Source: an uncultured Pirellulales bacterium (lineage in GTDB: Bacteria > Planctomycetota > Phycisphaerae > Sedimentisphaerales > Anaerobacaceae). From it: a DNA stretch of 41,153 nucleotides. The notes beneath the pieces were generated by a model, which made no database searches, was not told where the DNA came from, and saw only the letters and a program-made list of their open reading frames with translations. The translations under genes and the position numbers were made by a program. Below, in pieces: positions 1 through 41,153 of the stretch; position 1 is the first letter of the stretch; each line of letters begins with the position of its first letter. The DNA lies in NCBI GenBank assembly GCA_964399325.1, contig CAYNQP010000001.1:1-41153 (forward strand). The letters are read 5' to 3'.

Positions 1-1
1 C

Positions 2-142
2 GTCACCAAATCGGTCGTCACGGATCTCAAGACGGGCGGCAAGACCGAAATGGCGTTCAACGAAGTCAAGTACAACCTCGGGATCGGGGACATCTTCGAA
101 GAACGGTATCTCCAGCGTCCCCCACGGGAGGCTGTGCGATGA
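2..142 (+). CDS. 3' end (46 codons) of a gene starting upstream of the window; possibly a LolA-like outer-membrane lipoprotein-sorting protein
   Basis: The frame is open from the window edge: VTKSVVTDLKTGGKTEMAFNEVKYNLGIGDIFEERYLQRPPREAVR*. Its TGA (140-142) overlaps the ATG (139-141) of the next gene (ATGA coupling). The family guess rests only on the C-terminal motif and the adjacent beta-barrel gene. Confidence 0.4.
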   Translation, partial: VTKSVVTDLKTGGKTEMAFNEVKYNLGIGDIFEERYLQRPPREAVR

Positions 143-1434
143 TGTTGTCACGGCGCGTCACGGCCGCGGTGGTTCTGTTGGCTGCGGCCCTGTCCTCTGC
201 TGTTACAGCCCAGGACGAGCAGGACAAGCAGAACCCGATCAAGGCGTGGCTCGATGAGCACGAGATCGAGTATCACGGTTTCTATGAAGCGCGCGCCGGC
301 TACCGCCTCCAGAACGATCCCTACGAGAAGGACATGTCGATCATGGAGGCCCGCTACCAGTTCGACCTGTTCACCATGCGCGACTGGGGCGACGTGAAGG
401 TCAAGGGCGATGTCTATGGCGACGGCGTCGAGGAAAAGGGCGTCTTCGACCTGCGCGAGGCCAACGTCTTCATGCGGCCTTCGGACCACATGGACATTAA
501 GTTCGGACGCCAGGCGCTGACCTGGGGCACGGGCGACCTGATCTTCATCAATGACCTGTTCCCCAAGGACTGGCAGTCGTTCTTCATCGGTCGCGACACG
601 GAGTATCTCAAGGCCCCGTCTGACGCCGTCAAGGTCAGTCTGTTTCACGACTGGGCCAATCTCGACATTGCTTACACGCCGGAATTCGACTCCGACCGTA
701 TCATCAGCGGCGAGCGTCTGTCTTACTGGAACCCTGCGCTGCTGCGCCGGGCCGGCATGGACCGTCAACTCGGCACGCAGAAACGCAACGACTTCTTCGA
801 CGAAGACGAGCTGGCGCTGCGCCTCTACAGAAACATCAGCAACTACGAGCTGGCCCTGTACACGTACTGGGGCTATTGGAAGAGTCCCGGCGGGTTCGAT
901 CCGACGATGAGCTATGCCATCTTCCCCGAGCTGAATGTCTACGGGGCCAGTGCGCGCGGCACGGTGGGCAAGGGCATCGGCAATGTCGAGATCGGTTACT
1001 ACGACTCAGCCGATGACCGCCAGGGCACCAACTTCCTCATCAACAATTCGGAGATGCGCTACCTCGTCGGTTACACTCAAGAGGTCGGTCGTGACCTCAC
1101 GGCGGGCGTGCAGTATTACGTCGAGCAGATGCTGGATTACGGCAGCTACCGGCGCACCCTGCCGGGCGGTCCGGCCCGCGACGAGTTCCGCCACCTGACC
1201 ACGCTGCGCCTGACGAAGCTGCTGATGAACCAGAACCTGAGGCTCTCGCTGTTCACGTACTACTCGCCCTCCGATCAGGACGTCTACCTGCGGCCGATCG
1301 CCAACTACAAAGCCAGTGACAATCTCGCCATCGAGGTTGGCGCCAACATCTTCGCCGGCGACCAGCCCTACACCTTCTTCAACCAGTTCCACAACAACAC
1401 CAACATCTACACCGCCATTCGCTACAGCTTTTGA
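139..1434 (+). CDS. Outer-membrane beta-barrel protein (DUF1302/porin-like), secreted
   Basis: 431 aa with an N-terminal signal peptide (MMLSRRVTAAVVLLAAALSSAVTAQ). It has an alternating aromatic/hydrophilic strand pattern rich in Tyr/Gly/Asn and a C-terminal ...IYTAIRYSF ending in Phe, typical of OMP barrels. Third-position GC is high. Confidence 0.75.
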   Translation: MMLSRRVTAAVVLLAAALSSAVTAQDEQDKQNPIKAWLDEHEIEYHGFYEARAGYRLQNDPYEKDMSIMEARYQFDLFTMRDWGDVKVKGDVYGDGVEEKGVFDLREANVFMRPSDHMDIKFGRQALTWGTGDLIFINDLFPKDWQSFFIGRDTEYLKAPSDAVKVSLFHDWANLDIAYTPEFDSDRIISGERLSYWNPALLRRAGMDRQLGTQKRNDFFDEDELALRLYRNISNYELALYTYWGYWKSPGGFDPTMSYAIFPELNVYGASARGTVGKGIGNVEIGYYDSADDRQGTNFLINNSEMRYLVGYTQEVGRDLTAGVQYYVEQMLDYGSYRRTLPGGPARDEFRHLTTLRLTKLLMNQNLRLSLFTYYSPSDQDVYLRPIANYKASDNLAIEVGANIFAGDQPYTFFNQFHNNTNIYTAIRYSF

Positions 1435-1508
1435 ACCGAGCAGCGTGGTGCGGCATACGCGTGGCAGGAGATGACATCGTCCGGCTGAGGTGACCACCGG
1501 CGGAAGGC

Positions 1509-2321
1509 TCAGGACAAAGCGTTGAGCGCATTCACATAGATGCTCTCATGAGCGTGGCAATAGATCAGCCGGCTCTTATCAGTGAGCCTCGTTTGCCAGT
1601 ACAGGACACCACATAGAATTGTCTCTGCCACTTCGGCGGCTTGCAGATCTTCACTCGTCGCGATTACCTTCCACAAACCACCGCCGCTCGCCCCTTGGTA
1701 ATTCGTTGGATTATCTCTGTGGCATTGCACTGAGATACTACAAAAATCGAAGTCGCCCTGCTTCCAGTATTTCTCTATGCGCCCCACAGCTCCGCACAAC
1801 ATGCCGAAGCCCTTGGTCGCGTCGAATCCAACTTCGGATGGTCCCTCTTGTGTCCATTCACCAACGAGTGCAGAAAGGAATATGCCAGCATCGTACCCAA
1901 TGGGCCTCACCGCGTTGCCGTCGACCATGTGCGAAAGCTCACAAAATGATTTCCGGGCTTTGAGCGTCCCGATACAGGTAGAGGGCAGTTCAATCAATGC
2001 AAGATCCGGCCCAGATTGCGCGGTGGTACCAGACCAACCGATGTAGGTCTCCTTGAGAAGGCTGGTCGCAATCACTAGGCGGTGTGCGTTCGTCTGTAGA
2101 CATAGCCCAATCTCACGTGTCTCCTTTATGTGTTTAACCACGTGCGCCGCTGTCAGGATCGCGTGTTTCCCCTTGTAGCTAACCAATGTTCCTGAGCCGA
2201 GAAGGCTGTCCTCCACTGCCTCAGCTTTGATCCTGACAAAGCCAATCGTCGACCACCCCAATCGCTCTTTCACTTTCTCACAATACTCGCGTATGTGTAT
2301 GATATTGGGCATTTCGTTCAT
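1509..2321 (-). CDS. Trypsin-fold (S1/Trypsin_2-like) serine protease, no signal peptide
   Basis: 270 aa. The His/Asp/Ser triad context is readable: LTAAHVV, GPDLALIEL, YQGASGGGLW. No hydrophobic N-terminus. GC is visibly lower than the surrounding genes. Met4 (2312) is an alternative start. Confidence 0.75.
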   Translation of the reverse strand: MNEMPNIIHIREYCEKVKERLGWSTIGFVRIKAEAVEDSLLGSGTLVSYKGKHAILTAAHVVKHIKETREIGLCLQTNAHRLVIATSLLKETYIGWSGTTAQSGPDLALIELPSTCIGTLKARKSFCELSHMVDGNAVRPIGYDAGIFLSALVGEWTQEGPSEVGFDATKGFGMLCGAVGRIEKYWKQGDFDFCSISVQCHRDNPTNYQGASGGGLWKVIATSEDLQAAEVAETILCGVLYWQTRLTDKSRLIYCHAHESIYVNALNALS

Positions 2322-2412
2322 ACCTTATCGCATATGCGCAATATCGCCAAGCCTCCCACCTGGCTACCTCAGGCATGTTGCGCTGTGAAGGCGCAAGACC
2401 GACATGGCCGTC

Positions 2413-2640
2413 TCAGGAAAAGGTGGCTACGGCAATGCATCGTTCCTGTGCGAACGACTTGCGATGCAGTTTGATCCGCTCGATCTCTTGTAGGGTCTCT
2501 GCCGTGAGGTAGCTGTCCCCACAGTGCGGACAACTGACGACAGGCACATTCTCAATGACGAACAGACTGGCCCCTTTGCCGTAACTCCGCGAGACCCGCC
2601 GCACCTGTGCACCGGTCCTACCACAAATATCGCATATCAT
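2413..2640 (-). CDS. YgiT-type zinc-finger protein (MqsA-like antitoxin N-domain only)
   Basis: 75 aa with CDIC...(x27)...CPHCG, a four-Cys zinc ribbon as in the TIGR03831-type family. It starts 9 nt downstream of the DUF4258 gene, the usual partner arrangement. Confidence 0.75.
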   Translation of the reverse strand: MICDICGRTGAQVRRVSRSYGKGASLFVIENVPVVSCPHCGDSYLTAETLQEIERIKLHRKSFAQERCIAVATFS

Positions 2641-2649
2641 AGGCCTGCT

Positions 2650-2931
2650 CTACTCTCTGAATACCGTGATGAACACCAGTTTGTCTGTCGAGCCGAATTT
2701 GGCAACCACTGTCATGCTATCACCGGCAAGGGATTGCCCGCCGACCAGATACTTCCATTCCTTTGAAGCCCGATCCTTTTGCCGCTCTGTGATTCGACCG
2801 GTAAGAACAACGCTTTCCACATCATAGACGCCCAACCCATCAGCACTCATCTCATCTTCCGCGTGGACTGTCATCACGTATTGGCGAGTGCGGACAAGCT
2901 CTCGCATTCTCTTGAGAATGCGGTCAAACAT
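2650..2931 (-). CDS. DUF4258-family toxin-like protein
   Basis: 93 aa: MTVHAEDEMSADGL...VESVVLTGRI...VVAKFGSTDKLVFITVFRE, matching the DUF4258 pattern (hA..rM..r.i....v...G.i ... ITVy). GGAG lies 6 nt upstream of the ATG. Confidence 0.75.
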   Translation of the reverse strand: MFDRILKRMRELVRTRQYVMTVHAEDEMSADGLGVYDVESVVLTGRITERQKDRASKEWKYLVGGQSLAGDSMTVVAKFGSTDKLVFITVFRE

Positions 2932-3385
2932 ATTCGTCTCCAGGACAGACGGTTGTTCCGGCCACCAATCAATTATACCACAGGGCTGCTTATTTTCAAC
3001 GTACCATTCGCGATATCCGACAGAGAAGGCCCCTAATGGGCAAGATTGCGACCCCCCGGAATCGGGTGCGCTTCACGTTTGTAGATAAAGCGGATAATCG
3101 GGTACCCTGGTCATGTCGAGCGAAGCAACGCGGAGTCGAGACATCTGGCTGCGAATGAGGTACCCACCTTGTCGCCGGCCAGATTCCTCCGTTCCGGCCT
3201 GCCTCCGGCAGCCCTCCAGTCGGAACGACAACCACAGTCGCCGGGTGGCGGAACCTACCTACAAACGTGAATCGCCCCCCTTGAACCCTCAGAGGACGAA
3301 AAAAGGTGCATTCGAGCAGCGAAGAAGGCATAATGGGCGCGAGTTGCGTTGCTATGTGAATGAAGACACAGCGAATGGGATCGCT

Positions 3386-4297
3386 ATGATTGCGGTTGAA
3401 GGGGTGTGCAAGCGGTTTGGTGACATCGTCGCGGTGGATGATGTCAGCTTCGAGGTGCGGCGCGGGGAGACGTTCGGACTGCTCGGGCCTAATGGGGCGG
3501 GCAAGACCACCACGATCAATATCCTCTGCGGCCTACTGCGGCCGGACGGCGGGACGGTCTCGCTCAATGGCAAGGCCGACCCGATGCGCCCGGAGGTGCG
3601 CGCCTCGCTCGGCGTGGCGCCTCAGAGCTTGGCACTGTACGAAGAGCTCACGGCCCGGGGCAATCTCGAATTCTTCGGGCGGATCAACGGGCTGGCCGGC
3701 TCGAAGCTCAAGAAGCAGGTCGCGACGTGTCTGGAGATCGCGGGCTTGACCCAGCGCGCCAAGGACAAGGTCGCCACCTTCAGCGGCGGTATGAAGCGGC
3801 GCCTCAACCTGGTCTGCTCCCTGCTCCACGAGCCGATGATCCTCCTGCTGGACGAGCCGACGGTCGGCGTCGATCCGCAGTCGCGCAATCTGATCTTCGA
3901 CACCATCGAGCGGCTGAGGTCCGAGGGCCGGACCATCATCTACACCACGCACTACATGGAGGAGGCGCAGCGTCTGTGCGATCGCGTTGCGATCATCGAC
4001 CACGGCAAGATGCTCGACCTCGACGCGGTCGAGAGCCTCATCGCCAAGCACGGCGGCCCGTCGCACATCGAGGCTGAGCTGGAACGGCCGGCCGAGAAGC
4101 CCGAGGAGTTGGCCCAGCGCCTCGGGGCCAAAGATCTCGAATGGCATGGCGACACGGTTCGCTTCGAGACGGCCGAGCCCATGCAAAGCCTCGCGGCCCT
4201 GAACCAGTGCGGCGTCCGCTTCAAGACGTTGAAGGTCGAGACCACCAACCTCGAAGACGTCTTCCTGAACCTGACCGGAAGGAGGCTGAGAGACTGA
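3386..4297 (+). CDS. ABC transporter ATP-binding protein (ABC-2 type exporter subunit)
   Basis: Walker A GPNGAGKTT, signature FSGGMKRRL, Walker B LLLDEPTVGVD, H-loop TTHYMEE. The tracked ORF starts at 3113, but the first 91 codons are Arg/Pro/Ser-rich non-coding-like sequence. ATG 3386 (MIAVEGVCKRFG) is the family-typical start; an in-frame GTG at 3356 is an alternative. Confidence 0.9.
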   Translation: MIAVEGVCKRFGDIVAVDDVSFEVRRGETFGLLGPNGAGKTTTINILCGLLRPDGGTVSLNGKADPMRPEVRASLGVAPQSLALYEELTARGNLEFFGRINGLAGSKLKKQVATCLEIAGLTQRAKDKVATFSGGMKRRLNLVCSLLHEPMILLLDEPTVGVDPQSRNLIFDTIERLRSEGRTIIYTTHYMEEAQRLCDRVAIIDHGKMLDLDAVESLIAKHGGPSHIEAELERPAEKPEELAQRLGAKDLEWHGDTVRFETAEPMQSLAALNQCGVRFKTLKVETTNLEDVFLNLTGRRLRD

Positions 4298-5565
4298 TGG
4301 CGACCCTACTGACATTGGCGCTCAAAGACCTCCGCGTGTTGATAGCCGACAAAGGCAACGTGTTTTGGGTCTTCGTCTTTCCGGCGCTGTTCGCCTTGTT
4401 GTTCGGCGCCATTTATTCCGGGGCCGGCGATGGCCCCTCGGGGATGAAGCTGGCGGTCGTGGATGAAGACAAGAGCGAAATGTCGGAGAAGTACGTCGCG
4501 CACCTCGAGTCGGAAGAGGCCCTCAGCGTCCTGCGCCTGGATCGAGATGATGCGCTGGGGCGTGTGCGCAAGGGCAACGTGGCGGCCGCGGTCGTGATCG
4601 GCCAGGGTTTCGGCGACGGGTTCGGCGCCATCTTCGACGCCGACGATCCCAAGCTCCAGATCGCCTCTGACCCGGGACGAAAGATGGAAGGGGCCTACTT
4701 GGAGGGCCTGCTGGCCAAGGCCCAGTTCGAGGTCATGGCCGCACGGTTCCAGGACCGGCCTTGGATGCAGCAGCAGATGGGCACGTGGCGCAGCGAGATC
4801 GCGTCGGACAATGATCTTGATGCCGGCGACGCGCAAGTCTACCTGCGCTTCTTCGACGCCATGAGCAACTTCCTGGACGACGTCAACGAGCAGGACTACG
4901 AGAGCGGCCTGGGCGACGGGATGCTCAGCGTGGCGCGGCTGGACGTGCAACGGGAATCGGACATGCCCAAGACCGGGTTTCAGATCACCTTCCCCCAGGC
5001 CATCATCTGGGCGATCCTCAGTTGTGCCGCGACGTTCGCGGTCTCGATTGTCAGAGAGCGCACAACGGGCACCTTCCAGCGCCTGCGCATCGGCCCGATC
5101 TCGCAGGCCCACATCCTCGCGGGTAAAGGCCTGGCGTGCTTTCTCACTTGCGCGTTCGTGGCCGGCATGCTGACGTTGGGTGGCCGGCTCATTTTCAAAG
5201 TCCCCATCGGCAGCCCTGTCCTATTAGTTGTCGCGGCGACATGTGCGGTGTTGTGTTTCGTCGGGCTGATGATGTTCGTCTCGACCTTGGGCAAGACCGA
5301 GCAGAGCGTCGGCGGGGCTGGCTGGGCCATGCTCATGATTATGGCGATGTTCGGCGGCGGCATGATGCCGTTGGTCTTCATGCCCTCCTGGATGCAAAGA
5401 TTTAGCCACTTCAGCCCCGTCAAGTGGGGCATCCTGGCGATGGAAGGGGCCATCTGGCGCGACTTCAGCATCGGCGAGATGCTGTTTCCCTGCGGCGTTC
5501 TCCTCCTCATCGGCCTGGTCCTGTTCCTGCTCGGCGTCCTGATGCTCCGCCGTAGCCAATTGTAG
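4297..5565 (+). CDS. ABC-2 family transporter permease
   Basis: MATLLTLALKDLRVLIADKGNVFWVFVFPALFALLFG, then a large extracytoplasmic loop and a C-terminal bundle of about 5 TM helices. Its ATG (4297-4299) overlaps the TGA (4295-4297) of the ATPase by 1 nt (TGATG). Confidence 0.85.
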   Translation: MATLLTLALKDLRVLIADKGNVFWVFVFPALFALLFGAIYSGAGDGPSGMKLAVVDEDKSEMSEKYVAHLESEEALSVLRLDRDDALGRVRKGNVAAAVVIGQGFGDGFGAIFDADDPKLQIASDPGRKMEGAYLEGLLAKAQFEVMAARFQDRPWMQQQMGTWRSEIASDNDLDAGDAQVYLRFFDAMSNFLDDVNEQDYESGLGDGMLSVARLDVQRESDMPKTGFQITFPQAIIWAILSCAATFAVSIVRERTTGTFQRLRIGPISQAHILAGKGLACFLTCAFVAGMLTLGGRLIFKVPIGSPVLLVVAATCAVLCFVGLMMFVSTLGKTEQSVGGAGWAMLMIMAMFGGGMMPLVFMPSWMQRFSHFSPVKWGILAMEGAIWRDFSIGEMLFPCGVLLLIGLVLFLLGVLMLRRSQL

Positions 5566-5591
5566 GCTCGCCCTTCATTAGTGCGGCCGCC

Positions 5592-6005
5592 CTAAACAAG
5601 TCTCGTCCGCAAACCCACCTTCTTTGCAGCAGAGACCTGTTTCTTGTCCGCTGACACAAACAATTCGGCTCTCCATCGGACCGCGCACGCAATGTGCAGC
5701 GCGTCCATCGCGCGCACCGGGCTCGCCTCAAGAATACACGTGCACGTTGAGATGACATCCGGCGTGAGATTGACGATCATGGCATCGCGGATGTCATCGG
5801 ATATGTTTTCCTTAGCCGCTTCGTACTGCTGGGCCGACAGATTCCGTTCGCGCACGCGTCGATTGAGAGCGGAGATGATCTCCGGGATACAGACGACACT
5901 CAGGGCAACCTCCGTGGCCGCCGCACAGAGCGCCTCCGCTGCCTGGCTGCCTGGCTCTTCCACGTACCGCTTTGCGAAAGCGGAGGAGTCAAGAAACGTC
6001 TTCAC
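5592..6005 (-). CDS. vapC: PIN-domain toxin (VapC family)
   Basis: 137 aa. MKTFLDSSAFAKRY carries the first conserved Asp, followed by ...AMDALHIACA... and ...LFVSADKKQ, matching the PIN acidic-residue pattern. It overlaps the upstream antitoxin gene by 17 nt. Confidence 0.8.
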   Translation of the reverse strand: MKTFLDSSAFAKRYVEEPGSQAAEALCAAATEVALSVVCIPEIISALNRRVRERNLSAQQYEAAKENISDDIRDAMIVNLTPDVISTCTCILEASPVRAMDALHIACAVRWRAELFVSADKKQVSAAKKVGLRTRLV

Positions 6006-6228
6006 GCCGTCGCTCCTCGATAACCGCCGCCGACAAGCTTGCCCCTTTGGCGGTCAGCCGTAGCGCTGGCCGCTTCCACGAGGGTTTGCTCCCACGCTCC
6101 GCCGAAGGGGGACAGACCTCCGCAATGGGCTTGCCATGGCGCAGTACCAGGAAGCTTTCCCCTTTCTCAACATCAGAGAGCAACCCCGAAGCGTGTTTTC
6201 GGAACTCCGTGAACGTTATCGTCTTCAC
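5989..6228 (-). CDS. Phd/YefM-family antitoxin
   Basis: 79 aa. MKTITFTEFRKHASGLLSDVEKGESFLVLRHGKPIAEV is the typical Phd/YefM N-terminal fold signature. It sits directly upstream of and overlapping the PIN gene. Confidence 0.8.
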   Translation of the reverse strand: MKTITFTEFRKHASGLLSDVEKGESFLVLRHGKPIAEVCPPSAERGSKPSWKRPALRLTAKGASLSAAVIEERRREDVS

Positions 6229-6250
6229 TTGCAGACCTCCTAATTACAAC

Positions 6251-6275
6251 TGTACATTCTGTACATAAGTGTACA
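6251..6275 (-). promoter_or_regulatory. Putative antitoxin operator: three TGTACA palindromes
   Basis: TGTACA occurs at 6251-6256, 6260-6265 and 6270-6275 (centre spacing 9 and 10 bp). They begin 23 nt upstream of the Phd start codon (6228) in an AT-rich stretch. Confidence 0.5.
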
Positions 6276-6334
6276 ATATGTGGCACGGTTTGTCAAGGCC
6301 TCCGCGCTGGTCGGAGATGCGTATGAACCTCTGA

Positions 6335-6706
6335 CTACAGCATATATCCCTGGTCAGCCCAGTAGTGCCAGTCTGCGATGGCTTCTCTGGTATCCTCATC
6401 CGTCTCACCGATGGGTCTCACCTGCGACAGAGGAACCGCAAGACCTCGCCTTTCCCAGCGCATCATGACGAACATGTCGTGTTGACACTCGTCCTCAGGA
6501 GCCATGCCCAGAATTTCGACTTCATCGCCTTCGTGCAAAGGTGAAACAGCCCTCTCGGCGATGCACGTGGCGGTAAACGGAAACTGTAGCTTCTCTTCAA
6601 GGGAGTAATACCAGCCCATTGCCTGTTCTTCCGGGCCATACGCATCGACGATGATTTCCTCCGTGATACGACGTTCCCTTTCGGTGTTCTTCCTGGCTTT
6701 GCTCAT
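6335..6706 (-). CDS. Small conserved protein of the family commonly auto-annotated 'calcium-binding protein' (function unknown)
   Basis: MSKARKNTERERRITEEIIVDAYGPEEQAMGWYYSLEEKLQFPFTATCIAERAVSPL..GDEVEILGMAPEDECQHDMFVMMRWERRGLAVPLSQV...DWHYW. From memory this pattern matches cyanobacterial and planctomycetal homologues. GAGGA lies 5 nt upstream of ATG 6706. The ORF track extends to 6754. Confidence 0.6.
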   Translation of the reverse strand: MSKARKNTERERRITEEIIVDAYGPEEQAMGWYYSLEEKLQFPFTATCIAERAVSPLHEGDEVEILGMAPEDECQHDMFVMMRWERRGLAVPLSQVRPIGETDEDTREAIADWHYWADQGYML

Positions 6707-6802
6707 ACTGTCCTCACTTGTCGACACGGACTTACCGTCACACACCACCGGCAAGGAACCCGCCGCTGGTTTCGCCTACGCGGAGGTGGTGGCTGGACGC
6801 TC

Positions 6803-7369
6803 TTATTTCCCGCCTTTCATGTACATTATGAGTTCCACGATTCTGAGGGGGCTCACGCTATACCCGAGCTTCCTGGTCATTGAACTGTAAACGAGCGCGA
6901 AGTTGGGGTACCGAACAAGTTCCTCGCAGTTGCTGAGGTAGGCGAAGTAGTTTTGGGGCTTGTTCATGTGGTGCCAGGACTCCCGACCGTTAATGTACCA
7001 GTAGACTCTGCTATCCCAGATGGCGTAGACACTGGGAGCGATGAAATGGAGGAGCTTAGATGTTCCGACAACCGAATTGTTGATAAGCTTGCTGAGAGTC
7101 TTCACTTCGGATTCCGTGATCAACTCTTTGCGTTTTGCCTTGTTGAGGATGGCCACAGAGCCATCGAGAGCGTTGGCCTTGAACCTAAGCATTGTGGGCA
7201 TCCAGCCGTAAGTGAAGTTTGCTCCAATAATAAGGTGGTGGCGGGTTATCGCCTCAATGTCAGCGAAGTACTTCACAAATTCCGGGTAAGTAATGTGGTC
7301 TAAATCTGTCGGGTTGATTTGAATGTCGTGCTCGTCCTGGACTATTCTCGCTATGGAGACCTTATTCAT
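6803..7369 (-). CDS. Hypothetical protein, possibly OGG-fold (8-oxoguanine glycosylase-like fold) family
   Basis: Low-GC ORF. The motif VVGTSKLLHFIAPSVYAIWDSRV resembles the (S/T)K(L/I)LHF..P..(F/Y).I.D.RV signature of proteins annotated as OGG-fold. ATG 7369 has GAGGAA 6 nt upstream. The track start at 7387 is a GTG. Confidence 0.55.
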   Translation of the reverse strand: MNKVSIARIVQDEHDIQINPTDLDHITYPEFVKYFADIEAITRHHLIIGANFTYGWMPTMLRFKANALDGSVAILNKAKRKELITESEVKTLSKLINNSVVGTSKLLHFIAPSVYAIWDSRVYWYINGRESWHHMNKPQNYFAYLSNCEELVRYPNFALVYSSMTRKLGYSVSPLRIVELIMYMKGGK

Positions 7370-7691
7370 GTGCGATTCCTCGAACACGGTTCATATAGAT
7401 CGCTGTGATGCCCTGAACACCGTTCTGGTGGCGTATGAGACGCCCGTGGAAAGAGCAGCACTACGATCATGCCCGGGTCATGGCGGTCTGGAGACTCGCG
7501 GGCTTCGCCAACGGGAGCGAGGATAGCATGGCACGTCGAGCAAGGCAATGGGCATGACAAGAAACGTGTGGAATTGGGCCGGCCAAGGGCGGCTTGTTTT
7601 GATTTGACGAGGGGCGGATGGCGGTTTAGACTTCGGGAGTCAGAAGTCCTCTCTTGGTAGTTGAATTCTTGAGTCTGTGAGGAAGACTGTC

Positions 7692-9029
7692 ATGGCCGGA
7701 CACAGGAATGTCACACGTCGTGGGTTTGTCAGAAGCACAGCGGGCCTTGCCATCGGGGCAGTGGGGTTCCCCCATGTCGTTCGCCCCTCGGCGCTGGGCA
7801 AGGCGGGCACGGTCGCGGCGAGCGAGCGCATTACCGTCGGCACCATCGGCGTCGGTCCGCAGGGCATCTACGTGATGCGCAACTTCCTGGCGCAGAACGA
7901 TTGCCGAGTCGTCGCGGTCTGCGACGTCAACAAGCCCGTGCTCGAAGCGGGCCGGGCCGTGGTCAACGAGCACTACCAGAACACCGACTGCGCCACCTGC
8001 GCGGATTTTCGCGAGCTCATCGCTCGTGACGATATTGACGTGGTCCACATCGCGACCTGCGATCATTGGCACGTTCTGGTCGCGCTCGAGGCCGCGCGGG
8101 CAGGCAAGGACATCTACCTGGAGAAGCCGATGGGCCTGAGTCTCGCCGAGGACCAGGTCCTGCGCGAGGCCTGCCGCCGGTATGGCACGATCTTTCAGTT
8201 CGGTACGCAGCAGCGGTCGGAACGCAACTTCCGCTTTGCTTGCGAACTGGTTCGCAACGGTCGGATCGGCAAGCTCCACACAATCAACGTCTGGTGCCTC
8301 GGCAGCAGTTCCGGCGGCCCCCGGCAGCCGGTTGCGCCGCCGGATTGGATCGACTACGATATGTGGCTGGGCCCCGCTCCGTACCATCCCTGCACGCCGA
8401 ATCGTTACACCAACCAGTGGTGGTGGTTCATCTCCGATTACGCGCTCGGATGGATTGCCGGCTGGGGCGTCCATCCACTGGATATCGCGATGTGGGGCGG
8501 CGCCGATAAGCTCGCCTGTCCCGTCGAGGTCGAGGGCAAAGGCGCCTGGCCCGATCCTGCCGGCGTCTGTGACACGGCGATGAACTGGAATATCGTCTGC
8601 AAGTACGACAGCGGCGTCAGAATGAATTTCACTGGCAATCCTGTCCCGGATGCGTGGCGCAGCCGCTACGGGCGCACGTCCGACCACGGCACGGCCTTCG
8701 AAGGCGACGCCGGCTGGGTCCACGTGGACCGCTCCGGGCTGAACGCACACCCGAAGGAGTTGCTGAGCACGGACCTGGGACCCAACGATACTCGTCTCTA
8801 CGAGAGCAACAACCACGCCAGGAACCTGCTGAATTGTGCCAAGAGCCGCCGCGAGACCATCTGCCCGATTGACGTCGCTGTCCAGGCCGATACACTGTGT
8901 CACATCAGCGACATTGCGATACGTCTCGAACGCAAGCTCCGCTGGGACCCGGGCGAAGAACGCTTCGTCGGCAACGACGCCGCCAACTGCCGGCTCGTCC
9001 GGGCCATGCGAAGCCCCTGGCGATTGTAG
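7692..9029 (+). CDS. Gfo/Idh/MocA-family oxidoreductase with twin-arginine signal
   Basis: MAGHRNVTRRGFVRSTAGLAIGAV is a Tat motif. ITVGTIGVGPQG is the Rossmann start, followed by ...DVVHIATCDHWH... and EKPM, the family signature. GAGGAAG lies 6 nt upstream of ATG 7692. Confidence 0.85.
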   Translation: MAGHRNVTRRGFVRSTAGLAIGAVGFPHVVRPSALGKAGTVAASERITVGTIGVGPQGIYVMRNFLAQNDCRVVAVCDVNKPVLEAGRAVVNEHYQNTDCATCADFRELIARDDIDVVHIATCDHWHVLVALEAARAGKDIYLEKPMGLSLAEDQVLREACRRYGTIFQFGTQQRSERNFRFACELVRNGRIGKLHTINVWCLGSSSGGPRQPVAPPDWIDYDMWLGPAPYHPCTPNRYTNQWWWFISDYALGWIAGWGVHPLDIAMWGGADKLACPVEVEGKGAWPDPAGVCDTAMNWNIVCKYDSGVRMNFTGNPVPDAWRSRYGRTSDHGTAFEGDAGWVHVDRSGLNAHPKELLSTDLGPNDTRLYESNNHARNLLNCAKSRRETICPIDVAVQADTLCHISDIAIRLERKLRWDPGEERFVGNDAANCRLVRAMRSPWRL

Positions 9030-9092
9030 GATCGCCACAGTTGTTGAGTTGAGAGTCGTTCACGAACAGGCACGTGTAAGGAGAGAAGTCAC

Positions 9093-9767
9093 ATGGCAAG
9101 GAATCTGGTTCTGCTAACGGTGTGTGTGGGTGTTCTCGCGGCCGGCTGTCAATCTGCAGATAAGATGGTCGGTAAAGCCGCGGGATGGCACGACCTTTTC
9201 AACGGTAAGGACTTGGATGGCTGGAAGGCCAGCGAGAACAAGGGCACTTTCACGGTCAAGGACGGTGCCATCGTCGCGCACGGCGAGCGGAGCCATCTCT
9301 TCTATGTCGGCCCGGTCGAGAACGCCGACTTCGCCGACTTCGAGTTCCGGGCCGATGTCATGACCACGCCCGGCTCCAATTCGGGCATCTACTTCCACAC
9401 CGCTTACCAGGAAACGGGCTGGCCGAGCCAAGGGTATGAATGCCAGGTCAATCAGAGCTACCAGGCGGACCCGAAGAAGACCGGCGGCCTGTACAACATC
9501 GTCAACATCGACGCCAAGGACAACCCAGCCCAAGACAACGAGTGGTACACCCAGCAGATCATCGTCCGAGGCAAGCACGTTGTCGTCAATATCATCACGG
9601 GCATCGACGGCCCCAAGCCGACGGTCCACAACGTGGTCGATTACACCGAGCCGGACGATCTCGACAGGCAGCAACCCCGGCTTTCCAGCGGCACGTTCGC
9701 CCTGCAGGGCCACGACCCGAAGAGCCTGGTCCACTTCAAGAATGTCAGGGTCAAGCCACTGCCCTGA
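9093..9767 (+). CDS. DUF1080 (3-keto-disaccharide hydrolase-like) lipoprotein
   Basis: Lipobox VLAAGC. Also GWHDLFNGKDLDGWK...FTVKDGAIV......FEFRADV....GSNSGIYFH...YECQV......KTGGLY......NEW.......G......SGTFALQGHD....HFKNVRVKPL. AAGGAG RBS. Confidence 0.85.
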   Translation: MARNLVLLTVCVGVLAAGCQSADKMVGKAAGWHDLFNGKDLDGWKASENKGTFTVKDGAIVAHGERSHLFYVGPVENADFADFEFRADVMTTPGSNSGIYFHTAYQETGWPSQGYECQVNQSYQADPKKTGGLYNIVNIDAKDNPAQDNEWYTQQIIVRGKHVVVNIITGIDGPKPTVHNVVDYTEPDDLDRQQPRLSSGTFALQGHDPKSLVHFKNVRVKPLP

Positions 9768-9818
9768 GCTTAGGGCACGGCCAGCTAAGACACCGAACCT
9801 GCAAACCGAGAGGTCGAT

Positions 9819-10592
9819 ATGAATGCAACGAAGAAGGCGATACTCTGGGGACTACTTCTGGCGGCTGTGAGTCTCCTCTGTTCTTGCCGGGCCGGCGTCC
9901 TCAAGGGCAGGGCCGCACTGCCGGAGAAGATCAGAGTCGTCGTTGTCACGGGAGGTCACGACTTCGAGCATGACCCGTTCTTCACGCTGTTTCAAGGCTA
10001 CGACGACATCGAGTACATCGAGGCCGAGCAGAAAGATCACAGCGAGCTGTTCGAGGATATCGCCGGCTGGGACTATGATGTCATCGTCCTTTACAACATG
10101 ACCCGGGAAATCTCCCCGAAGCGACAGGAGAACTTCAGGGCATTGTTGAAGGACAAAGGTGTGGGTTTGGTGGCGCTGCACCACTGCGAAGCGGCCTTTG
10201 GCGATTGGGACGAGTACCGCAGGATCATCGGGGCCAAGTACCCTCAGACGGACCAGGAGATCGACGGGGTGGCCTACCCGACCGGCACGTACCTGCACGA
10301 CGTCGATCTGACCGTCCACATCGCTGATAGCACACACCCGATCACGCGCGGCATGAAGGATTTCGAGATTCACGACGAGACCTACAAGAGCTGCTGGTTC
10401 GCCCCGGACAATCACGTCCTGCTGACAGTGGACCATCCGACCAGTGACAAGACGATCGGCTGGACGCGCCCCTACGGCCCGGCTCGCGTCTGCTTCCTCC
10501 AGGGCGGCCACGACTCCAAGGCCTACGCCAACGTGAACTACCGCGCGCTCGTCGTCCGCGCCATCCGCTGGACCGCCGGCGAGTTGAAATAG
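9819..10592 (+). CDS. ThuA-domain protein (class I glutamine-amidotransferase-like fold), secreted
   Basis: Signal peptide, then KIRVVVVTGGHDFEHDPFF...YDVIVLYNM...GVGLVALHH...HPITRGM.DFEIHDETY...GWTRPYG.ARVCFLQGGHD. Confidence 0.8.
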   Translation: MNATKKAILWGLLLAAVSLLCSCRAGVLKGRAALPEKIRVVVVTGGHDFEHDPFFTLFQGYDDIEYIEAEQKDHSELFEDIAGWDYDVIVLYNMTREISPKRQENFRALLKDKGVGLVALHHCEAAFGDWDEYRRIIGAKYPQTDQEIDGVAYPTGTYLHDVDLTVHIADSTHPITRGMKDFEIHDETYKSCWFAPDNHVLLTVDHPTSDKTIGWTRPYGPARVCFLQGGHDSKAYANVNYRALVVRAIRWTAGELK

Positions 10593-10724
10593 CGTATCTG
10601 CGTGACCCGCGTCGCGGCCAGAGGCCCATGTCGTCCTCAGCGAGTCCGGCCTTTGTCGGCTGGTTCGCCGGTTTGGGTCTGGGCAGACTTCTCAGCGATC
10701 TCCGTCTCGACGGGCGCACTCTGT

Positions 10725-10756
10725 GGCGCCCAAGAGGCCTTGGGAGCCTTGGCGCC
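10725..10756. terminator. Possible bidirectional stem-loop between convergent genes
   Basis: GGCGCCCAAGAGGCCTTGGGAGCCTTGGCGCC contains a nested CCAAG-AGGC-CTTGG hairpin, and the outer GGCGCC(C)AAG / CTTGGCGCC arms can pair. There is no U-tract, so the call is weak. Confidence 0.25.
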
Positions 10757-10765
10757 GGGCGAGTT

Positions 10766-11629
10766 TCAGTGCGTTAGGGCATAGAGAATGATGTTGATCC
10801 CCATCTGGATGGTTTGGCGATAGCCCTCGATACTCCATTCAAGGCCCTGGCTGTCGCACCAGCCGCAGTGAAGGTCGTTGGAGCTGAGAAAGACTGCCAG
10901 GCGGTCGCCCATGAAGACGCCGCGGGCGCCGTGGTTCTGGCCGTGTGGCCGGTTCCAGCCTTTTGGATAACGGCCGCCGCTATAGTGCAGATATGGAAGT
11001 CCAGTATCGCCGAAATCATAGACGTTGTGAAAGACTTCGTGTGTGGTTGGGATCACGCGGACGGAACCGCGCCCGAAGACTTCCTCCAATACCTCGTAAG
11101 CACAACGGTAGAAGAAATCTCCGCCGTCGAGAATGACGCAGTCGTCCATGAGAAGGAAGCCGCCGGCCGCGATGTAGTCCTGCAAGTTCCGTTTCTGGGT
11201 GTCGGTCAGTATGAAGCCGTTCTCGCCGGTCATGAAGAGGAACGGATATTCGCGCAGCCGGTTGAGTTCGTCGAATGTCACGATAGCGTTGAATTGTCCG
11301 TTCGCGGCGTAGGTCGGGTCCCAATTCACGGCCCCCCGGATCGGCTTGACCCGGCACCGGATGACAGTGGACAACTCGCGAAGAAGATTGGCGTCGCCGC
11401 CGGGACGCACATTCCAGAGGTCCGGCCCTTTGCCTGTTCCCCGATAGGCCACCTCCGTAAATTGGACGCGCGGGAGAATGAAGTCGTATCGGTCGAGGTC
11501 GTCGGGTTGCGGGTAGCTCGCATTCTCTTGGGCCCGGCTCAGGCTCGACGCCATTGTCCCGGCCAGCACCGTTTGGCCCAGCAGTCTCAGGAACTCTCGC
11601 CGTTTCATGTAGTCTGGTTTGCCGTTCAT
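10766..11629 (-). CDS. DUF4159-domain protein with Tat-type signal
   Basis: MNGKPDYMKRREFLRLLGQTVLAG is Tat-like. The sequence ...YPFLFMTGENGFILTDTQKRNLQDYIAAGGFLLMDDC... is the DUF4159 hallmark. It starts 11 nt after the upstream gene's stop. The ORF track's extension to 11788 overlaps that gene and is not coding-like. Confidence 0.75.
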   Translation of the reverse strand: MNGKPDYMKRREFLRLLGQTVLAGTMASSLSRAQENASYPQPDDLDRYDFILPRVQFTEVAYRGTGKGPDLWNVRPGGDANLLRELSTVIRCRVKPIRGAVNWDPTYAANGQFNAIVTFDELNRLREYPFLFMTGENGFILTDTQKRNLQDYIAAGGFLLMDDCVILDGGDFFYRCAYEVLEEVFGRGSVRVIPTTHEVFHNVYDFGDTGLPYLHYSGGRYPKGWNRPHGQNHGARGVFMGDRLAVFLSSNDLHCGWCDSQGLEWSIEGYRQTIQMGINIILYALTH

Positions 11630-11640
11630 TTTGTCGCTCT

Positions 11641-12414
11641 TCAATTCGCAGTCAGGAAGTACTTCGATGCCGCTGATCCATCGACGGATTCGACACTGTG
11701 ACGCCAGGGCCGTTCGCTGGGAATACCATCGCCGTTGTCGTCCAGACAGGGCGTTTCCGTGGAGAGGAGCTCGCGATCGCGATACCACTGTTCGATCTGG
11801 CGCGCGGCGGCGGTGAAGGCCTCAAGCACGGAGATCCTCCCGTCTGCGTCCGTATCACTCTGGGGCTGCGTCAGGGCCCGCACGAAATGCAGACCAAAGC
11901 GGGTGCTGTGAACCTGGACTTCGGTCGTGGCGCAGACGACAATGCGCCCGGATCCCGCCAGCGTCTTGGCGGCCAGCGCCGCGCACGGACAATCGAGCAC
12001 AATGAGCTGGGTCTTCGCCCTGATCCGGCTCAGCCCGCCCGCCACGTCTTCGCCGGTGACATCCGGGCCCGGCAGGTTCAGACGAAGCCGGCCGGTCACG
12101 GCATTAGCCTGACCCATGTAGTAGAACACGAATTTGTCTTGCGGACCGACGGTGGACATCAAGGCGCTCATCGCCTTGGCGATGTTGTCCGCCGCCGCAT
12201 CGTCTGCGGTCAGCACCGTCAGGCGAGCCGGATCGACTTGGGCGTCGGTGAGCAGATACTGCCGCAGGCTCTCCAAAACGCGGTCTTTGCCGAGCCGGTC
12301 TTCAGGCTCCTTGCTGATCCCGTTGATGACGAGCGCGTAGGTGTCACCCGCATTCGCCCTCGCAAGGCCGGAGGCTGTCAATAAGAGCAATATGGCGATA
12401 TTTCGTGTCGTCAT
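11641..12414 (-). CDS. Secreted caspase/legumain (clan CD, C13-like) fold protein, apparently lacking the catalytic His
   Basis: Signal peptide MTTRNIAILLLLTASGLARA, then YALVINGIS..., ...KFVFYYMGQANAV (Gln where the His-Gly dyad is expected), QLIVLDCPCAAL (Cys position retained), and ...DADGRISVLEAF.. plus DDNGDG Ca-like motifs. The alignment was done by eye only. Confidence 0.55.
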   Translation of the reverse strand: MTTRNIAILLLLTASGLARANAGDTYALVINGISKEPEDRLGKDRVLESLRQYLLTDAQVDPARLTVLTADDAAADNIAKAMSALMSTVGPQDKFVFYYMGQANAVTGRLRLNLPGPDVTGEDVAGGLSRIRAKTQLIVLDCPCAALAAKTLAGSGRIVVCATTEVQVHSTRFGLHFVRALTQPQSDTDADGRISVLEAFTAAARQIEQWYRDRELLSTETPCLDDNGDGIPSERPWRHSVESVDGSAASKYFLTAN

Positions 12415-12425
12415 TTTTCTATCTT

Positions 12426-14582
12426 TCAGACGAGGCCGATGGCCCGTCGCAGGAACCAGTTGATCGAGAGCAGCGCGCATAGCGTCAGCAGCAGGGGCCA
12501 CGTCGGCCATGTGCTGACGACCGTTTCGGTCGTGCCGGTCTGCTGCCTGGGGACGAAGACCTCGGCCACGTGGTCGTCGAGGTCGTCGATATGGACGTAT
12601 CTGGCGCCGGCCTGCCGGGCCAGCTCACGCAGGAAGGGCTCGTCCAATTGGACGTTGGACATCTCATCCTCGACAGCGGGCAAGCTCGCGGCGATAGTCC
12701 TCTCGCCGAGGAAGGCCCCGTTGCTTTCAGCTTGGACCGTGGCGACCACCGATTGCGAATAGCCCTGCTCGCTTTCGGCGCTGTAGCTGCCTTGTCCGAG
12801 AGGTTTCATCGCGATGACGCGGTCGCCGACCGATAAGAGCACGTTGGCCCGATCGACGGGCCGGAATTCCTTGTCCAGAACGTAGGCGCTGAAGACGGCG
12901 CGCTTGGGATTATCCGCGGCTCGTTCGACGAACAACTCGATGCCCGCGCCGCGCGCCGGGGTCCGTCCCAGGTAGCCGACCAAGCCGGAAATCATCTCGC
13001 TCAGTAGTCCTCCCTGACGATTCTCCCGGTAGAGCGTAAACAGCTTGCAGGTGTTGAGCAGGCACACCCGCCCGCGCCGGAGCCGGTGCGCCGAGGCGAT
13101 CGGTGCTTCCTGGGCTTTCGCCAGCGTCGTCGAGGCGGGTTTGACCAGGGCAATGTCGTAGTAGGCCGAGAGCGTATAATCCTGATCCTTGAACGCCTCG
13201 GGATTGAATACCCGGCCGATTTCGGCCTCGAATGTCACAGCGATCGCATCCGGCCTCGGCGGCCAGAGCCGCGCGTCGCGCTCCTTCAGCACGACCGGCA
13301 GCAGGGCGTTGCCGCGCTCGTCGTTCCAGGCCGCCAGCGACACTACGTCCGGACCGGGCAGGAGCAGCAGGCCGCCGCCGCGGTCGGCAACGAAACTGTA
13401 CAGTCCATCCAATTGCCCGGGTGTGAACTGGCTCAGGTCGCACGGGCCGAGAATGATAACGTCGTATTCGAAGAATTCCTCCTTGTTGCGCGGCAGCTTC
13501 ACGTACCCGCCGACCTCGACGGCACTCTTCGAGAGGGCCGGGTCCTTGATCACGTCGAACGCCAGATCCAAGTCGATGCGCTTGTCCCAGGCCAGGGCCT
13601 GACGAATCTTGCCGACGTCGAAGTTCGCCCACTGCGTGTACAGCAGGACGTTGAGCCGGCGTTCCTGAGCCACCTCAAAGGACGTCCCGCGGGTATTATT
13701 GGCTACGTTCGCTTCCGCTTCCTGAGGCTTCGCCTCTACGGTCAGCACGTGCGTGCCCAACGACTGCGGTGGGATGGCGAATTCGAGTTCCGCCTCGCCG
13801 GCGCCAAACGCGACGGCGTCGAGCCGACGCGTGTCTATGATCTGGTTGTCGCAGAGCAACTCGACCGTCACTGGATCGGCGGAGAGATTCGTGCCCTTGA
13901 TCGTCACGGTTGCGACCGATGCTGTGTCCACCCAAACGCGCGCCGGCGCCGAGATCGACGTCACGGCGATGTCCATCCTGGGCTCGCGTGACCCAATGCC
14001 CACGAGGACGATGGGCAGATCGTCCCGGGACGCGAACGGATAGCTGCGCGGGTCCTTGTCGAGCGTCTGGCCGTCTGTGAAGATGACCACGCCGGCCTCC
14101 CGCCTCTGGTCTGCCGCCTGCTCGCGGTCCGGCAGCAGCGAGAAGGCGCTGTGCAGATCGGTCTGCTCACCCCACCGGCGCAGCAAACTCGGCGCGCCGC
14201 AATGATACGCATGGAGGTCGAAGCCGTAAACCTTGTACTGCGGTCCGGCCGTCTCGGACGGATGAAACCGTTCCGCGAAGCCTTCGACCGCCTTGTCCAG
14301 GCGCGACGGTTCTTTGTCATCGGCAATAGACATGCTCCGGCTCGTATCGAAGATGGCCAGGACGGCATTTTGCTGGTAGACGTCGGTACTGTCCCAACGA
14401 GACGGGTTCCAGACGATCGCCAGGAGCACGAGCATCGCGGCATAGTGGCTCAGCATCAGTAGCCAGACGACCCGCCGGTGTCGGGCTGCGAGCCTGGGAC
14501 GAAAGGCCGCGAACGTCAGCGCCGCCAACGCCAGGGCGACAGTGACCGCAAGGAAATGTCCGGGATAGTCAACCAGCGTCAT
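12426..14582 (-). CDS. Membrane-anchored VWA-domain protein with GATase1-like/DUF1355-like central region (BatB-like)
   Basis: 718 aa. Two N-terminal TM helices and one C-terminal TM helix. MIDAS motif AIFDTSRSMS and VIFTDGQT. The central region YDVIILGPCD...GGGLLLLPG is like class-I amidotransferase-fold Bat-operon proteins. ATGA overlap with the upstream gene at 14579-14582. Confidence 0.75.
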   Translation of the reverse strand: MTLVDYPGHFLAVTVALALAALTFAAFRPRLAARHRRVVWLLMLSHYAAMLVLLAIVWNPSRWDSTDVYQQNAVLAIFDTSRSMSIADDKEPSRLDKAVEGFAERFHPSETAGPQYKVYGFDLHAYHCGAPSLLRRWGEQTDLHSAFSLLPDREQAADQRREAGVVIFTDGQTLDKDPRSYPFASRDDLPIVLVGIGSREPRMDIAVTSISAPARVWVDTASVATVTIKGTNLSADPVTVELLCDNQIIDTRRLDAVAFGAGEAELEFAIPPQSLGTHVLTVEAKPQEAEANVANNTRGTSFEVAQERRLNVLLYTQWANFDVGKIRQALAWDKRIDLDLAFDVIKDPALSKSAVEVGGYVKLPRNKEEFFEYDVIILGPCDLSQFTPGQLDGLYSFVADRGGGLLLLPGPDVVSLAAWNDERGNALLPVVLKERDARLWPPRPDAIAVTFEAEIGRVFNPEAFKDQDYTLSAYYDIALVKPASTTLAKAQEAPIASAHRLRRGRVCLLNTCKLFTLYRENRQGGLLSEMISGLVGYLGRTPARGAGIELFVERAADNPKRAVFSAYVLDKEFRPVDRANVLLSVGDRVIAMKPLGQGSYSAESEQGYSQSVVATVQAESNGAFLGERTIAASLPAVEDEMSNVQLDEPFLRELARQAGARYVHIDDLDDHVAEVFVPRQQTGTTETVVSTWPTWPLLLTLCALLSINWFLRRAIGLV

Positions 14583-17500
14583 CGGGTATCATCCGGCGGC
14601 TTGAACTTGGCCGCATTCTCGAAAAACTCGTTCTCAACTTCGAAGAACTCCACATCCGAAGGTTCGTCTTCAACCGGACGCACCTGCCGATTTCTTGCCT
14701 GGATCGCAATCGACCAGAACTGCTGAGCCATCAGGCGAGCCGTTTCGGCGCGGTTTCCGGCCCCAGCTTTCGTGTAGACAAGGCTCGATCCAGGGCCGCC
14801 GCCTGAGATAGTGGCCCACTGTGCCCCGGCCATACTATCGAGCACCCGCTCGGCGACCTTGAGACGTTCGAGCATGTCCTCTCGCTCTTCGGGGCTGACC
14901 GATTCATCCAGCGAGTCGGCATCGGCGGCAAGCTGCTTGGCAAGGGCCTCCGCCTTCTCGGCATCGGTCTGCGGCTTGCCAGCCGACAACCCACGTTCGA
15001 TTGCCTGGCTTGCCTCGGCCAACTCACGAGCGGCCGCGTCGGTCAGGTCGGTCATTTGCGATTCCTTGTCGGCGGATGTCGCGGGGTCGTAACGCAGGTC
15101 GCCGAGCTTGTCCTCGAACGCCTTCATGCTCTCGACCGCCTTGTCGATGCGTTGTTTGGCCTGGTTGCGCACGTCGGCATGGTTCGAGGACTCCGGCAGA
15201 GCCATTTTCCCAAGCTCGTCGGAAACCTCCGACGCCTGCTCACGCAGCGCCTTCTGCCTGGCTTCGAGCATACGTGTGCGCGCGTCCGCATCGGCGGACG
15301 AGTCCCCCGGCCCGCTCTGCGAATTCGCCGAAGATTGGGCGTCGGATGCTTCGCCAGGTCCGGGAGAAGAAGGCCTGCCCTGCGATGCCGTGGTCTGCTT
15401 ATCACGAGATTGTCCTTGGCCCTGCAAGCCCTCAGAGCCGCTGGCCGGCTGCTCCTTCCCTGACCCAGGCTGGGCGGCGTCACTCTGCGCCTGCTGCGAA
15501 GCATCTCCCTTGGACGCACCGTTCTGCTCTGTAGCCTGATCGGCGCCCATTTGGCCCTGGCCTTGCGAACCCTCTCCCTGTGAATTCCCCGATGAATCAG
15601 CCGTCTGCTCTTGGCCGGTCCCTTGCTGTCCCGCGTCGCCCTGAGCCTGATTCGAAGAGGCATCTGTCTTGGATGAGTCGTCCTGCGGCGCGGTTTGATT
15701 CTCATCTTTCCCACTCTCGGTGCCTTCCAGGTCCTTCTCACTCTTCTGACCCTTTTGGCTCTTCTGACCCTTCTCACCTTTCTCACCCTTCTGACTTTCC
15801 TGCCCGGACGACTGTCCCTCACTACTGGACTGGCTTTGCTCTTGAAGACTCTTGGTCAAGTCGGCCTTCAGCGACTTCTGCTCGCGGGCCAGCTTGTCGA
15901 TCTTCTGTTGCAGCTTTTCAAGCTGGTTCTCGGTGCGCTGCTGGTCCTGCGGAGTCTCGACGTCGGGTTTCTCTTGCAGCGTGATGCGTTCCGGCTTCTC
16001 CTGCGGCACGCTCTGACCGCTATCGGGCGGGTTCCATTTCATGTGCAGTTCGTCGATGAGCTTACGCAGAAGACGATACGCGTCTCTCTCGGGCGGCAGG
16101 GCGCCGTCCGCATCGCTCATCGAAAGACGCCGCTTCGCCTGCGTGTGCAGTTCGATAACCTCGTTGACAGTGGACGTGGTGCTGTCGTCGAATTTCGACT
16201 CCGGATCGTCGCGTAGATGCGCCAGTGTGGCGGTGCAGTATTCGATGTCGGTGCACAGGGCCTCGAACTTGGGCCGGTCCCTCTCGATGATGGCGGGTGT
16301 CTGGGCCAGCGCCCAGGTCTTCTTGAGAATGGCGCGGGTATATTCGAGAACGGTGATCAAGTCATCTGAAACGGCTCCCGGCGTGCTGCTCGGTCCGCCG
16401 CCCGCCTGCGGGTGCCAGTATTGTCGATAGGGCCGGATCTCCACGAAGTAGATGTCACTGCTGCAGTTGGCGTCCGCCCTCTTCTGTCCTGTCACGACGT
16501 CCCTGGCCTTGGCGTAGAACAGGACGCTGTCGCCGACCTTCAAGTCGTAGCGTTCGAGTTCGAGGGTGCAAGAAACACGGGCCTGTTTTACGCCTTGCGG
16601 ATCGTTCGTGTCGAGAACCAGTGGTTCGCCGCTTGGCAGCTCGCAGCAAAGCTGCGCCGCGTCGAGACCGAAATCATCGGTGATCTCGAATGCGATCGGG
16701 ATACTCGCGACATCGGTGGCTAAGCAATCGCCCTCGGGGCTGCGCAGCTTGAACTGCGGCGGCTCGTCTGATTTGAGGACGACGCGCAATTCCTGGGGGT
16801 CGCTGTTGGCCAGCCCTTCGGCGCCCACCAGGCCGAACGTCAGTGACAGAGGGCGATCGGCCGTGAGGCGCACGCTGAAGGTTTGGTCTCCGTTGAGCGC
16901 CTGCACTGTTGGCTGTTCACCCAGCCCGCTGATCGTCGCTTCTCGCAGAGGCGCCGTGGTCCTGACCCGGAGCTCGACGCGGCTGTAAGGCAGGACCTCG
17001 AGCTTCCGTTTCTCGACCTTCTCCGTGCGCGCCGGGAGCGTCTGCCGGTCGTTCTCGCTCGGCAGCGACACCAGCGCTGTGACGCTCTCGATGGCGGGCG
17101 GCTGCGCCACGGTAATCGCGTACGTCTCGGAGCATCCATCGGGCGTTTCAAAGCGGTACGTGTTGTCCCCGAGGGTGTCGAAAGCCGGCGTCGCGGTGAA
17201 CGTCGCGCGCCCGTCGGCATCGACGGTCGGTCGAATCTCGATCCGCTGTGGCTGCTCGGGCGAGACCCCATTCGTCTCGGTCGGCCGTTGCCTGATCAGC
17301 ACCAGCGTCGCGGAATCCGGCGTGCGTCCCTCGACCTCGGCCACCAGCGTGACGGGGACATTGGGAGCGGTCACGACGTCGCCCGTGGTCGACTTGAGGA
17401 TCGTGGTCGGCACCGGCGCGATCGCCGAGAACGGCCGGACGAGGCGCGACAGATAGGCCGAGAAGTAGACAATGTTCTGGTGAACGAACACGCCCACGAC

Positions 17501-17986
17501 CGACAGACAAAGCACGATGCAGCCCGCCAGGAGATAGCCGCGCCACTTCTCGACGGTCGAATCGAACGCGAAATCGCGCGAGACGGCGTCCACTTGCACA
17601 ACCAGTTGTCTCGCCAAGCCCTTCGAATACGGATAGTCAGCGCCCTTCTCGTAATACTCGACCGCCGCGACGAGCTGTTGGTCGAAGCTCTGCCTGTTTT
17701 CGACGTGGTTGGCTGCATGGCTGTAGCTCATGTCGCGCCGCAGCGTCCTGACGAGGTAGTAGGACAGCCCGGCCAGCAGGAGCACCAGCAGGACCAGAGC
17801 CAGCAATCGCCCGGAGGTGCCGAAGTGAGCGCGATGATCGATCAGGGCATAGAGGCCGATGTAGAGCGATATGCAGACCAGCCACAGCGCCGCGGTCTTC
17901 AGCACGCCGAGAGCCAGCAGCCAGCGCCGCACCTTTCCGACGCGGGCAATCAGATCGTTCAAAATGTAATCGACGAGGTCCGCCAT
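14579..17986 (-). CDS. Large membrane protein with coiled-coil and long Gln/Ser/Gly/Lys/Asp-rich disordered segment (DUF4175/TIGR02302-like by context)
   Basis: 1135 aa. Three N-terminal TM helices, a beta-rich middle section, a low-complexity segment of about 190 aa (SQSSSEGQSSGQESQKGEKGEKGQKSQKGQKSEK...), and a helical C-terminus. It occupies the position between the BatA-like and VWA genes that this family takes in MoxR/DUF58 clusters. Confidence 0.7.
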   Translation of the reverse strand: MADLVDYILNDLIARVGKVRRWLLALGVLKTAALWLVCISLYIGLYALIDHRAHFGTSGRLLALVLLVLLLAGLSYYLVRTLRRDMSYSHAANHVENRQSFDQQLVAAVEYYEKGADYPYSKGLARQLVVQVDAVSRDFAFDSTVEKWRGYLLAGCIVLCLSVVGVFVHQNIVYFSAYLSRLVRPFSAIAPVPTTILKSTTGDVVTAPNVPVTLVAEVEGRTPDSATLVLIRQRPTETNGVSPEQPQRIEIRPTVDADGRATFTATPAFDTLGDNTYRFETPDGCSETYAITVAQPPAIESVTALVSLPSENDRQTLPARTEKVEKRKLEVLPYSRVELRVRTTAPLREATISGLGEQPTVQALNGDQTFSVRLTADRPLSLTFGLVGAEGLANSDPQELRVVLKSDEPPQFKLRSPEGDCLATDVASIPIAFEITDDFGLDAAQLCCELPSGEPLVLDTNDPQGVKQARVSCTLELERYDLKVGDSVLFYAKARDVVTGQKRADANCSSDIYFVEIRPYRQYWHPQAGGGPSSTPGAVSDDLITVLEYTRAILKKTWALAQTPAIIERDRPKFEALCTDIEYCTATLAHLRDDPESKFDDSTTSTVNEVIELHTQAKRRLSMSDADGALPPERDAYRLLRKLIDELHMKWNPPDSGQSVPQEKPERITLQEKPDVETPQDQQRTENQLEKLQQKIDKLAREQKSLKADLTKSLQEQSQSSSEGQSSGQESQKGEKGEKGQKSQKGQKSEKDLEGTESGKDENQTAPQDDSSKTDASSNQAQGDAGQQGTGQEQTADSSGNSQGEGSQGQGQMGADQATEQNGASKGDASQQAQSDAAQPGSGKEQPASGSEGLQGQGQSRDKQTTASQGRPSSPGPGEASDAQSSANSQSGPGDSSADADARTRMLEARQKALREQASEVSDELGKMALPESSNHADVRNQAKQRIDKAVESMKAFEDKLGDLRYDPATSADKESQMTDLTDAAARELAEASQAIERGLSAGKPQTDAEKAEALAKQLAADADSLDESVSPEEREDMLERLKVAERVLDSMAGAQWATISGGGPGSSLVYTKAGAGNRAETARLMAQQFWSIAIQARNRQVRPVEDEPSDVEFFEVENEFFENAAKFKPPDDTR
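15734..15805 (-). repeat. Eight tandem 9-nt units (CTTCTSACC on the + strand) encoding (K/Q)-(G/S)-(E/Q) triplets
   Basis: Units: cttctcact cttctgacc cttttggct cttctgacc cttctcacc tttctcacc cttctgact ttcctgccc. They lie inside the low-complexity part of the 1135-aa ORF (KGEKGEKGQKSQKGQKSEK). Confidence 0.8.
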
Positions 17987-17999
17987 GTCCGACGTTCTC

Positions 18000-20048
18000 T
18001 CACCTCTTGAGCCTGTTCGCTAGGGCCGACTCCGACAACAACAGCAAGATGGCAGCCCATACGAACGTCTTCCAGATGGGTTTGCGCTCGATCTCAGCGC
18101 CGGCCTGCGCCACGGCTTGCCTCTTGTCTTTGTCTATCACAAACGTGCGCTGGATCGCGGCGGCGACAACCTCCGTTGCCGGCGCGGTCAGGTCGGTTTC
18201 GCCGTCGGGCAGATTGATCGGCGCGTATACTTCGGGCGCGTCCAGAGTCGTCATCCAGCCCGGGCCCGCGGGGGCAGGCATACGCAGGGTCGTGCCTTCA
18301 ACCCGCGCCGTTGCTCGGCGACCGTCGCAATTCTCCACGGCTAACTGCGCCATCGAGCTCGCCTCGGGCAGATACAGCACGGGACGCTCGGCGGTGGAAA
18401 AGCAGAACTGCCGCATCTGGTCGCTCTGGCCCAGCAGGTACCGGCAAAACGCGACCCACGCCCGCGATTTGGCGAGCAATCCCAGCGAGTCGTCGATGCT
18501 GGTGTTGACAAACACGCAAAGCCCCTGGTCCAGGGACTTGCCATAGATGAAGCCCACGCCGGTGGCGAATCGCCAGATGCACCGGGCGTCAGGGTCCATC
18601 CGGCATTGCCATGCGCCCTTGACCGCGATCTTGTCCAGTCCGTAGTTGGCAAGTGACAAGGCCGCTCGCTCATCGAAGTCAAACCACTCCCGCGCGTAGG
18701 GCTGGGGTTGGAGGTAGGCCGTCTCAGCGATCCATCTGTCCGGCCGCGCCGGCAGAAGGCGAGCCCGCCACAAGGGCTGGACCGCCTCCGAATCCTGGAC
18801 GTGCGTCGCAAAGCAAATGAGCTTGCCGCCCGCGCGGAGATACTGCTCGATGTTGACGGGGCTGCACGTTGGGCCGCGAGGCGGGGACGAGAAGACGGCG
18901 ACATTCGCCCATACCAGATCGCTGAAGGCAAGACGGTCCGCCGTCACCTTCCTGAGATTGGCTTTGTCCAGGCGACCCTGCTCCGACAGCGCCTCGATGG
19001 CGGTCTCGAACAGGAATGTCTCGTCGTCGTCGTGAACCAGGAGTATGTTCATCCTCCTGACGGGAGGCATGTAGGCCGCGACACGATAGGTATCATCCTC
19101 GGCAAGACCGTCCTGCGGCGAGAGGCTCAACTCGATGGGCAGGTATGCCTGCGACGACCGGCCGAGTCTTGGCCCCAGGTTGATCTGTACTCGGGAAACG
19201 CTGCGTCGTTGCGGCGGCAGATTCAGTTCGAGGAAGACGGGATCGATATCGGCGGCTTGGGCCGTCAGCGTGCGTTGCTGTTCGACGTTTCCGTAGTTCG
19301 CGACCGTGACATCGATGTTGAGTTGGTTCTCGGTCACATCGGCAAGGTGGGCGCCGACAATCGCGGCGTTATCAATCGGCTCGGATGCGACGATAGGTTC
19401 GTATTGCACGTCGTCCACCGCGGCCGGCTGTGGAATTCGCTCGAACTCTGCGAGAACGCTGGGCGAGAAATCGCTGAAGACGGTGGCCGTCAGCGTATCC
19501 GTCTCCGAGACGGTGTGACTTGCCTGCCGCAGCGCGGAGAAGAAATCCGCCAGGGCGACACTCTTGGGGACCGGTTTCAACTTCTTGATCTCCGCGCTGG
19601 TCTGGCCCTTGTTCAGATCGTAAACGGACCGGCCCGAGGCCAGGGCGCAAACACTGAATACACTATCGTCCGACGCTCCCCGCACGCGCTCGAGAGCCGC
19701 ATCCGTCATGCGCTCGAACAGGGTTTTGTCTCCATCCCGATAGGCCATGGACATCGAGTCGTCCAGGGCCAGGTAGTGAATCGACCGATGCTCCTGCGGC
19801 TTGGGCCTGACGTGCAGCACGGGCCGCGCGAACAGCAGCGCGATCAAGACGATAGCCGCACAGCGCAGCAGCAGGATGAGCAGGTCGCGAAGTCGCCGGC
19901 GCGAGTGACTTTCGCGCTGGCCGCTGCGGAGAAAACGCAGCATCGTGAACGGAACACGGCGAAAACGCGGCTTGGACAGCAAGTGCGCGGCTATCGGCCC
20001 GACGATCGCCAGGGCCCCGAACAGGAAAGTCCATCCCAGGAAGCTCAC
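18000..20048 (-). CDS. BatA-domain (N-terminal double-transmembrane, TIGR02226-like) protein with VWA-type MIDAS
   Basis: 682 aa. (GTG)SFLGWTFLFGALAIVGPIAAHLLSKPRFRRVPFTMLRFL is the BatA N-terminal signature. MIDAS-like ALDDSMSMA. C-terminal TM helix. The GTG start overlaps the DUF58 stop (GTGA, 20045-20048). Confidence 0.8.
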   Translation of the reverse strand: MSFLGWTFLFGALAIVGPIAAHLLSKPRFRRVPFTMLRFLRSGQRESHSRRRLRDLLILLLRCAAIVLIALLFARPVLHVRPKPQEHRSIHYLALDDSMSMAYRDGDKTLFERMTDAALERVRGASDDSVFSVCALASGRSVYDLNKGQTSAEIKKLKPVPKSVALADFFSALRQASHTVSETDTLTATVFSDFSPSVLAEFERIPQPAAVDDVQYEPIVASEPIDNAAIVGAHLADVTENQLNIDVTVANYGNVEQQRTLTAQAADIDPVFLELNLPPQRRSVSRVQINLGPRLGRSSQAYLPIELSLSPQDGLAEDDTYRVAAYMPPVRRMNILLVHDDDETFLFETAIEALSEQGRLDKANLRKVTADRLAFSDLVWANVAVFSSPPRGPTCSPVNIEQYLRAGGKLICFATHVQDSEAVQPLWRARLLPARPDRWIAETAYLQPQPYAREWFDFDERAALSLANYGLDKIAVKGAWQCRMDPDARCIWRFATGVGFIYGKSLDQGLCVFVNTSIDDSLGLLAKSRAWVAFCRYLLGQSDQMRQFCFSTAERPVLYLPEASSMAQLAVENCDGRRATARVEGTTLRMPAPAGPGWMTTLDAPEVYAPINLPDGETDLTAPATEVVAAAIQRTFVIDKDKRQAVAQAGAEIERKPIWKTFVWAAILLLLSESALANRLKR

Positions 20049-20941
20049 CTCAGCCTCCTGCGCTTGACCAGATAGGCGATGAAAGCCCTGTCGAGCGGCT
20101 CGGACGTGTCGAGCAAGCAGTAGTCGATCTTGCTGTTGCCGAGGGTCTTCTTCACCTCATCGAGGAACGCGCCGACGCGCTGGCGGTACCCGGATTGAAT
20201 CGATTGCGGGAAGGCCCGCATCTTGTCCTTGGACTCCAGGTCCTCGAATTGGATCAGACCCTTGTAGTCCAGATTCAACTCCTGGTGGTCCATCACGTGA
20301 AACACGATGACGTCGTGCTTGAGAAACTTCAGATGGGCCAGGCCCTTGAAGATATCGTTCTCGTCGTCGAGCAAGTCCGAGATCAGCACGATCAGCCCGC
20401 GTCGTTTTGTGGTATCCGCCACGGTGTGGAGGATGCCGGCCAGGTTGGTGCCGCCCGAGACCGTATGACGATCCAGAGCGGTGAGAATGGCGTTCAGATG
20501 GGTCCGTCTGGAGGCGGGCGGGATCTGCGCCGTAATGCGCTCGGCGAACGAAATGAGTCCCGCGCTGTCACTCTGGCCAAGCATCAGGTAACTCAGCGCC
20601 GCCGCCAAATAGGAGGCGTAGTCGATTTTACGCACCGCGCCGCCACCGAATGACATACTCCGGCTCGTATCGAGCAGAATATAAATGGTGGTGTTCGTCT
20701 CTTGCTGGAACCGCTTGATATAGAGCCGGTCGCTGCGGGCGAAGATCTTCCAATCCACGAACTTCATCTCGTCGCCCTGGTGGTACTCCCGGTGGTCGCT
20801 GTACTCGACACTGAAGCCCTGAAAGGGACTCGGGTGCAGACCCGAGAAGAAACCTTCGACCGCACAGCGGGCCACGAGTTCCATGTTGGCCAGCTTGCTC
20901 AGGAAGATCGGATCGAGATATTCGCGTGTGGACGTTGCCAT
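20045..20941 (-). CDS. DUF58-domain protein (VWA-like MoxR partner)
   Basis: 298 aa: GLHPSPFQGFSVEYSDHREYHQGDEMKFVDWKIFARSDRLYIKRFQQETN..IYILLDTSRSMSFGG. Confidence 0.9.
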   Translation of the reverse strand: MATSTREYLDPIFLSKLANMELVARCAVEGFFSGLHPSPFQGFSVEYSDHREYHQGDEMKFVDWKIFARSDRLYIKRFQQETNTTIYILLDTSRSMSFGGGAVRKIDYASYLAAALSYLMLGQSDSAGLISFAERITAQIPPASRRTHLNAILTALDRHTVSGGTNLAGILHTVADTTKRRGLIVLISDLLDDENDIFKGLAHLKFLKHDVIVFHVMDHQELNLDYKGLIQFEDLESKDKMRAFPQSIQSGYRQRVGAFLDEVKKTLGNSKIDYCLLDTSEPLDRAFIAYLVKRRRLR

Positions 20942-20958
20942 AGTTCTTCGCGCAGCGG

Positions 20959-20990
20959 TATAGGTCGTATAAGTCCTATAGGACCTATGG
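20959..20990 (-). repeat. ATAGGWC-type leader motif, copy 1 (contains the perfect 12-bp palindrome GTCCTATAGGAC at 20973-20984)
   Basis: TATAGGTCGTATAAGTCCTATAGGACCTATGG lies 17 nt upstream of the DUF58 start codon. I counted 22 of 30 positions identical to 40724-40755, in the same orientation relative to the downstream minus-strand gene. Confidence 0.6.
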
Positions 20991-21013
20991 CATTGGGTGC
21001 AATGTACCCAATG
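20991..21013 (-). other. Intercistronic stem-loop between moxR and the DUF58 gene
   Basis: CATTGGGT-gcaatgt-ACCCAATG: an 8-bp perfect stem with a 7-nt loop, beginning 4 nt after the MoxR stop codon. Confidence 0.5.
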
Positions 21014-21016
21014 CGA

Positions 21017-22090
21017 TCATTTTGGCACTGGCACTCTCTCCACAAGATCGTCGAGAATCGCCTCGATACTGATCGCATCAGCCTCGGCGTTGAAGTTCGG
21101 GATGACGCGATGGCGCAGCACGAGCTTGCTCACTGCCTTGACGTCGTCGAAGCTCGGCGTAATGCGCCCGTGGATCAGCGCCAGCGCCTTGGCGCCGAGG
21201 GTCATAAACTGGCCGGAGCGAGGGCCGCCTCCCCATTTCAGATACTTCTTCACCATCGGCGTGGCGGACGGATCGGTCGGCCGGGTGGCCCGCACCAGCC
21301 GGATGCAGTAGGCGACGACCATTTCGCTGACCGGCGCCATGCGGACGATCTCCTGGAACAGGACCATATCATCCGCACTCAGAACGCTCTCGATGCTGTG
21401 CTTCTTGCCAGTGGTGGTCTGCTTGACCATCAGATGTTCTTCTTTGGCCGTCGGGTACTCGATGTAGATCATGAACATGAACCGGTCGAGCGCCGCTTCA
21501 GGAAGCGGGTATGTGCCTTCCTGTTCGATCGGGTTCTGCGTGGCCAGCACGAAGAACGGCTGTTCGAGCTTGTACGTCTTGCCCGAGATGGTGACTTCCC
21601 GCTCCTGCATCGCCTGCAACAGGGCGGCCTGCGTTTTGGGCGGGGTGCGGTTGATCTCATCGGCCAGTACGATATTGGCGAAAATCGGGCCTCGGACGAA
21701 CTCGAATTTCCGCTGTTTCGACTGGGGATCTCGCTGGATGATGTCGGCCCCGGTGATGTCGGAGGGCATCAGGTCGGGCGTGAACTGGATGCGGTTGAAG
21801 CCCAGGCTCATCGCGTCGGCAATGGAGTGGACCATCAAGGTCTTGGCCAGCCCCGGAACGCCTTGCACGATACAATGGCCCCCGGCCAGCATGCAGCAGA
21901 GCGTTGAGTCGATGACCTTGTCCTGCCCGACGATGACGCGATGCACCTGCTGCTTCAGCCGGGCGTAGCCATCGTGGAGCTTGGCTATCAGATGCTCGTG
22001 GTTGCTGCTGGCGGAGTCCGGTGCCGAAGGCCCTCTGCGACCGCTTGTTACGTCGGCACTTTCTGCGTGAATTCTATTACTCGACGACAT
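21017..22090 (-). CDS. moxR: MoxR-family AAA+ ATPase
   Basis: 357 aa. VIVGQDKVIDSTLCCMLAGGHCIVQGVPGLAKT (Walker A), ADEINRTPPKTQAALLQAMQE (Walker B and sensor), ...FFVLATQNPIEQEGTYPLPEAALDRF. GAGGTGG RBS. Confidence 0.95.
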   Translation of the reverse strand: MSSSNRIHAESADVTSGRRGPSAPDSASSNHEHLIAKLHDGYARLKQQVHRVIVGQDKVIDSTLCCMLAGGHCIVQGVPGLAKTLMVHSIADAMSLGFNRIQFTPDLMPSDITGADIIQRDPQSKQRKFEFVRGPIFANIVLADEINRTPPKTQAALLQAMQEREVTISGKTYKLEQPFFVLATQNPIEQEGTYPLPEAALDRFMFMIYIEYPTAKEEHLMVKQTTTGKKHSIESVLSADDMVLFQEIVRMAPVSEMVVAYCIRLVRATRPTDPSATPMVKKYLKWGGGPRSGQFMTLGAKALALIHGRITPSFDDVKAVSKLVLRHRVIPNFNAEADAISIEAILDDLVERVPVPK

Positions 22091-22248
22091 AGGTTAAGAC
22101 CACCTCATTTGAGCCAGACCGTTCGGTTCTCCACTTGAAGGACGCAATGACACAGCCAAAGTTACAAAAATCAAGTCTCTGCGCCGCAGAATCGTGGGTT
22201 TTCAGCGCCTGGCGTACACCTTGCGCGCCCTGCTGGCGATATCCCCTC

Positions 22249-23436
22249 TTACTCCTCCAACACAAGGATGGCTCCATCGCCCGGTGCAATGGCGAACCGC
22301 GTCGCCGTGCGGCCGGTCAGTGAGTCTTTCGCAGGCTGGTCGAGCTTGACCTCGTAGACCCCGGCTGCCCCAGGTAGATTGACCACCACTAGCGCCCTTT
22401 CGTAGCGTCTCTGCCATGTGTAGGGACCGAGCTTCTCGCCGGGTGCCGTCGGCAGGCCGATCTTGACGTCGTATTCGCCGTACCAGTCGTGGTGGTGACT
22501 CGTGTTGTCCGAGAACAGGTAGTAGAAATCCCCTATGGCCAGGGCATAGCACAGGCTCCAGCGGCGTCCCTGCGGATCGGCAGGGGGCTTCTTTCCCCGG
22601 TTGGGGTCGCTCGGCCAGCCGGCGCGCGAGCCGGTCTCCTCGAACCGCTCGATCAGGCTGATCTTCGGCTCGCGCAGCAGCGACTGCGTGTGCTGCATTT
22701 TGGCGGTGCACTCCTCCCATTCGGTGCGCTCGTGGCTCCAGCCCGATTCGTACATCATCCCGTTCAGGTAAGGGGCGGCGAAATCGTGCCGGCCCACGGC
22801 GTAGCCGGCGTTGGCCAGGAGCAGAAAATCGTCGCCGACGGCCTGGCGCACTTCCTTGAGGAACGCCACCCAGGGTTGAGGCTCGTCCCGCAGATTGTCG
22901 TAGAAGACGCCGTCGAAACCGATCTGCTCCAGCGCTGCCGTGAGCTTGACCACATGGTGCCGGTACTCGGCGTTGGACCAGTCCATCCGATACGTCCCCG
23001 GCCAGAACTGCTGCCGCCGCCCATTCTGGCGGAGCCACCACGGATGGTCGTCCGGAAGCCAGGTTTCGCGATACTCGTAGAAATAGAGCTCTGCAAGAAT
23101 AGGCGCATCCGGATTGAGTTGTCGCATCTCGGCGATGCGCTGCTGGGCCCGTGCGATCGATTCGGCCGTGAAACCCTCCGCCAACCCCGTTGGTTGCCTG
23201 TCATACGTCAAGCCAAAGCCACCGACCCCCGCCATGATCAGATCGTGCCGCGCCATGTTCGCCACCGACTGCTCGCCCCGGATGCCGGACCAGAGCATGG
23301 CAATCCGCGGATAGGGCACCCTGGCAAACTCGGGCTCGGCCTTGTTCTCGGTGCCGAGCAGGCCGCTGCAGAGCAGCGTGGCCGAGAGCAGAAGACTGCA
23401 TGTGCCCATACGTTTGCCGCTGAACTGAATGGCCAT
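22249..23436 (-). CDS. Secreted TIM-barrel-like putative glycoside hydrolase (GHL15-like)
   Basis: 395 aa. Signal peptide MAIQFSGKRMGTCSLLLSATLLCSG. Also ...WSNAEYRHHVVKLTAALEQIGFDGVFYDNL... and ...LLLANAGY...YLNGMMYESGW, which resemble the hypothetical glycosyl-hydrolase-like family 15. AAGGAGG RBS. Confidence 0.6.
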   Translation of the reverse strand: MAIQFSGKRMGTCSLLLSATLLCSGLLGTENKAEPEFARVPYPRIAMLWSGIRGEQSVANMARHDLIMAGVGGFGLTYDRQPTGLAEGFTAESIARAQQRIAEMRQLNPDAPILAELYFYEYRETWLPDDHPWWLRQNGRRQQFWPGTYRMDWSNAEYRHHVVKLTAALEQIGFDGVFYDNLRDEPQPWVAFLKEVRQAVGDDFLLLANAGYAVGRHDFAAPYLNGMMYESGWSHERTEWEECTAKMQHTQSLLREPKISLIERFEETGSRAGWPSDPNRGKKPPADPQGRRWSLCYALAIGDFYYLFSDNTSHHHDWYGEYDVKIGLPTAPGEKLGPYTWQRRYERALVVVNLPGAAGVYEVKLDQPAKDSLTGRTATRFAIAPGDGAILVLEE

Positions 23437-23534
23437 CGAAACCTCCTTTTTCCTATTGCGGCTCGCCGTTCATCATACCCTCGTTCCCATCGGCGTCAAC
23501 GAACTGGACTGTCCCAAGACCGCGTGAAATTGGA

Positions 23535-23563
23535 TTGACAGCGATCTTTCGCCTCAGTACGCT
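23535..23563 (+). promoter_or_regulatory. Sigma70-like promoter candidate TTGACA-N17-TACGCT, copy 1 of a shared roughly 47-nt element
   Basis: ATTGACAGCGAT...GTACGCTGCTCGGC lies about 220 nt upstream of the HlyD-like start. The same two blocks recur at 26825-26862. Confidence 0.4.
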
Positions 23564-23785
23564 GCTCGGCCTGGTGCGGGCCGTCGTTCGTAGTGTGCCC
23601 GTAAGGGCATACGCACCCGTGGCGTCTGCAAATAGCCCCGTTCTGTCCCGAAGCGCGGGAGTTAGTACAGGCGCTGTTCTCCATACCCTTACAGGCACCG
23701 TCACAAGCGGACCATCCTTGACGGGGCAACGACTTGCGGTCATAACTGACGGATGGTCAGCACAGGAGATAGTGGGGTAGAAACG

Positions 23786-24746
23786 ATGACGGATCGCCGC
23801 AGGTCGCACGTGTTCGGCAGAGTGGTGTTTCATCTTGGCGTGGCGGTCGCGGCACTGTGCGCTCTGGCCGGTTGCCGCCGAGAGGCTCCGAACCATGTGC
23901 AGGGCTATGTCGAGGGGCAGTTCGTCTACATCGCGTCGCCTCTGGCCGGGACGTTGGAGGCACTGGACGCCCGACGGGGCGCGCGGGTGGAAGCGGGCGA
24001 GCCGCTGTTCGCACTGGAGAGCGAGCCGCAGCGGATTGCGTGCGACGAGGCGGCCCGACGGCTGGCGCAGGCCCGCGCAACTCTCGGAGATCGAGGCCGT
24101 CGAGGCACAGCTTCAGCAGGCCCGTGTCGCGCTGACGCTGGCGGAGAAGGAGCTCGTGCGGCAGAAGGAGCTCTCGCAAACCGAAGCGACCACGGCGCAG
24201 GATCTCGACCGAACCCGCGCCGCGTACGACCAAAATCGCCAGCGAGTGGCACAGCTCACGGCGGATCTGGAAACGGCCCGGCTCGGCTCGCGCCAGGACC
24301 AGATCGTCGCGGCCCAGGCCAACGTGGAGGCCCTGGAGGCGGCGCTGGCCGGGACCCAGTGGAACCTCTCGCAGACTCGCCAGGCCGCGCCGCAGGCCAG
24401 CCTGGTCTTCGACACCCTCTACCGTCGGGGTGAATGGGTCCCCGCGGGTCGGCCCGTCGTCATGCTGCTGCCGCCGGAGAACATCAAGGTCCGTGCGTTC
24501 GTATCCGAGATGCGCGTGGGCACGATTCAGCCCGGCGACGCGGTGCGGGTCATGGTGGACGGGTTGCCGGGGCCGGTCGCCGGCAGAGTCAGCTTCATCT
24601 CTCCGCGGGCGGAATACACTCCCCCGGTGATCTACAGCCGTCAGGGCCGCAGCAAGCTGGTTTTTCTGGTTGAGGCAGCCTTCGATCCCAATGTGGCTGC
24701 CGACCTCCATCCGGGCCAGCCGGTGGATGTGGAATTCGGTCCCTGA
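23786..24746 (+). pseudogene. HlyD-family membrane-fusion/periplasmic adaptor lipoprotein, reading frame broken near 24072-24086
   Basis: The N-terminal part is in frame 2: MTDRRR...LCALAGC (lipobox)...VQGYVEGQFVYIASPLAGTLEALDARRGARVEAGEPLFALESEPQRIACDEAARRLAQARA. The rest is in frame 0: LSEIEAVEAQLQQARVALTLAEKELVRQKEL...IKVRAFVSE...GRVSFISPRAEYTPPVIYS...VDVEFGP*. The usual x-L-x-x-G-x-R linker between the two parts is missing. An ATG at 23753 is an alternative start. Confidence 0.7.
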
Positions 24747-24749
24747 CAC

Positions 24750-25676
24750 ATGGCTGACGATTTCATCATCGACGTACAAGGAATAACGAAGCGTTTCGGT
24801 GACCTCGTGGCCGTCGATCACGTCGGTCTCCGGGTCCGCACGGGCGAGGTCTGCGGCTTTCTCGGCCCCAACGGCAGCGGCAAGACCACGTTCATCCGCA
24901 CCCTTTGCGGCCTGCTCCGCGCGGACGCCGGCAGCGGCACGTGCTTGGGCCACGACGTGCTCGCCGACAGTGAGGCCATCAAGCAGCAGGTCGGCTACAT
25001 GACGCAGCGGTTCAGCTTCTGGGAAGATCTGAGCGTCATCGAGAACCTCGATTTTGTCGCGCGCATGTACGGCCTGAAGGACCGTCGCCGGGCGGTGCAA
25101 GAGAGCATCGCGCGGCTGGGTCTGGGCCGGCGTAAGGACCAGCTTGCCGGGCATCTCTCCGGCGGCTGGAAGCAGCGCCTTGCCCTGGCTGCGTGCATGA
25201 TCCATCGGCCGAGGTTGCTCCTGCTCGATGAGCCTACGGCCGGGGTGGACCCGATGGCCCGCCGCGAGTTCTGGCAGGAGATCCATCAACTCGCCGGGCA
25301 GGGGCTGACGTTCCTGATCGCGACTCACTACATGGACGAGGCCGAACGCTGTCATCGTCTCGCCTTCATCCTCAACGGCCGCCTGCTGACCCACGGTACG
25401 GTCGCCGAGGTGATCGAGCAGGCCCGCTTGGTGACGTGGTCGGTCGGCGGCCCGAACCTGCTGTCACTGGCCGAGCGACTTCGCGGCCGAGCCGGTGTCG
25501 AGCAGGCCGCCCTCTTCGGCAACGTGCTGCACGTCAGCGGAGACGATCCCGCCGCGCTCGAACGAGCGACCGCGCCGTTTCGCACCGAGCCGTATGAGTG
25601 GCGCCGGATCGACTCCGGTCTCGAAGACGTCTTCATTCACTTCATGGGCGCGCCGCGAGACAGGAGCACCCCATGA
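24750..25676 (+). CDS. ABC transporter ATP-binding protein (YbhF-like, single cassette)
   Basis: GPNGSGKTT, LSGGWKQRLAL, LLLLDEPTAGVD, IATHYMDEAE. It starts 3 nt after the HlyD-like stop. Confidence 0.9.
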   Translation: MADDFIIDVQGITKRFGDLVAVDHVGLRVRTGEVCGFLGPNGSGKTTFIRTLCGLLRADAGSGTCLGHDVLADSEAIKQQVGYMTQRFSFWEDLSVIENLDFVARMYGLKDRRRAVQESIARLGLGRRKDQLAGHLSGGWKQRLALAACMIHRPRLLLLDEPTAGVDPMARREFWQEIHQLAGQGLTFLIATHYMDEAERCHRLAFILNGRLLTHGTVAEVIEQARLVTWSVGGPNLLSLAERLRGRAGVEQAALFGNVLHVSGDDPAALERATAPFRTEPYEWRRIDSGLEDVFIHFMGAPRDRSTP

Positions 25677-26812
25677 AGAGACGCGAGTTCTCTCCGGTGT
25701 GGTTTTGGGCGATGGTCGTCAAGGAGTTCATCCAGATGCGCCGGGACCGCCTGACGTTCGGGATGATGATCGGCATTCCTCTGCTGCAGCTCACGCTCTT
25801 TGGCTTCGCCATCAATTCGGACCCGAAACACCTGCCTGCCGCGGTGCTCCTGGCCGATCGCGGGCCGCAGGGTCGCACGCTGCTGCACGCCCTTCGCAAT
25901 AGCGGCTACTTCGATTTCGTTCGGTAGGTCGAGACGGAGTCCAAGGCCCACAATCTGCTGGCGCGCGGCCAGGTCCAGTTCGTCCTCAATATCCCGGCGG
26001 ATTTCACGCACGATCTGCTCCGCGGTGAGAGGCCGTCGGTCCTGATCGAAGCGGACGCGACCGATCCGGCCGCCACCGGCAACGCCCTCGGCGCTTTGCG
26101 CGCCCTGATGAACACGGCGCTGCAAAACGATCTCACCGGTCCGCTTGCCTTTCTCGCCGCCGGCGACGCGCCGGTCGAGGTGCGCATCCATGCGCTGTAC
26201 AACCCCGAAGGCATCACGCAATACAACATCGTGCCCGGCCTGATGGGTGTTGTCCTGACGATGACCATGGTCGTGATCACCTCCCTGGCGATGACACGCG
26301 AGCGAGAGCGCGGCACCATGGAGAACCTCCTGGTCATGCCCGCGCACCCGACCGAGGTCCTGATCGGCAAAATCGTTCCGTATGTCCTTGTCGGCTACGT
26401 GCAGGTCTTCCTGATCCTCGCCGCCGCGCGTTTCCTCTTTCACGTGCCCATAGTCGGCAATCTCGGCTTGCTGCTCGTTGTCACGTTAGTGTTCATCACC
26501 GCCAACCTGGCGATGGGCATCATGTTCTCCACCTTGGCCGGCAACCAGCTCCAGGCCGTGCAGATGGCGTTCTTCTTCTTCCTGCCGTCCCTGTTGCTGT
26601 CCGGCTTCATGTTTCCTTTCCGCGGCATGCCGCAATGGGCCCAGGTGATCGGAGAAATGTTTCCGCTCACGCATTTCCTGCGCATCGTCCGCGGCATCCT
26701 GCTCAAGGGCAACGGCCCTGCGGACGTTGCCGGACAGCTCTGGCAAATCGCCCTCTTCGCCGTCGTCGCCCTGACTATCGGCGTGAAACGTTACCGCCAG
26801 ACGTTGGATTAG
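25673..26812 (+). pseudogene. ABC-2 permease (YbhS/YbhR-like) interrupted by one in-frame TAG at 25925-25927
   Basis: MKRREFSPVWFWAMVVKEFIQMRRDRLTFGMMIGIPLLQL...SGYFDFVR-TAG-VETESKAHNLLARGQVQFVLNIPADF...TMENLLVMPA...FPFRGMPQWAQVIGEMFPLTHF. Both halves are in the same frame and together make one canonical ABC-2 permease. The ATG overlaps the ATPase stop (ATGA). Confidence 0.75.
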
Positions 26813-26825
26813 CCGCGACATCGCA

Positions 26826-26854
26826 TTGACAGCGATTGGTGCGTTCGGTACGTT
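26826..26854 (+). promoter_or_regulatory. Sigma70-like promoter candidate TTGACA-N17-TACGTT, copy 2 of the shared element
   Basis: ATTGACAGCGAT...GTACGTTGCTCGGC lies about 125 nt upstream of ATG 26978. I counted 33 of 47 positions identical to 23534-23580. Confidence 0.4.
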
Positions 26855-26926
26855 GCTCGGCTTTGCCTGGGCTTCGCACGTGTCGTGAGCATCTTGCCGA
26901 CGATTTGGGCCCGGCTTGGTTTTCTA

Positions 26927-26974
26927 ACGTGGGCGAGACGCCCACGGCACGCGCGGGCAAGATGCCCGCGACAC
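26927..26974 (+). repeat. REP-like element type 2, copy 1 (two adjacent hairpins)
   Basis: ACGTGGGCGAGACGCCCACGGCACGCGCGGGCAAGATGCCCGCGACAC. Hairpins: GTGGGCG/CGCCCAC and CGCGGGC/GCCCGCG. 45 of 48 positions are identical to 38110-38157. Confidence 0.75.
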
Positions 26975-26977
26975 GAT

Positions 26978-27328
26978 ATGGCATGGCTCAAATCACCTGT
27001 TCTGATCGTTGTGGCAGCGCAGTTGCTCTTCACGACCGGCGACCTGATCGCCCGTGCCAACATGCGCCACAGTCCCTTCACCTTATCGACCTTTCTGAGC
27101 GGATGGTTCCTGTTCTACTTCGTGATCCGCCAAGTGGCCATGTTCGGGCAGCTCTACGTCTTCAGCGCCCTGCAAATCGGCAAGACCATGGCCCTTTTCA
27201 GCGCCACCTCCATCGTGCTCGTGAACGTGCTCGGCATCTTCCTGCTCGGTGAGGTCCTGTCCGTCCGGGCCTACCTGGCCATCGGCATGGTCGTGCTGGC
27301 CTTCGTCATCCTTTCTTTGGCCTCGTAA
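26978..27328 (+). CDS. Small 4-TM DMT-superfamily membrane protein (SMR/EamA-half-like)
   Basis: 116 aa: MAWLKSPVLIVVAAQLLFTTGDLIARANM...ALQIGKTMALFSATSIVLVNVLGIFLLGEVLSVRAYLAIGMVVLAFVIL. The TM3-TM4 region parallels SMR/EamA helices, but the SMR TM1 Glu is not evident. No clear RBS. The track ORF start at 26885 falls inside the repeat-rich leader. Confidence 0.6.
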   Translation: MAWLKSPVLIVVAAQLLFTTGDLIARANMRHSPFTLSTFLSGWFLFYFVIRQVAMFGQLYVFSALQIGKTMALFSATSIVLVNVLGIFLLGEVLSVRAYLAIGMVVLAFVILSLAS

Positions 27329-27350
27329 TATCCTGCCCTCCGCGTTCTTT

Positions 27351-27438
27351 CGTAGGGGCGAATAATCATTCGCCCTCACGCGTGTACGGATCGGCCTGCC
27401 CACTCTCGGACCAGGGCGAATGATTATTCGCCCCTACG
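27351..27438. repeat. REP-like element type 1: perfect 26-bp inverted repeat pair, each arm itself a hairpin
   Basis: CGTAGGGGCGAATAATCATTCGCCCT (27351-27376) and its exact reverse complement AGGGCGAATGATTATTCGCCCCTACG (27413-27438) are separated by 36 nt. Each arm contains GGGCGAAT-nnnn-ATTCGCCC. The pair lies between the DMT-gene stop and the blaI-like promoter. Confidence 0.85.
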
Positions 27439-27486
27439 GGAGGCACAGGTCGCAAAAAATATCCCCGGAAAATTGCCAAATTGCCC

Positions 27487-27515
27487 TTGCAATCTCTACA
27501 AGTGTAAAGTAATCT
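27487..27515 (+). promoter_or_regulatory. Promoter TTGCAA-N17-TAATCT with a BlaI/MecI-type TACA/TGTA operator in the spacer
   Basis: -35 TTGCAA (27487-27492) and -10 TAATCT (27510-27515). The palindrome TACA-AG-TGTA is at 27497-27506. AAAGGAGG RBS precedes ATG 27545. Confidence 0.5.
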
Positions 27516-27544
27516 CGTCAATGTTAAAGAGAAAGGAGGTTCGT

Positions 27545-27928
27545 ATGGCGACGAAGAATCACGAACTGACGAAGGCGGAATGGGAGATTATCCAGGTCGT
27601 TTGGGAGCACCAGCCGTGTGCGGCCCCGACGGTCCAGGAACAGCTCGAAGCCCGCAAGAAGTGGACGTACAGCACCGTCAAGACCTTGATGGATCGCATG
27701 GTCGTCAAGGGCCTGCTCACGACCGAACGCATCCGCAACCTGATTTTGTACACTGCCGCCATCACGCGCGGCCAGGCGCAGAAGGGCGAGCTGACGAAAA
27801 CGCTGGCTCGGGCCTTCGGCGGGGCGTTCACTCCCATGATGCAGTTCATGCTCGACAGTAATGCGCTGTCACAGGAAGAGTTGAACGAGTTGGAAACGCT
27901 AATCCGAAAGAAACGCCGCCGCGCGTAG
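27545..27928 (+). CDS. BlaI/MecI/CopY-family winged-helix transcriptional repressor
   Basis: 127 aa. LTKAEWEIIQVVWEHQPCAAPTVQEQLEARKKWTYSTVKTLMDRMVVKGLL...R...Y is the Penicillinase_R signature. The C-terminal helical dimerisation part is present. Strong RBS. Confidence 0.9.
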   Translation: MATKNHELTKAEWEIIQVVWEHQPCAAPTVQEQLEARKKWTYSTVKTLMDRMVVKGLLTTERIRNLILYTAAITRGQAQKGELTKTLARAFGGAFTPMMQFMLDSNALSQEELNELETLIRKKRRRA

Positions 27929-28000
27929 AGACACCTGCCTTTTGCGTGTCCATCGCCACAGAATGCCTAAGCGAGCGTTTCAGATAGCGGAGATTCCATC

Positions 28001-31000
28001 ATGAACGCAGTGGTGCAGACAATCAACTCGGCCGGCCGGGCATTCGTCACATCGGCCTTGCCCATGCTGGTCCAATCGAGCGTTTTGATTCTGATACTGC
28101 TTCTGGTTGACCTCGTGTTGCGCCGCAAAGTCCGGGCGGTTTTTCGCTACTGGATCTGGATGCTGGTGCTGCTCAAGCTGGTGCTACCGCCTTCGCTGTG
28201 GTCGCCGGTCAGCTTCGGGACCTGGTTCGGCCGGACCCTGGAGGTCCCGACCGTGGCTTTGGAGGAGCCTGCCGAGCCTCCGCGCGAAGAACTGCCGGTC
28301 CTGCCCGGGTGGCAGCCTCAAGCGCAGCTTGGGGATGGTTTGCGTCCCACTCGGGACAACATCATCGGAGGATATGCCCCCACTTCCGGGGTGGCAGCGG
28401 CAAGCGATAGCTTGCCGATGGAGACACCGGATACGGGCCGGGCCATCGTGCTGGAGCCGGACCGATTGCCGGCTGTGCCAGCCATGACGCCGGAACCTGC
28501 ACCTTCACTGACTTGGCAAGGCCTCGCACTGCTCGTATGGGCAACCACTGCTATCGCTTTGCTCTTGTTGCTGGTCCAACGGGCATTGTTCGTCAAGGAC
28601 CTCGTGGCCCAGGCCGACCCGGCGCCGGACTCCCTGCAAAAGGCTCTCGATGCGTGTCGCGGCCGGATGGGCCTTACAGGGCGACTGACACTGAAGATCT
28701 CGCCGAATGCGACGAGCCCCGCCGTGTGCGGGTTGCTCAGCCCCGTGATCTTGATCCCCAGGAATCTCGTCCCAAGGCTGCGCCCGGGCGATCTGCAGGC
28801 CGTGCTGCTGCACGAACTGGCGCATATCAAGCGGAGCGATCTCTGGATCAATCTTCTCCAAACGCTGCTGCAGATCGTCTACTTCTACAACCCGTTGTTC
28901 TGGATTGCCAACGTTGTTATTCGCCGGGTCCGCGAGCAGGCCGTCGATGAGGCTGTCCTGGTCGCGCTGGGCGACACCGCCCGCCAGTATCCCGAGACAC
29001 TGCTCAACATCGCCAGGTTAGCGTTCCGCCGCCGGCCGGCCCTGAGCCTGCGTCTTGTCGGCGTCGTCGAATCCAAGAGCGCCCTGCGCGGCAGGATCAA
29101 GCACATCCTCAGCCGCCCCGTCCCTAAAACCGCCAAGCTGAGCCTGCTCGGTATGGCCGTGGTGTTTCTTGCCGCCGCGATCCTCCTGCCGATGGCCAAG
29201 GCCCGGAAGAACGAAGGTCGTCCACAGTTTACGGAAGCCCAGATCTCTGCTGCCCTTGAATCACTGCGAATCGACCCGAATGACAGAGAAACACTGAACG
29301 TATCTTACTGGTGGGAGGGACTCGACCTGGATTCCAATTCGAAAGTGCCGCGCCGAAACGGTTGGCCTTCTGGCGTGGACATTAGCTTTGAAGCAGAACT
29401 CAGAAATGGCAGAAGGATTGAAGACTTCGTGGCCGTAAGTCTTGGCCCGGGCCGCATCGATGCTGTATATGGTCGCAGGATACTGACCCTCAAGTCCGAC
29501 GATATTGGGGCGGCCGCCGCAGAGTTGCTCGAGCGATTCGATGAGCTTGAGAACAGCAAAGCCGGTATGAATGGCTTCTACACGAACGACCTGCCTACGT
29601 TTTTCGCGGTTCTGTCTGATGGCGTGGTCTCCGCTGCCGCCCATCTCGACCGACGCGGTGATTCTGTAGCGGCCGAGCAGAAGCTCTCGCTGATACGAAT
29701 GACGAAAGCCCTTGCACGAGATGTGAAGATCGAATACTGGCAAGGCGTGCGGCCACAGGATACGACCGGCGCAGACGCGTCGGCTCCACTGCCCCTGACC
29801 GAGCGAGCAGAGAAGGTGATGCCGGTCGCCGAGCAGGAGGCCCGACGGCTCAACCACGCCTATGTCGGCACCGAACACATTCTTCTGGCTCTGGCGCGCC
29901 AGGACGCCGCCGTCAGCGCCAAGGCCTTAAAGAACCTCGGTGCAGACATCGATACGTTGCGCGCCGAAGTGAACAAGTTCGTCCAACCCGGCTCGGAACC
30001 CGTGACCCAGCGCACGCTGCCGCAGACCCAGCGCGCCAAGAGAGTAATGAAGTGCGCTAGAGGAGAGGCCAGGACCCTCGGACACGACTACATCGGAACC
30101 GAACACATCCTCCTGGGCCTCGTGCGGGAAAAGGAAAGCATCGCCGCCCAGGTTTTGGGCAGCGTGGGTCTGACGTGGCACCAGATTCGCGCCGAGACTC
30201 TGAAATTCGTGAAACCGGGGGACACCCCGCCGGCTGATCCCGCGACGAGCACCAGCCTCGCGGATGCGGATGGTGACGGGCTGTCTGACTTTCAGGAAAT
30301 CCACAAGTACCTCACTGACCCGGCAAAAGCCGATAGCGATGGCGACGGCATTGGTGACGGCGATTGGGCGGAACGGCGTGAATATAGCTACTCCGTGCGG
30401 ACGATCTTGCGCTACCTGCCCCCGCTCGACGAAGACGGGCTCAACGACGACTTTCAGGATGCGCGCGTCCTGAACCGGACGGATGGCTGCATCGAGGTCG
30501 AGGTCATTCACTATCCGTTGGCAACCGTTTATGATTCCATCGGCGAGAATCCCAACTGGAGGCAAGACTATGCGCGCATGAGCGAGTACCTGTCACCTAG
30601 TGTGACCTCCAATTGGGATAGGCAAATGCAGCGCGACCTGCGGGCCGCCCTGAAGGCAGACAGCATCGACGTCGAGAGGCTCACGGACAAGCAGGTTGTG
30701 CAACAGGTCGCGCAATGGCTGTTGCACAGGTCGCGATCCCTCGACAAGGTCTTCACCACATACTACGCCTACTATCCTGAGGGAAAGCCACAGGTCTATC
30801 CCGGCCTGGAAGGGGCTTTTCGTAGCGAATTCGAGCGTGACAGCGACAACTACGATTGGACCCTCGACGAGCACTTCGACCACGAGCTGCTCGGCAAGGG
30901 GATGTTCTACAATCAGACGCACGGCTCCTGCACCTCCACCGCGGTCTATCTGAACACCGTGCTGCGGGCCTTGGGGATTCCGACACGCATCATCCTCGTC

Positions 31001-34000
31001 ACGCCGGCGGTCGATGCCTCCGATCGCGAGCAGATTCTTATGGTCAAGGACGCCATCACACACAACCGTGTGCGCGAGACGATGTTGGCCGGCCTGCGAC
31101 GATCCAGTCACGGCTTCACCAACCACACGTTCAACGAAGTCTACGTCGGCAACAGGTGGGTCCGCCTGGACTACAGCACGCTCGGTCCTCCCATTCTGGG
31201 GTTACGCCGGTCCGGCCTGCAGACCCGCCTCTATACCCTCAACGATCTCAGTGACGCCAACTTTGCGCCAACCTGGGGTAAACGCTACGCCGAGGGACAG
31301 CGCAACGACATGTTCAAGCACAGCAATCCGTATTCCGCCGTCAGCATCTCGGACTCGTTCGGGCCCCACAGTCGTCTGCCCAACCCGCCCTTCGATCCGC
31401 AGGATCTCGCTTCTAGTTCAAGTCCGCTGTCCGACATCTTCATCTTCTCTCCCAGCGCCATCAATGTATGGGACGAGGCTATGGCGATCGTCAAAGACAG
31501 GACGTTCAATAAGACGGGCCGGCCGCACCGAAAGGAATTCTACGAGAACATCTTCGAAGGCGTCTGGGCCAAGAAGCCGGGTGACGTCCTCGTTGCGCTC
31601 TTTTCGCTCGACACGCCGGAGCGTATCCCCGAAGGTTACGGAGATTTGCTGCCGGAGCCCTGGCCCGGAATCGAATCGCGCCTCAGACGGGGTGAGTCCG
31701 TCGAGCTCGGCGCGGAAGCACGCGAGATGAACGTCATTCTGCTCGCCGCCCCGACGGCAGCGGAACTGCCGGCTTTGGTCGAAGTCTCCACATTGCTCAA
31801 GACCTTGGGCACATCGACCGAGGCGACACTTGAGCCAGCCGAGGCTGCGGACCGACGGAGCGTTCCCAGGCCAGACGCGAAGGTAGCCGGGATCGGCCCG
31901 GCGTGGGAGGCGCTCAGGGATCGAGTCGGTGACCGTTACCGTGGAACCATCGGCGGGTTCGGCCGGGACGAGACGCGCTGTGCCGAGTACTTCGAGAAGG
32001 TGCTTTCCTGGGCACGCGCCGGAGACACCTTCGTGCTGATGTTCGCCTTCGACGAGCCTACGACGGTGCCGCCGCAGTACGAGGACCTGCTGCCAGTGCC
32101 GATGTCTGAGGTCAGTAGCCGTATCGGAGTAGGACAATGGGTTGAAGCGTCCCGGCCGGCTCGCGACCTGAACGTAGTCCTTCTGGCAGCGCCAACACTC
32201 GCACGGCTCAATGAGATCGTCAAGACGACACCACTTCTCAACGCCAACGCCAATTTCGCCGCTCCGGCCGAGGCACCCGAGACCGGCACCGCCGGCAGAC
32301 AGCGCATTCGTCTCGCTGATCTGGAGACGCCGGACGCCAATGCCGTTCTCGATCTGGCGACGGAGCAGTTGCTCTCGGCCAGGCCGATGCAGTATGACGA
32401 GGCGTACTTCCGCAAGCTGGGCAAGGGCGATCTCGTCTATGAATCCGTCGGCGGCAAGAGCGGCCTGCTCTGCCTGCGCGGCGCTCGATTGCAACGTCGC
32501 ACCGAGGCGGGCACCGAGCCACTGACTCCTGATGTCACGCACGAGTCCTTCGTTGGGTACTTTATCGAGAACGTTCCAGCCCAGTATCAAGTCACCACCG
32601 CCGAAGGTGACAGCTACGAGCTGAATGTCATCTCCATCGACCGGGGCGACGGCGGAGGCGCCCTGGTCGAGTTCTCCCGGGGCGCTACCGAGCAAACTGA
32701 GCCGGTGGCAGATGTCCTGGCGAACCTGCGCCTGCTGGCTCTGGGCGTCGTGCTGTTTGCCCACGAGCACGAAGGAAGCCTTCCCTCGACCCTGACGGCC
32801 ATCGAACCCTACGTCCCCGACCGCGAGCAGCTCGCCTGGATGCGCGCGAATGTCACCTACGTTGGCAAGGGCAATGTCAACCGCGGGGCCAAACCCTCCG
32901 CGATCCCCATCGCTTACATGAAGGCGCCGGAGCCCATGGACGGCGCTTATGTCGCCTTCATGGACGGACACGCCGCGCTCGTCCCGGCGGAGCGCTTCGA
33001 GGAGCTGGGCCTTGAGCCCGAGGACACGGCTCGCGTCAACGGCCCGGGACCACTGGGGCGATACGCCCTTTCCTTCGACGGGGTCGATGATTGCCTGATC
33101 GTACCGGCCAGTCCGTCGCTGCGGTTCAAAGCGCCCTTCTTCATTGAGGTGTGGGCGAAGCCGGATTCCTCGCCATCTTCCGCCTGGCTTGCTGATGACT
33201 TGTCGGGCCGGTATTTGACAAGCCTCATTCGACAGGGCGCAGAACTTCGCCATCCACCGGTAGCGGAGATCCTTGACGCCAACGACGCCGAGGGGATTGA
33301 GGTGGAGAAATGGCCCGTCGTATGGTCCCGCACGAAGATCGCTTTCGATGGTCTACAGTCGGGCGGTTTCATAGGCTTCACACGCGAGCGCTCCGGCTCG
33401 CTGTTTGTGATTCGGGAAGACGGGCGTCCCAGGCAAACGAATCTCTTCTCGACGAACCAATTGTTGGCGGACCGCCCGGGCTGGCGGCACTTCTACACAT
33501 GGCTGGAGGACTGGGAGGAGTATGTGCCGTCTGACGGCCCGTTGGTGATCGGCGGCAACATCCTCCCGAATGGCCCGGCCTTCAAAGGCCAGATTGCGGA
33601 GGTTCGCATCTGGAACAAGATGCTGCCCATTTACTACACGTCGTCCTGCGGGTCAACCACGGTGACGGGCAGCGAGCCGAACCTTGTCGCCTGTTGGACG
33701 TTCGAGGAGGGCAACGGCCAAATCGTCCGCGACATCAGCCCCAACGGCAATCACGCCTGGCTCGGTAGTTCTGTCGAGGCCGACGCCACCGACCCAAAGT
33801 GGATTGACCTGGCGCAGACCAATGAGATGTCAGCGAATGGGATCCCCGCGTGCGTGACTGAACCGCCAGAGCAGGAGGCCGAAGCAGGTGCAGCAGCGTT
33901 CGCCTCGATCCAACCTAGGATCGACGACGCGGACCCCCAGTTGCGCTATCTCGCTTGGCAGGTTGATGATGACGCTCAGCCCCGTCGGTATTGGTATCCA

Positions 34001-37000
34001 AATGGCCAGAGAGTCACGGACAGTCATGAGTTGAAGACCGTGCAGGGGGCCGAGACGAAGTCGATCGGAAGAGACGGCGACCCGTCGTCGTGCCAATACC
34101 TGACTCTGTGGTTTTCCAACTTGGCTTGGCACGTGCCCGATGACTTCGACGTGAGGATTGTCGACAGGCGCACGCGCGGGGCCCTGCCGTGGAAGCAAAG
34201 CGGGTGGTACAAGGTCGTTCCAGCCAATTGGACGGGCGTTGTCTTCTCGATAGAATCCGAGGAAGCTTATCCGGCCACCTGTGACGTAGAGATCGACTGT
34301 CAGGACGGCGCATGGCAGACGGTGCAGGGTAACATCGGCTGCAATCCCCAGGGGGGCGTGTCTTTGGAAAGAAACATTCGTTTCTCACAGACCGGCGAGA
34401 ACGCGTCCAATCACACATTTGCGCTCGCAATCAGGGACGCCCAGAGGACAAACGAGCGATACCGTCTCGTCGCCGTCAAGAACGATGGGAGCCTCGTCGA
34501 GCCTGGCCGTCCGGAAACGACCGGTCCCGACGAGGCCCGCCAGGAGCGCTTCGTGTTTCGGGTACCGTTGTCCGAGATCAGCCATTTCACCCTCCAGAGG
34601 CAGCCCATCACCACGGTGCGACTTACCGACGTCCAGCTCCCGCCCTGGTCCGGCGCTGATGCGAGTCCAACACACGAGCTTTCTGATTCAGGCAAACTGT
34701 TCGGCAGGATCCTCGGTCTTGATGGCAAACCTGTGACCGGCGCGCAGGTGGCGCTCTGTGCGGCGGACAAAGGTGTGGTCATACGTGGCTCTGGACTCGC
34801 TCCCACAAATGTGCCTCGGTACCCCAGTGAGATTGTACAGACGGATATCGACGGCAGGTTCTCGTTTGCCGAGGCGCCCGAGGGATTTTGCATTATTGCG
34901 GCGCATCAAACGGGTTTCGCCAAGGTGGCAAGTACGGCGATGGCGTTATCGGCGGACGTTCAACTCAAACGGTGGGGCCGAATTGAAGGAACGCTGCGCA
35001 TCGGGCGCGAATTGGGGGCGGACGAAAAAGTCGCGCTGCTCAATACGGTCACACGCGAGAGTGACCGAGGTATCCAGTACGATCTCGGCGTCGAGACTGA
35101 CAGTACAGGCTGGTTTGTCTTTGAGAGGGTTCCGCCGGGTCAGATACGTCTTGGCCACCAGATACCGGTAGGGCACGGAAACAGCTATGCGAATGTCAGG
35201 CCCATTCAAGTCCTGTCCGGTCGAACAGTGCAGGTGACGCTGGGTGGGACCGGTCGGCCGGTAGTTGGAAGGCTTGTTCGGCCAAAGGACTCCAATGAAC
35301 CTGTCGATTTTGCCTGGGGCACATATATTCTAACACCCGCGTGGCCGGAGGAGCCGAGACCCGCCGACTACAACGAGATGACAGAGCCTCAGCAGACCCA
35401 ATGGCACAAGGAGTGGTCGGAAACACCCGAGAGCAAGACGCTCTGGGACGCCTGGCGGCGCAATCCGAACTGCCGGAGTTACGCCTTCGGCGTTCACGAA
35501 GACGGCTCCTTTCGTATCGAAGACGTCATTCCGGGTCAATACCGGCTCATGGTCTTGCTTCGGGAGCTTTCGCCGCCCCGCCCCTCTGTCAAGTCCATCG
35601 GTCCCTACTTCGCCATCGTCGAAGTGCCGCAGATGGCGGAGGTGTACACCAGCAAACCACTGGACCTCGGCGCCGTCACGCTGACGCTGGCAGAGGATTC
35701 CAGCGCGAAGGCTTCCCGGGCCTCGAGCGCCGACACCTCAGAAGCGGACGCCGCCGACCTGAAGTGGAGCGATCTCTCGGAGACGCACGGGGCGCAGGCA
35801 GTTCCGGAGGCCAGGGAGTGCATGCTGCAACTTGGCCTGGCGGTGGCGTTGTATGTGAACGACCACGACGGCCAACTGCCGACGACGCTTTCGGCGCTGG
35901 AGCCCTATCTGTCCGAGCCGGAAGTGTTCGCGTGGCTCAATGAGAACGTCGTCTACACGGGCAAGGGCAATGTGAAGGACTACCCCGCGACATATGCGGT
36001 TGTTACTGCCCATGAGAAGGCTCCTCGGCCGACTGGCGAGCGGTACGTTACCTTCCTGGATGGCCATGTTGCGCTGGTCGGGGCTGACCGTTTTCAGACG
36101 CTCGGTGCAAGCGGCGCAGCGCCGTCGGGCCCGTCGTCGGATCTGCTCAAACGACTTGTCGAGGAAGCTCGGCCCGGCGCGACCGTCACCGTCCCTAAGG
36201 GGACCTATGGCACGCCCATCGAAATCACCAAGCCTCTGCTGCTGCGCGGCGAGTCCGAGGAGGGCTGCATCATTGAGGTCACAGTCGATGGTCCCGCCAT
36301 CGCGATCGACACCAAAGGACAGGGGCACGTCACCATCGAAAATCTTACGGTCAAATGGCAACGGGCGACGAGCGACAGTGCAGAGCGGCCGTTCGCCCTG
36401 GCGGTCAAGGACAGCAACGTCTCTGTCCGCCATTGCCGTTTCGTGCCGCTGGGCAACAATCAGCGCTGCCCCATGGCGGTTCGCATCGACGGCTTCTCCG
36501 AGGCCACGCTGAGCGACTGCCGCTTTAGCGGGTTTGATTATACTGTCTGTTATGGGCCCGGCAGCGAGGGCATCGTGCAGGATTGTATTCTCACGGATCC
36601 CGGCCATCAGGGTATCACAGGCTACGAAAACAGCACCCTGCGCGTGGAGCGGACGATCGTGATCGGGTCCGGCTACCACGGCCTGCGCTGCACCGGTGGC
36701 ACGCTGCACGCCCGTGACAATATCCTCGCCGACAACCGGGTCTCCGGTGTCTACCTCGGGAACAAAGATGGGCGCGGGACCGTGATCGGCAACCTGATGC
36801 TCCGCAACGGCGAGGGTGTCGCCGGATTCTATCAAGCTGAGTTCAGCGTGGAAGACAACGTGATTGCCGATTCGATCACCGCCGGCCTCGGGGCCTGGAG
36901 CACCTGCCGGCTGAATGTCCGCCGCAACGTCTTTCAGAACAACGCCACCGCCCTGGTCGTCTATCCGAAAGGCGAACGAGACACCAACATCATTGGCCGC

Positions 37001-37399
37001 AACACGTTCTGGCAAAACGTCGCCGATGCCAAGGACTGCACGCTCAGCGCCGACTCGATCCTGGCCGATCCGCAGTTCGCGGACCCCAATCACGGTGACT
37101 TCTCGGCCGCCGGACCCGTGCGCGAGCAGAACCACGGCCTGACCGATTCGCAAACGATTCGAGACCTTTGGCCGAGATACGAACAAGCGCAGCGCCAGCG
37201 GCCGGTTGACACAGCGACACGCCGGGACGTTGCACCGCCAGGTTCTCAAGGGCCGGCACCAGAGCGGCCGCCTGGGGTACGGGCATCGTTGTCGACGAGC
37301 CTGCGGGCCAACGGTCTCGCGTGCAGATCCGCGATTGCGACATCCGCAACTGCCACTATGCGGGCGTTCGCATCCGCAAGGGCAACAACGATACGCTGA
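28001..37399 (+). CDS. Giant (3132 aa as tracked) M56-family (BlaR1/MecR1-like) membrane zinc metalloprotease with a composite roughly 2700-aa C-terminal region
   Basis: TM helices lie within the first roughly 400 aa. HELAH is at 28811-28825 (His271), followed by the hydrophobic YFYNPLFW helix; the last TM ends at about 29195. Approximate domain map: Clp_N double repeat 29795-30220; TSP3-like DADGDG/DSDGDG 30260-30365; transglutaminase-like core with Cys977 (30929), His1042 (31124) and Asp1057 (31169); duplicated modules 31538-31810 and 31982-32245; DUF1559-like modules 32704-33015 and 35811-36108; LamG-like 33060-33770; CarboxypepD_reg-like 34700-34925; parallel beta-helix 36130-37140. The last roughly 60 codons (after about 37210) are Arg/Ala/Ser/Thr-rich and look out of frame. 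Confidence 0.85.
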   Translation: MNAVVQTINSAGRAFVTSALPMLVQSSVLILILLLVDLVLRRKVRAVFRYWIWMLVLLKLVLPPSLWSPVSFGTWFGRTLEVPTVALEEPAEPPREELPVLPGWQPQAQLGDGLRPTRDNIIGGYAPTSGVAAASDSLPMETPDTGRAIVLEPDRLPAVPAMTPEPAPSLTWQGLALLVWATTAIALLLLLVQRALFVKDLVAQADPAPDSLQKALDACRGRMGLTGRLTLKISPNATSPAVCGLLSPVILIPRNLVPRLRPGDLQAVLLHELAHIKRSDLWINLLQTLLQIVYFYNPLFWIANVVIRRVREQAVDEAVLVALGDTARQYPETLLNIARLAFRRRPALSLRLVGVVESKSALRGRIKHILSRPVPKTAKLSLLGMAVVFLAAAILLPMAKARKNEGRPQFTEAQISAALESLRIDPNDRETLNVSYWWEGLDLDSNSKVPRRNGWPSGVDISFEAELRNGRRIEDFVAVSLGPGRIDAVYGRRILTLKSDDIGAAAAELLERFDELENSKAGMNGFYTNDLPTFFAVLSDGVVSAAAHLDRRGDSVAAEQKLSLIRMTKALARDVKIEYWQGVRPQDTTGADASAPLPLTERAEKVMPVAEQEARRLNHAYVGTEHILLALARQDAAVSAKALKNLGADIDTLRAEVNKFVQPGSEPVTQRTLPQTQRAKRVMKCARGEARTLGHDYIGTEHILLGLVREKESIAAQVLGSVGLTWHQIRAETLKFVKPGDTPPADPATSTSLADADGDGLSDFQEIHKYLTDPAKADSDGDGIGDGDWAERREYSYSVRTILRYLPPLDEDGLNDDFQDARVLNRTDGCIEVEVIHYPLATVYDSIGENPNWRQDYARMSEYLSPSVTSNWDRQMQRDLRAALKADSIDVERLTDKQVVQQVAQWLLHRSRSLDKVFTTYYAYYPEGKPQVYPGLEGAFRSEFERDSDNYDWTLDEHFDHELLGKGMFYNQTHGSCTSTAVYLNTVLRALGIPTRIILVTPAVDASDREQILMVKDAITHNRVRETMLAGLRRSSHGFTNHTFNEVYVGNRWVRLDYSTLGPPILGLRRSGLQTRLYTLNDLSDANFAPTWGKRYAEGQRNDMFKHSNPYSAVSISDSFGPHSRLPNPPFDPQDLASSSSPLSDIFIFSPSAINVWDEAMAIVKDRTFNKTGRPHRKEFYENIFEGVWAKKPGDVLVALFSLDTPERIPEGYGDLLPEPWPGIESRLRRGESVELGAEAREMNVILLAAPTAAELPALVEVSTLLKTLGTSTEATLEPAEAADRRSVPRPDAKVAGIGPAWEALRDRVGDRYRGTIGGFGRDETRCAEYFEKVLSWARAGDTFVLMFAFDEPTTVPPQYEDLLPVPMSEVSSRIGVGQWVEASRPARDLNVVLLAAPTLARLNEIVKTTPLLNANANFAAPAEAPETGTAGRQRIRLADLETPDANAVLDLATEQLLSARPMQYDEAYFRKLGKGDLVYESVGGKSGLLCLRGARLQRRTEAGTEPLTPDVTHESFVGYFIENVPAQYQVTTAEGDSYELNVISIDRGDGGGALVEFSRGATEQTEPVADVLANLRLLALGVVLFAHEHEGSLPSTLTAIEPYVPDREQLAWMRANVTYVGKGNVNRGAKPSAIPIAYMKAPEPMDGAYVAFMDGHAALVPAERFEELGLEPEDTARVNGPGPLGRYALSFDGVDDCLIVPASPSLRFKAPFFIEVWAKPDSSPSSAWLADDLSGRYLTSLIRQGAELRHPPVAEILDANDAEGIEVEKWPVVWSRTKIAFDGLQSGGFIGFTRERSGSLFVIREDGRPRQTNLFSTNQLLADRPGWRHFYTWLEDWEEYVPSDGPLVIGGNILPNGPAFKGQIAEVRIWNKMLPIYYTSSCGSTTVTGSEPNLVACWTFEEGNGQIVRDISPNGNHAWLGSSVEADATDPKWIDLAQTNEMSANGIPACVTEPPEQEAEAGAAAFASIQPRIDDADPQLRYLAWQVDDDAQPRRYWYPNGQRVTDSHELKTVQGAETKSIGRDGDPSSCQYLTLWFSNLAWHVPDDFDVRIVDRRTRGALPWKQSGWYKVVPANWTGVVFSIESEEAYPATCDVEIDCQDGAWQTVQGNIGCNPQGGVSLERNIRFSQTGENASNHTFALAIRDAQRTNERYRLVAVKNDGSLVEPGRPETTGPDEARQERFVFRVPLSEISHFTLQRQPITTVRLTDVQLPPWSGADASPTHELSDSGKLFGRILGLDGKPVTGAQVALCAADKGVVIRGSGLAPTNVPRYPSEIVQTDIDGRFSFAEAPEGFCIIAAHQTGFAKVASTAMALSADVQLKRWGRIEGTLRIGRELGADEKVALLNTVTRESDRGIQYDLGVETDSTGWFVFERVPPGQIRLGHQIPVGHGNSYANVRPIQVLSGRTVQVTLGGTGRPVVGRLVRPKDSNEPVDFAWGTYILTPAWPEEPRPADYNEMTEPQQTQWHKEWSETPESKTLWDAWRRNPNCRSYAFGVHEDGSFRIEDVIPGQYRLMVLLRELSPPRPSVKSIGPYFAIVEVPQMAEVYTSKPLDLGAVTLTLAEDSSAKASRASSADTSEADAADLKWSDLSETHGAQAVPEARECMLQLGLAVALYVNDHDGQLPTTLSALEPYLSEPEVFAWLNENVVYTGKGNVKDYPATYAVVTAHEKAPRPTGERYVTFLDGHVALVGADRFQTLGASGAAPSGPSSDLLKRLVEEARPGATVTVPKGTYGTPIEITKPLLLRGESEEGCIIEVTVDGPAIAIDTKGQGHVTIENLTVKWQRATSDSAERPFALAVKDSNVSVRHCRFVPLGNNQRCPMAVRIDGFSEATLSDCRFSGFDYTVCYGPGSEGIVQDCILTDPGHQGITGYENSTLRVERTIVIGSGYHGLRCTGGTLHARDNILADNRVSGVYLGNKDGRGTVIGNLMLRNGEGVAGFYQAEFSVEDNVIADSITAGLGAWSTCRLNVRRNVFQNNATALVVYPKGERDTNIIGRNTFWQNVADAKDCTLSADSILADPQFADPNHGDFSAAGPVREQNHGLTDSQTIRDLWPRYEQAQRQRPVDTATRRDVAPPGSQGPAPERPPGVRASLSTSLRANGLACRSAIATSATATMRAFASARATTIR

Positions 37400-38061
37400 T
37401 CGAACGATGTCGCGTCTCGGGGGCGGCTTGGCACGGCATCCGCTACGACGATGCCTCCCCCGACATTCTCAACAACATTATCTTCGGCAACGCCCGCATG
37501 GGGGTTCACGCCTCCGGTCAGACGAGGGCGACCGTCGCCAACAACCTCTTCTACGCCAATGACATGTGCGGCCTGGCCTGCTGGTTCCGGAACCAGGACC
37601 TCGTTCTGAACAACACCTTTGCCGAGAATGAGCGCTCAGCGCTCGAAATCCTCGGCGCCTCCAAGCCGGCCGTGCACAAGAACATCTTCTACGCCAACCC
37701 GACCGGCATTTCCGGAGGCTACATCAACGATGACTCTCCTTTCGCCCAGTCCGGTGCTCCCGTCCTGCCGCGAGGCTGCTTGTTCTGGGCCAACGAGTGC
37801 AACATGCAGTGGCGAATCGATCCGAACACGACCGAGACAATTACGCTGGAGGACGACATCGGTACGAGGCATGTCGATCCGGAGTTTGTCTCGGCGGCGC
37901 CGAAAGATTTCTCGTTGCCTGCCGACTCACCCGTCCGGCGGAATGAGATTGGTGCGCTGGACCCGATCCCGTTTGCGAGTCCGTGGCCGCTTCAACCCGA
38001 AGAGATTACCATCATTCCCGACGGCGACACCCGCGACTACCGGCGGTGGAAGACTCCGTAG
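37321..38061 (+). CDS. Parallel beta-helix (PbH1) repeat protein; probably the displaced C-terminus of the giant gene rather than an independent gene
   Basis: VQIRDCDIRNCHYAGVRIRKGNNDTLIERCRVSGAAWHGIRYDDASPDILNNIIFGNARMGVHASGQ..ATVANNLFYAN...VLNNTFAEN...VHKNIFYAN. The track start is a GTG with no RBS. This frame is open and has high GC3 from 37210, immediately after a TGA at 37207-37209. Confidence 0.55.
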   Translation: MQIRDCDIRNCHYAGVRIRKGNNDTLIERCRVSGAAWHGIRYDDASPDILNNIIFGNARMGVHASGQTRATVANNLFYANDMCGLACWFRNQDLVLNNTFAENERSALEILGASKPAVHKNIFYANPTGISGGYINDDSPFAQSGAPVLPRGCLFWANECNMQWRIDPNTTETITLEDDIGTRHVDPEFVSAAPKDFSLPADSPVRRNEIGALDPIPFASPWPLQPEEITIIPDGDTRDYRRWKTP

Positions 38062-38109
38062 GTCGGCTACGAGACGGCGGTGACTGTCCTGGAAACTCTG
38101 TCACGACGG

Positions 38110-38157
38110 ACGTGGGCGGGACGCCCACGGTACGCGCGGGCAAGATGCGCGCGACAC
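38110..38157 (+). repeat. REP-like element type 2, copy 2
   Basis: ACGTGGGCGGGACGCCCACGGTACGCGCGGGCAAGATGCGCGCGACAC. It sits in the convergent gap between the beta-helix ORF and glgP, abutting the glgP stop codon (38157-38159). Confidence 0.75.
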
Positions 38158-40697
38158 TACTGCGCCCACTTGATCAGTTCAGGATGCGAATCCTGGAGCA
38201 CGGGATCGGCCGGCCGGACGCGGACGTTCATGCTGAGCAGGCCATGCTCGGCGATGTCGAAAGAGCACGTGTAGGAACGCGAAGAGCCTTCCGTATCGCC
38301 GACGGTCATGGGGATCAGGTGAAAATCGTCCTTGTCGCTGCGTCCCAGATATAACTCCACGCCGAACAAGTCCGGCGCGGCGCCATCAAAATCCACCGTG
38401 CAGCGCACGTCCACGCGCTCGCCTTGGCTGACGCGATCTTTCTTGTCTACGCTGGTCGACAAGTCGCGGATATTGATCTTGTCCCAGTGATCCAGAACAG
38501 ACTGCTCGCCTTGCAGGGCCTTTCTGAGCAACTCATAGCCGTTGGCGGAGAGTTCGGCGATCTGGCGTTTGGCCGGCACATAGAACTTCTGTGCGTATTG
38601 TGCCAGAACGCGATTCATGTTGAAGTCCCGACAGGCGGTGGCGATGGAACGTTTCATCATCTCCACCCATTTGGTCGGAATTCCCAGCTCATTGCGGTCG
38701 TAGTACCGCTCGGTGATGACGGCTTCCAGCAGATCGTAGATCTGGTTGGCCTCGGCGACCTCCTTCAACTCCGAGTGTTCGTAGAATTCTCCCGCGGTGA
38801 TGGCCCAGCCGTTCTTGCCGTCGTAGGCTTCGGGCCACCAGCCATCCAGAACGCTGCAATTCAGGACGCCGTTGATGGCGGCCTTCATGCCCGAGGTGCC
38901 GCTGGCTTCGTACAGTCTGATCGGTGTATTCAGCCAGACGTCGGCTCCCCAGGCCAGGTGCCTGGCGATGTTCATATCGTAGTCTTCGAGGAAGATCACG
39001 CGGTCCTCGACATGGTGGTCTTTGGCGAAGGTGATGATTTCGCGGATCAGTTCCTTTCCGGATCGGTCGGCGGGGTGCGCCTTTCCCGCGAAGAGGAGTT
39101 GAACGGGCTTGGCGGTGTTGGTCAGGATCTTGACCAGCCGCTCCTTGTCTTTGAGAATGAGCGTGGCGCGCTTGTAGCGCGCAAAGCGCCGCGCATAGAC
39201 TACGGTCAAGTACTCCGGGTTCAGTAGTCGCGTGAGGTTCTCGATCCGAGTCTGAATATACCCTTTGGCGGTCAGATCGTCCGCCAGTTTCTTACGCACG
39301 AACGTCACCAGATTCTGTTTGTTCTTGCGATGGGCCTCCCAGATCTCCTCGTCGGGGACCCCGGAGATCTTGTCCGACAGCCCGCGATTGCCGGCGCAGT
39401 GGACGTAGGCCGGCCCGACGTGCCGGTTGAGCAGTTCCGTAAAGGGTTGGCTCAGCCATGAACGATGCACTCCGTTGGTCACGTAGTCGATCGGAATCTC
39501 CTGGGGCTGCCGGTTCGGATAGAGGCTGGCCCACATGTTGCGGGAGACATCCCCATGGAGCTTCGAGACGGCGTTGATGTGCGTGGCGAACCGTATGGCA
39601 AACGCCGGCAGCGAGAAGACGGCCTTGTCCTGGCCCACGAAGCCATAGGAGGCAATCTCGTCGAAAGTCACACCGAGCGAGTCGGTTTTGGATTCGAGAT
39701 ACTTCTCCACCAGTTCCGCATCGAAGTTCTCGTTGCCTGCTTTCACGGGGGTGTGCGTGGTGAAGACGGTGGACGCTCTGATCATGGCCTTGGCTTCCGC
39801 AAAGCTCAGTTTGCCTTCATCCATTAGTTGATGCAGCCGGGCGACGATGAGAAAGGCGGAGTGGCCTTCGTTGATGTGGTAGATCGTCGGACGGATGTCA
39901 AGCCGTTCGAGGGCCCTAACGCCACCTATGCCCAGAACCAGCTCCTGCCGCAAGCGTTTCTCCCTGTCGGCCACGTAGAGCTCGTGGGTAATGCCGCGCA
40001 GATCGGGCGGGTTGTCCTCGATGTCGGTGTCGAGCAGGATCAGTCGCGTGCGCCCGACGGCAATCTCCCAGAGCTTGACGCGCAGCGGCGCCCCGAGGAT
40101 CGTCATGTCGATGTAGGCCTTCTCTCCGTGGGCATCGCGCAGCTCGCGCACCTGGATGAGGTGATTGTCGAACTCCGCGAAGAGCTCTTCCTGATAGCCG
40201 TCCAGGTTGATGCGCTGCGTAAAGTATCCGAATTTGTAGATCAGCCCGACGCCGATCACCGGAAGCGCCATGTCGGACGCCGCCTTGAGGTAGTCTCCTG
40301 CCAGGATGCCGAGACCGCCTCCGTAGATGGGGATGCACTCGTGCAGGCCGAACTCCATGGAGAAGTAGGCGACCGTGTCATCGGCGCTCAGGCCTTTGAC
40401 CTGGGCCGCGTCGGCACTGGGATCGTAGGACATGTACTCCTGGTAGTTCTCCCAGACCTGGTTCAACTCGAAGAGAAAGCCATCGTCATGGGCAAGCTCA
40501 TCGATGCGCTGCTGCGACAGGCTCAGGAGCAGTTTGACAGGATTGTGTTTGGCGGCCTGAAACAGATGGGCGTCCACATGGTAGAACAGGCGGATCGCGT
40601 CATAGTTCCAGGTCGTCCACAGGTTGTAGGCCAGGACGTACAACTTCTCGAGATTGTCGGGGTACCGCGGGTAGACAAAGATATTTCTGAAAGCCAT
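38157..40697 (-). CDS. glgP: Alpha-glucan phosphorylase (GT35, 'alpha-glucan family phosphorylase' type)
   Basis: 846 aa. MAFRNIFVYPRYPDNLEKLYVLAYNLWTTWNYDAIRLF...GGLGILAGDYLKAASD...INEGHSAF...EASGTSGMKAAINGVLN (PLP-Lys region). GGGAGGGAG RBS. Confidence 0.95.
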   Translation of the reverse strand: MAFRNIFVYPRYPDNLEKLYVLAYNLWTTWNYDAIRLFYHVDAHLFQAAKHNPVKLLLSLSQQRIDELAHDDGFLFELNQVWENYQEYMSYDPSADAAQVKGLSADDTVAYFSMEFGLHECIPIYGGGLGILAGDYLKAASDMALPVIGVGLIYKFGYFTQRINLDGYQEELFAEFDNHLIQVRELRDAHGEKAYIDMTILGAPLRVKLWEIAVGRTRLILLDTDIEDNPPDLRGITHELYVADREKRLRQELVLGIGGVRALERLDIRPTIYHINEGHSAFLIVARLHQLMDEGKLSFAEAKAMIRASTVFTTHTPVKAGNENFDAELVEKYLESKTDSLGVTFDEIASYGFVGQDKAVFSLPAFAIRFATHINAVSKLHGDVSRNMWASLYPNRQPQEIPIDYVTNGVHRSWLSQPFTELLNRHVGPAYVHCAGNRGLSDKISGVPDEEIWEAHRKNKQNLVTFVRKKLADDLTAKGYIQTRIENLTRLLNPEYLTVVYARRFARYKRATLILKDKERLVKILTNTAKPVQLLFAGKAHPADRSGKELIREIITFAKDHHVEDRVIFLEDYDMNIARHLAWGADVWLNTPIRLYEASGTSGMKAAINGVLNCSVLDGWWPEAYDGKNGWAITAGEFYEHSELKEVAEANQIYDLLEAVITERYYDRNELGIPTKWVEMMKRSIATACRDFNMNRVLAQYAQKFYVPAKRQIAELSANGYELLRKALQGEQSVLDHWDKINIRDLSTSVDKKDRVSQGERVDVRCTVDFDGAAPDLFGVELYLGRSDKDDFHLIPMTVGDTEGSSRSYTCSFDIAEHGLLSMNVRVRPADPVLQDSHPELIKWAQ

Positions 40698-40723
40698 GGG
40701 CTCCCTCCCTGGTCTGTGCCCTT

Positions 40724-40755
40724 AATAGGTCCCATTCGACCTATAGGACGTATAT
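40724..40755 (-). repeat. ATAGGWC-type leader motif, copy 2
   Basis: AATAGGTCCCATTCGACCTATAGGACGTATAT lies 26 nt upstream of the glgP start codon. It shares ATAGGTC-N7-GNCCTATAGGAC-N-TAT with 20959-20990. Confidence 0.6.
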
Positions 40756-40764
40756 CAATTGATT

Positions 40765-41037
40765 TCAACCGAAGTTGTAGTGTTTCCTGACCGGTTCTTC
40801 CACGTTCCACACGCAGTCCAGGTCCTGGGGGAAAGCGACCAGATCACCTGGGCCGAACGTCACGGACGCGGCGCCGTCCGTGACCGTCACTTTGCCCTCA
40901 AGAATCAGACACGTCTCCTTTTCGGTATACGACCACTCGAAAGAGCTGGGTTCACATGTCCATGTCGGCCACGTCTTGCACCGGTTGATCTCGGCTTCCG
41001 TGGGCTTGCGCACCACAATATCTTTGGCTGTTGGCAT
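40765..41037 (-). CDS. Small cupin (Cupin_3/DUF861-like) protein
   Basis: 90 aa. ...WPTWTCEPSSFEWSYTEKETCLILEGKVTV....G....FGPGDLV.FP....C.W.V.EPVRKHY is the typical DUF861 cupin. GAGGAG RBS 9 nt upstream. Confidence 0.8.
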   Translation of the reverse strand: MPTAKDIVVRKPTEAEINRCKTWPTWTCEPSSFEWSYTEKETCLILEGKVTVTDGAASVTFGPGDLVAFPQDLDCVWNVEEPVRKHYNFG

Positions 41038-41153
41038 ATCCGCTTACTCCTCTACCAAAATACCACGACGGCACACTTTCTTTCAAGGGGCTTCATTATA
41101 GCGGCCTTTGTGCATTTGGAAATGCCTCAGTCGTTTTTATCGAAAGCCCCTGG

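Follow-up and report, generated by a model that had tools for sequence, protein, structure and literature searches.

The window, a stretch of 41,153 nucleotides, contains a two-gene unit of a Phycisphaerae-type planctomycete, in which the gene of a BlaI-type repressor is followed by that of a BlaR1-related membrane metalloprotease of about 3,100 residues (Table 1). An initial annotation of this DNA had proposed the pair; all of its coordinates were verified here, and profile searches returned significant matches for both partners (Peptidase_M56 and Penicillinase_R).

Table 1. Features of the repressor-protease unit; positions refer to the window, residues to the giant protein unless stated otherwise.
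Feature	Position (nt)	Strand	Residues	Basis or remark
Putative promoter with embedded operator	27487-27515	+		sequence and conservation
blaI-like gene	27545-27928	+	127 aa	winged-helix repressor, BlaI/MecI/CopY family
Giant M56 gene	28001-37399	+	3132 aa	72 nt after blaI
M56 transmembrane zinc-metalloprotease module	28001-29200	+	1-400	Pfam Peptidase_M56 E=4e-46
TM1; TM2; TM3; TM4		+	17-40; 44-66; 172-195; 378-400	hydropathy
Basic loop			TM1-TM2
Variable outer loop			67-170
Protease loop			TM3-TM4
Juxtamembrane segment	29201-29797	+	400-600	fold without assignment; in 4/120 homologues
Clp_N repeat pair	29798-30260	+	~600-750	Pfam Clp_N E=1.8e-30, two stretches
TSP3-like + transglutaminase-like + A1/A2 cassette	30263-32275	+		Pfam Transglut_core; A1/A2 duplication
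Module B, all-beta	32306-32686	+	1436-1562	AF2 pLDDT 90
Module C1	32693-33016	+	1565-1672	duplicate of C2
LamG / concanavalin-like module	33038-33715	+	1680-1905	Laminin_G_3 30.1 bits (cutoff 27.6)
Module 1930-2215	33788-34645	+	1930-2215	by-eye resemblance to recurrent module
CarboxypepD_reg / fn3_3-type beta-sandwich block	34673-35695	+	2225-2565	Pfam; in 51/120 homologues
Module C2	35798-36115	+	2600-2705	duplicate of C1
Right-handed beta-helix 1	36143-37261	+	2715-3087	Pfam Beta_helix 2e-15 / NosD
Out-of-frame tail	37262-37399	+		45 non-homologous codons and stop; tblastn vs P0007, translation
Untranslated remnant, C-terminal half of beta-helix 2	37264-38061	+		-1 frame vs main ORF

The repressor covers 114 of the 115 positions of Penicillinase_R (E=4.5e-30) and aligns over its full length with MecI (1SD6, E=3e-15) and BlaI (1SD4, E=2e-9). 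BlaR1 cuts BlaI directly at N101-F102 (PMC9834060), and in the C-terminal half of the repressor no part is more conserved than the segment aligned to this MecI/BlaI site, its motif AF.GA.TPMMQF (repressor residues 90-101) being at least 90% conserved among 34 close relatives. In this alignment N101-F102 of MecI pairs with F101-M102 of the repressor, and Q100-F101 lies one residue out of register.

Upstream of the repressor gene, a -35-like TTGCAA (27487-27492) and a -10-like TAATCT (27510-27515) are separated by a spacer of 17 nt that holds the palindrome TACAAGTGTA (27497-27506), extended to CTCTACA-AG-TGTAAAG (27494-27509). Two TACANNTGTA sites were observed in the window against 0.06 expected, this palindrome being one of them. 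A promoter with a palindrome had been claimed at the outset; a consensus sigma-70 scan calls no promoter at 27487-27515, and the assignment is kept as putative because the arrangement is conserved among related loci. The consensus of 24 distinct related loci, CTTGCaaTCTyTACAnnTGTArAGtAntCT, lies some 49 nt before the blaI ATG; its operator half-sites are invariant and the central dinucleotide is free, and TACA-NN-TGTA, as in this operator, is also the core of the staphylococcal bla/mec operators. The operator is present in exactly one copy per locus (21 loci) and is the sole copy within 10 kb, which points to no output gene beyond the operon.

The M56 module of the giant carries HELAH at residues 271-275 (28811-28825), together with E312/D316 and R365 in the protease loop, and aligns with residues 105-317 of Staphylococcus aureus BlaR1 (8EXP), an alignment that takes in HEXXH, ExxxD and the counterpart of the Arg R294. 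Among 120 giant homologues, 119-120 keep each of these catalytic residues unchanged, and the sequence of the outer loop is hypervariable. BlaR1 is matched both in the basic L1 loop and in the hydropathy pattern of the membrane helices, and by homology to that protein the giant is predicted to be anchored by four helices. The NCBIfam model blaR1_generic reached 123 bits against a cutoff of 400, with only model positions 106-346 of 585 aligned, and Pfam and NCBIfam scans of the giant found no transpeptidase or beta-lactamase domain, in agreement with the earlier statement that the sensor region is not penicillin-binding.

The part beyond TM4 is a string of modules. Within it, the juxtamembrane segment had no Pfam match at E<=0.1, and the Clp_N pair, which also matches the ClpA, ClpB and ClpK N-terminal regions of NCBIfam, was seen in 35 of 118 homologues, 21 of which have it immediately behind TM4. 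The subsequent cassette comprises TSP3-like DxDxDG motifs (residues 755-763 and 778-786), a transglutaminase-like core with the triad C977/H1042/D1057, whose Cys and His show no change across 123 homologues, and the modules A1 (1140-1270) and A2 (1290-1425). Much of this composition had been proposed in the initial annotation, and the profile searches bore it out for Clp_N (two matches, E=2e-30), Transglut_core (3e-8), Laminin_G_3 (above its cutoff with the isolated segment scanned alone) and CarboxypepD_reg (1e-8; 35.5 bits against a cutoff of 32.3). Both duplicated pairs are real, with 38% identity between A1 and A2 (E=8e-21) and 49% between C1 and C2 (E=7e-32); for the TSP3-like calcium sites, the motifs are visible but Pfam TSP_3 gave no match.

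This TSP3-transglutaminase-A1-A2 cassette (656 aa) is also found on its own in lipoproteins; the free-standing proteins have 690-760 aa, with signal or lipoprotein N-termini, and are encoded in unrelated neighbourhoods. These N-termini are evidence for a probably extracytoplasmic ectodomain. That the M56 and C-terminal parts might normally be separate genes, a caveat of the initial annotation, is true for this one block, usually a separate, unlinked gene; the fusion to M56 is nevertheless genuine, as no fewer than 14 independent giant M56 proteins have it.

Further along the protein, module B (44 of 120 homologues, often multi-copy) had no solved-structure match, the best Foldseek hit against the PDB being at E=0.37, and a search of 1.84 billion representatives gave only 265 clusters with it, among them secreted proteins and the ectodomain of a Ser/Thr kinase. 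Module C2 was modelled as alpha/beta (AF2 pLDDT 88) with no match in the PDB; the relative P0245 passes NCBIfam H-X9-DG-CTERM, and the window copies C1 and C2 fail it. The N-terminal helix of C1 is hydrophobic (Kyte-Doolittle 1.98) and could pass for a fifth membrane helix. The LamG module is present in 35 of 120 homologues. The module at residues 1930-2215, with no Pfam match and matched by only 5 of 120 homologues (27-42% identity), resembles by eye a diverged copy of the family's recurrent ~240-aa module (W-W/Y-x-P-D/N-G ... F-x-x-Q-x-x-P). Beta-helix 1, 73.5% identical to residues 2221-2741 of the orthologue P0007, is the last in-frame homologous part of the giant ORF.

The unit is not an orphan: it is a member of a large, uncharacterised family of switches. 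The domain combination, attributed to no characterised system in the initial annotation, is not singular: the protein is one of more than 230 giant M56 proteins (1.7-4.5 kaa) with shuffled cassettes, mostly from Phycisphaerae/Sedimentisphaerales and already labelled 'M56 family metallopeptidase' in databases. A comparison of neighbourhoods placed blaI directly upstream in 33 of 37 close relatives and at 69 of the 86 M56 genes examined, and the pairing recurs in dozens of genomes. A MAG and Anaerobaca lacustris both show conserved synteny, and shuffling of the outer modules reaches even orthologues that occupy one syntenic locus. Full-text searches and term checks of selected papers returned no description of this architecture.

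The giant protein is truncated by a frameshifting deletion at ~37262, overlooked in the initial annotation. In tblastn, the match to residues 2326-2741 of P0007 runs in frame 3 up to nt 37261, and that to residues 3405-3668 begins at nt 37264 in frame 2; homology of the ORF to its relatives stops at nt ~37261, the final 45 codons being read out of frame. Relative to the orthologues P0007 and P0010, the C-terminal ~930 aa are lost here, about 660 by deletion and about 265 by the change of frame. Of the one or two beta-helices suggested earlier, the first stands in the ORF, but what is left of the second is an untranslated half (Pfam Beta_helix E=3.8e-18), 72-79% identical at the protein level to the C-termini of P0007 and P0010 and with no internal stop.

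An assembly chimera, in which the 9.4-kb ORF or its 3' junction would be a metagenome artefact across repeated cassettes, would suit the out-of-frame junction, the repeated modules of the family and the source of the DNA, the window being an entire 41-kb NCBI contig of presumably metagenomic origin, judging from its nearest relatives, mostly MAGs. It is made very improbable, however, by an independently assembled JGI metagenome contig (L087; 98.7% identical, 25 differences) that bears the identical junction, by self tblastn, which matched only the two beta-helices, at 26% identity, and so revealed no internal DNA repeat of a length that assembly could collapse, by the collinearity of modules with the syntenic orthologue wherever these are shared, and by the occurrence of M56 proteins just as large, and with modules of the same types, in more than 100 independent assemblies, complete chromosomes and the isolate A. 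lacustris among them. The recurrence of the lesion in the second assembly, along with the ~660 deleted residues, the 45 junk codons and the stranded half beta-helix, would also be expected of a decaying, non-functional copy on a pseudogene course in this lineage. We consider such decay improbable, given that the reading frame stays open over the 3,087 codons upstream, at 52-74% identity to relatives and with no catalytic residue lost, and that the remnant itself is still well conserved; moreover, family members end naturally after different cassettes, so that loss of a terminal cassette need not inactivate the protein.

We regard it as probable (roughly 0.6) that the unit is an autoregulated proteolytic derepression switch of the BlaI/BlaR1 type, with a modular periplasmic sensor for a cue other than a beta-lactam. 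A dimer of the BlaI-like protein would bind the extended palindrome between -35 and -10 and repress blaI and the giant gene, and the giant, anchored by its four membrane helices, would expose the zinc-protease loop to the cytoplasm and about 2,700 residues to the periplasm. On a cue at the outer part, the M56 domain would gain the ability to cleave BlaI within its conserved TPMMQF segment; the repressor would then leave the operator, and the operon, possibly with distant genes too, would be switched on. The release switch proposed initially is supported by the retention of the catalytic residues, the promoter operator and the segment homologous to the BlaI cleavage site, and by the recurrent pairing; cleavage of BlaI and the direction of regulation are what we infer from these sequences. 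With an outer part built of cassettes that can replace one another and that look like binding modules or enzymes, the cue would most likely be an envelope state or a macromolecule, be it polysaccharide or protein; the types of module are compatible with the glycan or surface protein suggested initially. Orthologues with different cassettes at the same locus fit poorly with one specific ligand. The ectodomain would be coupled to the protease, and since the membrane-adjacent module differs between homologues, no conserved coupling device is visible.

Alternatively, the giant may be an anchored effector and not a sensor, its outer part forming a membrane-tethered array of enzymes and binders, namely a transglutaminase-like cysteine hydrolase, a beta-helix and lectin-like modules, that act on the envelope or on captured polymers, with M56/BlaI only setting its dosage by feedback. 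In favour of this, no operator other than the operon's own lies within 10 kb in 21 loci, which leaves the giant protein as the one output known; the transglutaminase triad is intact; the cassette copies a free-standing lipoprotein, which presumably functions by itself; and homologues carry peroxiredoxin/thioredoxin-like and other enzyme domains. This reading is nonetheless rather unlikely: the strict conservation of protease residues, blaI and operator across the family is predicted by a signal-dependent switch, whereas a plain anchor needs none of it. Furthermore, module B and the T2SSG-like and SecDF_P1_head-like modules of the family are also found on the Ser/Thr kinase P0280, and the ectodomain of such kinases is normally sensory. 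Sensor and effector roles are, in any case, compatible with each other.

Among known systems, a signal-dependent switch of this kind is comparable to BlaR1/BlaI and MecR1/MecI (S. aureus, Bacillus licheniformis), with which the unit shares adjacent genes for a four-helix M56 zinc protease and a winged-helix repressor, the HEXXH, ExxxD and R294-equivalent residues, and a TACA-NN-TGTA operator inside the promoter. The staphylococcal-type gene order is blaR1 then blaI, and that of the unit is the opposite. Unlike those systems, the unit has no class-D beta-lactamase-like sensor domain and no divergent beta-lactamase or PBP2a gene; its ectodomain is about ten times larger than that of BlaR1 and modular, its EL1 loop (~100 aa) is hypervariable, whereas EL1 of BlaR1 couples sensor to protease, and P1' at the autocleavage-aligned position is Leu instead of Phe. 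The segment of the repressor that corresponds to the known cleavage position, N101-F102, is conserved as well (PMC9834060).

Sensor-less 'atypical' BlaIR pairs, namely BlaI/BlaR of M. tuberculosis and M. abscessus and PvmSR of P. aeruginosa, the latter reported to control functions besides beta-lactam resistance (bioRxiv 10.64898/2026.08.03.742534), likewise combine an M56 protease and a BlaI-family regulator without a beta-lactam sensor. Their proteases end soon after M56 with no ectodomain, whereas ~2,700 aa follow TM4 in the unit, and PvmR, encoded downstream of PvmS, has an extra N-terminal domain that distinguishes it from the repressor described here. CopY/TcrY belong to the same Penicillinase_R fold family, and CopY_TcrY is the best NCBIfam match of the repressor at 78.5 bits, below the cutoff of 121.95, as all its NCBIfam matches lie under their equivalog cutoffs; the repressor has a single cysteine (C25), no C-terminal Cys-rich metal site, and is paired with a protease, not a copper ATPase. 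Finally, in other envelope sensors, single-pass or multi-pass, whose ectodomains are large and modular, such as anti-sigma factors under regulated proteolysis and Hanks-type Ser/Thr kinases, a modular extracytoplasmic head likewise controls a cytoplasmic output, but in the unit the sensor would itself be the protease, and its target a repressor rather than a sigma factor or a phosphorylation substrate.

The BlaI-like repressor gene and the giant gene that follows it probably encode a proteolytic derepression switch autoregulating its own two-gene operon, a reading to which we assign a probability of roughly 0.6, and which rests on the conserved cytoplasmic and DNA-level elements of the BlaR1 scheme as well as on conservation of the TPMMQF region of the repressor. 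The arrangement reported in the initial annotation, a 127-aa BlaI/MecI-family repressor separated by 72 nt from a single giant open reading frame (ORF), was recovered by ORF prediction and profile searches. The repressor matched the Pfam family Penicillinase_R over model positions 1-114 of 115 (104.8 bits against a cutoff of 22.6, E=4.5e-30), and was aligned without gaps to the structures of MecI (1SD6, residues 2-123, E=3e-15) and BlaI (1SD4, E=2e-9). Its scores were below the curated NCBIfam cutoffs for BlaI_of_BCL (76 against 180), MecI (51 against 250), BlaI_of_MRSA (39 against 250) and CopY/TcrY (78.5 bits against 121.95), and it further differs from CopY/TcrY in lacking the C-terminal CxCxxxxCxC metal motif, its sole Cys being at position 25. 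These profiles place the repressor within Penicillinase_R (BlaI/MecI/CopY) and outside the BlaI, MecI and CopY equivalogs. The scissile N101-F102 of MecI/BlaI, located in helix alpha5, aligns to F101-M102 here, with Q100-F101 one residue upstream; the segment at this aligned cleavage position (AF.GA.TPMMQF) was at least 90% conserved among 34 close relatives.

Coordinates of the BlaI/M56 unit and of neighbouring features in the window
Feature	Position (nt)	Strand	Size	Remarks
ABC-2 type transporter pair	3113-5565			ATPase + permease
PIN/VapC toxin	5592-6005	-		toxin-antitoxin region 5592-6280
Phd/YefM antitoxin	5989-6228	-		toxin-antitoxin region 5592-6280
Toxin-antitoxin promoter region	6240-6280			packed with TGTACA
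MoxR (AAA_3), DUF58/VWA, BatA-like operon, then two ORFs	12426-22090	-	ORFs of 1135 and 718 aa	ORFs without Pfam match
GHL15	22249-23436			
Second ABC-2 type transporter pair	24750-26812			ATPase + permease; between GHL15 and blaI
Inverted pair	27352-27437		25-nt arms, 37 nt apart	arm GTAGGGGCGAATAATCATTCGCCCT and its exact reverse complement
-35-like hexamer	27487			TTGCAA
Putative operator palindrome	27497-27506			TACAAGTGTA; in the 17-nt spacer of the promoter-like hexamers
-10-like hexamer	27510			TAATCT
blaI-like ORF	27545-27928	+	127 aa	Penicillinase_R
Giant M56 ORF	28001-37399	+	3132 codons	72 nt after the blaI-like ORF
HELAH motif	28811-28825	+	residues 271-275	M56 protease core
ORF in another frame	37321-38061			second beta-helix, E=4e-18

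Across 24 distinct related loci, the region upstream of blaI follows the consensus CTTGCaaTCTyTACAnnTGTArAGtAntCT, then gTTAaAG, then AAGGAGG-ATG, and the putative operator keeps a fixed position ~49 nt 5' of the blaI start codon, with invariant half-sites and a free central dinucleotide, which is the pattern expected for the site of a dimeric repressor. The operator 16-mer was present in exactly one copy per locus (21 loci, flanks of up to 10 kb), and the extended-arm operator in one copy in the whole window. Of the palindrome-bearing promoter initially proposed, the palindrome is upheld by the 24 loci but a strict sigma-70 scan called no promoter there; conservation supports the putative promoter/operator assignment where the scan does not. 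TACANNTGTA sites occur twice in the 41-kb window (0.06 expected), and a second BlaI target at 6245 (TACAACTGTA) was considered and rejected, as it is located in the promoter of the Phd/PIN toxin-antitoxin pair, rich in TGTACA repeats, and is devoid of the extended arms; this other TACANNTGTA copy is unrelated to the BlaI operator.

Regarding the surrounding DNA, no Rfam match to a structured RNA was obtained within 26800-38200. The inverted pair separates the ABC-2 transporter genes from the blaI promoter, and each of its arms forms a hairpin of its own (GGGCGAAT-4 nt-ATTCGCCC); the window has no copy of the arm beyond these two (0.03 expected), and the element could be terminator-like or REP/MITE-like. 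No blaZ/mecA-type resistance gene was found under a shared operator, the neighbours being an ABC-2 transporter, GHL15, the MoxR/DUF58 operon and an alpha-glucan phosphorylase, and PADLOC gave no meaningful match to anti-phage defence. The MoxR/DUF58/BatA-like operon also precedes blaI in a related MAG locus (L001); in the Anaerobaca lacustris locus (L002) the second ABC-2 pair is missing from this position, and blaI and GHL15 are adjacent and divergent, with 154 nt between them.

The giant protein was assigned to the Pfam family Peptidase_M56 by its profile match (157.9 bits, cutoff 31, E=4e-46), and the HELAH motif was found precisely at its reported position, which lies in the stretch separating hydrophobic segment 172-195 from segment 378-400. 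Hydropathy analysis indicated four strong membrane segments (17-40, 44-66, 172-195 and 378-400), with a basic TM1-TM2 loop (RRKVR) and an acidic, proline-rich TM2-TM3 loop of 104 aa. Residues 175-388 align to residues 105-317 of S. aureus BlaR1 (8EXP), so that HELAH falls on HEYAH, EQAVD on ExxxD and R365 on R294; E312, D316 and R365 are aligned to E242, D246 and R294 (the Glu that is the third gluzincin ligand, and the Asp-Arg pair). Among 120 giant homologues, H271, E272, H275, E312, D316 and R365 were invariant in 119-120, and the protease core is therefore under strong constraint. L350-R351-L352, aligned to the BlaR1 autocleavage site in place of S-F, is also invariant in the family, and the outer loop at residues 81-160 is hypervariable. 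By homology, the protease loop is predicted to be cytoplasmic and the residues after 400 extracytoplasmic, in agreement with the module types present there and with the signal or lipoprotein peptides of free-standing homologues of one cassette.

Of the domain types proposed for this outer part, the profile searches matched two Clp_N copies (E=2e-30), Transglut_core, CarboxypepD_reg and Beta_helix/NosD on the whole ORF, and Laminin_G_3 above threshold when its segment was scanned alone. The two duplicated module pairs also held, with 38% identity between A1 and A2 (E=8e-21) and 49% between C1 and C2 (E=7e-32) in the pairwise segment comparison that was needed, BLAST self-comparison of the whole protein having missed them. 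No penicillin-binding, transpeptidase or beta-lactamase domain was detected with Pfam in the 3132 residues, as anticipated in the initial annotation. The M56 core was present in 118 of the 120 homologues, each of the window modules in 4-51, frequently repeated and in varying order; the outer part is a mosaic of cassettes, and the M56 core alone is universal. Clp_N was discarded as a conserved juxtamembrane transducer: it occurs in 35 of 118 homologues, directly after TM4 in only 21 and 200 aa further out in the window protein, and a single-linkage cluster of 89 was a chaining artefact.

The 656-aa cassette formed by TSP3-like motifs, the transglutaminase core and modules A1 and A2 is also found free-standing, as complete 690-760-aa proteins (98% coverage, ~55% identity) bearing signal or lipobox N-termini; the transglutaminase triad of the window protein is C977/H1042/D1057, with Cys and His invariant in 123 homologues. 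The prospect that the M56 and outer parts would normally be separate genes was borne out in part, for this one cassette, as fused giants recur but free-standing cassette genes on three long contigs (two of full cassette length, one a 540-aa form) have neighbourhoods without blaI or M56. A rival explanation is that the ectodomain is chiefly a working product, an anchored effector array whose dosage would merely be set by M56/BlaI; it draws on the intact triad, on the free-standing cassette and on the sole operator within 10 kb being the operon's own, is compatible with sensing, and seems to us credible although unlikely. At the loci of free-standing cassette proteins, the 540-730-aa transglutaminase-like lipoproteins were found in the gene order STAS, HATPase_c anti-sigma-like, Amidase_2, GH10-like, HHH (ComEA-like), transglutaminase and two small ORFs, in two distinct neighbourhoods (L083/L084, one contig from two sources, and L086), the context of L085 being different; with few neighbourhoods compared, this STAS-HATPase_c-Amidase_2-transglutaminase cluster may be related to the envelope or cell wall.

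At least two common modules of the family, B and C, are without counterpart among solved structures. Module B gave a confident all-beta AF2 model (pLDDT 90), yet its best Foldseek match in the PDB had E=0.37 and a TM of ~0.3, and a fold assignment was dropped. Among 1.84 billion representatives its family accounts for no more than 265 clusters, and includes signal-peptide PEGA, TPR and LRR proteins as well as P0280, a 1906-aa Ser/Thr kinase that has a giant ectodomain (domains Pkinase, PEGA, STN, B, T2SSG and SecDF_P1_head). Module B, T2SSG-like and SecDF_P1_head-like domains are found on this kinase, and module B on the other proteins too, so these bacteria draw on one pool of cassettes for several types of envelope protein. 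For module C (pLDDT 88, alpha/beta; AF2), Foldseek against the PDB yielded no neighbour and matched no pilin. A helix followed by ...F-L-D-G-H-V had prompted the idea of a prepilin-type H-X9-DG domain (TIGR04294) for C1/C2, which was rejected, with no match at E<=10 in the window copies and no N_methyl or SBP_bac_10 Pfam match; a related fragment (P0245) passes TIGR04294 (32.6 against 19), and C1/C2 appear to bear only a distant resemblance to H-X9-DG/pseudopilin proteins.

A protein search with the giant sequence returned 230 matches, the best 120 of which were M56 proteins of 1,729-4,467 aa (median ~2,460), originating, where named, from Phycisphaerae, Sedimentisphaerales or 'Planctomycetota' MAGs and from the isolate Anaerobaca lacustris, and labelled in databases as 'M56 family metallopeptidase' or alike, and nothing more. 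With one genome scanned per species, at least 467 related loci were revealed; in the best 80 of these, blaI was located 0-110 nt upstream in 33 of 37 close relatives and for 69 of 86 M56 genes overall, several of the exceptions being contig ends. Several MAGs carry two loci each and some loci two M56 genes, and a single genome appears to hold several family members. Shorter M56 genes were also observed within 10-15 kb of giant ones (L001 22636-23010; L012; L057), such as a 534-aa M56-SnoaL gene in L001. The window context (blaI, giant M56, and convergent alpha-glucan phosphorylase, cupin and HD genes) was shared by two relatives, with the syntenic orthologues P0007 (3669 aa, MAG GCA_963986555.1) and P0034 (1938 aa, Anaerobaca lacustris), preceded by the MoxR/DUF58/BatA operon or GHL15. 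P0007 shares the M56 core, Clp_N, B, LamG, C2 and beta-helix 1 (73% identity) with the window protein, the transglutaminase and CarboxypepD_reg blocks being absent, whereas the window protein and the Anaerobaca orthologue have only the M56 core, Clp_N and CarboxypepD_reg in common. Hence, of the conservation sought by neighbourhood comparison, the blaI pairing is kept but the ectodomain architecture is not, and orthologues at one syntenic locus evidently differ in cassette content.

The window gene carries a lesion at its 3' end. In tblastn comparisons, residues 2326-2741 of P0007 match up to nt 37261, after which the alignment picks up again at nt 37264 with residues 3405-3668, now in the -1 frame, a break and frame switch also shown by a second homologue (P0010). 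Relative to the orthologues, ~660 residues are missing, comprising a HEAT-like block plus the first (N-terminal) half of beta-helix 2, and the junction is out of frame, leaving the 3132-aa ORF with 45 terminal codons homologous to nothing and 37264-38061 stranded. A programmed -1 frameshift into this stretch was rejected, given the ~660 missing residues and no slippery heptamer in 37210-37399 (by eye), and the comparisons are in favour of a deletion. A 30-nt junction probe identified one JGI metagenome contig (L087), 98.7% identical to window positions 36995-38889; because this independently sourced contig holds the same junction and stop, the lesion is taken as a genuine feature of the population and not a one-off assembly error. 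All 25 differences, a compensating +1/-1 indel pair included, are confined to the 135 nt (37020-37154) where beta-helix 1 ends, which looks like local recombination or a hypervariable patch; the other ~1.75 kb are identical. That the giant ORF is an assembly chimera, a concern of the initial annotation, is hardly tenable in view of this repeated junction, of the collinear syntenic orthologue and of the many M56 giants in other assemblies, including that of Anaerobaca lacustris. The frameshifting lesion could also indicate that the window copy is decaying, which we regard as doubtful, considering its 3,087 intact conserved codons and the natural variation in length within the family.

In the derepression switch that we prefer, the M56 domain would cleave the repressor in the segment aligned to the BlaI/MecI site, whereby the operon would be derepressed, and the outer modules would perceive a periplasmic macromolecular ligand or envelope state rather than a beta-lactam. 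The module types (lectin-like, beta-helix, beta-sandwich, cysteine-hydrolase-like and Clp_N) and their reuse on a kinase ectodomain suggest that such macromolecules or periplasmic envelope states are the likely cues. No conserved element coupling the outer part to the protease was visible in the homologues, and EL1, the TM2-TM3 outer loop in BlaR1, is hypervariable; we infer from this a generic coupling, by a ligand-induced dimer change, tension or ectodomain cleavage. The initial reading of the unit was correct in outline, and the window protein is one truncated member of a large family.

A more speculative and rather improbable view is that the outer region constitutes a bait array, in which copies of the cell's free-standing enzymes and binders, periplasmic proteins or lipoproteins, have been captured and mounted on an M56 protease, the complete 656-aa transglutaminase lipoprotein cassette being an example. 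Damage, cleavage or binding of any of the baits by an outside agent would release BlaI repression; such agents might be a hostile protease, a toxin, a phage protein, or misfolding stress perceived via Clp_N- and SecDF-head-like modules, and the fast cassette swapping between orthologues would reflect an arms race instead of nutrient specificity. If true, this would represent a guard/decoy type of envelope surveillance, which to our knowledge has not been described for bacteria with an M56/BlaI chassis.

The hosts of the family are polymer-degrading, poorly understood bacteria of the Phycisphaerae and other members of the PVC group, in which hundreds of similar proteins occur. Should the family work as the switch proposed, these bacteria would possess a hitherto unexplored group of envelope sensors comparable in rank to the anti-sigma or hybrid two-component sensors found elsewhere, and the family would offer a natural experiment in which very different sensor heads are coupled to one protease core. 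The proposal is experimentally testable, since the cultured Anaerobaca lacustris carries an orthologous locus (JASCXX010000009.1, 142.6-160.4 kb).

In BlaR1/BlaI, the textbook case, receptor and protease are one and the same protein, and the system has been studied almost solely as an antibiotic-resistance switch. The BlaR1 receptor is a domain-swapped dimer in which beta-lactam acylation displaces EL1 from the sensor, shifting the helix downstream of EL1 and activating the cytoplasmic zinc protease, which directly cuts BlaI at the N101/F102 bond (PMC9834060). Every cytoplasmic and DNA-level element of this scheme has a conserved counterpart in the window unit, the operator and the cleavage segment being putative; the giant protein differs from BlaR1 proper in lacking the class D beta-lactamase-like (SxxK) sensor domain, is aligned to the NCBIfam model blaR1_generic (NF000326) only over positions 106-346 of 585, its transmembrane and protease portion (123.1 bits against a cutoff of 400), and, unlike in BlaR1/MecR1 systems, neither blaZ nor mecA is linked to it. 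Sensor-less BlaIR pairs have been described in M. tuberculosis, M. abscessus and P. aeruginosa (PvmSR), the latter reportedly controlling virulence rather than beta-lactam resistance (bioRxiv 10.64898/2026.08.03.742534); in these pairs the ectodomain is wholly absent, compared with ~2,700 residues in the window protein. Giant modular M56 proteins of Planctomycetota were not found in the full-text literature searched, Planctomycetota/Phycisphaerae genomics papers included, the coverage of which is incomplete, so that absence is not proof. M56/BlaI pairs without a beta-lactam sensor are thus already known, and the family itself is abundant in databases; what is new, as far as the sequences indicate, is a BlaR1-type M56/BlaI chassis bearing a giant, cassette-shuffled periplasmic head in place of the beta-lactam sensor.
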